From Bdellovibrionota bacterium (GTDB taxonomy: Bacteria; Bdellovibrionota; UBA1018; CAUJDS01), in the NCBI GenBank assembly GCA_963169695.1, contig CAUJDS010000076.1, forward strand, positions 14,452 to 46,451: a DNA stretch of 32,000 bases, written 5' to 3'. Both the position numbers and the translations under genes were made by a program. The notes beneath the pieces were generated by a model, which made no database searches, was not told where the DNA came from, and saw only the letters and a list, made by a program, of their open reading frames with translations. Positions 1 through 32,000 of this stretch are shown here, piece after piece. Within the stretch, counting starts at the first letter, position 1, and each line of letters begins with the position of its first letter.

Positions 1-383
1 AAACCACGAAAGACCGCCGCTGATCGCTCGCCATTTGAATAAATGGATTCGTAGATGCGCTTCGCGAGACTTATATCACCCGCCGCCTCTAAGATTCTTG
101 CCTGCTTAACTAGGAACTCTGGGGTTTGCTCCTCTTTGATTGGTGGAGCGGGGGGCGTTGCACCAAAAGGACGAGTAATAGGCTCGTTGGGAGCTACCGA
201 CACAAAATACCATTGCGCGCCCGCGGTCTGATCAGAATCAAACTCTTCCATCAGCTCCTCAAGATTTTTCATCCGTGATGACCGGCTACCTGCGCCATCT
301 ACTTCGATGACTTCAGCGCGATACCTTCCTTTTTTCTCTAAACTGTCTGCAATCATCCGGCGAATTTCTGAATTTTCTGACAT
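1..383 (-). CDS. Partial hypothetical protein, 3' end truncated by window edge; begins MSENSEIRRMIADSLEKKGRYRAEVIEV and contains a TPR-like stretch (EFLVKQARILEAAGDISLAKRIYESI)
   Basis: Open frame from ATG (complement 381-383) to the window edge; start overlaps the stop of the upstream gene (TAATG), indicating translational coupling. Confidence 0.6.
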   Translation of the reverse strand, partial: MSENSEIRRMIADSLEKKGRYRAEVIEVDGAGSRSSRMKNLEELMEEFDSDQTAGAQWYFVSVAPNEPITRPFGATPPAPPIKEEQTPEFLVKQARILEAAGDISLAKRIYESIYSNGERSAAVFRG

Positions 384-802
384 TAGTACCTCCGGTCGAA
401 TTCGTGACCCGAGTGGTCTACATGACTCTTGAATCTTCCCAATTTCTCGCGTGTTTCGTGATCCCGATTGAGATCGATTTGAATCTGCTTGAGCTCCGTG
501 CCTAAGACGTCAAATAGTCGCTGGTCGCTCTTACGAATTTTTGTGAGCAGATCCGTCCGATTCTTAAGGTAAGCGGTCCAAACCCATTGCTCAGAAAAGC
601 GGATATCTCGCTGAGCTATCTGGCCTTTAATGTGCTGATCCAACGCATCAAGCGTCTTAAGGGTGCACTCTCTACGTTTCATCAAGCGTGCCATCGCTTC
701 TTCATCTTGAAGTGCGGTTTCTTGTTTGAGATATTTTTCAGTCGTGTCTAAGAATTTTTCAAAACATTTTAATTGAAACTGAAGAAGTTCTTCCAAATTC
801 AT
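383..802 (-). CDS. FliT/FlgN-like small alpha-helical flagellar chaperone candidate
   Basis: About 139 aa helical, charged protein immediately downstream of fliS; start taken at the internal Met (MNLEELLQFQ), just past the fliS stop; assignment mainly by context. Confidence 0.4.
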   Translation of the reverse strand: MNLEELLQFQLKCFEKFLDTTEKYLKQETALQDEEAMARLMKRRECTLKTLDALDQHIKGQIAQRDIRFSEQWVWTAYLKNRTDLLTKIRKSDQRLFDVLGTELKQIQIDLNRDHETREKLGRFKSHVDHSGHEFDRRY

Positions 803-804
803 CG

Positions 805-1191
805 CTATTTCTTCCTCTCTTGTCCAATTTTCTCGACAGCTCCGCGCCAACCTTCAAGGAGGTTCTCAAGGATTTTCTGAACCTCTTTCAACTTCTTGTC
901 TGAGTTTTGGATATTGGCATCAATGAGATGGCGAACGATAAAATTATAGAGTTGCTCCAAGTCTGCGGCGACCTTTCCACCTGCTTCGAAGTTCAATGAA
1001 GTGTGCAGTTCCACTATAATGTCGTGGACTTTTCCAATCGCAATTCCTTTTTCATTCAGGTTTTTTTCTTCTAACGCACTAATGGCTTTCTTGGTGTGTT
1101 TCACGGCAGCTTCATAGAGCATGATAAGGACCTGCTCACGCGAGGCAGTTGTAATGGAAGTTTTTTTGTACTGATTTGCTCCAAAACTCAT
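805..1191 (-). CDS. fliS: Flagellar export chaperone FliS
   Basis: Start MSFGANQYKKTSITTASREQVLIMLYEAAVKHTKKAI and later LNFEAGGKVAADLEQLYNFIVRHLIDAN match FliS; adjacent to fliD. Confidence 0.92.
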   Translation of the reverse strand: MSFGANQYKKTSITTASREQVLIMLYEAAVKHTKKAISALEEKNLNEKGIAIGKVHDIIVELHTSLNFEAGGKVAADLEQLYNFIVRHLIDANIQNSDKKLKEVQKILENLLEGWRGAVEKIGQERKK

Positions 1192-1206
1192 TTAGCTTTT
1201 CCCTTC

Positions 1207-2616
1207 TTAGCCACCTGATGCCAATAGATTTTCGACCATGCTTCCGCCACCACCACCACCGCCTAGGGCCGCTAAGGATGCTTGCTGGCTTTGCATGGAA
1301 CCAATGGTTCCTTGTAATCTTGAAAATTTATCTCGGAGTGACTTAGACTTCATGTCGATAAGACGTTCTTTGTTTTCAATATTCTTATCTATCGATTCGA
1401 TACGGCTACGCAGGCCTTTTTCACGCATCGCTAGGAATCCGTCTCCTCCCCGCGTATAGGGAGTAATGACTGCCTTGAGCTGGGCGACGAATCCATTTTC
1501 CCCCGTGATGGCTTCGGATAGCCCTGAAAAGTCATCCTCGAGAGCCTTTTGAAATTTCTTCTCATCAATCTTCAACAATCCTTCACGATTGAACTCAATT
1601 CCGGCTTGATTGAGGTGAACCAGACGGTAGTCTTCGCCGTTATTAAAATAGACCGGAAATGCCTCGTGCATCAAATTTCGGAGACGGTATTCAACTGTTT
1701 GAATTCCCGTATCTCCGGTAAACATAACTCGTGTGTTGGAGGATTCATCTACGCTGTTCTGAGCTTTGATGAATTTGAGAACTTCATTGATACTATCGAC
1801 GGTGCCTTTAAATTTTTGAGATACTTTTTCGTAGTCGACTGAAATATTGAGCATGAAAGGCTTATCAGGCCGTGCTTGTTTTATTTTGAAATTAACCCCG
1901 GTGAAGAAGTCTTTGACTTCGTTTCCCGGCGCATCAATCTCAAATCCATCAACTTTTAGGTAAGCATTTTGGGCGTCTTTTGAATCATCGACGTAGAAGT
2001 CAATCCCACCATCTAAGAAATAGAACTCTGGGAGATCGATATTATTTTGTTCTCCTTCGGCCTTCGATTTCACAATCAGGCGCCAAGGTTCGTCCGGAGT
2101 GTAGGCATCATAGACCACTTCAGCACTGATGGGGGAGTCCTTCTGCTTGTTAATCTCCTCAGCCACTCCGTGCAGGCTAGATCGATCGCTGTCGATAAAG
2201 ACTTCGTACCGTTCTCCGTCGGGCTTGTATGAAACTAGGTACCCTGCGCCCAACGTGGCTTCATCGGCACTGCTAAAGCTATTAGAAATAAGAGAGGATC
2301 GATTGGCCAATTCATCGATTTGGATTTGATAGCTTCCAGGCTGGGCTTTGCTCTTGTCGATTGTAATATCTAACAAGTCCTTGGCATCACCTAAGTCGGC
2401 CTTAAGCTCGCGAAACTGCTCTAACGAAGACATGGAATCCAGGGCAGTAGCTAAGCCCGTAAATTTGGTCTTAAAAGCCTGAAAGGTCTTGAGCTTTTCA
2501 TTCTGCTCTGCTTTGCGAGCTTCAAGTTGGCGTATGGGTTCACGCTCTGCTTGAATAAGCTGATCCACAACACGCTTAAACTGCCCCCCACCTACGGGGT
2601 CAAATCGTAAACCCAT
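1207..2616 (-). CDS. fliD: Flagellar hook-associated protein 2 (filament cap) FliD
   Basis: 469 aa, N-terminal MGLRFDPVGGGQFKRVVDQLIQAEREPIRQLEARKAEQ pattern, C-terminal coiled region IDKNIENKERLIDMKSKSLRDKFSRLQGTIGSMQSQQASLAAL; located next to fliS. Confidence 0.92.
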   Translation of the reverse strand: MGLRFDPVGGGQFKRVVDQLIQAEREPIRQLEARKAEQNEKLKTFQAFKTKFTGLATALDSMSSLEQFRELKADLGDAKDLLDITIDKSKAQPGSYQIQIDELANRSSLISNSFSSADEATLGAGYLVSYKPDGERYEVFIDSDRSSLHGVAEEINKQKDSPISAEVVYDAYTPDEPWRLIVKSKAEGEQNNIDLPEFYFLDGGIDFYVDDSKDAQNAYLKVDGFEIDAPGNEVKDFFTGVNFKIKQARPDKPFMLNISVDYEKVSQKFKGTVDSINEVLKFIKAQNSVDESSNTRVMFTGDTGIQTVEYRLRNLMHEAFPVYFNNGEDYRLVHLNQAGIEFNREGLLKIDEKKFQKALEDDFSGLSEAITGENGFVAQLKAVITPYTRGGDGFLAMREKGLRSRIESIDKNIENKERLIDMKSKSLRDKFSRLQGTIGSMQSQQASLAALGGGGGGGSMVENLLASGG

Positions 2617-2627
2617 CCCTCACTCCA

Positions 2628-3419
2628 TTATGAGAGAGGGGGCTCCTTTATCCAAGCGGCAGAAATTTCCGAGTGCAGTGGGGAATGAAGGGACTTTCTT
2701 GCAAGAACTCCTGTCGATTCGCTCCAAAGAAGGTAGGACCCATGAATAGGAGGATACCCCATATTCTTGTAATGACCTTCCCGGCTGCCAACTGCAAAAC
2801 TCATCTCGTCAAGATCATGACAATGGCCCAGAATCACATAGTCAAATCCACGCGTAATTTTTTCCACGGCAAAGTTTCTATAAACTCGGCGTAACCTCGA
2901 AACATCCTTTGGCACCGGGCCTTGCCGAGAATCACTACTCTTAGTTTTGAGGCGGTCACCAATCCATTGAATCCACGATTTGGGTGCAGCTCTTGAAAAA
3001 ATGCGCAGTGGCCAAGATCGAAGGATCCATCGCAATGCGAGATAACCATAATCAGTGCGATCTACTAGATCTCCGTGGGCTATGTAGAAATTCTTGCCGC
3101 CCATTCCTAATTCGACAGATTCCGTACGTACTCGAACCCCTGATCCATGAGGAAAGACGCGATTCATATAAAGGTCATGATTGCCTTCAATAAAATCAAT
3201 CTGAATTCCTTTTTGAACCAAAGCACGGAGGTTCTGAAGAAACCCTTGATGCTCCACCCTAAACGGAGTGCGGTTTCCTATATAAAGGTCGAAGATGTCT
3301 CCCGCCAAGACCAACCGATCACCAGGTTGAAGGTAGGGAAGGAGGTTCAATTCCAACCGCTCCAGAAGAGGATCTCGCCTGGACTTTAAATGTAGGTCGG
3401 ACAGAATGATCAACTTCAT
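2628..3419 (-). CDS. LpxH/YbbF-like calcineurin-type metallophosphoesterase (UDP-2,3-diacylglucosamine diphosphatase family)
   Basis: Motifs LSDLHL, AGDIFDLYIG, EGNHDLYM, IAHGD, ILGHCHDLDE. Confidence 0.75.
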   Translation of the reverse strand: MKLIILSDLHLKSRRDPLLERLELNLLPYLQPGDRLVLAGDIFDLYIGNRTPFRVEHQGFLQNLRALVQKGIQIDFIEGNHDLYMNRVFPHGSGVRVRTESVELGMGGKNFYIAHGDLVDRTDYGYLALRWILRSWPLRIFSRAAPKSWIQWIGDRLKTKSSDSRQGPVPKDVSRLRRVYRNFAVEKITRGFDYVILGHCHDLDEMSFAVGSREGHYKNMGYPPIHGSYLLWSESTGVLARKSLHSPLHSEISAAWIKEPPLS

Positions 3420-3442
3420 TTATTGAAGGAGTCTTATCGATT

Positions 3443-3820
3443 CTAAAGTTTTTGATCAAGAATTTTTCCGGTGCCGCTCTTGGTTGTCACCGCTTTGCGA
3501 AGTTCTAAGAACTCTTCTCCCGTCCATTGCCTTATAACCGCACCAGAGCCGTCTTTCAGAACGACACGCAGCCCCGGACCGGATCCTTTGGACTCAGCGA
3601 CGAGCCCTTTGCGGTCTGCTTCAATCTCACGGCGAAACCCTTCCATTGCTGAAAGGACACCTTCGTCTGTAACCTGAATGGGCTCCTTGCGACCTTCTTT
3701 TTCGTCCTCACGCTTCTCATGATGATCAGGACTTTGACGAGAAAATCCCTCATCGCCAGCGTCGGCCTTTTCATTAACTTTTGGAAAGTAGGGCTCACTT
3801 GCCACAGACCGGATCTTCAT
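3443..3820 (-). CDS. FlaG-like flagellar protein
   Basis: 125 aa with C-terminal LRVVLKDGSGAVIRQWTGEEFLELRKAV resembling the FlaG 'V.D..tGEVIRQIP.EE.L' motif; first gene of the fliD operon. Confidence 0.5.
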   Translation of the reverse strand: MKIRSVASEPYFPKVNEKADAGDEGFSRQSPDHHEKREDEKEGRKEPIQVTDEGVLSAMEGFRREIEADRKGLVAESKGSGPGLRVVLKDGSGAVIRQWTGEEFLELRKAVTTKSGTGKILDQKL

Positions 3821-3842
3821 GAATCACTCGGCTCCTACAAAC

Positions 3843-3869
3843 CTATCGGAGAGAGCAATACTGCGCTTA
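3843..3869 (-). promoter_or_regulatory. Sigma-28 (FliA)-like promoter for the flaG-like/lpxH-like/fliD/fliS operon
   Basis: On the minus strand TAAG-N15-TCCGATAG compared with consensus TAAA-N15-GCCGATAA; 23 nt upstream of the first start codon. Confidence 0.5.
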
Positions 3870-3945
3870 AATGCCAAAGCGATTTATCACACCTAACTTC
3901 ATTAACTATCTGGCTGGTCAAGAAATTGACTGAGGTCGAATCCAA

Positions 3946-5058
3946 CTAGTTCGCAGGTGCAACCGCGACTGAAGCCGAGAGATTGGCCTCAATTGCAAAA
4001 AACTTAGCGCGTATTCTTCGAGCTCCGCCGAGCACCAAAAATTGATAATCCAACTCGTTGCCTTCCTGCAGACGATACTTAGATTCAAACTGAAGGGCTG
4101 CCCAATAGAGTGCCAAAATTTCTTCGCTAGGGCGCCAACCAGTCGGCCGGCCTGGCATGCGAAGTACGGGGTGGTTTCGAAGACCCTCCAATATTTGATC
4201 TGAATTCTCCAAGGTCTGACCGAGCACATGGGCCAAAGCTTCTCGAATTGGCTTTTCGAATTCGGCGGGCGGGTTGCCATACAGAAGCGCGGTTGCAAAA
4301 GACGCGATCTCTTTAGATGACGGCATAGTCGTAACTTGTGATTGCTGAGATTGATAACGCTTCAGCACTCTCAAAAGGAGCAAAAGACTTTGGTCCGTTT
4401 CTTTCTGCATTTCAGCAATCTGTGGACCTGCTGGATAGAGAGAAAATTGATACTGGGAAAAAGGTGCTGGAGCGTTGAAGATTCCACCGTTGTGGTCCAT
4501 AGAGAATCTCAATTCGGTGGAAGTATTAATCACCCTGTTAAACAACATACCCTGAGCATTGAGATTCTTCTCTGAGTCCTCCACGATTTTCCAATCCTTG
4601 AGGGCTTCATCTTTACGAACGATTTGCTGAGTCTTTTGAATTTGCTCGAGCAACTGCCTAGCCTTCATGGACTGTGCTGCCATATCCGTAAGCGTAACAA
4701 GTTTACCTTTATCTCGACCCTTGCGTGATCGGTATTCGTAATAGCCGCCCTTTTTGGATTGAACGAGGTCATCGGCTTCATCAGCCAATCGCTCAAGTTG
4801 CTGGCTGGTTTCTTCAATCTGAGCAATCGAATCCGAACTCCACTTTTCTTCCAAATGACCTTCGTCCAAAACCGCGGGGCCATCTTTGACTTTTGCAGGT
4901 AGGAAGCGAATGCCCTTATCCTCAAGACTCTTTAGAACCGTCCGGTACTGACTAACTTCGTAATCTTCTTGTTTTGTATCGTAATTAAATTTATCGCAGG
5001 CCACGGCCGCCAAGAGCAGGCCCCCAAGAGCGATGGTAGGTTTAAATTTTAAAAGCAT
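3946..5058 (-). CDS. Putative lipoprotein of unknown function
   Basis: 370 aa, signal peptide with lipobox-like LLLAAVAC, then soluble helical sequence. Confidence 0.6.
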   Translation of the reverse strand: MLLKFKPTIALGGLLLAAVACDKFNYDTKQEDYEVSQYRTVLKSLEDKGIRFLPAKVKDGPAVLDEGHLEEKWSSDSIAQIEETSQQLERLADEADDLVQSKKGGYYEYRSRKGRDKGKLVTLTDMAAQSMKARQLLEQIQKTQQIVRKDEALKDWKIVEDSEKNLNAQGMLFNRVINTSTELRFSMDHNGGIFNAPAPFSQYQFSLYPAGPQIAEMQKETDQSLLLLLRVLKRYQSQQSQVTTMPSSKEIASFATALLYGNPPAEFEKPIREALAHVLGQTLENSDQILEGLRNHPVLRMPGRPTGWRPSEEILALYWAALQFESKYRLQEGNELDYQFLVLGGARRIRAKFFAIEANLSASVAVAPAN

Positions 5059-5237
5059 AATAAAATCCTTAACTTATATCCAAGCACCAGTATTCCCGAC
5101 AAAAACAGTCTTATAACAAGATTCTCGCAGTGAGTCCAGAATTTTCTGGCTTCCTCGAAGTCCCGAATCCATTGAGTTTTATACCATACTAAAATTGACC
5201 GTTATTTACAGTTGTGCTAAGCAAAGCCGAGGTCCAA

Positions 5238-8174
5238 ATGAGCCGCTACTTAAAAAACTGTCTCACCGCCCTCCTTCTCAGCTTGGTTTTGAACGCTGGC
5301 AATGCAACGTCAGCCCACGCAGTTCCTTTTGACGAAGGATTCTACTCTTTTTGGGAAGAAGCACTTCCTCTGGATAAGATTCAATCCAAATACGGCATTG
5401 CTATATCTCGAGAAGCACTCGCCAAAGCCGGCTCCTCGATAGTCAAATTTCAGATCCCTTCACTACCGGGATACTCAACCGGTAGCTTTGTTTCTTCCCA
5501 AGGATTGATCATCACCCATTCTGCAATGGCTGAGCTTTGCCTGCAGGGGTATCAAGAAAAGCACGCGAACTTTAAAATTTCAGAAGAAGGTTTTTTTGCC
5601 AAGCACCTCACAGAAGAAGTTCCTTGCCCTGGCATGGTAGTGACTCGCGTGCACGCTGAATCCGATGTGACCAACGAGATCGAATCAACTTTCGAAATCT
5701 TTCGCAGCCTTATTTCTCGACCCATGTATGGTCCTCCCAATCCACATCCCACCTCTCCTTGGGATGACGATGTGGACTGGCAGGCTTTTCAATTCGACGA
5801 GCCGCAACTTCCACTGGACTCAGCTCAAAGTAATCCTGTCATTGGACCTCTGCTGCCCAAGGATGCCCCGAAAAAGGTATCCCCGCTCAGTGTGATGGTT
5901 TCTCACATCGGCATGGAGGACTATATTGACGTCCTTCTCTCGGATGAATACTCTGCCCTTCCAGAATCTGGATTGGATCCAGCGATGGCCGAAGACGTAA
6001 AAATACTCAAAGAAATGTCGGGTGCTTTGAAAAGTGGCCAATTTGATGTTGATCTCGAAGCTGAAGGAGCCTATCAGGCAGCTCTGTATAAGGACCAGGT
6101 AAAGAAGACACTGCTCGGCCAACCCAGCGCAGTAACTGCAATTCACAAGGCCTTTGAGTTAATTCTGAACTGCGAAGGAATCGAACCTTCCAAATGGAAT
6201 CCCACTCAGTATTGGGATGAATTCACGGCACAGACTGAGCACTGCCAGCTGAAACGATACAAAGACAGCATGGGAAATCGCAACTTTGCGATCGTTAAGT
6301 ACGACACGCTTCGTGATATCCGACTGGTCGCAGTACCGTCACCCGGAGCATTAGCATTGAGCAAAAAAGTACCACCAGGAACCGTGCCGGCTATTCGAAT
6401 GGATTTCTCTATTTTTCGAGCCTACGGAATGGAGAATGGCCTTCTACCGAACGTTCGAATGGGAGAAAGCCTTGGCACACTCAAAGAGGTGGCAACCCTT
6501 GGGTCCATCAACAGCGTCCTGACTCCAAATGAATCCAATCGACCCTTGAATTCCTCAGAGTTCTTTCTCCCTCCGCAGTTTGATTCCAAAATGGAGGAAG
6601 GAAATTTTTCGATGACCCTAGGGCATCCTATGGAATTTGATCGTCAAAAAAATTACTTTCAATTTAAAATTCTGGTGGAATCCAAAATTCCGGCCGCGCT
6701 AGGAAACGTAGAAGCCATGATTCCAAGCTTACGAGCCAAAGTCTATGAACTTGCAAGTGACCCGAGTCCTAAAGGTAAAAAGCTCTACCAGGAAGCGCTC
6801 GCTGCCTATCAAAGCAATTTGAAATTTCGCGATGCCTACCAAGCACTTGCCAAAGAACTCGTTCAACCGAATTATCTCGAACGCAGGAATGAACTCATTC
6901 AAGAAATTAAGTTAGCAGCTGAAAAGAACCCAGAAGATGCTCAGGCGAAGACTACCTTGGAACAAGTAAAAAAGGCTCAGGACCTCACCGAAGAGTATCA
7001 AAAGATTTATCCCTTCTACTTTCTTGTTTTTGAGTGGCTAAATAGCGGCGTGGTCCAACCCATCAATACCTTATTGGACGTTCAGGAACAAATTGCGGCT
7101 ATTTCCAACAAACTCAAATCTGACGAAGATCGAGATGAACTTCTGAGGACCATTCTCCCAAAATTTTCCAAAATAAAATCTGCCCTCTTGGGCATTCCCC
7201 TTGCGTCTTACAAACAGGTCATCAGTCAGAAACTTCTTAGCTCCATCCTCGTGATGGCCAGAAAGAAAGAAGTCCCCGTCTTTACCGAACACTTCAAGCC
7301 ACAGGAGGGTATTGAGGTAGTGGCTATTGCTCATGACTTGTTGAATGTGTACCCAATATTACAAATCGACACCTACCCCGATATAGAATTGATGTCTGAG
7401 AAATGGCAGCCAATTTCTCCAAAAGCCAAAGAGCTCGTTTCCTTGATCCGCCAGATCAGGAGAATTTTTACAGCTATTGACACTAAAATGAAGAAAATCG
7501 CAAAGGAGCTCGGGAGTCTCAGCGAGGAACTGCGAGTAGTTGATAGGTATGGAATTATTGAGACGTCGGTACCTAATCGATTGCCACGATTTAGTTATGG
7601 AACGATTCGTGGGACGGAATCCACCCCAGCAGTAATGAAGGCATCTTACCTCAAGGAGAATGCGATTGCCTTTGCTCCCCTCAAATCTGCAGAGAGGTCT
7701 CTCGCTAGAGACCTCATTGAAAAATTGGGAGAAACTCCTTACTTGTTTCAATCGGATGCCGATACGCTGACCGGTTTTGATTTTCCGGATCTTGGAATTG
7801 AGCACGAGTACTACTACCCTGGAGGTATGGCACTTGTGGATGAGCACTTCCGGTGGCATGGACTTCAAGTAGATACGAACAGTGAAGCAAGGGCCAATGT
7901 GTTTGAATATAGCGGTGATCAATCTGCGAGGGCTATTGTATTGAGTGCAAATGCAATCATGGGGTATTTGGACCTCAATGCAGACGCAAAAAGATTGAAG
8001 GAAGAACTAACTTATTCCACCAAGGGAAGAGGTTACTTTGAGTCTACAGAGAGTGGAAAATCTGAATGGTGCCTTTTGGAAACTCCTAAGATAACAGGTC
8101 AAGAGAATAAGAAAAATCAGAACTCCTCAGGGAAGAGCTCTGACTGCAGTACCGATTTAATCAAAATAAAGTAG
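5238..8174 (+). CDS. S46 (DPP7/DPP11)-family peptidase-like protein, possibly catalytically inactive
   Basis: Signal peptide; YSTGSFVSSQGLIITHSAMAELCLQGYQEKH...EGFFAKHLTEEVPCPGMVVTRV matches the S46 N-terminal pattern; FSMTLGHPMEFDR; ATG at 5238 follows an AGG-containing RBS (the track start at 5214 is a GTG). Confidence 0.65.
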   Translation: MSRYLKNCLTALLLSLVLNAGNATSAHAVPFDEGFYSFWEEALPLDKIQSKYGIAISREALAKAGSSIVKFQIPSLPGYSTGSFVSSQGLIITHSAMAELCLQGYQEKHANFKISEEGFFAKHLTEEVPCPGMVVTRVHAESDVTNEIESTFEIFRSLISRPMYGPPNPHPTSPWDDDVDWQAFQFDEPQLPLDSAQSNPVIGPLLPKDAPKKVSPLSVMVSHIGMEDYIDVLLSDEYSALPESGLDPAMAEDVKILKEMSGALKSGQFDVDLEAEGAYQAALYKDQVKKTLLGQPSAVTAIHKAFELILNCEGIEPSKWNPTQYWDEFTAQTEHCQLKRYKDSMGNRNFAIVKYDTLRDIRLVAVPSPGALALSKKVPPGTVPAIRMDFSIFRAYGMENGLLPNVRMGESLGTLKEVATLGSINSVLTPNESNRPLNSSEFFLPPQFDSKMEEGNFSMTLGHPMEFDRQKNYFQFKILVESKIPAALGNVEAMIPSLRAKVYELASDPSPKGKKLYQEALAAYQSNLKFRDAYQALAKELVQPNYLERRNELIQEIKLAAEKNPEDAQAKTTLEQVKKAQDLTEEYQKIYPFYFLVFEWLNSGVVQPINTLLDVQEQIAAISNKLKSDEDRDELLRTILPKFSKIKSALLGIPLASYKQVISQKLLSSILVMARKKEVPVFTEHFKPQEGIEVVAIAHDLLNVYPILQIDTYPDIELMSEKWQPISPKAKELVSLIRQIRRIFTAIDTKMKKIAKELGSLSEELRVVDRYGIIETSVPNRLPRFSYGTIRGTESTPAVMKASYLKENAIAFAPLKSAERSLARDLIEKLGETPYLFQSDADTLTGFDFPDLGIEHEYYYPGGMALVDEHFRWHGLQVDTNSEARANVFEYSGDQSARAIVLSANAIMGYLDLNADAKRLKEELTYSTKGRGYFESTESGKSEWCLLETPKITGQENKKNQNSSGKSSDCSTDLIKIK

Positions 8175-8186
8175 GTAAAATAAGTT

Positions 8187-8219
8187 CCCCCTCCAAGGCC
8201 TCGGCAACCTTGAAGGGGG
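8187..8219 (-). terminator. Hairpin terminator between convergent S46-like and flagellin genes, possibly bidirectional
   Basis: CCCCCTCCAAGG (8187-8198) / CCTTGAAGGGGG (8208-8219), 12-bp stem with one mismatch, 9-nt loop; followed on the minus strand by AACTTATTTTA. Confidence 0.65.
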
Positions 8220-8274
8220 TGGGCTTAAGGCATCACACAGGCACAATTGCCTATGAGATTTGAGCGCAACTTAT

Positions 8275-9102
8275 TTAGAGCAATTGCAACGCTTTATTAG
8301 GCGCTGAATTTGCTTGAGCTAGAACGGAGATTCCTGCGTGGCTCAGAATGTTCTCACGAGTGAGTTCTGAGGTTGCAAGAGCGATGTCCGTGTCTGCAAT
8401 TCGGCTGCGAGCTTGAGACTGCATTTCTTGAGAAATTCTCAAGTTATTGACCGATGATTGCAGCTTATTCTGCATGGCTCCAAGGTTAGCTCGACCGGCA
8501 TTGAGCCTGTCGAACGCCTTGTCCACTGATTCGAGCATCTCTCTAGCTGAATCCTTAGATTCGGTAGAGGCACCATTGATTCCCAATGTATCCGTGCTGA
8601 GATCGTTCTCGCTGACTTTGAATACGACGCGAGACTCTTCACCCGATCGGATACCAACTTGGAACTCAAGGTCCTTGCCGCCACTGCTAAGCAGAGGAGT
8701 ACCGTTGAATTCTGTAACTTTTGCTATGCGATCTACTTCATCCTTCAAAGACTGAACTTCTTTGTCGATGAAACCTCGCTCGGTGTCGCCAATGGTGTCC
8801 GAAGCAGCTTGAATCGCAAGTTCGCGCATACGAACGAGGATGTTGCTAGCTTCAAACATTCCACCTTCTGCTACTTGCACGAGAGAAATGCCGTCATTCG
8901 CATTTCTTTCTGCTTGAGCAGTGGATCGCAACTGAGCACGCATGTTTTCACTAATGGACAAGCCTGCGGCATCGTCACCAGCATTGATGATTCGATTTCC
9001 TGAGGCAATTCTTTGATATTGCTTCGATTGCTTTTCACCCGTAGACGCCAATTGTCTTTGAGTTGCCAGCGAAGCGGTATTGGTCGCTATTCTTAAGCCC
9101 AT
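8275..9102 (-). CDS. fliC: Flagellin
   Basis: MGLRIATNTASLATQRQL...QRIASGNRIINAGDDAAGLSISENMRAQLRS; NDGISLVQVAEGGMFEASNILVRMRELAIQAASDT; C-terminal SRIADTDIALATSELTRENIL. Confidence 0.97.
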   Translation of the reverse strand: MGLRIATNTASLATQRQLASTGEKQSKQYQRIASGNRIINAGDDAAGLSISENMRAQLRSTAQAERNANDGISLVQVAEGGMFEASNILVRMRELAIQAASDTIGDTERGFIDKEVQSLKDEVDRIAKVTEFNGTPLLSSGGKDLEFQVGIRSGEESRVVFKVSENDLSTDTLGINGASTESKDSAREMLESVDKAFDRLNAGRANLGAMQNKLQSSVNNLRISQEMQSQARSRIADTDIALATSELTRENILSHAGISVLAQANSAPNKALQLL

Positions 9103-9262
9103 GATGGCTACTCCTTAATTAAGCGCGGGTAGTCCTTGAGTCCATGCTCACCAGGAACTGGCGAAGCTGCACGCAGAGCCGCCCGAGCTGTTTAAAGTAA
9201 TCCGTCTGTGTTGGGGTTCAAATGAGCTGCGCAGGATGGCGCCTTGGTGGGTGCCGACTTTC

Positions 9263-9287
9263 CGACCCCTTCCAACAAAAGGGGTCG
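9263..9287 (-). other. Perfect hairpin inside the predicted flagellin leader
   Basis: CGACCCCTT (9263-9271), 7-nt loop, AAGGGGTCG (9279-9287); no T-run follows on either strand. Confidence 0.6.
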
Positions 9288-9348
9288 AACGCGAGGAGCA
9301 GACGATTTTTTCATCTCCCGAAGGACAATCCCTCTTGAGACAATACAC

Positions 9349-9375
9349 TGATCGGCTGCGTTACTGAATACTTGA
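9349..9375 (-). promoter_or_regulatory. Sigma-28-like promoter of the first flagellin gene
   Basis: Minus strand TCAA-N15-GCCGATCA compared with TAAA-N15-GCCGATAA. Confidence 0.7.
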
Positions 9376-9428
9376 GTATTATGGTATTATTTAACAATTG
9401 ACCCAAGGTCCTGAAATAAAAAGGTTTC

Positions 9429-9465
9429 CTGGAGCGAAGTTCCTTGGGGAAGCTCCGCTCCAGGA
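9429..9465 (-). terminator. Rho-independent terminator of the second flagellin gene
   Basis: Perfect 9-bp stem CCTGGAGCG (9429-9437) / CGCTCCAGG (9457-9465) followed on the minus strand by AAACCTTTTTATTT; 18 nt past the flagellin stop. Confidence 0.75.
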
Positions 9466-9483
9466 TCCCAGTACTCTGATGGC

Positions 9484-10314
9484 TTAGATTAGCTTGAGAG
9501 CTAACTGACTATTGGCGTTCGCTTGACCGAGGACCGACGTACCAGCGTTAGCAAGAATGTTATTCTTGGTAAGCTCAGATACTTCAGACGCGATGTCGGC
9601 ATCATAGATGCGACTTCGGGCAGCGGACAAGTTTTCGTCATAGATCTTCAAGTTGTTGATGCTCGACTCTAATCGATTCTGAAGTGCACCCAGGTGAGCG
9701 CGGTTTTCAGAAAGTTTAGAGATCGACTTGTCGATCATGTCTAGGTTGTTTTGAGCAGACTCTTTCGTTAGTGCCGAGACATCGGAGAGTCCCAGTGACT
9801 CAAGTCCGGTCTGTGTCTCAGTCGTATTGTAGACGAAGCGGTCATGCTCTGGGTTGTTATGTGTACCCACTTGGATTTCAACAATACCACCTTCACCCGA
9901 AAGCAAGGCACGGCCGTTGAATTCCGTCGTCTTAGAGATACGATCCACTTCATTCTTCAACTGCTGAACCTCCTTGTCGACAAAGCCTCGCTCGGTGTCG
10001 CCAATCGTGTCAGAAGCAGCCTGAATAGAAAGCTCTCTGAAACGAATCAGAATATTTCCAACTTCGTTGAGGCCCCCTTCAGCTACTTGAACCATCGATA
10101 CGCCGTCTTGGGCGTTTCGAACGTCCTGACGAATCGAACGAACTTGCGCTCGCATTGTTTCAGAAATCGCCAAGCCAGCGGCATCGTCAGCAGCTCGAGT
10201 AATTCGAGCACCTGATGCCAATCGCTCTTGAGTACGACCAACTTGATTGTTGGTGTTACCAAGATGACGCTGCGCAGCAATTGACTGCGTATTTGTCGCA
10301 ATTCTCATTCCCAT
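9484..10314 (-). CDS. fliC: Flagellin (second paralogue)
   Basis: MGMRIATNTQSIAAQRHLGNTNNQVGRTQERLASGARITRAADDAAGLAISETMRAQVRS; C-terminal SRIYDADIASEVSELTKNNIL; start moved to the ATG at 10312-10314 because GGAG lies 5 nt upstream (track start 10320 is a GTG too close to the RBS). Confidence 0.97.
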   Translation of the reverse strand: MGMRIATNTQSIAAQRHLGNTNNQVGRTQERLASGARITRAADDAAGLAISETMRAQVRSIRQDVRNAQDGVSMVQVAEGGLNEVGNILIRFRELSIQAASDTIGDTERGFVDKEVQQLKNEVDRISKTTEFNGRALLSGEGGIVEIQVGTHNNPEHDRFVYNTTETQTGLESLGLSDVSALTKESAQNNLDMIDKSISKLSENRAHLGALQNRLESSINNLKIYDENLSAARSRIYDADIASEVSELTKNNILANAGTSVLGQANANSQLALKLI

Positions 10315-10421
10315 ACACACTCCTATAAAGAAGTATACATACCAAATTACTTTGGTATATTTACTATTTGTTTCGATAATTTACTGGATATGCTGTACCC
10401 AGAAAAACCATCTTGTTGACT

Positions 10422-10448
10422 ATTTCGGTATGTTACTAAGAAACTTTA
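10422..10448 (-). promoter_or_regulatory. Sigma-28-like promoter of the second flagellin gene
   Basis: Minus strand TAAAGTTT-N11-ACCGAAAT compared with TAAAGTTT-N11-GCCGATAA: perfect extended -35, 5/8 -10. Confidence 0.6.
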
Positions 10449-10477
10449 GACTATTTTAGTATGGTATTAGGATCGGA

Positions 10478-11278
10478 CTAGAGATCAGAGAACTCGGGGT
10501 CAATTTCTAAGCCTGCTTCGACATCCCAGTTGGTATCGAATTCATCGACCGGATCCTGGGCCATTGCCGAGCCGGAAGTAGGACTAGGCGCTGCAACCCT
10601 AGCTGGAGCCACAGGGGTCGGCTCTGCCATTACTGGAACACGAAGCCCGTACTTCTCAAGCACTGACCCGGTCTGTTCAGCTGGCCGTCTCCAAATCGAA
10701 GAAGGATCTGGGCCCGTCTCAACTAGAAGCGCGGTCATATCAGGCGAAAGCGTTAGTGACTGGTAGAAAACTTGTTCACTCAATTTGCGATACTCGTGGA
10801 TCGCCCAACGAAGGTAACGAGTGTCTTGAAATTCCTTCTGAAATGCTCGAGCAGTAGGAATCAAGGTGCTAAACGCCGACAAAACCTGTTTCTGCTTTTC
10901 GAGTATAGATTCCGTTTTTTCTAGCGAGGTGTGCAACTGCCTAAGGCCATCATAAAAGCACCAGTGCGCCTTGACGGGTTCATCAGCCACCCACTCCAGG
11001 GCACCTCGATCTCTTTCGTCCCGACTGACGGTTTTCTCATTGAGTGTCTGGAGCACTTTCTCACACCCCTTCCAGACGTCCGGACTAGGGACGTCTGGGC
11101 CTAGGAATACCGCTTCCAGATCAGCCCACTCATACCCAGAAGGATGACGCACTCCGGCAATTTCCGGGACCACCGGAAGTGGCTCTAATGGCGGAACTTC
11201 CTTCGTAGTCGAGCAAGACGCTATGGTAAATCCAATGCTCATCATCAGGAACAATCTAGCAATTTCAGATAGATACAT
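10478..11278 (-). CDS. Putative lipoprotein of unknown function, likely flagellar/motility regulon
   Basis: MYLSEIARLFLMMSIGFTIASCSTTKEVPP: signal peptide plus lipobox; start assigned at 11278 because the sigma-28 -10 box ends just upstream of the annotated 11299 start. Confidence 0.65.
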   Translation of the reverse strand: MYLSEIARLFLMMSIGFTIASCSTTKEVPPLEPLPVVPEIAGVRHPSGYEWADLEAVFLGPDVPSPDVWKGCEKVLQTLNEKTVSRDERDRGALEWVADEPVKAHWCFYDGLRQLHTSLEKTESILEKQKQVLSAFSTLIPTARAFQKEFQDTRYLRWAIHEYRKLSEQVFYQSLTLSPDMTALLVETGPDPSSIWRRPAEQTGSVLEKYGLRVPVMAEPTPVAPARVAAPSPTSGSAMAQDPVDEFDTNWDVEAGLEIDPEFSDL

Positions 11279-11300
11279 TGTTCGTACCATTTCAGTCAAC

Positions 11301-11328
11301 TTATCGGCAAAACCTTGACGCAGATTGA
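11301..11328 (-). promoter_or_regulatory. Sigma-28-like promoter for the lipoprotein gene
   Basis: Perfect GCCGATAA -10 on the minus strand (plus TTATCGGC at 11301-11308) with TCAA 16 nt upstream. Confidence 0.65.
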
Positions 11329-11348
11329 GCTTAACTAGGTTGCGGGAC

Positions 11349-11375
11349 TCAAGCCCCCGGCCAAAAAGCCGAAAA
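11349..11375 (+). promoter_or_regulatory. Sigma-28-like promoter for the rotor/stator-like operon
   Basis: TCAA-N15-GCCGAAAA, same -35 tetramer and spacing as the first flagellin promoter; 36 nt upstream of the 11412 start. Confidence 0.55.
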
Positions 11376-11411
11376 GTCTAATGAGGACAAAAGGATAATG
11401 AAGGTGCCTCG

Positions 11412-12599
11412 ATGATGTTTTTCAAAATGAACGTCGCAAGCGGTGCGAAAATTTCTCTCTTTTTTGGGATGGCGGTATTCCTTTTGCACCTCTTTGCCTA
11501 CGCTGGCGACGACACAAGCCCCGCAATTAATCCTCCAGCGGAAGAACAACAACTTCCAAAATCCGAGGGAGCAAAATCGCAACTGAAAGCTCCAGCAACC
11601 AGTACTCACAGCAGAAATTTCTATCAAGTCCTGGAAGATGTACTTGGGGATTTTGAGTACGACCTCAACAATGGGCAAGTCCAAGGCCTAAAGGGGCTCG
11701 CGATACGCTCTATTGCCACCAGTGAAAACGTACCACCTTCATTCAAAGACCACATTGACCTCTTGATCAAAGAACGCGTTTTGAGTTCAACCAAGAACAA
11801 GATCATTAATTGCATTCAGTGTCGTTCTCAAAATGCCGTACTCAACGGAGACCAAGTTACCATCTCATCTCCGCAATCCAATCCTGCAGAGCTCAATCGG
11901 ATTGCCAAACAAATGGGCATCGATCACTTCATGGACGTCGCATTTGCCTACCAACCGAATGGCCTCATTTTATCGCTCAGTATTTCTGAAACGGACGGCA
12001 GTGATTCCGTGATTTGGTCACGAAGTTACAACTCTGAAACCTCGCGAGCGTCAGCATTTCGAAGAGGGGTTGACTACAACCAACTCGACGAAGCCAGAAA
12101 GAGCGTTGAGTACCAGCCGACCGTAGTGTATCGCCCAACGCTTTACTACCTCTTTGAGAACGATACGACGGGTTACGTGGGCACACTGGGCTTCGCTTTC
12201 CGAATGGTGGAACGCTATGACAACCGCAAAAAAGAAGTGGGATTTGAACTGAACTACCTCATGGACAGCGGATCTCTTGTCGGAAGCACGAGCACTTCTG
12301 ACTCTGTTTTTCGCAGCTTCAATATTACGCTCTTATTTGTTCATTCCTGGAATTTGATCGGTGACGTTGAATCTTACAATCAGGTGAGAGGCAGCGTCTT
12401 CACTGCAGTAGGAGGCACTTACGGATCAGGTTTCCTTGGAGCAGTTGTTCGTGGTGGATATGAGTGGCGCCTAGGCAAGCATTGGGCAGTGCAGGGTCTT
12501 TTGGGGTACCGTCCACAGGCTTCAAAATTTCTAAACGGGGTAGCATCTGGGTCCGTTTCTGGCTTTGAATTCGGAGTGGGGATCAGTGCACTGTACTAA
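11412..12599 (+). CDS. Predicted exported protein: N-terminal soluble domain (possibly CsgG/FlgO-like) plus C-terminal outer-membrane beta-barrel-like domain
   Basis: Signal peptide ...ISLFFGMAVFLLHLFAYA; alternating amphipathic glycine/aromatic segments in the C-terminal half ending in ...SGFEFGVGISALY. Confidence 0.6.
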   Translation: MMFFKMNVASGAKISLFFGMAVFLLHLFAYAGDDTSPAINPPAEEQQLPKSEGAKSQLKAPATSTHSRNFYQVLEDVLGDFEYDLNNGQVQGLKGLAIRSIATSENVPPSFKDHIDLLIKERVLSSTKNKIINCIQCRSQNAVLNGDQVTISSPQSNPAELNRIAKQMGIDHFMDVAFAYQPNGLILSLSISETDGSDSVIWSRSYNSETSRASAFRRGVDYNQLDEARKSVEYQPTVVYRPTLYYLFENDTTGYVGTLGFAFRMVERYDNRKKEVGFELNYLMDSGSLVGSTSTSDSVFRSFNITLLFVHSWNLIGDVESYNQVRGSVFTAVGGTYGSGFLGAVVRGGYEWRLGKHWAVQGLLGYRPQASKFLNGVASGSVSGFEFGVGISALY

Positions 12600-13299
12600 G
12601 AAGATCATACTCGCACTCAAGCTCTTCGGACTTTACGCACTTGGCGCCACAGCATGCTCGTCTATCCTAAGTTCATCCGATGATGGACAAGCTGGCGCAC
12701 CGATAGACAATCCTTTTGGAAATTTTTATGAGGAATCCAATAAATCCAATCAGGGCGTCATTTTGCGCTCCCGCAAAGGGGCTCAGACCGTCGAAGTAGA
12801 ACTCCCAAAAGAAGGCCACGACCGTACAAACTTTGTCATACCTATGACTGCCGGATCTTTTCAACCACCGGCCAACCAAACGGCTAGTGCCCAAAACTAT
12901 TCTCATTACCGCTCCGGCCTATCCGACCGAGAAATTGCCGGGACTTTTCCAAAAGGAAGCCCCGAGCAAGTCCAAAAACGTTCTGAAATGGAACGAGATT
13001 TGGGTCTTATTCCTTCTCAGAATGATTCTCCAACCAACGATCAAAGCTATTTGGGATCCATCGATCAAGTGAAGATTCTGTATCGTCAGGGCCGGTACGA
13101 GGCTGGCCTTATTGAAATTGACCAGATACTGCGCCGCTATCCAACGGATCCGAGACTGCACGAAATGCGTGGCACTCTTTTGGATCGAATGGGCCAAAAG
13201 GAACTGGCCCGACAAGCTTGGAATCAGTCCTTAGAACTTGAACCCAATAACGAAGGACTCAAGAGATTTCTCACTCGTAGAATTGCGAGCAAACCATGA
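12586..13299 (+). CDS. TPR-containing lipoprotein
   Basis: ALKLFGLYALGATACSS lipobox; TPR-like IKILYRQGRYEAGLIEIDQILRRYPTDPRLHEMRGTLLDRMGQKELARQAWNQSLELEPNN (first residues read DQVKILYRQ...); start assigned to a GTG preceded by GGGGA rather than the upstream ATG at 12565. Confidence 0.6.
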   Translation: MHCTKKIILALKLFGLYALGATACSSILSSSDDGQAGAPIDNPFGNFYEESNKSNQGVILRSRKGAQTVEVELPKEGHDRTNFVIPMTAGSFQPPANQTASAQNYSHYRSGLSDREIAGTFPKGSPEQVQKRSEMERDLGLIPSQNDSPTNDQSYLGSIDQVKILYRQGRYEAGLIEIDQILRRYPTDPRLHEMRGTLLDRMGQKELARQAWNQSLELEPNNEGLKRFLTRRIASKP

Positions 13300-15608
13300 A
13301 GATAAGAAATCTAGTTTCGCTTCTTGTGGCGTCCATGCTAATTTCTTCCACTTCATTCGCAACACCAGAAGCATCGCTTGAAGCACTCAATCTCAAGACC
13401 AATGACGAGGTTTTGAAAATCATAAAACCTCTCATGGATAAGTACTGCAAGGACAGCTGCCAGGTACTCAGCGCAAAGCCTGAAATTAAACTTCAAGACA
13501 CCGAAGAAACCGCACCCGGATTTGATGAAATCGCGCCACAGGAAGCCCTCAATTACAAGCCAGCCCTGGTGACTGTAGATGTTCTGGTAGATGAAATTGT
13601 AGGTCAAGTCACCCTTTCGCATCTTTTTGGTATCATACAAGAACACCTGAGCATACTTCCGTACCCTGTTATCTTGAATGAAAGGCGCAAGAAATTCCCG
13701 CAACCCTTGACGTCTGTTCAAAAAATGGCGGAACTGCGCAATAAAGTGGCCACGGACTTTCGGCAGAAAATTGAAGAGCTTTTTCGTGAATTCTGTCCGA
13801 AACAATGTATTCTGGCAGACCTAGATGTTTCATTGCAACAGCGCAATTTAGAAGAAGCCCAATACAACGCTAGCGGAGAATACATTACGGACGGAGATAC
13901 CTCTGCCAAGATCAATAAAATTTCCGGCCAAATTCTCTTCGATACGACCCTTACTCCGGATGAACAAACCGCCATCTTCGAAATGGCTCAACTCAAAACT
14001 AATTCCTACAAAAGCGTCAATCTTCAAGCAAAGAGCCGCTCTTTTCCCCATCCCGAACCCTATTCGGAAGATGGTTCGAATTTGGCATATGGTCGCATGG
14101 GCGGCAAGTACAGAGGATTGAGTTCGCAAGAGAGCAAGACTCAGAAGTCTGACTCAAAGAATTCTCAGCAGACGGATCGCAGGCTTTCTTCTTCGAGCAA
14201 TAACTCTCAGACGAATCAATCCAACAGTAAGACATCACAAGAATCCCAATTCAATAAAACTCAAAACGAAAGTGCCGAGAAATCCGAAAGTTATCAACGT
14301 ACTGAGCGAATTGAGCGAGTTGAAAGTGGCGACGCGGTTCAGGCCGAATTGAAGCGGCTTTCTGTATGGGGAGTCATCTTTGCGTGTTCAGTGCTTTCTC
14401 TTCTCATCTTTATAGCATTGGCCACCTATGCACCACGATCCAAGAAATCGAGCGAAAATTCACTTCTGCAGTGGATCCAAAAGTCGCCTAAAGGATCAAA
14501 AGAGCAGCTACCAGCCAAGACTGGGCCTAAGTCATCCAATGATTCCATTGCGCGTCGCTACGAAATTGACAACCTCATAGATGAATTGACTAGGATCTTT
14601 GCAGAACATCCCAAGGTTGCCAAGCACGCCTTCACTAGAGTTCTCACGGAAGAAGGAGTCGAAATCACAGCCGCCTATATATCAATCTTGGGCGAAAGCA
14701 TCGTACTTGATCTCCTCAAGGATCCCAGCCTGCAGAATGACGTCAATGAACTCACCGAATACTACGCTAAGAACACGCTGGAATTGAAAGACGAAGATAA
14801 ACTCGAGCTGCTCAAGAAGCTTCACAATCGTGCAATTGCATCTAAGCTTCAAGTGATTGGCAATCGCTCTTCTAACGCATTTGATTTCTTAGTGGAGATG
14901 GACGGCCTTCAAATTCTTGAAATGATTCAGAATGAATCCCTTACAGTAAAGGCAATCGTACTAACTCAATGTGATACGCAAAAGCGAGCTATTATCTACT
15001 CACACTGGGACGACGACGCTCGCGCCAAGATTCTAAAAGAATTATCTCGAATTGATCACCTTCCTCGAAATTATATTTATAACGTTTCTAATGCTCTACG
15101 TCGAAAGCGGCAAGACAATCCTCGCCTCAATACCGAGGCCCTTCCTGGTTCCGAAGTACTGGTGGGCCTATTAGAAAAGTCTTCCTTTGGGCAGCAACAA
15201 CAAGTCGTGATGGACCTAGAACAGAACAATCCTGAGAGTGCACGCGTACTCAAGAGCAAACTTGTTAGCATCGACACGCTACGCTACCTCCGCGACTCCC
15301 AGTTGCTCGAAGTCGTGCTCAGTCTCAAACACGAGGAGCTGCTTGCATTCCTCAAGGGCGCACCAGACCATATTCGCAAAACCATATTTGACAAGTCACC
15401 CAAAGATTTGGCCGAGGAAATTCAGGATGAGTTGACCATGGTCAGTCCGCTCAACCGCGACACCTACCAGGTAGTGGAACGTAAGATTCTCAATCGGGTA
15501 CGCCTCATGGCAAACGACGGACTCATCAATCTCATTGAAACCAACGAACGCATGTTTGCCGAAAGTCCCGCCAACCATGCCGGAGCTAGGAGGGCCGCAG
15601 GATGGTAG
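13296..15608 (+). CDS. Membrane-anchored FliG-like protein: signal peptide, periplasmic region, S/N/Q-rich linker, one TM helix, cytoplasmic FliG middle- and C-terminal-like domains (FliF-FliG-fusion-like architecture)
   Basis: 770 aa; TM helix about residues 356-377; FliG_M-like FDFLVEMDGLQILEMIQNESLTVKAIVLTQCDTQKRAIIYSHWDDDARAKILKELSRI; FliG_C-like LKSKLVSIDTLRYLRDSQLLEVVLSLKHEELLAFLKGAPDHIRKTIFDKSPKDLAEEIQDELTMVSPLNRDTYQVVERKILNRVRLMANDGLI. Confidence 0.75.
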   Translation: MKIRNLVSLLVASMLISSTSFATPEASLEALNLKTNDEVLKIIKPLMDKYCKDSCQVLSAKPEIKLQDTEETAPGFDEIAPQEALNYKPALVTVDVLVDEIVGQVTLSHLFGIIQEHLSILPYPVILNERRKKFPQPLTSVQKMAELRNKVATDFRQKIEELFREFCPKQCILADLDVSLQQRNLEEAQYNASGEYITDGDTSAKINKISGQILFDTTLTPDEQTAIFEMAQLKTNSYKSVNLQAKSRSFPHPEPYSEDGSNLAYGRMGGKYRGLSSQESKTQKSDSKNSQQTDRRLSSSSNNSQTNQSNSKTSQESQFNKTQNESAEKSESYQRTERIERVESGDAVQAELKRLSVWGVIFACSVLSLLIFIALATYAPRSKKSSENSLLQWIQKSPKGSKEQLPAKTGPKSSNDSIARRYEIDNLIDELTRIFAEHPKVAKHAFTRVLTEEGVEITAAYISILGESIVLDLLKDPSLQNDVNELTEYYAKNTLELKDEDKLELLKKLHNRAIASKLQVIGNRSSNAFDFLVEMDGLQILEMIQNESLTVKAIVLTQCDTQKRAIIYSHWDDDARAKILKELSRIDHLPRNYIYNVSNALRRKRQDNPRLNTEALPGSEVLVGLLEKSSFGQQQQVVMDLEQNNPESARVLKSKLVSIDTLRYLRDSQLLEVVLSLKHEELLAFLKGAPDHIRKTIFDKSPKDLAEEIQDELTMVSPLNRDTYQVVERKILNRVRLMANDGLINLIETNERMFAESPANHAGARRAAGW

Positions 15609-16120
15609 GCACTTCAGAAGGAAAACCAACCTTAGAGATCCTGAAAAATATTCAGCTCTTTAAGGTTTTTACTGATTCGGAACTTCAACAGCTCCTTGCC
15701 ATGGGACAATCTGAATCGCACCAATCGTATTCTAATATTGTGATCGAGGGAGAGCTATCCTGGAGCCTCTATCTCATTCTCCAAGGCACCGTCGGCATCT
15801 TCAAGACTAATCCGCTTAGCGAGAACTCTTATGATATTGGCCAACTCAAAGAGGGAAGCTTCTTTGGCGAAATGTCTCTGGTCGATGAGAATGGCCGCTC
15901 AGCGACTGTAAGAGCACTAACCGATTGCGTTGTGTTTGTCATATCCAAGGAAGCATTTTCTACTTTTCTCAATAGCTCCACTGAACGACGTACTCGATTT
16001 TACGAAAAATGCATCAAGACTCTGGTCGATCGACTCCGAGAACTGAACGATGGATATGTGATCAGTCAGTATCAACTCTGGAAATCGGCGCTAAAAAAAG
16101 ATTCCGAGGAGGCCGCCTAA
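15602..16120 (+). CDS. Cyclic nucleotide-binding (Crp-like cNMP) domain protein without an evident DNA-binding domain
   Basis: ILKNIQLFKVFTDSELQQLLAMG...IVIEGELSWSLYLILQGTVGIFKT...IGQLKEGSFFGEMSLVDENGRSATVRALTDCVVFVISKEAF; 172 aa. Confidence 0.88.
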   Translation: MVGTSEGKPTLEILKNIQLFKVFTDSELQQLLAMGQSESHQSYSNIVIEGELSWSLYLILQGTVGIFKTNPLSENSYDIGQLKEGSFFGEMSLVDENGRSATVRALTDCVVFVISKEAFSTFLNSSTERRTRFYEKCIKTLVDRLRELNDGYVISQYQLWKSALKKDSEEAA

Positions 16121-16903
16121 ATGAACCTTTCATCATTCTTCGGTGTTTTGCTAGGAATTGGAATTGTCGTTGCAGCGATTCATGAAAGTGGAATGCAGGC
16201 TGCATTCTTTCTAAATTTTCATGGTGTGGTGATTGTCGTAGGTGGAACACTTGCAGCGGCAAGTATTAGTTTTCCACTCTCAAAAGTTCTATCTCTTCTA
16301 AGGGTATTTTTTCAACGGGTTCTAGGAAGGAATAAAATCGACTACCAATCGATCATTACCCAACTACTTGAGGCGAATCGAAAGTTCAACCTCGGTCAAG
16401 GGTCGGTAGCTGAGTTGACTGCTGGAATACAACACAGCTTCCTTAAGGAAGCGATTGAGCTTGCAGCAACAGGTGTCCTGACTCAAAAAGAAGTGAGGCA
16501 AGTCCTTGAGCAGCGTGTAAAAACTATGGAAAATCGCTATATGTACGAAGCCAATATGTTTCGTATCCTAGGGCGATTTCCTCCAGCGTTTGGACTGCTC
16601 GCCACAACCCTAGGAATGATAGCGCTACTACAAAATCTTGGTCAGCCTGGCGCAGAAAAGCTCATCGGACCAGCCATGTCTATAGGACTCGTCGGTACCC
16701 TCTATGGAATAGCACTAGCCAACCTCGTTTTTCTGCCCATCGCAGAGAATCTCACTGTGAGAACCAAGGAAGAAATGGAATTGCGTCGGATGATCATAGA
16801 GGGAGCTGTCTTACTTAAGGCGCAAGTGAACCCGATGTCTATGCGAGAGAGCCTCAATTCCTTCCTTGCACCAGGAGAGCGCGTACTGAGAAGGGCTGCG
16901 TAG
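16121..16903 (+). CDS. motA: MotA/PomA-like stator protein
   Basis: 260 aa; LLGIGIVVAAI..., FHGVVIVVGGTLAAASISFPLSKV; FRILGRFPPAFGLLATTLGMIALLQNL...AMSIGLVGTLYGIALANLVFLPIAENL, with prolines in TM3/TM4 positions. Confidence 0.9.
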   Translation: MNLSSFFGVLLGIGIVVAAIHESGMQAAFFLNFHGVVIVVGGTLAAASISFPLSKVLSLLRVFFQRVLGRNKIDYQSIITQLLEANRKFNLGQGSVAELTAGIQHSFLKEAIELAATGVLTQKEVRQVLEQRVKTMENRYMYEANMFRILGRFPPAFGLLATTLGMIALLQNLGQPGAEKLIGPAMSIGLVGTLYGIALANLVFLPIAENLTVRTKEEMELRRMIIEGAVLLKAQVNPMSMRESLNSFLAPGERVLRRAA

Positions 16904-16911
16904 GAACACCT

Positions 16912-17739
16912 ATGGCACTTTCATTCTTAAAAAAGAAGAATCCGGAATCGGATTCGTCGGAGAAACTGCCTGACCAGCCTCATGATTCTTATCAATCAGA
17001 AGGAGATGAATCCAATTGGCTGGTGTCCTACGCGGATATGATGACGCTACTCTGTGCTTTTTTCATCATGATGTTTAGTATGTCGACCCTGCAGACGCCA
17101 AAGTTCGAGAAGGCCAGGGAAGAGGTTTCAAAGCACTTTGGAGGCGGCTATGACAAGCCCAACGCCCAACTTTCTAAGGTGGTGCAAGATTCAATTGCTT
17201 CGGCCCAATTGGGTAAGGAAGTCACAGTAAGATCGAATCCGGCAGGTGTTTCTATAAGCTTTGAATCCACGCTCTTCTTTGACAGCCTAGGCGCGGCTGT
17301 CAAATCAGATGGCCAGAAAGTTCTCACAGAACTTGCTCGATCAGTCTTGAGATACGCCAAAGACCATCAAATGAAATACAAAATTGTAGTGGAAGGGCAT
17401 ACAGACGCTCAGCCCATCTTAAGCGGCACCTTTCTATCAAATTGGGAACTATCTGGCGCTCGAGCCTCTCGAGTGGTCGACATTTTCTTGGCCCAAGGAT
17501 TTCAACCCGCTGACTTCATGCCAGTAGGGTACGGATCGACCCGACCTCGTGAGCCAAGCCGAGATTCAAACGGAAACTGGATTCCAGAAAATCTTGCCAA
17601 AAATAGGCGTGTGGTCCTGCGCATCCTAGATTCACAAGAAAACTCCATCCCTTGGAATATGGACTTGGACCTAGCTATTGATCCGCCACCCGAATCGGCA
17701 AAGTCTGCCGCCATTGCGCTTCCACCCCCTTCTCACTGA
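16912..17739 (+). CDS. motB: MotB-like stator protein with OmpA-type peptidoglycan-binding domain
   Basis: NWLVSYADMMTLLCAFFIMMFSMST (candidate ion-binding Asp at 17035-17037); YKIVVEGHTDAQP...NWELSGARASRVVDIFL...VGYGSTRPREP...NLAKNRRVVLRI. Confidence 0.93.
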   Translation: MALSFLKKKNPESDSSEKLPDQPHDSYQSEGDESNWLVSYADMMTLLCAFFIMMFSMSTLQTPKFEKAREEVSKHFGGGYDKPNAQLSKVVQDSIASAQLGKEVTVRSNPAGVSISFESTLFFDSLGAAVKSDGQKVLTELARSVLRYAKDHQMKYKIVVEGHTDAQPILSGTFLSNWELSGARASRVVDIFLAQGFQPADFMPVGYGSTRPREPSRDSNGNWIPENLAKNRRVVLRILDSQENSIPWNMDLDLAIDPPPESAKSAAIALPPPSH

Positions 17740-17764
17740 TCCTAGTGAGAAGAGGTCCTGCCGG

Positions 17765-18571
17765 ATGCGATGGAGTTGTCCGCATTGTAAAGTAAGTCAA
17801 AGTATTCCTGACGAACGAGTAGAGGGGGGCTGGTCTTTTGCTCGATGCTACAAGTGCAACGGATATTCTCTCGTGCGCAAGTCTGACGTCAAAACATTTA
17901 AAGTTGCACAACCACCCGAACAAGCCACCGTTCTCAATTCCCATCCCAGCGAAGTACCTCTCATGAGCCGAGAGGCTACTAACCATTTGCAATTGACACT
18001 GAAGAATGCGGCCATTCGATCCGAAAATTTTCAAGAACTGGCAAAGTCTCTTCAGAACCAAGAAGTGAATCAGACTAATGAGGGGCCAAAAAAAGCTATA
18101 AGCGAACGTATGCTTCCCTATGCCATTGGTCTTGCTGGAGCCCTCGCGCTCTTTTCCGGCGCCTACCTATTTATGGAGGGACAGTCTCTTTGGAATAAAG
18201 CACACCATGCAAGCCGAGAAGCCGATCCCATTCCAGTAGAACCTAGCATTGCAGCACCGATCAAAGATGAACTGAAAGAAGCAGCAATGGCCCCTGTTCG
18301 AGAGCCCGTACAGGAATCGGCTCAAGTACCGGAGACCGTCTTCAAACCGGAAGTCATTTATCGCTCTATCGTCATTAAGCCTCTTGCGGACCGCGTAAAT
18401 CTGCGGACTGAGCCAAACGTGCAGGCGGGTATATCCGGTACGGCGACACGTTCGGATCGCTTTACGGTACATCAATGGAAGAGCGACTGGTTTGAGGTTT
18501 CAAACGTGAAATTTCCGGATAAAAAATACTGGATCCGAAACGACTTCGTATCTGTAGCCGAAAATGAATAA
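17765..18571 (+). CDS. Zinc-ribbon (MJ0042-like) protein with TM helix and C-terminal SH3b-like domain
   Basis: MRWSCPHCKVSQSIPDERVEGGWSFARCYKCNGYSLVRK; MLPYAIGLAGALALFSGAYLFM TM; VIKPLADRVNLRTEPNVQAGISGTATRSDRFTVHQWKSDWFEVSN SH3b-like; start assigned to the ATG at 17765. Confidence 0.7.
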   Translation: MRWSCPHCKVSQSIPDERVEGGWSFARCYKCNGYSLVRKSDVKTFKVAQPPEQATVLNSHPSEVPLMSREATNHLQLTLKNAAIRSENFQELAKSLQNQEVNQTNEGPKKAISERMLPYAIGLAGALALFSGAYLFMEGQSLWNKAHHASREADPIPVEPSIAAPIKDELKEAAMAPVREPVQESAQVPETVFKPEVIYRSIVIKPLADRVNLRTEPNVQAGISGTATRSDRFTVHQWKSDWFEVSNVKFPDKKYWIRNDFVSVAENE

Positions 18572-18575
18572 ACAG

Positions 18576-20093
18576 CTACCGAGGATTCTGAGGCTTACAA
18601 AGCCAAACTGAGATTGCCTTGCCAGGTACACCCATTCGTTCTTGAATCGGCACAAGTTGATCTTCACAAAAGGAATTTCTGAAGCCAGGCCCTTGGGCAT
18701 AACGTTGGTCCGTAACGTAAATGACTGGTTCGATTAGTGCTGGCCAATCTGTACGGCGCTCTTCACTTAGACCAAGGTCTCTCCAATCCGAAGCTTCTCT
18801 AGCGTCTACTGGCAAGCGCGTTGCAGCGAATTCAGGACCAAGCGCCATAGCTGCTTGTGACAAAGTTTGGTAACGAGATCCGATGACAGGAAGTTGCGAG
18901 GAAAGCCCTTTTGACTTCAAAAATGAGGGAAGAAAGCCCCACCCTCTCAGGTCATTGGATGGATCATGGAGGGGATTAGGTATTTGATTCAAGACGTACT
19001 TCTCAGTCCATCCAACCAAGGGAAGGTGACAACCTAGAAAAACCAATGCGGTTAGAGCAATACTCACTTTCCAAAATCCCTTAAACAATCTATGGAGTGA
19101 AAGTCTTGACCAGTGAGTTGAAAAGAAAAGCATTAGCGGAAACCAAAAGGTCAAACTCCAATGAATTTTATAGTCCGAAAAAAAAGGTTGAAGCCCAAAA
19201 ACAAGAAATGCAGGGAAGAACCAAACCAGTAAATACCTCTGCTCTCTAGGAAGGGGCCACTTTCGACCTGTTCTCATTCGCTCCCAAAGTAACCGAGCCG
19301 AAAAAAGCATGAGAACGGGCCCAGCTACTAAAAATTGCAGAAGCCAAAATCGGAGACCCTGTTGAAGACGAAAGTGCCCCCCCGAGTGCCGCTCCGAAAG
19401 CTGGTAAGCAATAGGGCGCCAATCTTCCTGCCAATTCCAATAGAGCGTAGGCAGCAGTGATAAGCCGATTGATAAAATAGAGAGAAAAAGAAGCCGCTTC
19501 CACCGACCATGCTGAATAAGATTTTTTCTCCAGAGGATCAACGAACCAAAGGCACTGGCAGCTGGCAAGATTCCCGAAAATTTGGACAATAGGACCAAAG
19601 CATAGCCAGCAACGAGGAGAACTTCATTTTGCTTAGTGGGCTCACCCACGATTTCTGCCCAAACGGCGTAGATCAATAAACTCATTCCGAAAAACATCGG
19701 AAGGTCAGGAACACTCATCCACAGCCCCAATACAAATCCAGAGAAAGCAAATACACCTGCGAGCAATCCCCTGAAGGCTTCTCTTTCATCCCGCAAAACC
19801 AGACAGAGCCAGCGGTGGGCAAAAACCAAAATCCCAAAACTGCAAATAGCTGCCCCGAGGCGCATCAATCCGGGAGAAGTGGCAGACCACCCCAGGATGG
19901 CCCCAACCTTTTGAATGAAGTATTGAATCCAAAGTATCATTGGCGGGTGGTACGCAAATCCCCAGCGCCACTCACGAGAAAGCACCCAGTAATAGGCCTC
20001 ATCATCGGAGGGTCCAAGCATTGCCCCATGTAGCCACAGCAGCGTACACAGCCCAAAAAGTAAGTAGGTAGGTTTTTTAATGAAATGCGTCAT
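18576..20093 (-). CDS. Polytopic glycosyltransferase, GT39/ArnT-like (PMT_2)
   Basis: GPSDDEAYYWVLSREWRWGFAYHPPMILWIQYF N-terminal motif of the family and multiple TM segments. Confidence 0.8.
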   Translation of the reverse strand: MTHFIKKPTYLLFGLCTLLWLHGAMLGPSDDEAYYWVLSREWRWGFAYHPPMILWIQYFIQKVGAILGWSATSPGLMRLGAAICSFGILVFAHRWLCLVLRDEREAFRGLLAGVFAFSGFVLGLWMSVPDLPMFFGMSLLIYAVWAEIVGEPTKQNEVLLVAGYALVLLSKFSGILPAASAFGSLILWRKNLIQHGRWKRLLFLSILSIGLSLLPTLYWNWQEDWRPIAYQLSERHSGGHFRLQQGLRFWLLQFLVAGPVLMLFSARLLWERMRTGRKWPLPREQRYLLVWFFPAFLVFGLQPFFSDYKIHWSLTFWFPLMLFFSTHWSRLSLHRLFKGFWKVSIALTALVFLGCHLPLVGWTEKYVLNQIPNPLHDPSNDLRGWGFLPSFLKSKGLSSQLPVIGSRYQTLSQAAMALGPEFAATRLPVDAREASDWRDLGLSEERRTDWPALIEPVIYVTDQRYAQGPGFRNSFCEDQLVPIQERMGVPGKAISVWLCKPQNPR

Positions 20094-21067
20094 CGAAATA
20101 CGAAATTTCCGGCCTCAGCTCCTATAGCTGGATTGTAATCCGGAACTCGAAATTCAACCACTGCATGCATCCCTTTTTTAAAGGCTTCCCAATAGGAGTT
20201 GGCTTTATCGGGATTGGCAGTAGGCAACTCAAGTGTCAACGTAGGAATACCCCGCTCCTGTCCTGCGTAATTGCCGAGAGAACCTACAAAGTAGCCACCA
20301 GAAACGGCATGGACCTTCGATCGAAGTCGCAAACACTCCCGAACATAATCGTTTGGAAATCGCTTTAACGTCAAAACATTGGGGCCATCATAATCCATAA
20401 AATTCAAAGGCGCGTGAATGGAAAGGATCTTGTTAGGGCGAAAACGGTAAATCAAATTTCTCTGAAAAATGGTTTCCGGCTCTGAATTGGGCGATGCCCC
20501 TGGATTTCGTCGCGGATCAGATCGAAATCGCTGCTTCCATAAAGCCAATGCACTCTTCTTCCAGTCTCGCGTATGAAAATTGCGATTCAAATCCACGCCT
20601 CTCGCATTATATCTCGTTCTCTTATCAAGATAGAAGCCATCTGGATTTACCAATGGTGCAATGATGACTCTCGCTCCCGGTGAATCCTGTGGATGAAGAT
20701 GAAGCCACTCAATGAGCTTGAGGCCCAGGTACAATGGCGTATTTTCATCCGGATGCACCATGGTCAGAACCAGTGTCGTATTATCCGAATCCTCAGGGCC
20801 AAACTCAAAATAGACAAGTGGCCTGCCTAGAATGGATTGGCCACCGACACGAAAAAGGTCCTTGCGAACGCAAACTGGAACCTTCCACCCAAAATCCTGA
20901 ACAGCTTTCTCTAAATTCTTGCACCAGACTTCTCTCTGAGCTTCGAGCTGAGCAGCTTCCTCTCGAGCCCAATTAGGCGAATGGTTACTGCCACCAAAGG
21001 CTAGGTAAGGAATAAAATTTCCAAAAAGGATTCCTAATAGCGCGGCACGACCAAAAGTCCGTCTCAT
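20090..21067 (-). CDS. M14-family zinc carboxypeptidase, murein tripeptide amidase MpaA-like
   Basis: TMVHPDENTPLYLGLKLIEWL (HxxE), LVNPDGFYLDKRTRYNARGVDLNRNF, SIHAPLNF; start assigned to MRRTFGRAALLG at 21067 (4-bp overlap with upstream gene). Confidence 0.75.
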   Translation of the reverse strand: MRRTFGRAALLGILFGNFIPYLAFGGSNHSPNWAREEAAQLEAQREVWCKNLEKAVQDFGWKVPVCVRKDLFRVGGQSILGRPLVYFEFGPEDSDNTTLVLTMVHPDENTPLYLGLKLIEWLHLHPQDSPGARVIIAPLVNPDGFYLDKRTRYNARGVDLNRNFHTRDWKKSALALWKQRFRSDPRRNPGASPNSEPETIFQRNLIYRFRPNKILSIHAPLNFMDYDGPNVLTLKRFPNDYVRECLRLRSKVHAVSGGYFVGSLGNYAGQERGIPTLTLELPTANPDKANSYWEAFKKGMHAVVEFRVPDYNPAIGAEAGNFVFR

Positions 21068-21675
21068 TTTACAATATTCCGACGATTGGCAAGCCACTTT
21101 GACACGAAGAAAACTCCAACTAGTAAAATGGTGATCCAGATACCATACTGTGCTTTGCGAATGATTCGAATGACTTTGTCGACGTGCTCACCGAAGTAAT
21201 AGAGCGCATAGACAATCAATGGAACACTGATCAAGGCTGCAATTCCATCGTAAAAAATAAAAACACGAAAGCGCATATGCATCAGACCCGAGGTAAAATA
21301 AATGGGCGCGCGTAGTCCGGGCATAAAGCGAGCAGTGAAAATGAATTTATTTCCGTGAGTCCGAATCCGCTCTTTGATGACTCTTTCGCGACTAGGAGTC
21401 AGAAGGTTCTTAAATGGCCATCGCTTCAGTACTTTTTTTCCATAGGCCGCACCCAGCCAAAAAACAAAGCTATCGCCAATCAAAACTCCAAAAAGCGACA
21501 CCAAGACCATGAGGTGATGATTCGCCTTGCCGTAGTAGGCAGAAAGACCCGCCGCAAAGAGCGTCACGTCCTCAGGAATAGGTAGACCCAGCCCGCACGC
21601 AAGTAGGATGGCAAATACAATGAGGTAAGGAACAGGACCCTCGAGGCCCAATAGAAAGGTAACTAACTTATCCAT
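21064..21675 (-). CDS. DedA-family membrane protein
   Basis: GLGLPIPEDVTLFAAGLSAYYG; FVFWLGAAYGKKVL; FTARFMPGLRAPIYFTSG. Confidence 0.85.
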   Translation of the reverse strand: MDKLVTFLLGLEGPVPYLIVFAILLACGLGLPIPEDVTLFAAGLSAYYGKANHHLMVLVSLFGVLIGDSFVFWLGAAYGKKVLKRWPFKNLLTPSRERVIKERIRTHGNKFIFTARFMPGLRAPIYFTSGLMHMRFRVFIFYDGIAALISVPLIVYALYYFGEHVDKVIRIIRKAQYGIWITILLVGVFFVSKWLANRRNIVK

Positions 21676-21699
21676 GAGTTGATTCTCTGTTCTACTGGG

Positions 21700-22623
21700 C
21701 TATCGCCCTCTTTTCAAACTCAAAGGATGAGCTTCCGCATACTCCTTGGCAATGCCTTCATAGTCCAAGTGAGTATAGCGCTCCGTGGTAGCCAACTGAG
21801 CGTGTCCCAGAAGCTCCTGAATCGACCGTAAGTCCGCGCCATGATTCAATAAATGTGTTGCAAAGCTGTGGCGCAAAGCATGAGGCGAGAATCCTTTTTC
21901 ACTATAATTCAATGCTGTGTCATCAAGCTGTATCCAATAGCGGCCAAAGATCCGAGCCACACTCCTCGTGCTTAGGCGGTCACCACGGTAGTTGGTAAAG
22001 ACGGGCGCGCCTGATAAAGCGCCAACACGCGCTGCTAAGTGTCCCCTCAGGGCCCCAACTGCGGGCGCGCCAAGCGGTACCCTTCTGGATTTGCCACCCT
22101 TGCCCAACCGAACCAAGAGCCAACCCCCCTCCAGGTCTAAATCTCCCAAGTCCAAACCCACCAGCTCGGACACCCTCAGTCCCGCCCCATAGAGCACCTC
22201 CAGAAGAGCGCGATCGCGCCTTCCCAGTACCTTCTCCACATTAGGCAGGAGCATCAGATCAAGAGCCTGTTGGACCTTCAAGTAGCGAGGTAGGGCTCGC
22301 TCGGATTGAATTTTGGGCACCCTCGCGAGAAGGACCTGAGAAATCTCTTTTTTGCCTCTCAAAAATCGTAGAAAGGAGCGAAGCGCAGAAATCTTTCGCA
22401 CCATCGAAGCCCGTGACCACGGCGGCTGATGTCCATGGAGGTAACTTCGGATAAAATTTTCGGTTAAGCCGGCCCAGGGATCACTGGAACCGAGGCTTTG
22501 TCTGCTTAGCGCCTCCGTCCACCCCGCCAGATCCGATCGATAGGCACGCAATGTGTGGGCCGAAACCCCACGGTTTTTTTCAATAAAAAGAAGAAATAGG
22601 TCCTTTTGTTCTTCCAAGCTCAC
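21700..22623 (-). CDS. xerC: Tyrosine recombinase, XerC/XerD family
   Basis: Catalytic residues in YGAGLRVSELVGLDLGDLD, RLGKGGKSRRVPL, HALRHSFATHLLNHGADLRSIQELLGHAQLATTERYTHL; GTG start. Confidence 0.9.
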   Translation of the reverse strand: MSLEEQKDLFLLFIEKNRGVSAHTLRAYRSDLAGWTEALSRQSLGSSDPWAGLTENFIRSYLHGHQPPWSRASMVRKISALRSFLRFLRGKKEISQVLLARVPKIQSERALPRYLKVQQALDLMLLPNVEKVLGRRDRALLEVLYGAGLRVSELVGLDLGDLDLEGGWLLVRLGKGGKSRRVPLGAPAVGALRGHLAARVGALSGAPVFTNYRGDRLSTRSVARIFGRYWIQLDDTALNYSEKGFSPHALRHSFATHLLNHGADLRSIQELLGHAQLATTERYTHLDYEGIAKEYAEAHPLSLKRGR

Positions 22624-22654
22624 TGTGATAAATGCTAGCTCCTTAATACGAAAA

Positions 22655-24028
22655 ATGGAAACTAGGCAACCTGTTCACATCATCGGCGCTGGTCTCGCAG
22701 GTAGCGAAGCGGCCCTTCAACTTGCCGCACGTGGCGTCCCCGTGGTGCTTCATGAAATGCGCCCGGTAAAAATGACCGAAGCTCACCAAACCTCACGGTG
22801 TGCGGAGCTTGTTTGCAGCAACTCCTTTAAGTCGCGCACGGAACCTTCGGCTCCAAGCATCCTGAAGCAAGAACTCAAGGCCATGGGCTCTTTTCTTCTC
22901 GACCTGGCCTACCAAAACGAAGTGCCGGGTGGAGAGGCACTCAGTGTTGATCGTGATCGCTTTTCAGCGAGCGTGGATGCGAAGATTCGATCCAACCCAC
23001 TCATTGAGTTGAGTATTGGAGAAGTTCGAGAACCTTTTCCCGACGCGATCAACCTCATTGCCACCGGACCACTCACCGGTGAGAACCTTACGCAATGGAT
23101 ACAGAAGCAGACAGAATCCAAGCAGCTGTATTTTTACGATGCCATTGCCCCGATTGTTGATGCCGCAACGATCGACTTCGATGTCGTATACGGAGCCAAT
23201 CGATACGACAAAGGCGAAGTCACGGCCTACCTCAATTGTCCCTTCACAGAAACTCAATACCAAGCCTTCCTTGAAGCACTCCTTATGGGTGAGCAGGTTC
23301 CTTCCAAGAACTTTGAAAAAGAAAACTTTTACCAAGGTTGCCAGCCGATCGAGGCCATAGCCGCTTCGGGCTCTGAAAGCCTTCGCTTTGGACCCATGAA
23401 GCCCGTGGGGTTGATTGATCCCAAGACCGGCAGAATTCCCCATGCAGTTGTTCAGTTAAGGCCGGAGAATCTATCAAAATCCGCTTACAACTTGGTGGGA
23501 TTTCAAACCAAATTAAAATACGGCGAACAACTCAAGGTCCTTAGAAAAATCCCTGGACTCGAGAAGGCCGAATTTTTTCGATATGGATCGGTTCATCGCA
23601 ACACCTATCTGTGCGGTCCGCGGGCACTTCGCCCTGATCTTTCACTTAAGAGAAATCCAAAAATTTATTTTGCCGGTCAGATTACAGGAGTGGAAGGATA
23701 CCTTGAATCTGTCGCTACGGGCCTGCTCGCGTCTCATTTTATTTGGAATAGGCTAACCCAGAATGCGGTTGTTCCGCCTCCAGCTAATTCAGCACTCGGA
23801 TCATTGCTGAGGCATGTGCTGAGATCGGATCCTGATCGCTTTCAGCCATCAGGAATTCATTTTGGGCTTTTTGAAACACTGCTCTTTGACGATGTTACTG
23901 GCCTCAAACGAGACCAAGCAAGGCAGCGCATCTCTACACAATCGCTAGAAAATATTTTGACTTGGTCAAAAGAAGCTGGAGAGCCGAAATCGGCCCCCCA
24001 GCCCACTTCTGTTCAAACCTTAGTTTGA
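22655..24028 (+). CDS. trmFO: Methylenetetrahydrofolate-tRNA-(uracil-5-)-methyltransferase TrmFO
   Basis: VHIIGAGLAGSEAALQLAARGVPVVLHEMRPVKMTEAHQTSRCAELVCSNSFKS; NPKIYFAGQITGVEGYLESVATGLLAS. Confidence 0.96.
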   Translation: METRQPVHIIGAGLAGSEAALQLAARGVPVVLHEMRPVKMTEAHQTSRCAELVCSNSFKSRTEPSAPSILKQELKAMGSFLLDLAYQNEVPGGEALSVDRDRFSASVDAKIRSNPLIELSIGEVREPFPDAINLIATGPLTGENLTQWIQKQTESKQLYFYDAIAPIVDAATIDFDVVYGANRYDKGEVTAYLNCPFTETQYQAFLEALLMGEQVPSKNFEKENFYQGCQPIEAIAASGSESLRFGPMKPVGLIDPKTGRIPHAVVQLRPENLSKSAYNLVGFQTKLKYGEQLKVLRKIPGLEKAEFFRYGSVHRNTYLCGPRALRPDLSLKRNPKIYFAGQITGVEGYLESVATGLLASHFIWNRLTQNAVVPPPANSALGSLLRHVLRSDPDRFQPSGIHFGLFETLLFDDVTGLKRDQARQRISTQSLENILTWSKEAGEPKSAPQPTSVQTLV

Positions 24029-24838
24029 AAAGTGTACTTTCGCACGCTTGCTATTGAGCTTCATGAGATAAGCATTGATCTTATCTTCTTTGCTTTTCGA
24101 TGGCTTCACTGCCCGAACCTTAACTTGGTTCGGCACTTCCGTCACACGCGTCAACGCTGAAGCTTCTGCGGATGGCATTCTTGCAAATGCAAGAACTTGC
24201 GGAGTGGTGTTGCCCTTGAGAACATCACCAAAATCAGCAAATACGCCTAATCCACTTTGGCCTGCGCCCGTTCCAGTGAAAACACCGGCTACGCCGCGAA
24301 CTTTGCCCATGGTGAATTGTGGAAAAAGATCAACTCCACCAATCGCTTGTCCCAAGCCTTCTAATTCCTTGATTGCGAGTGCAGAACCAATGACCGCCAC
24401 TCCAGGTGCTACCGCCAAATAGACCTTTGACTTTGAGCTACCAACGTCAAAGCTGAATACTTCCGCACTTCCTGTTCCAATTGGAATCAAATTGCCGTTA
24501 GGCAAACGCGCATCACCTACTACTCGATCATTGATCGCTTGAGTAAGATTGACATCAACCGACAGCTGACCGCCGCCGCCAGCATTGGGCCGCAGAGCAA
24601 CGGTACCGTATTGTTTGCCAGGATGGCTTGCATTCATGATTGGCAGTTCAATCGCAAAAAGAACAATGCTCTTGGTGTCCAAGTCTGCATCAAGGCGAAC
24701 ATGTGCCTCGCTGTTCACGGTTGAAGCCACCACATTGGCATTGCGAACAATACTGAACCCTTTTTTTCCGCAACCACTTATCCATGCACTGCACACTACA
24801 AGCGTGACAAGAGCCACACTGACTCGATTTCGAAACAT
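24020..24838 (-). CDS. Putative lipoprotein of unknown function
   Basis: 272 aa, signal peptide with lipobox-like AWISGCG; tail-to-tail 9-bp overlap with trmFO. Confidence 0.6.
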   Translation of the reverse strand: MFRNRVSVALVTLVVCSAWISGCGKKGFSIVRNANVVASTVNSEAHVRLDADLDTKSIVLFAIELPIMNASHPGKQYGTVALRPNAGGGGQLSVDVNLTQAINDRVVGDARLPNGNLIPIGTGSAEVFSFDVGSSKSKVYLAVAPGVAVIGSALAIKELEGLGQAIGGVDLFPQFTMGKVRGVAGVFTGTGAGQSGLGVFADFGDVLKGNTTPQVLAFARMPSAEASALTRVTEVPNQVKVRAVKPSKSKEDKINAYLMKLNSKRAKVHFSN

Positions 24839-25047
24839 TCCTAAGACCTCCAGATTTGCAGTCGCGACATTGCGAAAGCTAACTATTACTCGGAATATTA
24901 ACTAATTTTAATTATATTAATTCATCGCGTCAATCTATGTTTTTTTCGAGCATACTTAATTAAATCGATTTATTTTTTTAGCGAGATGGCAAGCCCCTGT
25001 TCTTAAGGGTTTTCTCATTGAGAATTGAATACCCCTGAGATACTCCC

Positions 25048-26007
25048 TTGGTCGTGCGACAACGAGACTGGATCATTTTATCGGGTAATTCCAACCATCC
25101 CTTAGCGGAGAAGATCTCCGAAAAGCTTGGCAAGACGCTGGCAAAGGCAGACGTCAAACGATTCTCAGACGGCGAAGTCTTTGTAGAGATTGGTGAAAAC
25201 GTCCGCGGCAAGGATGCTTACGTCATTCAAAGTACCTGTCCCCCAGTCAATGACAACCTGATGGAATTGCTGGTCCTTATTGATGCCCTCAAGCGAGCAA
25301 GCGCTAAGGAGATTTCCGCAATCATTCCTTACTTTGGTTACGCACGCCAAGACCGAAAGGTGGGACCCCGAACTCCCATTAGTGCCAAACTTGTAGCAGA
25401 CCTCATCACAGCGGCGGGAGCTACGAGAGTAGTTGCCATGGACCTCCATGCCGGTCAGATTCAGGGATTTTTCAATATTCCGTCAGATAATATCTTCGCC
25501 TTACCAGTCATTCTCAATTATTTGCGCCGGGAACTGGTGAGCCAAGGTGAGAATACGGTTATTGTTAGCCCAGACGCGGGCGGTGTGGAACGTGCGCGGG
25601 CCTACGGCAAGCGACTCCAGGCCTCAGTTGCAATGATCGACAAGCGACGAACCGGGCCCAATGTTGCCAAGGCGATGAATATCGTTGGAGACGTTAAAGG
25701 CAAGGTAGCCATCATCATGGACGACATGATCGACACTGCTGGTACATTGACCGAAGCAGCCCATGCAGTACTGGAGAATGGGGCTACGGATGTCATCGCA
25801 GTCGCAACACACGGAATTTTTTCGGGTCCAGCGATTGAGCGCATCAGTCAGTCTCCCATTCGACAAGTTATTATTACCGACACCCTTCCACTCAGCCCTG
25901 GCGCCTCCAATTGCCCAAAGATTATTCAGCTCTCCGTTGCGGACATCATAGCGGAAGCCATTCACCGCATTCACAATTACGATAGCCTGAGCAGCCTCTT
26001 TATCTAA
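25048..26007 (+). CDS. prs: Ribose-phosphate pyrophosphokinase
   Basis: IILSGNSNHPLAEKISEKLG; FSDGEVFVEIGENVRGKDAYVIQS; MDLHAGQIQGFF; VIVSPDAGGVERARAYG; DDMIDTAGT; exact start uncertain (TTG 25048 or GTG 25054). Confidence 0.97.
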   Translation: MVVRQRDWIILSGNSNHPLAEKISEKLGKTLAKADVKRFSDGEVFVEIGENVRGKDAYVIQSTCPPVNDNLMELLVLIDALKRASAKEISAIIPYFGYARQDRKVGPRTPISAKLVADLITAAGATRVVAMDLHAGQIQGFFNIPSDNIFALPVILNYLRRELVSQGENTVIVSPDAGGVERARAYGKRLQASVAMIDKRRTGPNVAKAMNIVGDVKGKVAIIMDDMIDTAGTLTEAAHAVLENGATDVIAVATHGIFSGPAIERISQSPIRQVIITDTLPLSPGASNCPKIIQLSVADIIAEAIHRIHNYDSLSSLFI

Positions 26008-26624
26008 TGAAACTCATCGTAGGACTTGGCAATCCTGGCAATCGCTACCTCAAGACTCGCCACAACGCGGGATTTATGGCTGCTGATTTCCTCATTTCAG
26101 CCTGGAATGCTCATCGCGAGAAGTCTTCGCTCCCATTGGAACTCTATCGATCAAAGGTTTTGGGAGAAGACGTACTGATCGCCAAACCTCAGACCTTTAT
26201 GAACTTATCCGGCCAAGCCGCTGCGCCACTCCTTCGATTTTACAAACTCTCAGCTCAAGACCTCCTGGTCATTCATGATGAATTGGACCTTGATCCAATG
26301 GTTTTTCGTATCAAAAAAGGTGGCGGAACTGGCGGCCACAACGGATTACTCTCGCTCGATGAATCCCTAGGAAAAGAAAGTACTGGCTATATTCGCTTTC
26401 GAATCGGCATTGGCAAGCCCTCCACCGTTCAAAGCAGACTCCCCACCGAAGATTACGTTTTGGCGCCATTTTCTACGGATGAAGGCATCCTTTTTCAGGA
26501 GATCCTTCCTCATATACAATCCGCAGCAGAACTTTGGCTTCAGGGATCACTCACTCAAGCAATGAATCAATTCAACCAGAAAAAAAAGAACTCATCAGAA
26601 GAGGACGGAACTCATGGGATTTAA
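26007..26624 (+). CDS. pth: Peptidyl-tRNA hydrolase
   Basis: [29 protein letters not shown]; [12 protein letters not shown]; [10 protein letters not shown]; GGTGGHNGL. Confidence 0.97.
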
Positions 26625-27714
26625 ATGCGGCATCGTTGGACTACCCAACGTCGGAAAATCGACAATATTCAATGCTCTCACTTCAGCTAAAGCAGAGGCA
26701 GCCAATTTTCCTTTCTGCACAATTGAACCCAATACGGGCATTGTACGAGTACCAGATCCTCGACTAGACAAACTTACGGAGTATTTCAAACCCAAAATCA
26801 CTGTGCCGACCAGCATGACCTTCGTAGACATTGCTGGACTCGTCCGAGGTGCATCCAAAGGCGAAGGTCTCGGCAATCAATTTCTTGCTCATATCCGTGA
26901 GACTCAGGCCATTGCCCATGTGGTTCGTTGCTTTGGCGATCCCAACGTGGTGCACGTAGAAGGATCGGTCGACCCCCTTCGCGATATCGAAACCATCGAT
27001 ATTGAACTCATCCTCGCAGACCTCGAAACGGTGACGAAAAAATACTCCCAGGTCGAAAAATCTGCCAAAACAGGCAATAAAGAAGCGGCCGCGCTCTATG
27101 GCGTATTGTCCCGCATCAAGCCTGCACTCGAAGCTGGATCCAGCGTTCGCTCTCTTGGCCTGACGGCTGAGGAAGAACTCATTGTCAGAGATTTCCACCT
27201 CATTACACTTAAGAAGGTTCTTTTCGTTGCCAACGTTGATGAAGAAGACATGGCTTCACCCGAAAAAAATTCCAATTACCAAAAGCTAGCTGCCCATGCT
27301 GCCAAGGAACGAGCACCAGTCGTAGCTATTTGCGGAAAGATCGAATCAGAAATATCAGAACTGGCCAACGAAGATCGCAAGCAATTTCTGCAGGAAATGG
27401 GTATGGAAGAACCTGGCCTCAACAAAGTCATTCGAGCTGGTTACGAAATTCTGGGATTACAAACCTATTTTACGGCAGGCGAAAAAGAAGTCCGGGCCTG
27501 GACGATTGGCAAAGTTTGTACTGCACCACAAGCTGCAGGCGTCATTCACTCTGATTTTGAAAGAGGTTTCATTAAAGCGGAAGTTTTTCATTTTGATGAC
27601 GTGATTAAACACAAATCCGAACAAGGAATCAAAAACGCAGGACTCCTTCGACTCGAAGGAAAAGACTACCTCGTCAAAGACGGCGACGTCATGCACTTTC
27701 GATTCAATGTGTAG
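26614..27714 (+). CDS. ychF: Redox-regulated/ribosome-associated ATPase YchF (Obg-family)
   Basis: [44 protein letters not shown]; [20 protein letters not shown]; C-terminal DVMHFRFNV. Confidence 0.97.
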
Positions 27715-29539
27715 TAGCTTCTGGCGCAATCCAAAGCGTGCCAAAATCCTTGAGCGCGTGACCATTGAGGGATAGCTGGTACCAAAAATAATTCTTTACG
27801 ATGCTACGCACATAATTTCTGGTTTCGGAATAAGGAATTCTCTCAATAAACTCATCTAAAGTAAGTTTTTCAAGCTTGATATTTTTTAGCCATGACTTAA
27901 GTTTATTGGGACCCGCATTGTATGCCGCTAGCGCAAAAGGGACATTGCCATTGAATTGTTTCAAAAGCTTGGCCAGATATTCCGCTCCCAATTCAAGATT
28001 GAGCTCAGGATCATAGGCCTGACGCAAATAGAGATTGGCCCGAATATCGAGTGCCGTATAGGGCATGAGTTGGGCGAGGCCCATGGCTCCCGAACTTGAT
28101 CGGATTTCTGGGTCAAATGAACTCTCTTGCTTCACTAGGCTTAGGAGCAAAATGGAATCCACTCCAGCCTTGGCCGCTGCTGACTTAATCTCGTCCAAAT
28201 AGGGCGTGGAAAAGGTAATCCCCACCTGATGAGTTGAATATCCAAAGGGGCTATTTCTGAGAATAAGCTCGGTCAGAAAATCGTATGTCAAAAGGTGATT
28301 TCCTACGACATCTTGAAGCGTAGCAAGGTACATACAGAAGCCCGAAGAATAAAAAGACTTCACCTTCAGTTGATCAAGCTCTTTCTTCGCCAAGTCGAGC
28401 TGCTTTTGTCCAATCAGTTCTTCTGCACGACTTAAGTTTAAGAGATCTCTCGGACTTAAATTGGGGTCCGAAGTTTCAACCATTGGAAGATTAGCAGACA
28501 TAACCATTTGAGGATTTCTCCCCAATAGAAATGCGGAACTTAGGCCATAAAACGAAAGCGGGGATTCTTTTAACGTCAGCTTGAAGAAAAATTCTGCCGC
28601 CTTAGCATCCCCAATTTTTTGAAGGGTTTTACCAAACCAATAGCGTGCACGGGCCATTTCACTCGATTTTGGATAGGTTTTCAAGAACGCATCAAATCTT
28701 TCTGCTGCCTTCCAATAGGATTCCGAGAAGTAGAGAGAGAAAATTTCGTCCAAATCTTTCTTGTCACTATCGCCAACCGAATATTTTTTTGTAATTCTCT
28801 CATAAATAGGCAGCGAAGCTTTGTAATTTCTGGCTGTCGGATCAATCTCTAAAATTTCCTTTCTCTCCATTGAGTTTTCCGGATATTGCGCCATGATTTT
28901 CTTCATCCATGCCTCGCATCGAGCCGATCGAGATTGCTTACACAATCCGACATAGAAAGAAAGCGTGGATTCTTTGAGCTTGTAGACAAGTCTTCCACTA
29001 CTGAGTCTTTCAAAGGCCGTCTCGAGTTGGAATTGCGCTTTTTCTTTTTGTCTCAGGCTAGAATAAGCCTCTGCAATGCCCACTTCCCAATCGAAGGCAC
29101 GTTCTGCTTGATCCTCTAAAAGAGGTGACTCAGGTCTGTCTTTTCCAATCTCAAAAAGAAAACTCTTAGCGTGATTGAGTTCTTCGATGGCTTTGGCCCA
29201 ATTCTTATGAGCAAGGGAGTAACTTCCCATCGAACCATATACTTCAGCCTCAAAATAAAGTGCATAATCTCGATAGCGCAAATCGCGCTTAAGCTTTTCA
29301 CAGAAGACCAGCGCCTCGCTGTATTTTCGTTTTTTAATTCGGTCTCGGATCTTATCAATTATTTTGACTGGTTCACTTTTCTTGGCATAAACAGCATCGA
29401 GTGCGTCCTGAATGGAAACAGAAAAAGCGGTCCGTACTTCGGGTGCCTTCTTTTTTAGAAATACGTCCAGGCGCAGCTTTTCTTTAAACGCAGTAGTGCC
29501 AGCCGTTGCTGAAGCAAGCCAAAGAAAGGCCGTAGCCAT
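27704..29539 (-). CDS. Soluble lytic murein transglycosylase-like protein (Slt family, GH23) with TPR-like N-terminal region
   Basis: [67 protein letters not shown]; start assigned at internal [10 protein letters not shown] to preserve the signal peptide (track start 29602). Confidence 0.88.
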
Positions 29540-29549
29540 GAGCAGAAAT

Positions 29550-30131
29550 TTAGATTTTCTCCCTGGCAAGCTTAAGGTCGGTGATTGCACGCTGTAGCTC
29601 ATCCTTTTCGGTAGCAGAGGTCCCGGGCAAAACCTTTTCTAGTCTTGCAATAGCCGCCGAGACTGCCTGCACTGAGCCTGCAGGATCCCGCTTGGAATGA
29701 CTAAAAAGCAAATCCACAGCCTCATTGTAAGACGTGGCCAAGTCCTGAAAATTATCATGTTTTCTAAAAGTAATGCGCTCCAACCGCCCCTTGCGTGCAC
29801 CATCGAGAGATTTTTTTAATTTATAGAGAGGACCAGCAATTTTGTGCGAAACAAAAAGACTTATCAAAAGCGTCAAAAGAATAAACACGCTGTGGATTGC
29901 GCTAAGCAACCAGAGGAACTCTGAGCGAAATGTCTCGAGGACAACGCTGCTTTCTTGACCAGCACTGTCAGCGACATAGCGCATAAAATATTCAAAAAGG
30001 TCGTAAATAATGAGAGGGTAAGCAAGGCTTAGCGCCAAAATCCAAGACACCACAAAGAACGTGAACTTCAGCTGAAATTTGCGATCGACCAGGAGCGAAC
30101 TTCGACGTTTCGCGTTAGTATTACCATCCAT
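29550..30131 (-). CDS. Membrane protein with two TM helices and HAMP-like domain
   Basis: LLISLFVSHKIAGPLYKLKKSLDGARKGRLERITFRKHDNFQDLATSYNEAVDLL. Confidence 0.65.
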   Translation of the reverse strand: MDGNTNAKRRSSLLVDRKFQLKFTFFVVSWILALSLAYPLIIYDLFEYFMRYVADSAGQESSVVLETFRSEFLWLLSAIHSVFILLTLLISLFVSHKIAGPLYKLKKSLDGARKGRLERITFRKHDNFQDLATSYNEAVDLLFSHSKRDPAGSVQAVSAAIARLEKVLPGTSATEKDELQRAITDLKLAREKI

Positions 30132-30165
30132 GCGTTCAGATTCTATCTCAGGAAACTCTCAAAAG

Positions 30166-30492
30166 CTATTTTCCGGAAACGCGAAGGCGATCGGGCACTT
30201 GATTTTCTTTGCCCGTAGCCAAGTCTAGGACACACGCTGCGTCTTCGGGACGAAGCTTTCCTAGCCAAATTCCCTGTGGATAGATGACTGCGGCAGCCCC
30301 ATCCTCACAGATGTCTAAGCAGCCCGACTTTTGAGCCCGAACATCCTTACGTAAACCTCGCTTTATTACTTCGGCCTTTATTGCATCAAGCAAAGCCTCT
30401 GATCCTCGCGCAGAGCAGCACCCCCGGGGATTGCCTGATTCTCTCTGATTGGTACATATAAAGATATGAGCTTTCAGTTTTCGATCTGCCAT
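30166..30492 (-). CDS. (2Fe-2S) ferredoxin / thioredoxin-like [2Fe-2S] domain protein
   Basis: HIFICTNQRESGNPRGCCSARGSEALLDAIKAEVIKRGL...VRAQKSGCLDICEDGAAAVIYPQGIWLG. Confidence 0.85.
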   Translation of the reverse strand: MADRKLKAHIFICTNQRESGNPRGCCSARGSEALLDAIKAEVIKRGLRKDVRAQKSGCLDICEDGAAAVIYPQGIWLGKLRPEDAACVLDLATGKENQVPDRLRVSGK

Positions 30493-30510
30493 GAAAAAGT
30501 CCTTAGTAAG

Positions 30511-31923
30511 ATGAAATCGTTTCTCCTAGGGCTTATGGCTTTTGTCTTTTTTGCGCAATCCCCAGCTTATGCTGAGCCACCTTTTCTTCAGGTCTCAGTA
30601 GAGACGGAGCCGGCGACGCTTGACTGGCATCGCTACCGTTCTTCTAGTGACCGATTCATCGTGTCTTTTTTGATGCGAGGATTGATGAAGTATTCTGCAA
30701 CAGGACAGGCTGAATGCGATCTCTGCCTGTCCTACCAAGTTGACGCCACCGGAAAGAACTATGAATTTCGAATCGCTCCCATGGAAAGGTGGTCGGACGG
30801 AGTACCTCTTGAAGCTAAGCATTTTGTCGACTCCTTTCAACGTCTTCTCGATTCCCAAAAGCATTTCCCAGCTGCAGGTCCTTTTGCCATCATTAGCAAG
30901 GTCAAAGCAACCGGCTCTCACACCGTTCAGATTCAACTCAAATCTTCCAAAAAGGAATTTCTGGATCTCCTCACATTGACTCCTTCGTTTCCCATTCGGA
31001 AGGATCTTATTTCGAATGCCAAGAATGATCGCGGTGAGAAAATGGCACAAACAGCGACCCTTGGACCCTATTTCTTAGCGGAATGGGATTACGGAAAGCG
31101 AATCGTATTAGAGGGTAATCCATTTTATATGGGCGACCGCCCCGTGTTTCGTGTGGATCTCCTCTTTGGAAGTCACCAAGAAAGCGTCGCACGATTCAAA
31201 GAAGGCAAGTTGGATGTGCTTTCCAATCCAACGACTGAAGAAATTATGAGCCTTTCCGGATCCAAGCTCGAAACTCGCCCGCTCTGGTCCACGCGATTTC
31301 TCTCTCTCAATACCAAGAGCGGTCCCCTCCAGGATGCGAGCATGCGCAAAGCTGTTTCCTACAGCCTTGAGCGTGCCAACCTTAGCGCCTTGTTAAAAAA
31401 CGGCGAGAGGCCGCCACTCGGACTTCTTCCACCAGGAATTCCGGGCTACCCACTTCTCACTTCCGCCCCGCCGTTTGACCTCACCAAGGCCCAAGCCGAA
31501 CGTCACCGCGCCGTAGCGTGGCCGAAGGAAGTAGAAGTCACGCTCCTCCATTCGGACCAAGACACCGACCAGAAAGTTGCATTGTGGCTCATTGAGGCAC
31601 TGAAGAAGGTTCACATCAAGGTTTCTCCAAAGAAGGTTGCGACTCGCGATTTCTTCGAAGCCCTCGCCAAACAAAACCACGACCTCGCACTGGTAACTTG
31701 GATCTTTCAGACGGCCACCTCAGAGGACCTTTCTCAGTTGCTTGGACAGAAGGATGGAACCGCTTCTTCCCAAATGGCCAAAACAGCTGAGGTTGACAAA
31801 AATGCCGTGATCACCCTGGGGTATCCGTCGCAGTCCTATTTATTGGGGCGAAGGGTACAGAGTTTTGAAGTGACGCCCTATGGTGAACCAGATTTGGTCA
31901 AGATTTCGCTTCCTCAAAACTAG
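30511..31923 (+). CDS. Extracellular solute-binding protein family 5 (peptide/oligopeptide ABC transporter substrate-binding)
   Basis: Signal peptide MKSFLLGLMAFVFFAQSPAYA; VETEPATLDWHRY, LMRGLMKYSATGQ..., YEFRIAPMERWSDGVPLEAKHFVDSFQRLLD; start assigned at the ATG at 30511. Confidence 0.85.
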   Translation: MKSFLLGLMAFVFFAQSPAYAEPPFLQVSVETEPATLDWHRYRSSSDRFIVSFLMRGLMKYSATGQAECDLCLSYQVDATGKNYEFRIAPMERWSDGVPLEAKHFVDSFQRLLDSQKHFPAAGPFAIISKVKATGSHTVQIQLKSSKKEFLDLLTLTPSFPIRKDLISNAKNDRGEKMAQTATLGPYFLAEWDYGKRIVLEGNPFYMGDRPVFRVDLLFGSHQESVARFKEGKLDVLSNPTTEEIMSLSGSKLETRPLWSTRFLSLNTKSGPLQDASMRKAVSYSLERANLSALLKNGERPPLGLLPPGIPGYPLLTSAPPFDLTKAQAERHRAVAWPKEVEVTLLHSDQDTDQKVALWLIEALKKVHIKVSPKKVATRDFFEALAKQNHDLALVTWIFQTATSEDLSQLLGQKDGTASSQMAKTAEVDKNAVITLGYPSQSYLLGRRVQSFEVTPYGEPDLVKISLPQN

Positions 31924-31944
31924 GCGCCACCGACCATCTTCAAA

Positions 31945-32000
31945 ATGGACAAGCCGAGGATTTTCAGTTATTTCAAGAAGTTCATTCAGTCCAATAGACC
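31945..32000 (+). CDS. Possible start of a further CDS (MDKPRIFSYFKKFIQSNR...), truncated
   Basis: ATG followed by open frame to the window edge only. Confidence 0.25.
   Translation, partial: MDKPRIFSYFKKFIQSNR

What the first reader, a model, noticed from the sequence alone, without database searches (positions are those of the whole stretch)
11349..18571. Candidate undescribed rotary/force-generating machine: membrane-anchored FliG-like rotor, MotA/MotB-like stator, cNMP-sensor protein, TPR lipoprotein and outer-membrane barrel in one tight operon
Seven same-strand genes are joined by overlaps or near-zero gaps (12599/12586, 13299/13296, 15608/15602, 16120/16121, 16903/16912, 17739/17765), so they are probably co-transcribed and translationally coupled. 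The set spans the whole envelope: outer-membrane barrel-like protein, periplasmic lipoprotein, inner-membrane protein carrying a cytoplasmic FliG-like region, MotA-like channel and peptidoglycan-binding MotB-like protein. FliG is the flagellar protein on which MotA acts, so a FliG-like domain encoded next to a dedicated MotAB pair implies a torque-generating pair. No rod, hook, FliM/FliN or export gene is present in the operon, so it may be a non-flagellar motor (gliding, envelope remodelling, prey entry/exit) or an accessory switch and stator set for the flagellum.
Basis: partly seen in the sequence, partly recalled or inferred. Interest (0 to 1): 0.9.

Follow-up and report, generated by a model that had tools for sequence, protein, structure and literature searches.

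The report
FliF/FliG-like fusion protein with own stator
An uncultured class of predatory-type bacteria carries a conserved operon in which one membrane protein combines the ring-building and torque-receiving parts of the flagellar rotor and sits next to its own flagellar-type stator, an outer-membrane module and a cyclic-nucleotide sensor, which looks like an undescribed rotor-stator device separate from the normal flagellar genes.

Summary
Seven same-strand, overlapping or abutting genes (11412-18571) encode:
- an 8-stranded outer-membrane barrel with a periplasmic LpoB/TolB-N-like domain;
- a TPR lipoprotein;
- a 770-aa membrane protein;
- a cNMP-binding protein;
- a flagellar-type MotA;
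- a MotB with plug, channel Asp and OmpA domain;
- a Zn-ribbon/TM protein.

New here: the periplasmic half of the 770-aa protein folds as two ring-building motifs whose best PDB matches are the FliF MS-ring. Its cytoplasmic half is FliG (part of N, then M and C). It is therefore a natural single-chain FliF/FliG-like protein. It keeps a conserved charged torque helix, and MotA keeps the complementary charges. It has lost the FliM-binding EHPQR motif and the MFxF switch hinge.

The order g1-g2-g3-(g4)-MotA-MotB holds in about 60 species-level genomes, which include named members of GTDB class UBA1018. A related genome has a complete canonical fliF/fliG/fliM/fliN cluster and at least five MotA genes, so this is not "the" flagellar set. 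A FliA-type promoter precedes the operon in 40 of 50 loci.

More distant relatives keep the protein and the cNMP partner but have no adjacent MotAB. My literature searches found no description. Whether it is an independent axle-less motor, an add-on to the flagellar motor or a stator brake is unresolved.

The parts
11349..11375 (+). FliA (sigma-28)-type promoter motif TCAAG-N15-CCGAAAA, 37 nt upstream of the g1 ATG
   Evidence: Sequence read. The pattern T[ACT]AAG-N14-16-CCGA occurs upstream of g1 in 40 of 50 loci, against 2.9% in background. It also occurs in 31 of 61 flagellin upstream regions. The B. bacteriovorus FliA consensus is TTAAG-N16-CCGATA (PMC3627812).
11412..12599 (+). g1: outer-membrane protein with a signal peptide, a periplasmic alpha/beta domain (residues ~70-207, with conserved C134/C137) and a C-terminal 8-stranded beta-barrel (residues ~237-393)
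   Evidence: AF2 model, pLDDT 79. Foldseek matches the OmpA TM domain, NspA, OmpX and OmpW (probability 1.0) and the LpoB C-terminal / TolB N-terminal fold. The C-terminal residue is Phe in 54 of 60 homologues. No Pfam, NCBIfam or PDB sequence match.
12586..13299 (+). g2: lipoprotein with two C-terminal TPR motifs
   Evidence: TPR_2 1.5e-7, TPR_14 3e-6. The lipobox Cys is conserved in the family. Gene call of 237 aa.
13296..15608 (+). g3: 770-aa single-pass membrane protein, a FliF-like/FliG-like fusion
13365..14039 (+). g3 periplasmic tandem ring-building motifs (residues ~24-132 and ~138-248). Each is alpha-beta-beta-alpha-beta with a conserved CxxxC.
   Evidence: AF2 pLDDT 86 with topology H-E-E-H-E repeated twice. 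The top three Foldseek PDB hits are the Salmonella FliF MS-ring, E 1.7e-7 to 3.7e-6. C51/C55 and C167/C171 are conserved.
14058..14300 (+). g3 Ser/Gln/Asn-rich low-complexity linker (residues ~255-335)
   Evidence: Composition S20 Q10 N8 in 81 residues. The sequence is variable across the family.
14286..14438 (+). g3 conserved periplasmic juxtamembrane motif (E331-L352) and transmembrane helix (residues 352-381)
   Evidence: Invariant residues E337, I339-E343, G345-A347, E351 and L352. Hydropathy peak of 2.64.
14646..15557 (+). g3 cytoplasmic FliG-like region (residues ~451-754: part of FliG_N, then FliG_M and FliG_C), with the torque helix at residues 700-713 (15393-15434)
   Evidence: Pfam FliG_M and FliG_C. 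PDB FliG structures at 1e-9. hhalign probability 99.8, E 1e-27 against soluble FliG-like proteins. Motif and charge conservation.
15602..16120 (+). g4: stand-alone cyclic-nucleotide-binding protein with an intact phosphate-binding cassette (FGEMSL...RSATV)
   Evidence: cNMP_binding 7.7e-18. Cassette residues are conserved in 62 sequences. Absent from a divergent subgroup of nine loci.
16121..16903 (+). g5: flagellar-type MotA/PomA-like stator A subunit
   Evidence: MotA_ExbB 4e-19. NCBIfam MotP, PomA and MotA at 1e-39 to 1e-41, all below the equivalog cut-offs. PDB 6ysf/8ucs 7e-32 and PomA 2e-29. K/R87 and E/D98 conserved.
16912..17739 (+). g6: MotB-like stator B subunit with plug, channel Asp (SYADMMTLL) and an OmpA-like peptidoglycan-binding domain
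   Evidence: MotB_plug 2e-16 and OmpA 2e-12. PDB MotB 6ysl 3e-19. The Asp is invariant in 64 sequences.
17765..18571 (+). g7: Zn-ribbon, TM and SH3-like protein. A usual but not obligatory operon member.
   Evidence: Weak Zn_ribbon_4 and SH3_3 matches. Conserved CxxC...CxxC. Found in 48 loci, sometimes displaced.
10478..11278 (-). Divergently transcribed conserved lipoprotein gene (266 aa), possibly part of the system
   Evidence: Immediately upstream in 53 loci. Conserved lipobox Cys. Has its own conserved motif ending in TTTGCCGA on the minus strand in about 30 loci. No family match.

Best explanation
The operon encodes a self-contained rotor-stator unit built from flagellar parts but separate from the flagellar basal body.

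**Proposed mechanism**
- g3 is exported by its signal peptide, and its two FliF-like ring-building domains oligomerise in the periplasm. They are probably disulphide-stabilised.
- Its single transmembrane helix places a ring of FliG-like domains under the inner membrane.
- The co-translated MotA5B2-type stator (g5/g6) anchors to peptidoglycan through its OmpA domain and opens its plug.
- Driven by ion flow through the conserved Asp, the stator pushes on the charged torque helix of g3 through the K/R87 and E/D98 surface of MotA.
- g3 lacks the FliM-binding motif and the MFxF hinge, so the device has no switch complex and is probably unidirectional.
- The periplasmic ring is tethered by long flexible linkers. 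It is proposed to contact the outer-membrane module: the g2 TPR lipoprotein, the g1 barrel with its LpoB/TolB-N-like domain, and perhaps the divergent lipoprotein.
- g4 gates the interaction in response to cAMP or cGMP.
- The operon is transcribed from a FliA-type promoter together with the motile or attack-phase programme.

**Shown:** the folds and domains, residue conservation, synteny, the promoter motif, and a canonical flagellar gene set elsewhere in a genome of the same class.

**Inferred:** ring formation, the g3-MotA contact, rotation, the link to the outer-membrane proteins, cNMP gating, and the physiological output.
For: - g3 unites the two rotor functions in one chain. Its tandem RBM fold best matches the FliF MS-ring, and it carries FliG_M and FliG_C with part of FliG_N.
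- The torque-helix charges in g3 and the partner charges in MotA are conserved across about 70 sequences.
- The EHPQR motif is replaced by an invariant E-S-x-T-V-K, and MFxF by L-V-S-[ILV]. This argues against membership of the FliM/FliN switch complex.
- The stator is complete and of flagellar type: plug, Asp and OmpA domain. It is translationally coupled to g3/g4.
- g1-g2-g3-MotA-MotB is present in 55/55 and 59/60 loci with enough flank, from 73 species.
- A static FliG-like partner on a turning MotA pentamer would jam it. Under the established rotating-MotA model, g3 must therefore either turn or act as a brake (inference).
- A canonical FliF, FliG (with EHPQT and MFVF), FliM and FliN cluster and at least five MotA genes exist in FG-1, which belongs to the same class.
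- There is a natural precedent for a fusion of two RBMs, a TM and a FliG-like region in a non-flagellate, the Chlamydiaceae FliF (PMC4768692). Engineered FliF-FliG fusions form rings (listing).
Against: - All characterised stators of this clade act on flagella.
- The promoter is of the same FliA type as the neighbouring flagellin genes, and the operon lies beside fliD, fliS and flagellin genes.
- Second-tier relatives of g3 (24-27% identical to g3) keep the torque-helix charges and the cNMP partner, but they have no adjacent MotAB, barrel or TPR gene. A dedicated stator is therefore not universal in the family.
- The ~80-residue disordered linker between the RBMs and the TM helix cannot transmit torque rigidly.
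- No output structure (axle, adhesin or track) is identified.
- FliF similarity is seen only at the fold level, with TM-scores of about 0.3 because domain orientations differ. Pfam YscJ_FliF is not detected.
- Ring formation and the g3-MotA contact were not modelled.
Confidence: 0.4

Rival explanations
1. Add-on to the flagellar motor. g1, g2, the divergent lipoprotein and g3 would build extra periplasmic and inner-membrane rings around the polar, sheathed, high-torque flagellar motor of this class. g5/g6 would be one of several flagellar stator sets that these rings recruit or position, with g4 tuning recruitment.
For: - The operon has a FliA-type promoter like the flagellins and lies next to flagellin, fliD and fliS genes.
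- The stator is flagellar-type.
- Complex motors use TPR proteins, lipoproteins and outer-membrane proteins to scaffold stators. The review read covers PflA, MotC/MotK, FlcB and the E-ring. MotX/Y and FlgO/P/T are examples from my own knowledge.
- FG cells of this class have one thick polar flagellum.
- FG-1 has at least five MotA genes, as expected for multi-stator motors.
- Second-tier relatives lack a dedicated MotAB, so g3-like proteins may use the flagellar stators.
Against: - A fixed FliG-like ring touching MotA would oppose MotA rotation (inference from the rotating-pentamer model).
- No known accessory ring carries a cytoplasmic FliG_C torque helix.
- In B. bacteriovorus, FliA controls two thirds of attack-phase genes, including non-flagellar ones, so the promoter is not specific to flagella.
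- Synteny with flagellins is matched by synteny with unrelated housekeeping genes, so it may be inherited order only.
- Second-tier relatives sit next to pilMNOPQ, not flagellar genes.
Confidence: 0.3
2. Stator brake, decoy or parking dock. g3 would be an envelope-anchored FliG mimic that captures MotA units through the normal torque interface. This would stall or sequester stators under cNMP control, for example to stop swimming on prey contact.
For: - The MotA-facing charges are conserved while the switch-complex motifs are lost.
- Pairing with a cNMP-binding protein is the deepest conserved association.
- Second-tier relatives lack their own stator, which fits action on stators encoded elsewhere.
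- Anchoring through the RBM ring and outer-membrane proteins would resist torque.
- The FliA-type promoter fits expression in the motile phase.
Against: - A brake does not need its own translationally coupled MotAB, yet the pair is present in 59 of 60 first-tier loci.
- Known brakes and clutches are small soluble proteins (YcgR, MotI, EpsE; my own knowledge).
- The subgroup lacking g4 still keeps g3 and MotAB.
- The flexible linker is a poor mechanical anchor.
Confidence: 0.15
3. Non-rotary energiser. MotAB would work like ExbBD or TolQR, using ion flow to drive conformational work that passes through g3 and its periplasmic domains to the outer-membrane barrel and lipoproteins, for envelope remodelling or transport. 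The FliG-like domain would serve only as the docking and activating site.
For: - The gene set spans the whole envelope: outer-membrane barrel, lipoproteins, an inner-membrane protein and a peptidoglycan-bound stator.
- The g1 periplasmic domain has the LpoB/TolB-N fold, which is used in envelope protein-protein contacts.
Against: - The stator belongs to the flagellar clade with a plug, not the Exb/Tol clade.
- A FliG torque helix has no known role outside rotation.
- No TonB-like or TolA-like transducer is present in the operon.
Confidence: 0.1
4. It is simply the organism's ordinary flagellar fliG and motAB.
For: JGI auto-annotation names g3 relatives 'flagellar motor switch protein FliG'.
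Against: - g3 is 770 aa with a signal peptide, a periplasmic domain and a TM helix.
- It scores 63.7 bits against the fliG equivalog cut-off of 226.7.
- It lacks the EHPQR and MFxF motifs.
- It has only two RBMs, with no RBM3 or collar to house an export gate.
- FG-1 has a separate canonical FliF/FliG/FliM/FliN cluster.
Confidence: 0.02

Closest known systems
Chlamydiaceae 'FliF', a natural FliF-FliG fusion (Bergeron 2016, PeerJ, PMC4768692)
   Same: It has the same layout: an N-terminal signal or TM segment, two periplasmic ring-building motifs, one TM helix and a cytoplasmic FliG-like region. It also lacks RBM3 and the collar, and it is not part of a complete flagellum.
   Different: The chlamydial protein is about 330 aa and carries only a FliG_M-like region, with no torque helix and no MotAB. 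It is proposed to work with the injectisome. g3 is 770 aa with FliG_M and FliG_C and a conserved charged torque helix. It also has a long low-complexity linker, a dedicated stator, outer-membrane partners and a cNMP sensor. Sequence relatedness between the two was not tested here.
Flagellar MS-ring/C-ring top (FliF + FliG) with the MotAB/PomAB stator, and engineered FliF-FliG fusions of Salmonella and Vibrio
   Same: It shares RBM-type periplasmic domains, FliG_M and FliG_C homology, the charge pairs of the torque interface, and a stator with plug, Asp and OmpA domain. Engineered fusions show that one chain can form MS-ring-like rings (papers listed; PDB 8z4d appears).
   Different: - No RBM3, beta-collar or export gate.
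- No FliM or FliN binding motif and no MFxF hinge.
- Below every curated equivalog cut-off.
- The Pfam FliF model is not matched.
- An ~80-residue disordered linker is present.
- The operon has no axial or export genes.
Periplasmic stator scaffolds of complex flagellar motors (PflA/PflB, FlgP/FlgQ, MotX/MotY, FlgT/O/P, E-ring FlgY/FlbB/MotE with the TPR partners MotC/MotK/FlcB)
   Same: TPR proteins, lipoproteins and outer-membrane proteins are encoded with or act on stators. ARM/MgtE_N/FliG-like folds occur in an accessory ring.
   Different: The ARM-like domains of the E-ring are periplasmic, whereas the FliG-like part of g3 is cytoplasmic and carries a torque helix. No sequence match of g1, g2 or g3 to any of these families was found in Pfam or NCBIfam.
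Spirochaete FliG paralogues (373-406 aa 'FliG' of Spirochaetia MAGs, possibly FliG1-like)
   Same: They are the nearest soluble relatives of the g3 cytoplasmic region (hhalign E 1e-27). They share the E-S-x-x-V motif in place of EHPQ.
   Different: They are soluble, with a full FliG_N domain, and have no RBM or TM. That they are FliG1 orthologues is my inference and was not tested.
Other 5:2 motor systems (ExbBD-TonB, TolQR, AglRQS-Glt gliding, GldLM, ZorAB)
   Same: They follow the same concept: an ion-driven MotAB-family motor coupled to envelope-spanning partners, including TPR proteins and outer-membrane barrels.
   Different: g5/g6 belong to the flagellar stator group rather than the generic group described in PMC12505986. 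There is no ZorA hit in PADLOC. None of those systems uses a FliG-like partner.

Membership tests
FliG (flagellar rotor/switch protein; TIGR00207, K02410) | FliG_M and FliG_C domains | tested here: met
   PF14841 5.9e-8 and PF01706 8.3e-15. PDB FliG structures at 1e-9.
FliG (flagellar rotor/switch protein; TIGR00207, K02410) | Whole-protein score above the curated equivalog cut-off; a soluble protein of about 330 aa | tested here: not met
   63.7 bits against a cut-off of 226.7. The protein is 770 aa with a signal-like segment and one TM helix.
FliG (flagellar rotor/switch protein; TIGR00207, K02410) | FliG_N domain that binds the FliF C-terminus | tested here: inconclusive
   Pfam FliG_N is not detected. 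hhalign aligns g3 residues 451-512 with part of the N-terminal region of soluble FliG-like proteins.
FliG (flagellar rotor/switch protein; TIGR00207, K02410) | EHPQR motif (FliM binding) and MFxF hinge (switching) | tested here: not met
   The aligned positions are an invariant E547-S-x-T-V-K and L656-V-S-[ILV] in 74 sequences. The canonical FG-1 FliG has EHPQT and MFVF.
FliG (flagellar rotor/switch protein; TIGR00207, K02410) | Charged torque helix (E. coli R281, D288, D289) | tested here: met
   The acidic pair E/D711-E712 is conserved. The R281 position is D/E704, with conserved K700 and K/R703 beside it. The match is therefore partial at the Arg position.
FliF / MS-ring protein (PF01514 YscJ_FliF) | Periplasmic ring-building motifs (alpha-beta-beta-alpha-beta) between two hydrophobic segments | tested here: met
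   The AF2 model has two such motifs. The best PDB matches are FliF 7bk0, 6scn and 8t8p, E 1.7e-7 to 3.7e-6. Hydrophobic segments lie at the N-terminus and at residues 352-381.
FliF / MS-ring protein (PF01514 YscJ_FliF) | Sequence match to the FliF family model; RBM3 and beta-collar | tested here: not met
   No YscJ_FliF or YscJ_FliF_C hit at E<=0.1. Only two RBMs are present. A distant relative, P0268, does hit YscJ_FliF_C.
FliF / MS-ring protein (PF01514 YscJ_FliF) | Assembles into a ring | not testable with these tools
   No multimer prediction is available.
Flagellar stator MotAB/PomAB/MotPS | MotA fold with conserved cytoplasmic charged pair; MotB plug, channel Asp and OmpA-like domain | tested here: met
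Flagellar stator MotAB/PomAB/MotPS | Score above the curated equivalog cut-offs | tested here: not met
   Best MotA-family score is 140 bits against 394 (MotP). Best MotB-family score is 142 against 283 (MotD).
Flagellar stator MotAB/PomAB/MotPS | Drives the flagellar rotor | not testable with these tools
   Needs genetics or imaging.
Zorya anti-phage system | ZorA with a long tail, plus ZorC/D or ZorE | tested here: not met
   PADLOC gives no ZorA hit for g5 and no hits for g1, g2, g3 or g7. g6 gives only generic MotB/ZorB similarity.
Flagellar periplasmic scaffold proteins (PflA/B, FlgP/Q, MotX/Y, FlgT/O/P, MotC/K) | Sequence or fold homology of g1 or g2 to these families | tested here: inconclusive
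   No Pfam or NCBIfam match beyond generic TPR. The g1 N-terminal domain has the LpoB/TolB-N-type fold. From memory, that fold is also reported for the FlgT middle domain; this was not tested.

The most novel reading that the evidence does not exclude
A stand-alone, axle-less rotary or rack-and-pinion motor. A ring or chain of the FliF/FliG-like protein would be driven by its own flagellar-type stator and coupled through flexible periplasmic tethers to an outer-membrane barrel and lipoprotein module. It would power a non-swimming function such as surface movement, prey entry or envelope work in an uncultured class of predatory-type bacteria. It might also preserve a primitive rotor-stator state relevant to how the flagellar motor arose.
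Probability: 0.3. Interest if true: 0.95.

Novelty: new variant of a known kind. Interest (0 to 1): 0.75.

Why it matters
Flagellar-type stators and FliG are known only as parts of the flagellum. Here a conserved operon pairs a complete stator with a single protein that carries both the ring-building (FliF-like) and torque-receiving (FliG-like) parts of the rotor. That protein lacks the switch-binding motifs, and the operon holds no export or axial genes.

If the pair works alone, it would be the first non-flagellar use of the flagellar torque interface. It would also be a minimal model for rotor-stator coupling and for the origin of the motor.

If it instead decorates or brakes the flagellar motor, it would be a new kind of accessory: a cytoplasmic FliG-like outer ring, or a decoy under cyclic-nucleotide control.

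Either way it gives testable handles in a lineage whose magnetotactic members can be magnetically enriched for imaging (GTDB class UBA1018).

Tried and rejected
**Searches that found nothing**
- A near-identity DNA search of the operon against plasmids found no match.
- The sigma-70 promoter and terminator consensus scan over the operon gave counts at chance level.
- Rfam and tRNA scans of the window were empty.
- A PDB sequence-profile search with g1 found nothing.
- About 1.2 Mb of related loci held no canonical FliG.

**Tools or look-ups that were unavailable**
I redid it with database homologues.
- The look-up of the last window gene failed because no product matched exactly.

**Dead ends**
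- Walking outwards from fliS showed no further core flagellar genes.
- One literature search was wasted because 'second FliG' matched 'second flight'.
- I could not locate the g3 orthologue in the KO tables of FG-1 and FG-2. The weak K02410 hits there (FG-1 04250, FG-2 00640) lie near ExbBD-TonB with no MotA or MotB KO hit nearby, so they do not look like g3. g3 probably scores below the KO threshold.

**Hypotheses rejected**
- Zorya is rejected.
- An Agl/Glt-type or Tol/Exb-type motor is rejected, because g5/g6 are flagellar-type with a plug.
- E-ring FlgY-like membership is rejected, because the FliG-like part of g3 is cytoplasmic.

Full report
**1. The observation**

The seven + strand ORFs are real and joined as described.

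| Gene | Coordinates | Junction with previous gene |
|---|---|---|
| g1 | 11412-12599 | - |
| g2 | 12586-13299 | 14-nt overlap |
| g3 | 13296-15608 | ATGA overlap |
| g4 | 15602-16120 | 7-nt overlap |
| g5 | 16121-16903 | no gap |
| g6 | 16912-17739 | 8-nt gap |
| g7 | 17765-18571 | 25-nt gap |

The same gene calls (394, 237, 770, 172, 260, 275 and 268 aa) were made independently on identical contigs assembled from three sequencing runs. Shine-Dalgarno-like sequences precede g4 and g5.

Every other ORF of the window was scanned. The only flagellar genes are fliS, fliD and two flagellins, upstream on the opposite strand. No rod, hook, FliM/FliN or export gene is present.

**2. What each product is**

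- **g5** is a flagellar-type stator A subunit. Its best solved relatives are Clostridium MotA (7e-32) and Vibrio PomA (2e-29). NCBIfam ranks MotP, PomA and MotA at 1e-39 to 1e-41, all below the equivalog cut-offs.
- **g6** has the MotB plug, the channel Asp in an invariant SYADMMTLL, and an OmpA-like domain.
- **g4** is a bare cyclic-nucleotide-binding domain with an intact phosphate-binding cassette.
- **g2** is a lipoprotein with two TPR motifs.
- **g1** had no family match. An AlphaFold model from 39 homologues (pLDDT 79) shows a signal peptide, an alpha/beta domain and eight long strands. Foldseek matches the barrel to the OmpA TM domain, NspA, OmpX and OmpW, and the N-terminal domain to LpoB-C/TolB-N. 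Fifty-four of 60 homologues end in Phe, as outer-membrane proteins do.
- **g7** has a Zn-ribbon, one TM helix and a weak SH3-like tail.

**3. The central protein, g3**

*Layout.* It has a signal-like N-terminus, about 330 periplasmic residues, one TM helix (residues 352-381) followed by basic residues, and about 390 cytoplasmic residues.

*Cytoplasmic half.* This part is homologous to FliG.
- Pfam finds FliG_M and FliG_C.
- A family profile hits four FliG crystal structures at about 1e-9.
- Profile-profile alignment with soluble FliG-like proteins gives probability 99.8 and E 1e-27 over residues 451-754, reaching into FliG_N.

*Periplasmic half.* This part was unknown. An AlphaFold model of residues 20-265 (pLDDT 86) shows two tandem alpha-beta-beta-alpha-beta units. 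Its three best PDB matches are the Salmonella FliF MS-ring (E 1.7e-7 to 3.7e-6, probability 1.0), with T3SS ring proteins lower in the list. TM-scores are low (~0.3) because the relative domain orientation differs, and no FliF sequence model is matched. The claim is therefore a FliF-like ring-building fold, not FliF membership.

*Other features.* Each unit carries a conserved CxxxC. Between the second unit and the membrane lie an ~80-residue Ser/Gln/Asn-rich linker and a highly conserved juxtamembrane motif.

**4. Interface residues**

In 74 family members the torque helix is conserved and charged: K700, P702, K/R703, D/E704, E/D708, E710, E/D711 and E712. The acidic pair aligns with E. coli D288/D289. 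In 67 MotA sequences, position 87 is always K or R and position 98 is E or D in 66. These align with the R90/E98-type pair.

The FliM-binding EHPQR motif is replaced by an invariant E-S-x-T-V-K. The MFxF switch hinge is replaced by L-V-S-[ILV]. g3 therefore looks competent to meet MotA but not to join a FliM/FliN switch.

**5. Conservation and distribution**

- More than 120 full-length relatives (45-58% identical) exist, all from uncultured Bdellovibrionota-type bins.
- Seventy-three species-level genomes carry a relative.
- Where flanks suffice, g1 and g2 are present in 55 of 55 loci, and MotA and MotB in 59 of 60. Gaps are short.
- g4 is missing from a divergent subgroup of nine loci.
- One short contig, L007, lacks g4-g6.
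- The loci include UBA1018 itself and strain FG-2.
- FG-1 and FG-2 are magnetotactic vibrioid cells of GTDB class UBA1018, proposed name Bdellonasia. They have one thick polar flagellum and a pointed opposite pole (PMC13200544).
- No cultured organism appeared among the named relatives.

**6. Is this the only fliG and motAB?**

The KO table of FG-1, whose genome holds a g1 homologue, lists a complete canonical cluster: FlgB, FlgC, FliE, FliF, FliG through FliR, FlhB, FlhA, FlhF and FliA. Its FliG has EHPQT and MFVF. The table also lists at least five MotA genes.

Together with the architecture of g3, this rejects the reading that it is "just the normal set". The link is indirect, because I could not place the g3 orthologue in those tables.

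**7. Regulation**

A motif TCAAG-N15-CCGAAAA lies at 11349-11375.
- The same pattern precedes g1 in 40 of 50 loci, against 2.9% background.
- It precedes half of the flagellin genes.
- A perfect TTAAG-N15-CCGATAG precedes a second-tier g3 relative.
- It matches the B. bacteriovorus FliA consensus. In that species, however, FliA drives two thirds of the attack-phase programme, including non-flagellar genes (PMC3627812).

This places the operon in the motile or attack-phase regulon without tying it to the flagellum.

**8. More distant relatives**

An exhaustive profile search found 103 clusters below 1e-30. A second tier includes Silvanigrellales bins. Two members with DNA in hand are 24% and 27% identical to g3.

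In four second-tier contexts the order is YkuD, a DsbA-like protein, the g3-like gene and, in three of the four, a cNMP-binding gene. A PALP/CBS gene follows on the other strand, and then pilMNOPQ. No MotAB, barrel or TPR gene is adjacent, yet the torque-helix charges persist.

The dedicated stator is therefore specific to the first tier. The g3-cNMP pairing goes deeper. The DsbA-like neighbour fits the conserved periplasmic cysteines.

Other architectures also exist: TM plus FliG proteins of about 600-670 aa, one of which has a FliF C-terminal Pfam hit.

**9. Interpretation**

Under the established model in which the MotA pentamer turns around MotB, a FliG-like partner that meets MotA must either be moved or block it. 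A passive scaffold reading is therefore hard to hold.

I rank the explanations as follows.

| Explanation | Confidence |
|---|---|
| Self-contained, switchless rotor-stator unit | 0.40 |
| Add-on ring or stator set of the flagellar motor | 0.30 |
| cNMP-controlled stator brake or decoy | 0.15 |
| Non-rotary energiser | 0.10 |

**10. Known relatives and novelty**

The closest described thing is the chlamydial FliF. It has a signal sequence, two RBMs, a TM helix and a FliG_M-like tail, in a non-flagellate (PMC4768692). It lacks FliG_C and any stator.

Engineered FliF-FliG fusions form rings. Complex flagellar motors use TPR proteins, lipoproteins and outer-membrane proteins, and even periplasmic ARM/FliG-like rings, to hold stators.

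Five literature searches found no description of this operon or protein. Databases call the protein "FliG", "FliG C-terminal domain-containing" or "hypothetical".

I rate it a new variant of a known kind, of high interest.

Noticed in passing
window 10478-11278 (-) and 11300-11335 (-): A divergently transcribed lipoprotein gene of 266 aa, with a conserved lipobox Cys and no family match, sits immediately upstream of g1 in 53 related loci. It has its own conserved upstream motif (CTCAkG-N~16-TTTGCCGAk) on the minus strand. It may be an eighth component.
   Followed up: partly
window 14286-14351 (g3 residues 331-352): An almost invariant periplasmic juxtamembrane segment (ERxEKIERVENGDAVQAEL) lies just before the TM helix of g3. 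It is better conserved than the ring-building domains. It might contact the MotB plug or linker, but I have no explanation for it.
   Followed up: no
Related loci L075 and L074, plus the contigs of P0280 and P0285: Second-tier relatives of g3 lie in a different conserved context: YkuD, a DsbA-like protein, the g3-like gene, a cNMP-binding gene (absent in L074), then a PALP gene on the other strand (with a CBS domain except in L074), then pilMNOPQ. They have a FliA-type promoter but no adjacent MotAB.
   Followed up: partly
Supplementary KO tables of PMC13200544 (FG-1 gene 04250, FG-2 gene 00640): Both magnetotactic UBA1018 genomes have a further weak FliG (K02410) hit of about 110 bits, a few genes from an ExbB-ExbD(-TonB) set. 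This does not look like g3. Database proteins of 600-670 aa with a TM helix plus FliG_M/C (P0249, P0251, P0268, the last with a FliF C-terminal hit) may be the same kind.
   Followed up: partly
Proteins P0257 and P0266 (Spirochaetia MAGs): The nearest soluble relatives of the g3 cytoplasmic region are spirochaete 'FliG' proteins of 373-406 aa. They share E-S-x-x-V in place of EHPQ and are possibly the FliG1-type paralogue.
   Followed up: partly
Locus L007 (5.6-kb contig): In this one relative, g3 is followed directly by a g7-like gene, with no g4, MotA or MotB. This could be a real deletion or an assembly artefact.
   Followed up: no
window 8275-9102 (-), 9484-10320 (-), 5214-8174 (+): Both flagellin genes have recognisable FliA-type promoters (TCAAGTAT-N11-GCCGATCA and TAAAGTTT-N11-ACCGAAAT). 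A 986-aa S46-type peptidase gene is wedged between the fliD and flagellin genes.
   Followed up: partly
window 11349-11684 (-): This 111-aa antisense ORF overlaps the g1 start and is almost certainly spurious. Its edge explains the start coordinate given in the finding.
   Followed up: yes
FG-1 KO table, genes ~02078-02087 and 02687-02696: An adenylate cyclase lies a few genes from one MotB-MotA pair, and three MotA genes cluster within ten genes. This is of possible interest given the cNMP sensor, but I could not tie either to the operon.
   Followed up: no
window 15602-16120 (g4): The PADLOC hits of g4 are to the cyclic-nucleotide-binding parts of Pycsar effector models (1.7e-13). This reflects the shared sensor domain only, since no effector or cyclase domain is present.
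   Followed up: yes

Follow-up and report, generated by a model that had tools for sequence, protein, structure and literature searches.

A membrane-anchored FliG-like protein encoded beside MotAB in an envelope gene module of predatory bacteria

Described systems nearest to the fusion

To our knowledge, the contact between FliG and MotA is known as the torque-generating interface of one machine only, the flagellum. In the canonical rotor, FliF and FliG are served by MotA5B2 stators, and the protein described here, encoded in a 32,000-nucleotide stretch of DNA (the window) from a Bdellovibrionota bacterium, resembles that arrangement in having a periplasmic fold of the ring-building type, a transmembrane (TM) anchor, FliG-like N, M and C domains and a charged torque-helix equivalent; MotA and MotB are encoded alongside, MotB with a plug and a peptidoglycan-binding domain. 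It departs from the canonical rotor in being one polypeptide, with two duplicated domains like ring-building motifs (RBMs), no match to any FliF model and an 80-residue disordered tether, and in having ESLT in place of EHPQ, LVSI in place of MFXF and an acidic equivalent of R281. Moreover, its gene module is without genes for FliM, FliN or the export gate and instead encodes lipoproteins, a barrel protein of the outer membrane and a cyclic-nucleotide-binding (cNMP-binding) protein.

A shorter natural FliF-FliG fusion of about 330 residues has been published from the Chlamydiaceae (Bergeron 2016, PMC4768692), a case overlooked in the first-pass annotation, which took canonical FliF and FliG to be separate proteins. 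Like the present protein, the chlamydial fusion has a signal/TM N-terminus, two periplasmic domains of RBM type and a TM helix followed by a FliG-like region in the cytoplasm, and is a natural single chain in an organism with no role for it in a standard flagellum (PMC4768692); the flagellar genes of Chlamydia given in that paper are fliF, fliL and flhA only. The published description sets the chlamydial protein apart in two ways: its FliG portion is a FliG_M-like tail only, without the torque-generating FliG_C, and its RBM has sequence similarity to SctJ/FliF (PMC4768692). The present family, in contrast, has a FliG-like module with N, M and C parts, an adjacent stator and dedicated envelope partners.

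FliF-FliG fusions that arose by engineering or deletion (in Salmonella, and Vibrio FliFG, PDB 8z4d/8z4g, PMC11481574) show that a covalent link is compatible with ring assembly and rotation, but in these cases canonical proteins are joined end to end and work within a complete flagellar motor, and the sequence match of 8z4d to the present family is confined to the FliG part. The E-ring proteins FlgY, FlbB and MotE, which carry ARM-like MgtE_N domains, are comparable in the TM motif of FlbB and in that ARM domains of the FliG/MgtE type form rings in the flagellar motor (PMC13023049). Their ARM domain, however, is periplasmic and has neither FliG_M/FliG_C identity nor a torque helix (PMC13023049), whereas two hydrophobic segments put the FliG-like part of the fusion in the cytoplasm. 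SctJ/SctD and SpoIIIAG/AH share the alpha-beta-beta-alpha-beta ring-building fold beside a TM helix, but have no FliG module and no stator. By analogy, the module may also be likened to TonB-ExbBD, Tol-Pal and the Agl-Glt machinery of Myxococcus, which combine an ion-driven inner-membrane motor and a tethered, periplasm-spanning protein with outer-membrane barrel, lipoprotein and TPR partners, and occur in gliding or predatory lineages. Motors of the ExbB/TolQ type contact a TM helix; unlike these 5:2-motor transducers, the present module pairs a flagellar-type stator with a cytoplasmic FliG torque interface.

Architecture of the 770-residue protein

The open reading frame (13296-15608, plus strand) starts with ATG and encodes 770 residues, arranged as follows (coordinates are those of the window).

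13296..15608, plus: the whole fusion, comprising signal peptide, two RBM-like repeats, disordered linker, TM helix and FliG-like N-M-C module
13296..13364, plus: signal-peptide-like N-terminus, residues 1-23 (...SFA|TP), from direct reading of the sequence; poorly conserved (0.21)
13365..13691, plus: periplasmic repeat 1, residues 24-132, with helix, long beta hairpin, helix and strand, invariant C51/C55 and an APGFD motif at the hairpin tip (AF2 model, hhalign, invariant columns)
13707..14039, plus: periplasmic repeat 2, residues 138-248, same topology, invariant C167/C171 and an EEAQYG motif (model, hhalign, invariant columns)
14061..14303, plus: disordered tether rich in S, Q, N and T, residues 256-336, pLDDT below 50; poorly conserved (0.19) and variable in length
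14304..14429, plus: conserved juxtamembrane motif ERVExGDAVQAEL (residues 337-355) and TM helix (residues 356-378), from invariant columns, hydropathy and a modelled helix at 344-378
14535..14867, plus: FliG_N-like helical domain and long connecting helix, residues 414-524 (Foldseek against 3hjl, weak PF14842 matches)
14910..15119, plus: FliG_M domain, residues 539-608 (Pfam, PDB phmmer), with ESLT at the EHPQ site (nt 14934-14945)
15213..15533, plus: FliG_C domain, residues 640-746; its torque-helix equivalent, at nt 15393-15461, reads K700-S-P-K-D-L-A-E-E-I-Q-D-E-L...N-R-D

The first-pass annotation had proposed a signal peptide, a periplasmic part, a TM helix and a cytoplasmic part. This order agrees with the N-terminal hydrophobic segment and with a TM helix at about residues 356-378 (nt 14361-14429), since the only 19-residue windows with a Kyte-Doolittle mean above 1.6 fall at residues 352-381. 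The sequence thus predicts a periplasmic region flanked by two hydrophobic segments and a cytoplasmic C-terminus, which is the topology of FliF and SctJ. Four cysteines between the signal-like N-terminus and the TM helix are invariant, as are E337, E340-E343, G345 and D346 of the juxtamembrane motif in the alignment of homologues; the conserved cytoplasmic module begins after about 35 poorly conserved residues downstream of the TM helix, and a distinct C-terminal segment of FliF was not apparent.

Several comparisons relate the cytoplasmic part to FliG. Blocks resembling FliG_M and FliG_C had been placed at nt 14880-15107 and 15150-15530, and the corresponding Pfam models match at residues 539-608 (PF14841, 33.3 bits against a gathering cut-off of 25) and 640-746 (PF01706, 55.4 bits against 23.3, E 8e-15); both models match all 56 homologues at E <= 1. 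The LKGAP...IRKTIF...NDGLI pattern noted earlier is present. A phmmer search of the PDB matched Thermotoga maritima FliG (1lkv, E 2.4e-12) and, over query residues 471-745, full-length Aquifex aeolicus FliG (3hjl). When the predicted structure was compared by Foldseek, 319 of the 321 residues of 3hjl were aligned (E 3e-8), so that the region appears to have the fold of the whole of FliG, N-terminal domain included, rather than of the M and C domains only, as had been proposed. Note that the FliG_N model PF14842 was matched only weakly, by 9 of the 56 homologues (E 0.0086 at best), and that the protein scores 63.7 bits with the FliG equivalog TIGR00207, under its cut-off of 226.7. Canonical FliG is a soluble protein encoded in a fliE-fliF-fliG-fliH cluster, whereas the fusion is a membrane-anchored chain in a MotAB/envelope operon.

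Alignment places the FliM-binding EHPQ motif at ESLT 547-550, as the first-pass annotation had read it; E547 and T550 are invariant in the 56 homologues and S548 nearly so, and the site reads ESNT in the subclade that has no cNMP-binding gene. The MFXF switch hinge is also lost, with MFVF of T. maritima aligning to LVSI 656-659. The charged residues of the torque helix, in E. coli numbering, correspond as follows: K264 is kept as K687, and D288/D289 are kept as D711/E712 (E or D in 56/56 and E in 53/56 homologues, respectively). R281 corresponds to D704, which is E or D in 56/56 homologues and lies next to K/R703, and R297 corresponds to N720 (S or N at this position), with R721 adjacent. The conserved residues of the helix are K/R703, E/D704, E708, E710-E712 and R721. 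The torque-bearing 'DDR' had previously been reported as changed to 'RDS'; LDDRSIQ does align to LRDSQLL (664-670), but the charges that generate torque lie elsewhere.

In the periplasmic part, an alpha-beta-beta-alpha-beta domain of about 110 residues occurs as a tandem duplicate (repeat 1 against repeat 2, hhalign probability 96%, E 8e-10), and both copies have ring-building-motif topology by DSSP in AF2 models with a pLDDT of about 90. The top three PDB matches of the periplasmic model by Foldseek are FliF MS rings (7bk0_B, E 1e-7; 6scn_A, 2e-6; 8t8p, 5e-6), albeit with TM-scores of only about 0.3; YscD and CdsD appear as weaker matches, and the fold of a single repeat also resembles OsmC and the C-terminal domain of MamM.

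A resemblance of the periplasmic part to FliF is seen in its structure and topology, but does not extend to sequence. PF01514 (YscJ_FliF) matched 0 of 56 full-length homologues and 0 of 23 N-terminal sequences at E <= 1-10, the FliF part of 8z4d scored -3.9 bits, and a search of the PDB with the N-terminal profile retrieved no FliF. Comparison with Salmonella FliF by hhalign, using profiles with Neff up to 6, gave nothing significant (E 0.08-0.14); the Salmonella FliF sequence used was verified against 6scn (1224 bits). For each repeat the best hhalign match, itself non-significant, was FliF 241-293, which we take to be the start of RBM3/collar. Thus, membership in FliF by sequence is rejected by Pfam, PDB profile searches and hhalign alike. 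Whereas FliF has RBM1-2-3, the two periplasmic domains here are mutually homologous, each with a long beta hairpin, and each full-length protein with this domain that we scanned also bears the FliG-like tail. Taken with the lack of a fliE-F-G-H cluster, these results speak against descent from a joining of canonical fliF and fliG genes; what survives of the idea of a ring anchor and rotor face on one chain is a periplasmic region like that of ring proteins, a TM helix and a FliG-like module.

The gene module and its carriers

The fusion lies in a module whose order is outer-membrane barrel protein, TPR lipoprotein, fusion, an optional cNMP-binding protein, MotA and MotB, with genes that run head-to-tail and overlap or abut.

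10478..11278, minus: divergent lipoprotein of unknown family, adjoining the module in 57/77 loci
11415..12599, plus: secreted protein of about 394 residues whose N-domain is conserved and has a CxxC motif, and which has a small beta-barrel at its C-terminus (66/77 loci)
12586..13299, plus: TPR lipoprotein, lipobox ...ATAC|SS, its stop overlapping the start codon of the fusion (71/77 loci)
15602..16120, plus: stand-alone cyclic-nucleotide-binding protein of 172 residues with an FGE...RSA cassette, its start overlapping the stop of the fusion (66/77 loci)
16121..16903, plus: MotA, flagellar-type stator A subunit, adjacent in 72 of the 73 loci with enough sequence
16912..17739, plus: MotB with plug, TM aspartate (YADMMTLL) and OmpA-like peptidoglycan-binding domain (Pfam and direct reading)
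17765..18571, plus: protein with zinc ribbon, TM segment and SH3 domain, frequently the last gene of the module (49/77 loci)

The secreted protein of about 394 residues ends in ...GISALY/F, an outer-membrane signature, and the cNMP-binding gene is missing from one whole subclade that retains the rest of the module. MotA matches 8ucs/6ysf (E 7e-32) and PomA (2e-29) over about 250 residues, which is its full length; the MotP, PomA and MotA models match it at E 1e-41 to 1e-35, below their equivalog cut-offs, whereas ExbB reaches only 0.015. Charge co-variation between MotA and the torque helix was considered and not adopted: MotA keeps a basic pair and an acidic residue near the positions of PomA R88/E96-97, in a part of the alignment that contains an indel and is ambiguous. 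MotB matches MotB_plug (59.6 bits) and OmpA (47.5 bits). By pairwise scores, MotA from any one of the three subfamilies resembles that of the other two no more than it resembles PomA or Clostridium MotA, and because these scores fail to group the subfamilies we make no claim that stator and fusion descended together. The anti-phage system Zorya, in which ZorAB is joined by ZorC/D/E effectors, was also considered: MotA has no ZorA match, MotB matches ZorB models only and the other module proteins match no Zorya model. An anti-phage (Zorya/Pycsar) reading was rejected because the similarity is limited to generic MotB and cNMP-domain matches.

Across the 77 loci, the conserved core of the module contains no flagellar structural, export or export-gate genes, and in about 1 Mb of DNA flanking these loci we found no T3SS, FliM or FliN genes and no second, canonical FliG. 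The window itself has two flagellin genes and fliD shortly upstream of the module, and flagellin genes adjoin the module in 23-24 of the 77 loci. No sigma-28 promoter was found upstream of the first plus-strand gene of the operon. An exact sigma-28 -10 box, GCCGATAA, precedes the divergent lipoprotein gene and is conserved in 7 of 44 loci; a lone box of this kind is expected by chance and is poorly conserved, and flagellar sigma-28 control of the operon was rejected.

We identified more than 150 full-length homologues of the fusion, which is present with the same gene order in 73 species-level genomes of uncultured Bdellovibrionota, with variants in Silvanigrellales and Bradymonadales. Rearranged variants of about 28% identity still adjoin MotAB in a Silvanigrellales-like locus (L078) and in two Bradymonadales-like cases, a locus (L079) and a contig (P0223). 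A single protein of 689 residues in L079 combines the N-domain of the barrel protein with the TPR domain; no flagellar genes occur within 8-10 kb of L078 or L079, and the distant P0223 variant is again beside flagellin genes. A literature search found no paper describing a membrane-anchored FliG with adjacent MotAB. The fusion, with MotAB beside it, defines a gene module that is conserved in predatory bacteria and has not been described before.

Proposed role and alternatives

We favour, with a probability of roughly 45%, the reading that the 770-residue protein is a rotor-type element of an envelope module built from flagellar-motor parts and distinct from the canonical basal body. The fusion subunits would form a ring through their RBM-like domains and stacking of the FliG ARM domains; the neighbouring MotA5B2 stators, which MotB would hold to the peptidoglycan, would use ion flow to push against the FliG_C face; and the motion may be relayed by the membrane anchor and the tether, reaching the periplasmic ring with its outer-membrane and TPR partners. 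Because EHPQ and MFXF are lost, the module appears to have no switch complex, and control would therefore come from the cNMP-binding protein. Candidate outputs are surface motility, predation and envelope work. Against a rotor element stand the 80-residue disordered tether, a poor torque shaft, the Foldseek TM-scores of about 0.3 with FliF and the flagellins adjoining 23-24 of 77 loci.

We entertained the stronger idea, which we consider doubtful, that the module is a self-contained, T3SS-free rotary machine with a FliF-like/FliG-like ring turned by its own MotAB and linked by a periplasmic tether to a barrel/TPR complex in the outer membrane, serving a non-filament task such as surface gliding, prey entry or envelope remodelling in the predatory Bdellovibrionota and Bradymonadales; such a machine would be a stripped-down derivative, or else a relic, of the flagellar rotor-stator pair. 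If correct, this would place the rotor-stator pair in a far simpler setting (one rotor protein, one stator and new outer-membrane partners, with neither export gate nor FliM/FliN switch), offer a minimal system in which the turning of a FliG ring by MotA5B2 could be studied, and bear on the origin or re-use of flagellar rotation independently of type III secretion. The module also points to a function of predatory bacteria, in motility or in the envelope, that is so far unstudied, and cautions that motAB pairs in Bdellovibrio-like genomes need not all count as flagellar stators.

The known carrier lineages, including Persicimonas and Silvanigrellaceae, are all flagellated, which leaves room for a role inside the flagellar motor. 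We regard it as rather unlikely that MotAB are flagellar stators and that the fusion, TPR lipoprotein and barrel surround the basal body as an additional ring or scaffold, one that would recruit, position or gear stators by analogy with PflA/PflB, MotX/Y or the FlbB/FlgY E-ring. Such an accessory would be consistent with the flagellar type of the adjacent MotAB, with the flagellin genes and fliD upstream in the window and the flagellins at other loci (P0223 included), and with the 1-4 motAB pairs per genome of Bdellovibrio and like organisms, all assumed to be flagellar (PMC11323537). Campylobacter-type motors scaffold their stators with TPR proteins, and a PflA-like protein is present in B. 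bacteriovorus (PMC5758724). A static FliG_C face outside a rotating MotA pentamer, however, would oppose rotation, and the conserved core holds no flagellar structural or export genes, with none near L078 or L079 either. The exact -10 box of sigma-28 type that precedes the divergent lipoprotein gene would also fit an accessory, but occurs at chance level and is kept in 7 of 44 loci.

Brakes of the YcgR type that act on MotA/FliG are an established precedent for a regulator, and the fusion could on this model be a membrane-tethered FliG mimic that captures MotAB through the torque-helix interface and withholds or releases stators, as a clutch or parking device under cyclic-nucleotide control. 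Such a decoy would fit a protein that keeps a conserved FliG_C surface but has lost the motifs for FliM binding and switching, and the translational coupling of the cNMP-binding protein to the fusion. We nonetheless judge it improbable, given that it offers no account of the conserved periplasmic duplication, the complete FliG-like N-M-C module or the barrel and TPR partners, and that the cNMP-binding gene is missing from a whole subclade that is otherwise complete.

That the fusion is the organism's actual flagellar MS-ring and rotor, replacing separate FliF and FliG (the strong form of the idea in the first-pass annotation), would accord with one chain that pairs the fold and topology of a FliF-like protein with a complete FliG-like module, with the flagellins nearby and with the working engineered fusions of Salmonella and Vibrio (PDB 8z4d; PMC11481574; PMC4768692), but is very improbable in view of the absent FliF sequence signal, the presence of only two duplicated domains on a long disordered tether, the loss of EHPQ when flagellar export and switching need FliM/FliN, a context that is not fliE-F-G-H, and the label Bdellovibrio on some carriers, a genus whose cultured members are known to carry canonical sets of flagellar genes (PMC11323537).

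With regard to naming, a search for cultured carriers gave only labels of metagenome-assembled genomes, some of them genus Bdellovibrio, together with 'Persicimonas sp.', 'Silvanigrellales' and 'Oligoflexaceae'.

Domain architecture of the fusion

The window ORF at 13296-15608 (+) starts with ATG and encodes a 770-aa protein (hereafter the fusion) that a first-pass annotation, made from the sequence, had read as a natural FliF-FliG-fusion-like protein; its placement of the ORF, TM helix, FliG_M and FliG_C proved correct throughout. The fusion begins with a short hydrophobic segment resembling a signal peptide (…LISSTSFA/TP) and contains one other strongly hydrophobic stretch (residues 352-381), corresponding to a TM helix at approximately residues 356-378. 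The two hydrophobic segments enclose four invariant cysteines, and positive residues (PRSKK) follow the TM helix; from these sequence features the repeats are predicted to be periplasmic and the FliG-like module cytoplasmic. An AlphaFold2 model of the fusion had a mean pLDDT of 77 (~90 inside the folded domains) and a pTM of 0.32, which is as expected since the domains are joined by flexible linkers.

Regions of the fusion
Residues 24-132: periplasmic repeat 1; helix, long strand, long strand, helix, strand (AlphaFold2)
Residues 138-248: periplasmic repeat 2; helix, long strand, long strand, helix, strand (AlphaFold2)
Residues 256-342: linker 1; S/Q/N/T-rich, low complexity, predicted disordered, poorly conserved
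Residues 337-353: invariant acidic motif ERVExGDAVQAEL, running straight into the TM helix
Residues 379-413: linker 2; poorly conserved
Residues 414-755: cytoplasmic region; all helices

Both Pfam FliG models matched the fusion above their cut-offs: FliG_M at residues 539-608 (33.3 bits, cut-off 25) and FliG_C at residues 640-746 (55.4 bits, cut-off 23.3; E 8e-15). When the fusion was used as a phmmer query against the PDB, T. maritima FliG (1lkv) was matched with E 2.4e-12, and residues 49-326 of full-length A. aeolicus FliG (3hjl) were matched to residues 471-745. As sequence matches, these signals are far beyond chance. Moreover, a Foldseek search of the PDB with the modelled cytoplasmic region covered 319 of the 321 residues of 3hjl (E 3e-8), which argues that the cytoplasmic part is, at the level of predicted fold, a whole FliG (N, M and C); the region also matched Salmonella FliG from C-ring cryo-EM structures. 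The M and C blocks originally proposed are present, but the predicted resemblance to FliG is not limited to those two blocks. Note that with the FliG equivalog model the fusion scored 63.7 bits, far below the cut-off of 226.7.

An alignment of the fusion with 55 full-length homologues (56 sequences) agrees with the first-pass annotation that ESLT replaces the FliM-binding EHPQ motif, with E547 and T550 being invariant; the position of the MFXF switch hinge is occupied by LVSI. The equivalent of the torque helix (K700-S-P-[KR]703-[ED]704-L-V-x-E708-L-E710-E711-E712-L…S-R721-E) is among the best conserved segments. In particular, equivalents of E. coli K264 and D288/D289 are retained, the position of R281 is acidic in 56/56 sequences with a basic residue immediately before it, and the position of R297 is S/N, adjoined by an invariant-like Arg. 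(The change from DDR to RDS, initially taken to affect torque residues, lies in the segment LDDRSIQ, outside the torque interface.)

Periplasmic repeats and FliF

The two repeats are homologous to one another (hhalign probability 96%, E 8e-10), and each carries in the alignment an invariant CxxxC pair (C51/C55 in repeat 1, C167/C171 in repeat 2) and, at the tip of the hairpin, a conserved motif (APGFD and EEAQYG, respectively). By sequence comparison the periplasmic part is not FliF-like. PF01514 (YscJ_FliF) had no matches in 56 full-length and 23 N-terminal sequences, even with permissive thresholds; a profile of the periplasmic region found no relevant match in the PDB; the FliF portion of 8z4d, a FliF-FliG fusion from Vibrio, scored -3.9 bits; and hhalign of the region with Salmonella FliF (whose sequence was verified against 6scn) gave E 0.08-0.14. 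For each repeat taken separately the best hhalign match, which was non-significant, was FliF 241-293, a stretch that in the FliF structure corresponds to the opening helix and strand of RBM3 together with the beginning of the beta-collar.

By predicted fold the periplasmic part does appear FliF-like, subject to caveats. When residues 24-262 were modelled separately (pLDDT 85), the three best Foldseek matches of this model in the PDB were the FliF MS-ring chains 7bk0_B (E 1e-7), 6scn_A (2e-6) and 8t8p (5e-6), with TM-scores to FliF of only ~0.3; ranked lower were RBM3/collar entries for FliF and two ring proteins of injectisomes, YscD and CdsD. Note that the fold of a single repeat also resembles OsmC and the C-terminal domain of MamM. 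A safe description, on the strength of the models, is that the repeats look like domains of the ring-building-motif type and that, among solved structures, their nearest relatives are those of FliF.

A natural FliF-FliG fusion has a precedent in the Chlamydiaceae, whose FliF (~330 aa) has a FliG_M-like tail after two RBM-type domains and a TM helix (Bergeron 2016, PMC4768692). The fusion resembles this protein in its two predicted RBM-type domains and its TM helix but has a FliG_C, which the chlamydial protein lacks. Engineered FliF-FliG fusions form rings (PDB 8z4d; PMC11481574). The E-ring proteins FlgY/FlbB have FliG/MgtE-type ARM domains in the periplasm (PMC13023049), whereas the FliG-like module of the fusion is predicted to be cytoplasmic. 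The literature searched, coverage of which was incomplete, yielded no account of a complete FliG that is anchored in the membrane and encoded together with MotAB and outer-membrane partners.

A conserved gene module

The fusion gene belongs to a set of genes (the module) whose order, listed here, is conserved in 77 loci.

Genes of the module and the divergent neighbor, in order
10478-11278 (-): divergent lipoprotein, on the opposite strand to the module
11415-12599: barrel protein; ~394-aa secreted protein with a small C-terminal beta-barrel and a terminal aromatic residue
12586-13299: TPR lipoprotein; stop overlaps the fusion start
13296-15608 (+): fusion
cNMP-binding protein, 172 aa; start overlaps the fusion stop, stop abuts the MotA start
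MotA: full-length flagellar-type stator subunit (8ucs E 7e-32, PomA 2e-29, ExbB only 0.015)
MotB: plug, TM aspartate, OmpA-like domain
17765-18571 (+): zinc-ribbon/TM/SH3 protein, the last module gene, in 49/77 loci

No export-gate or C-ring genes occur in the conserved core of the 77 loci. MotA lies downstream of the fusion in 72 of the 73 loci that reach far enough; in the exception (L011:361-5600) there is no cNMP, MotA or MotB gene between the fusion and the zinc-ribbon/SH3 gene. In the window product of the latter gene, an MJ0042-type zinc ribbon (CPHC...CYKC) at the N-terminus is followed by a TM segment and, at the C-terminus, a bacterial SH3 domain. The cNMP gene is absent from one subclade (~39-41% identity), in which all other module genes are kept. 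Residues 547-550 of the fusion read ES[LMV]T where the cNMP-binding gene is present and ESNT (ESHT in locus L047) in the subclade without it, a small correlation that might mark a putative binding site for the cNMP-binding protein.

Full-length homologues of the fusion number >150 (45-58% identity). Every one comes from a metagenome or MAG bearing the label Bdellovibrionales, Bacteriovoracaceae or Oligoflexia, and the fullest annotation among them is 'FliG C-terminal domain-containing protein'. With one genome scanned per species, the fusion turned up in 73 species-level genomes. When a profile of the periplasmic domain was used in an exhaustive search, 129 clusters were obtained at the 50%-identity level, with a FliG-like C-terminus in every full-length cluster protein that was Pfam-scanned. 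Variants of ~970 aa are found in Silvanigrellales, and variants of ~570-610 aa have one repeat; one fragment related to the latter is labelled Persicimonas (a genus of Bradymonadales).

The tie of the fusion to a MotAB pair and two envelope domains survives changes in gene order and deep divergence, as seen in two groups of relatives. In the Silvanigrellales-like locus L078, whose fusion is 28% identical to that of the window over 785 residues, a barrel-protein homologue (E 2e-28) comes first, followed by the TPR lipoprotein, MotA, MotB and the fusion. In the one-repeat subfamily the order is MotA, MotB, fusion and two unknown genes; here, a Bradymonadales-like contig (L079:6226-8295, GC 67%) encodes a 689-aa chain that joins the N-domain of the barrel protein (E 4e-17) to the TPR domain (E 2e-18). 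This persistence is the main argument that the genes form a functional unit. (The 689-aa protein is also a domain-fusion link between the neighboring window genes 11415-12599 and 12586-13299.) The MotA proteins of the three subfamilies are mutually no closer than to PomA or Clostridium MotA, so joint descent with the fusion is unsupported.

Beyond the module, a block at 18576-22623 (-) encodes a 505-aa polytopic membrane protein, an M14 carboxypeptidase, a DedA/VTT protein and a XerC/D-type recombinase; among the 77 related loci, 26-39 keep this block beside the module, owing either to a functional link or simply to synteny. The divergent lipoprotein gene is preceded, ~24 nt before its called start, by an exact sigma-28 -10 box (GCCGATAA, 11301-11308, -), with TCAA as a -35 candidate at 16-nt spacing. 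The exact box occurs once in the window (0.86 expected by chance), and only 7/44 related loci have CCGATA at the corresponding position. The 986-aa product of 5214-8174 (+), which matches peptidase S46 (dipeptidyl-peptidase 7-like) over part of its length only, at the N-terminus, has no bearing on these findings.

A proposed rotor-type protein

The fusion is most economically read as a protein of rotor type that serves the adjacent stator. The FliG torque face would be held at the membrane by a tether, and the ring-building-type domains across the membrane would join partners of the outer-membrane and TPR kinds. Both the FliM-binding motif and the switching motif are lost, export-gate and C-ring genes are absent from the conserved core, and regulation could plausibly come from the cNMP-binding protein. 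Ring formation, contact with MotA and the cellular output are all inferred. Of the original proposal, a single FliF-like and FliG-like chain stands, but not a fusion of the canonical genes, and the protein is probably not the flagellar rotor itself. There is real potential for a separate machine akin to the flagellar rotor-stator pair.

The chief rival is that the fusion works inside the flagellar motor. Flagellin pairs adjoin the module in 23-24 of 77 loci and are also found beside a distant one-repeat variant (contig P0223), the carrier lineages are flagellated (PMC7188933; PMC7386786), and the 1-4 motAB pairs in each BALO genome are all assumed to be flagellar (PMC11323537). No second FliG was found in the ~1 Mb of DNA flanking the loci, a result that applies to this flanking DNA only. 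(In the window, fliD and two tandem flagellin genes, at 1207-2616, 8275-9102 and 9484-10320 (-), lie upstream of the module.) Less likely, the fusion is a decoy that sequesters the stator, which leaves the conserved periplasmic domains and envelope partners unexplained, or an outright replacement of FliF and FliG, which is at odds with the lost FliM site and the non-flagellar operon context. Membership in a defence system, Zorya or Pycsar, was also considered and rejected.
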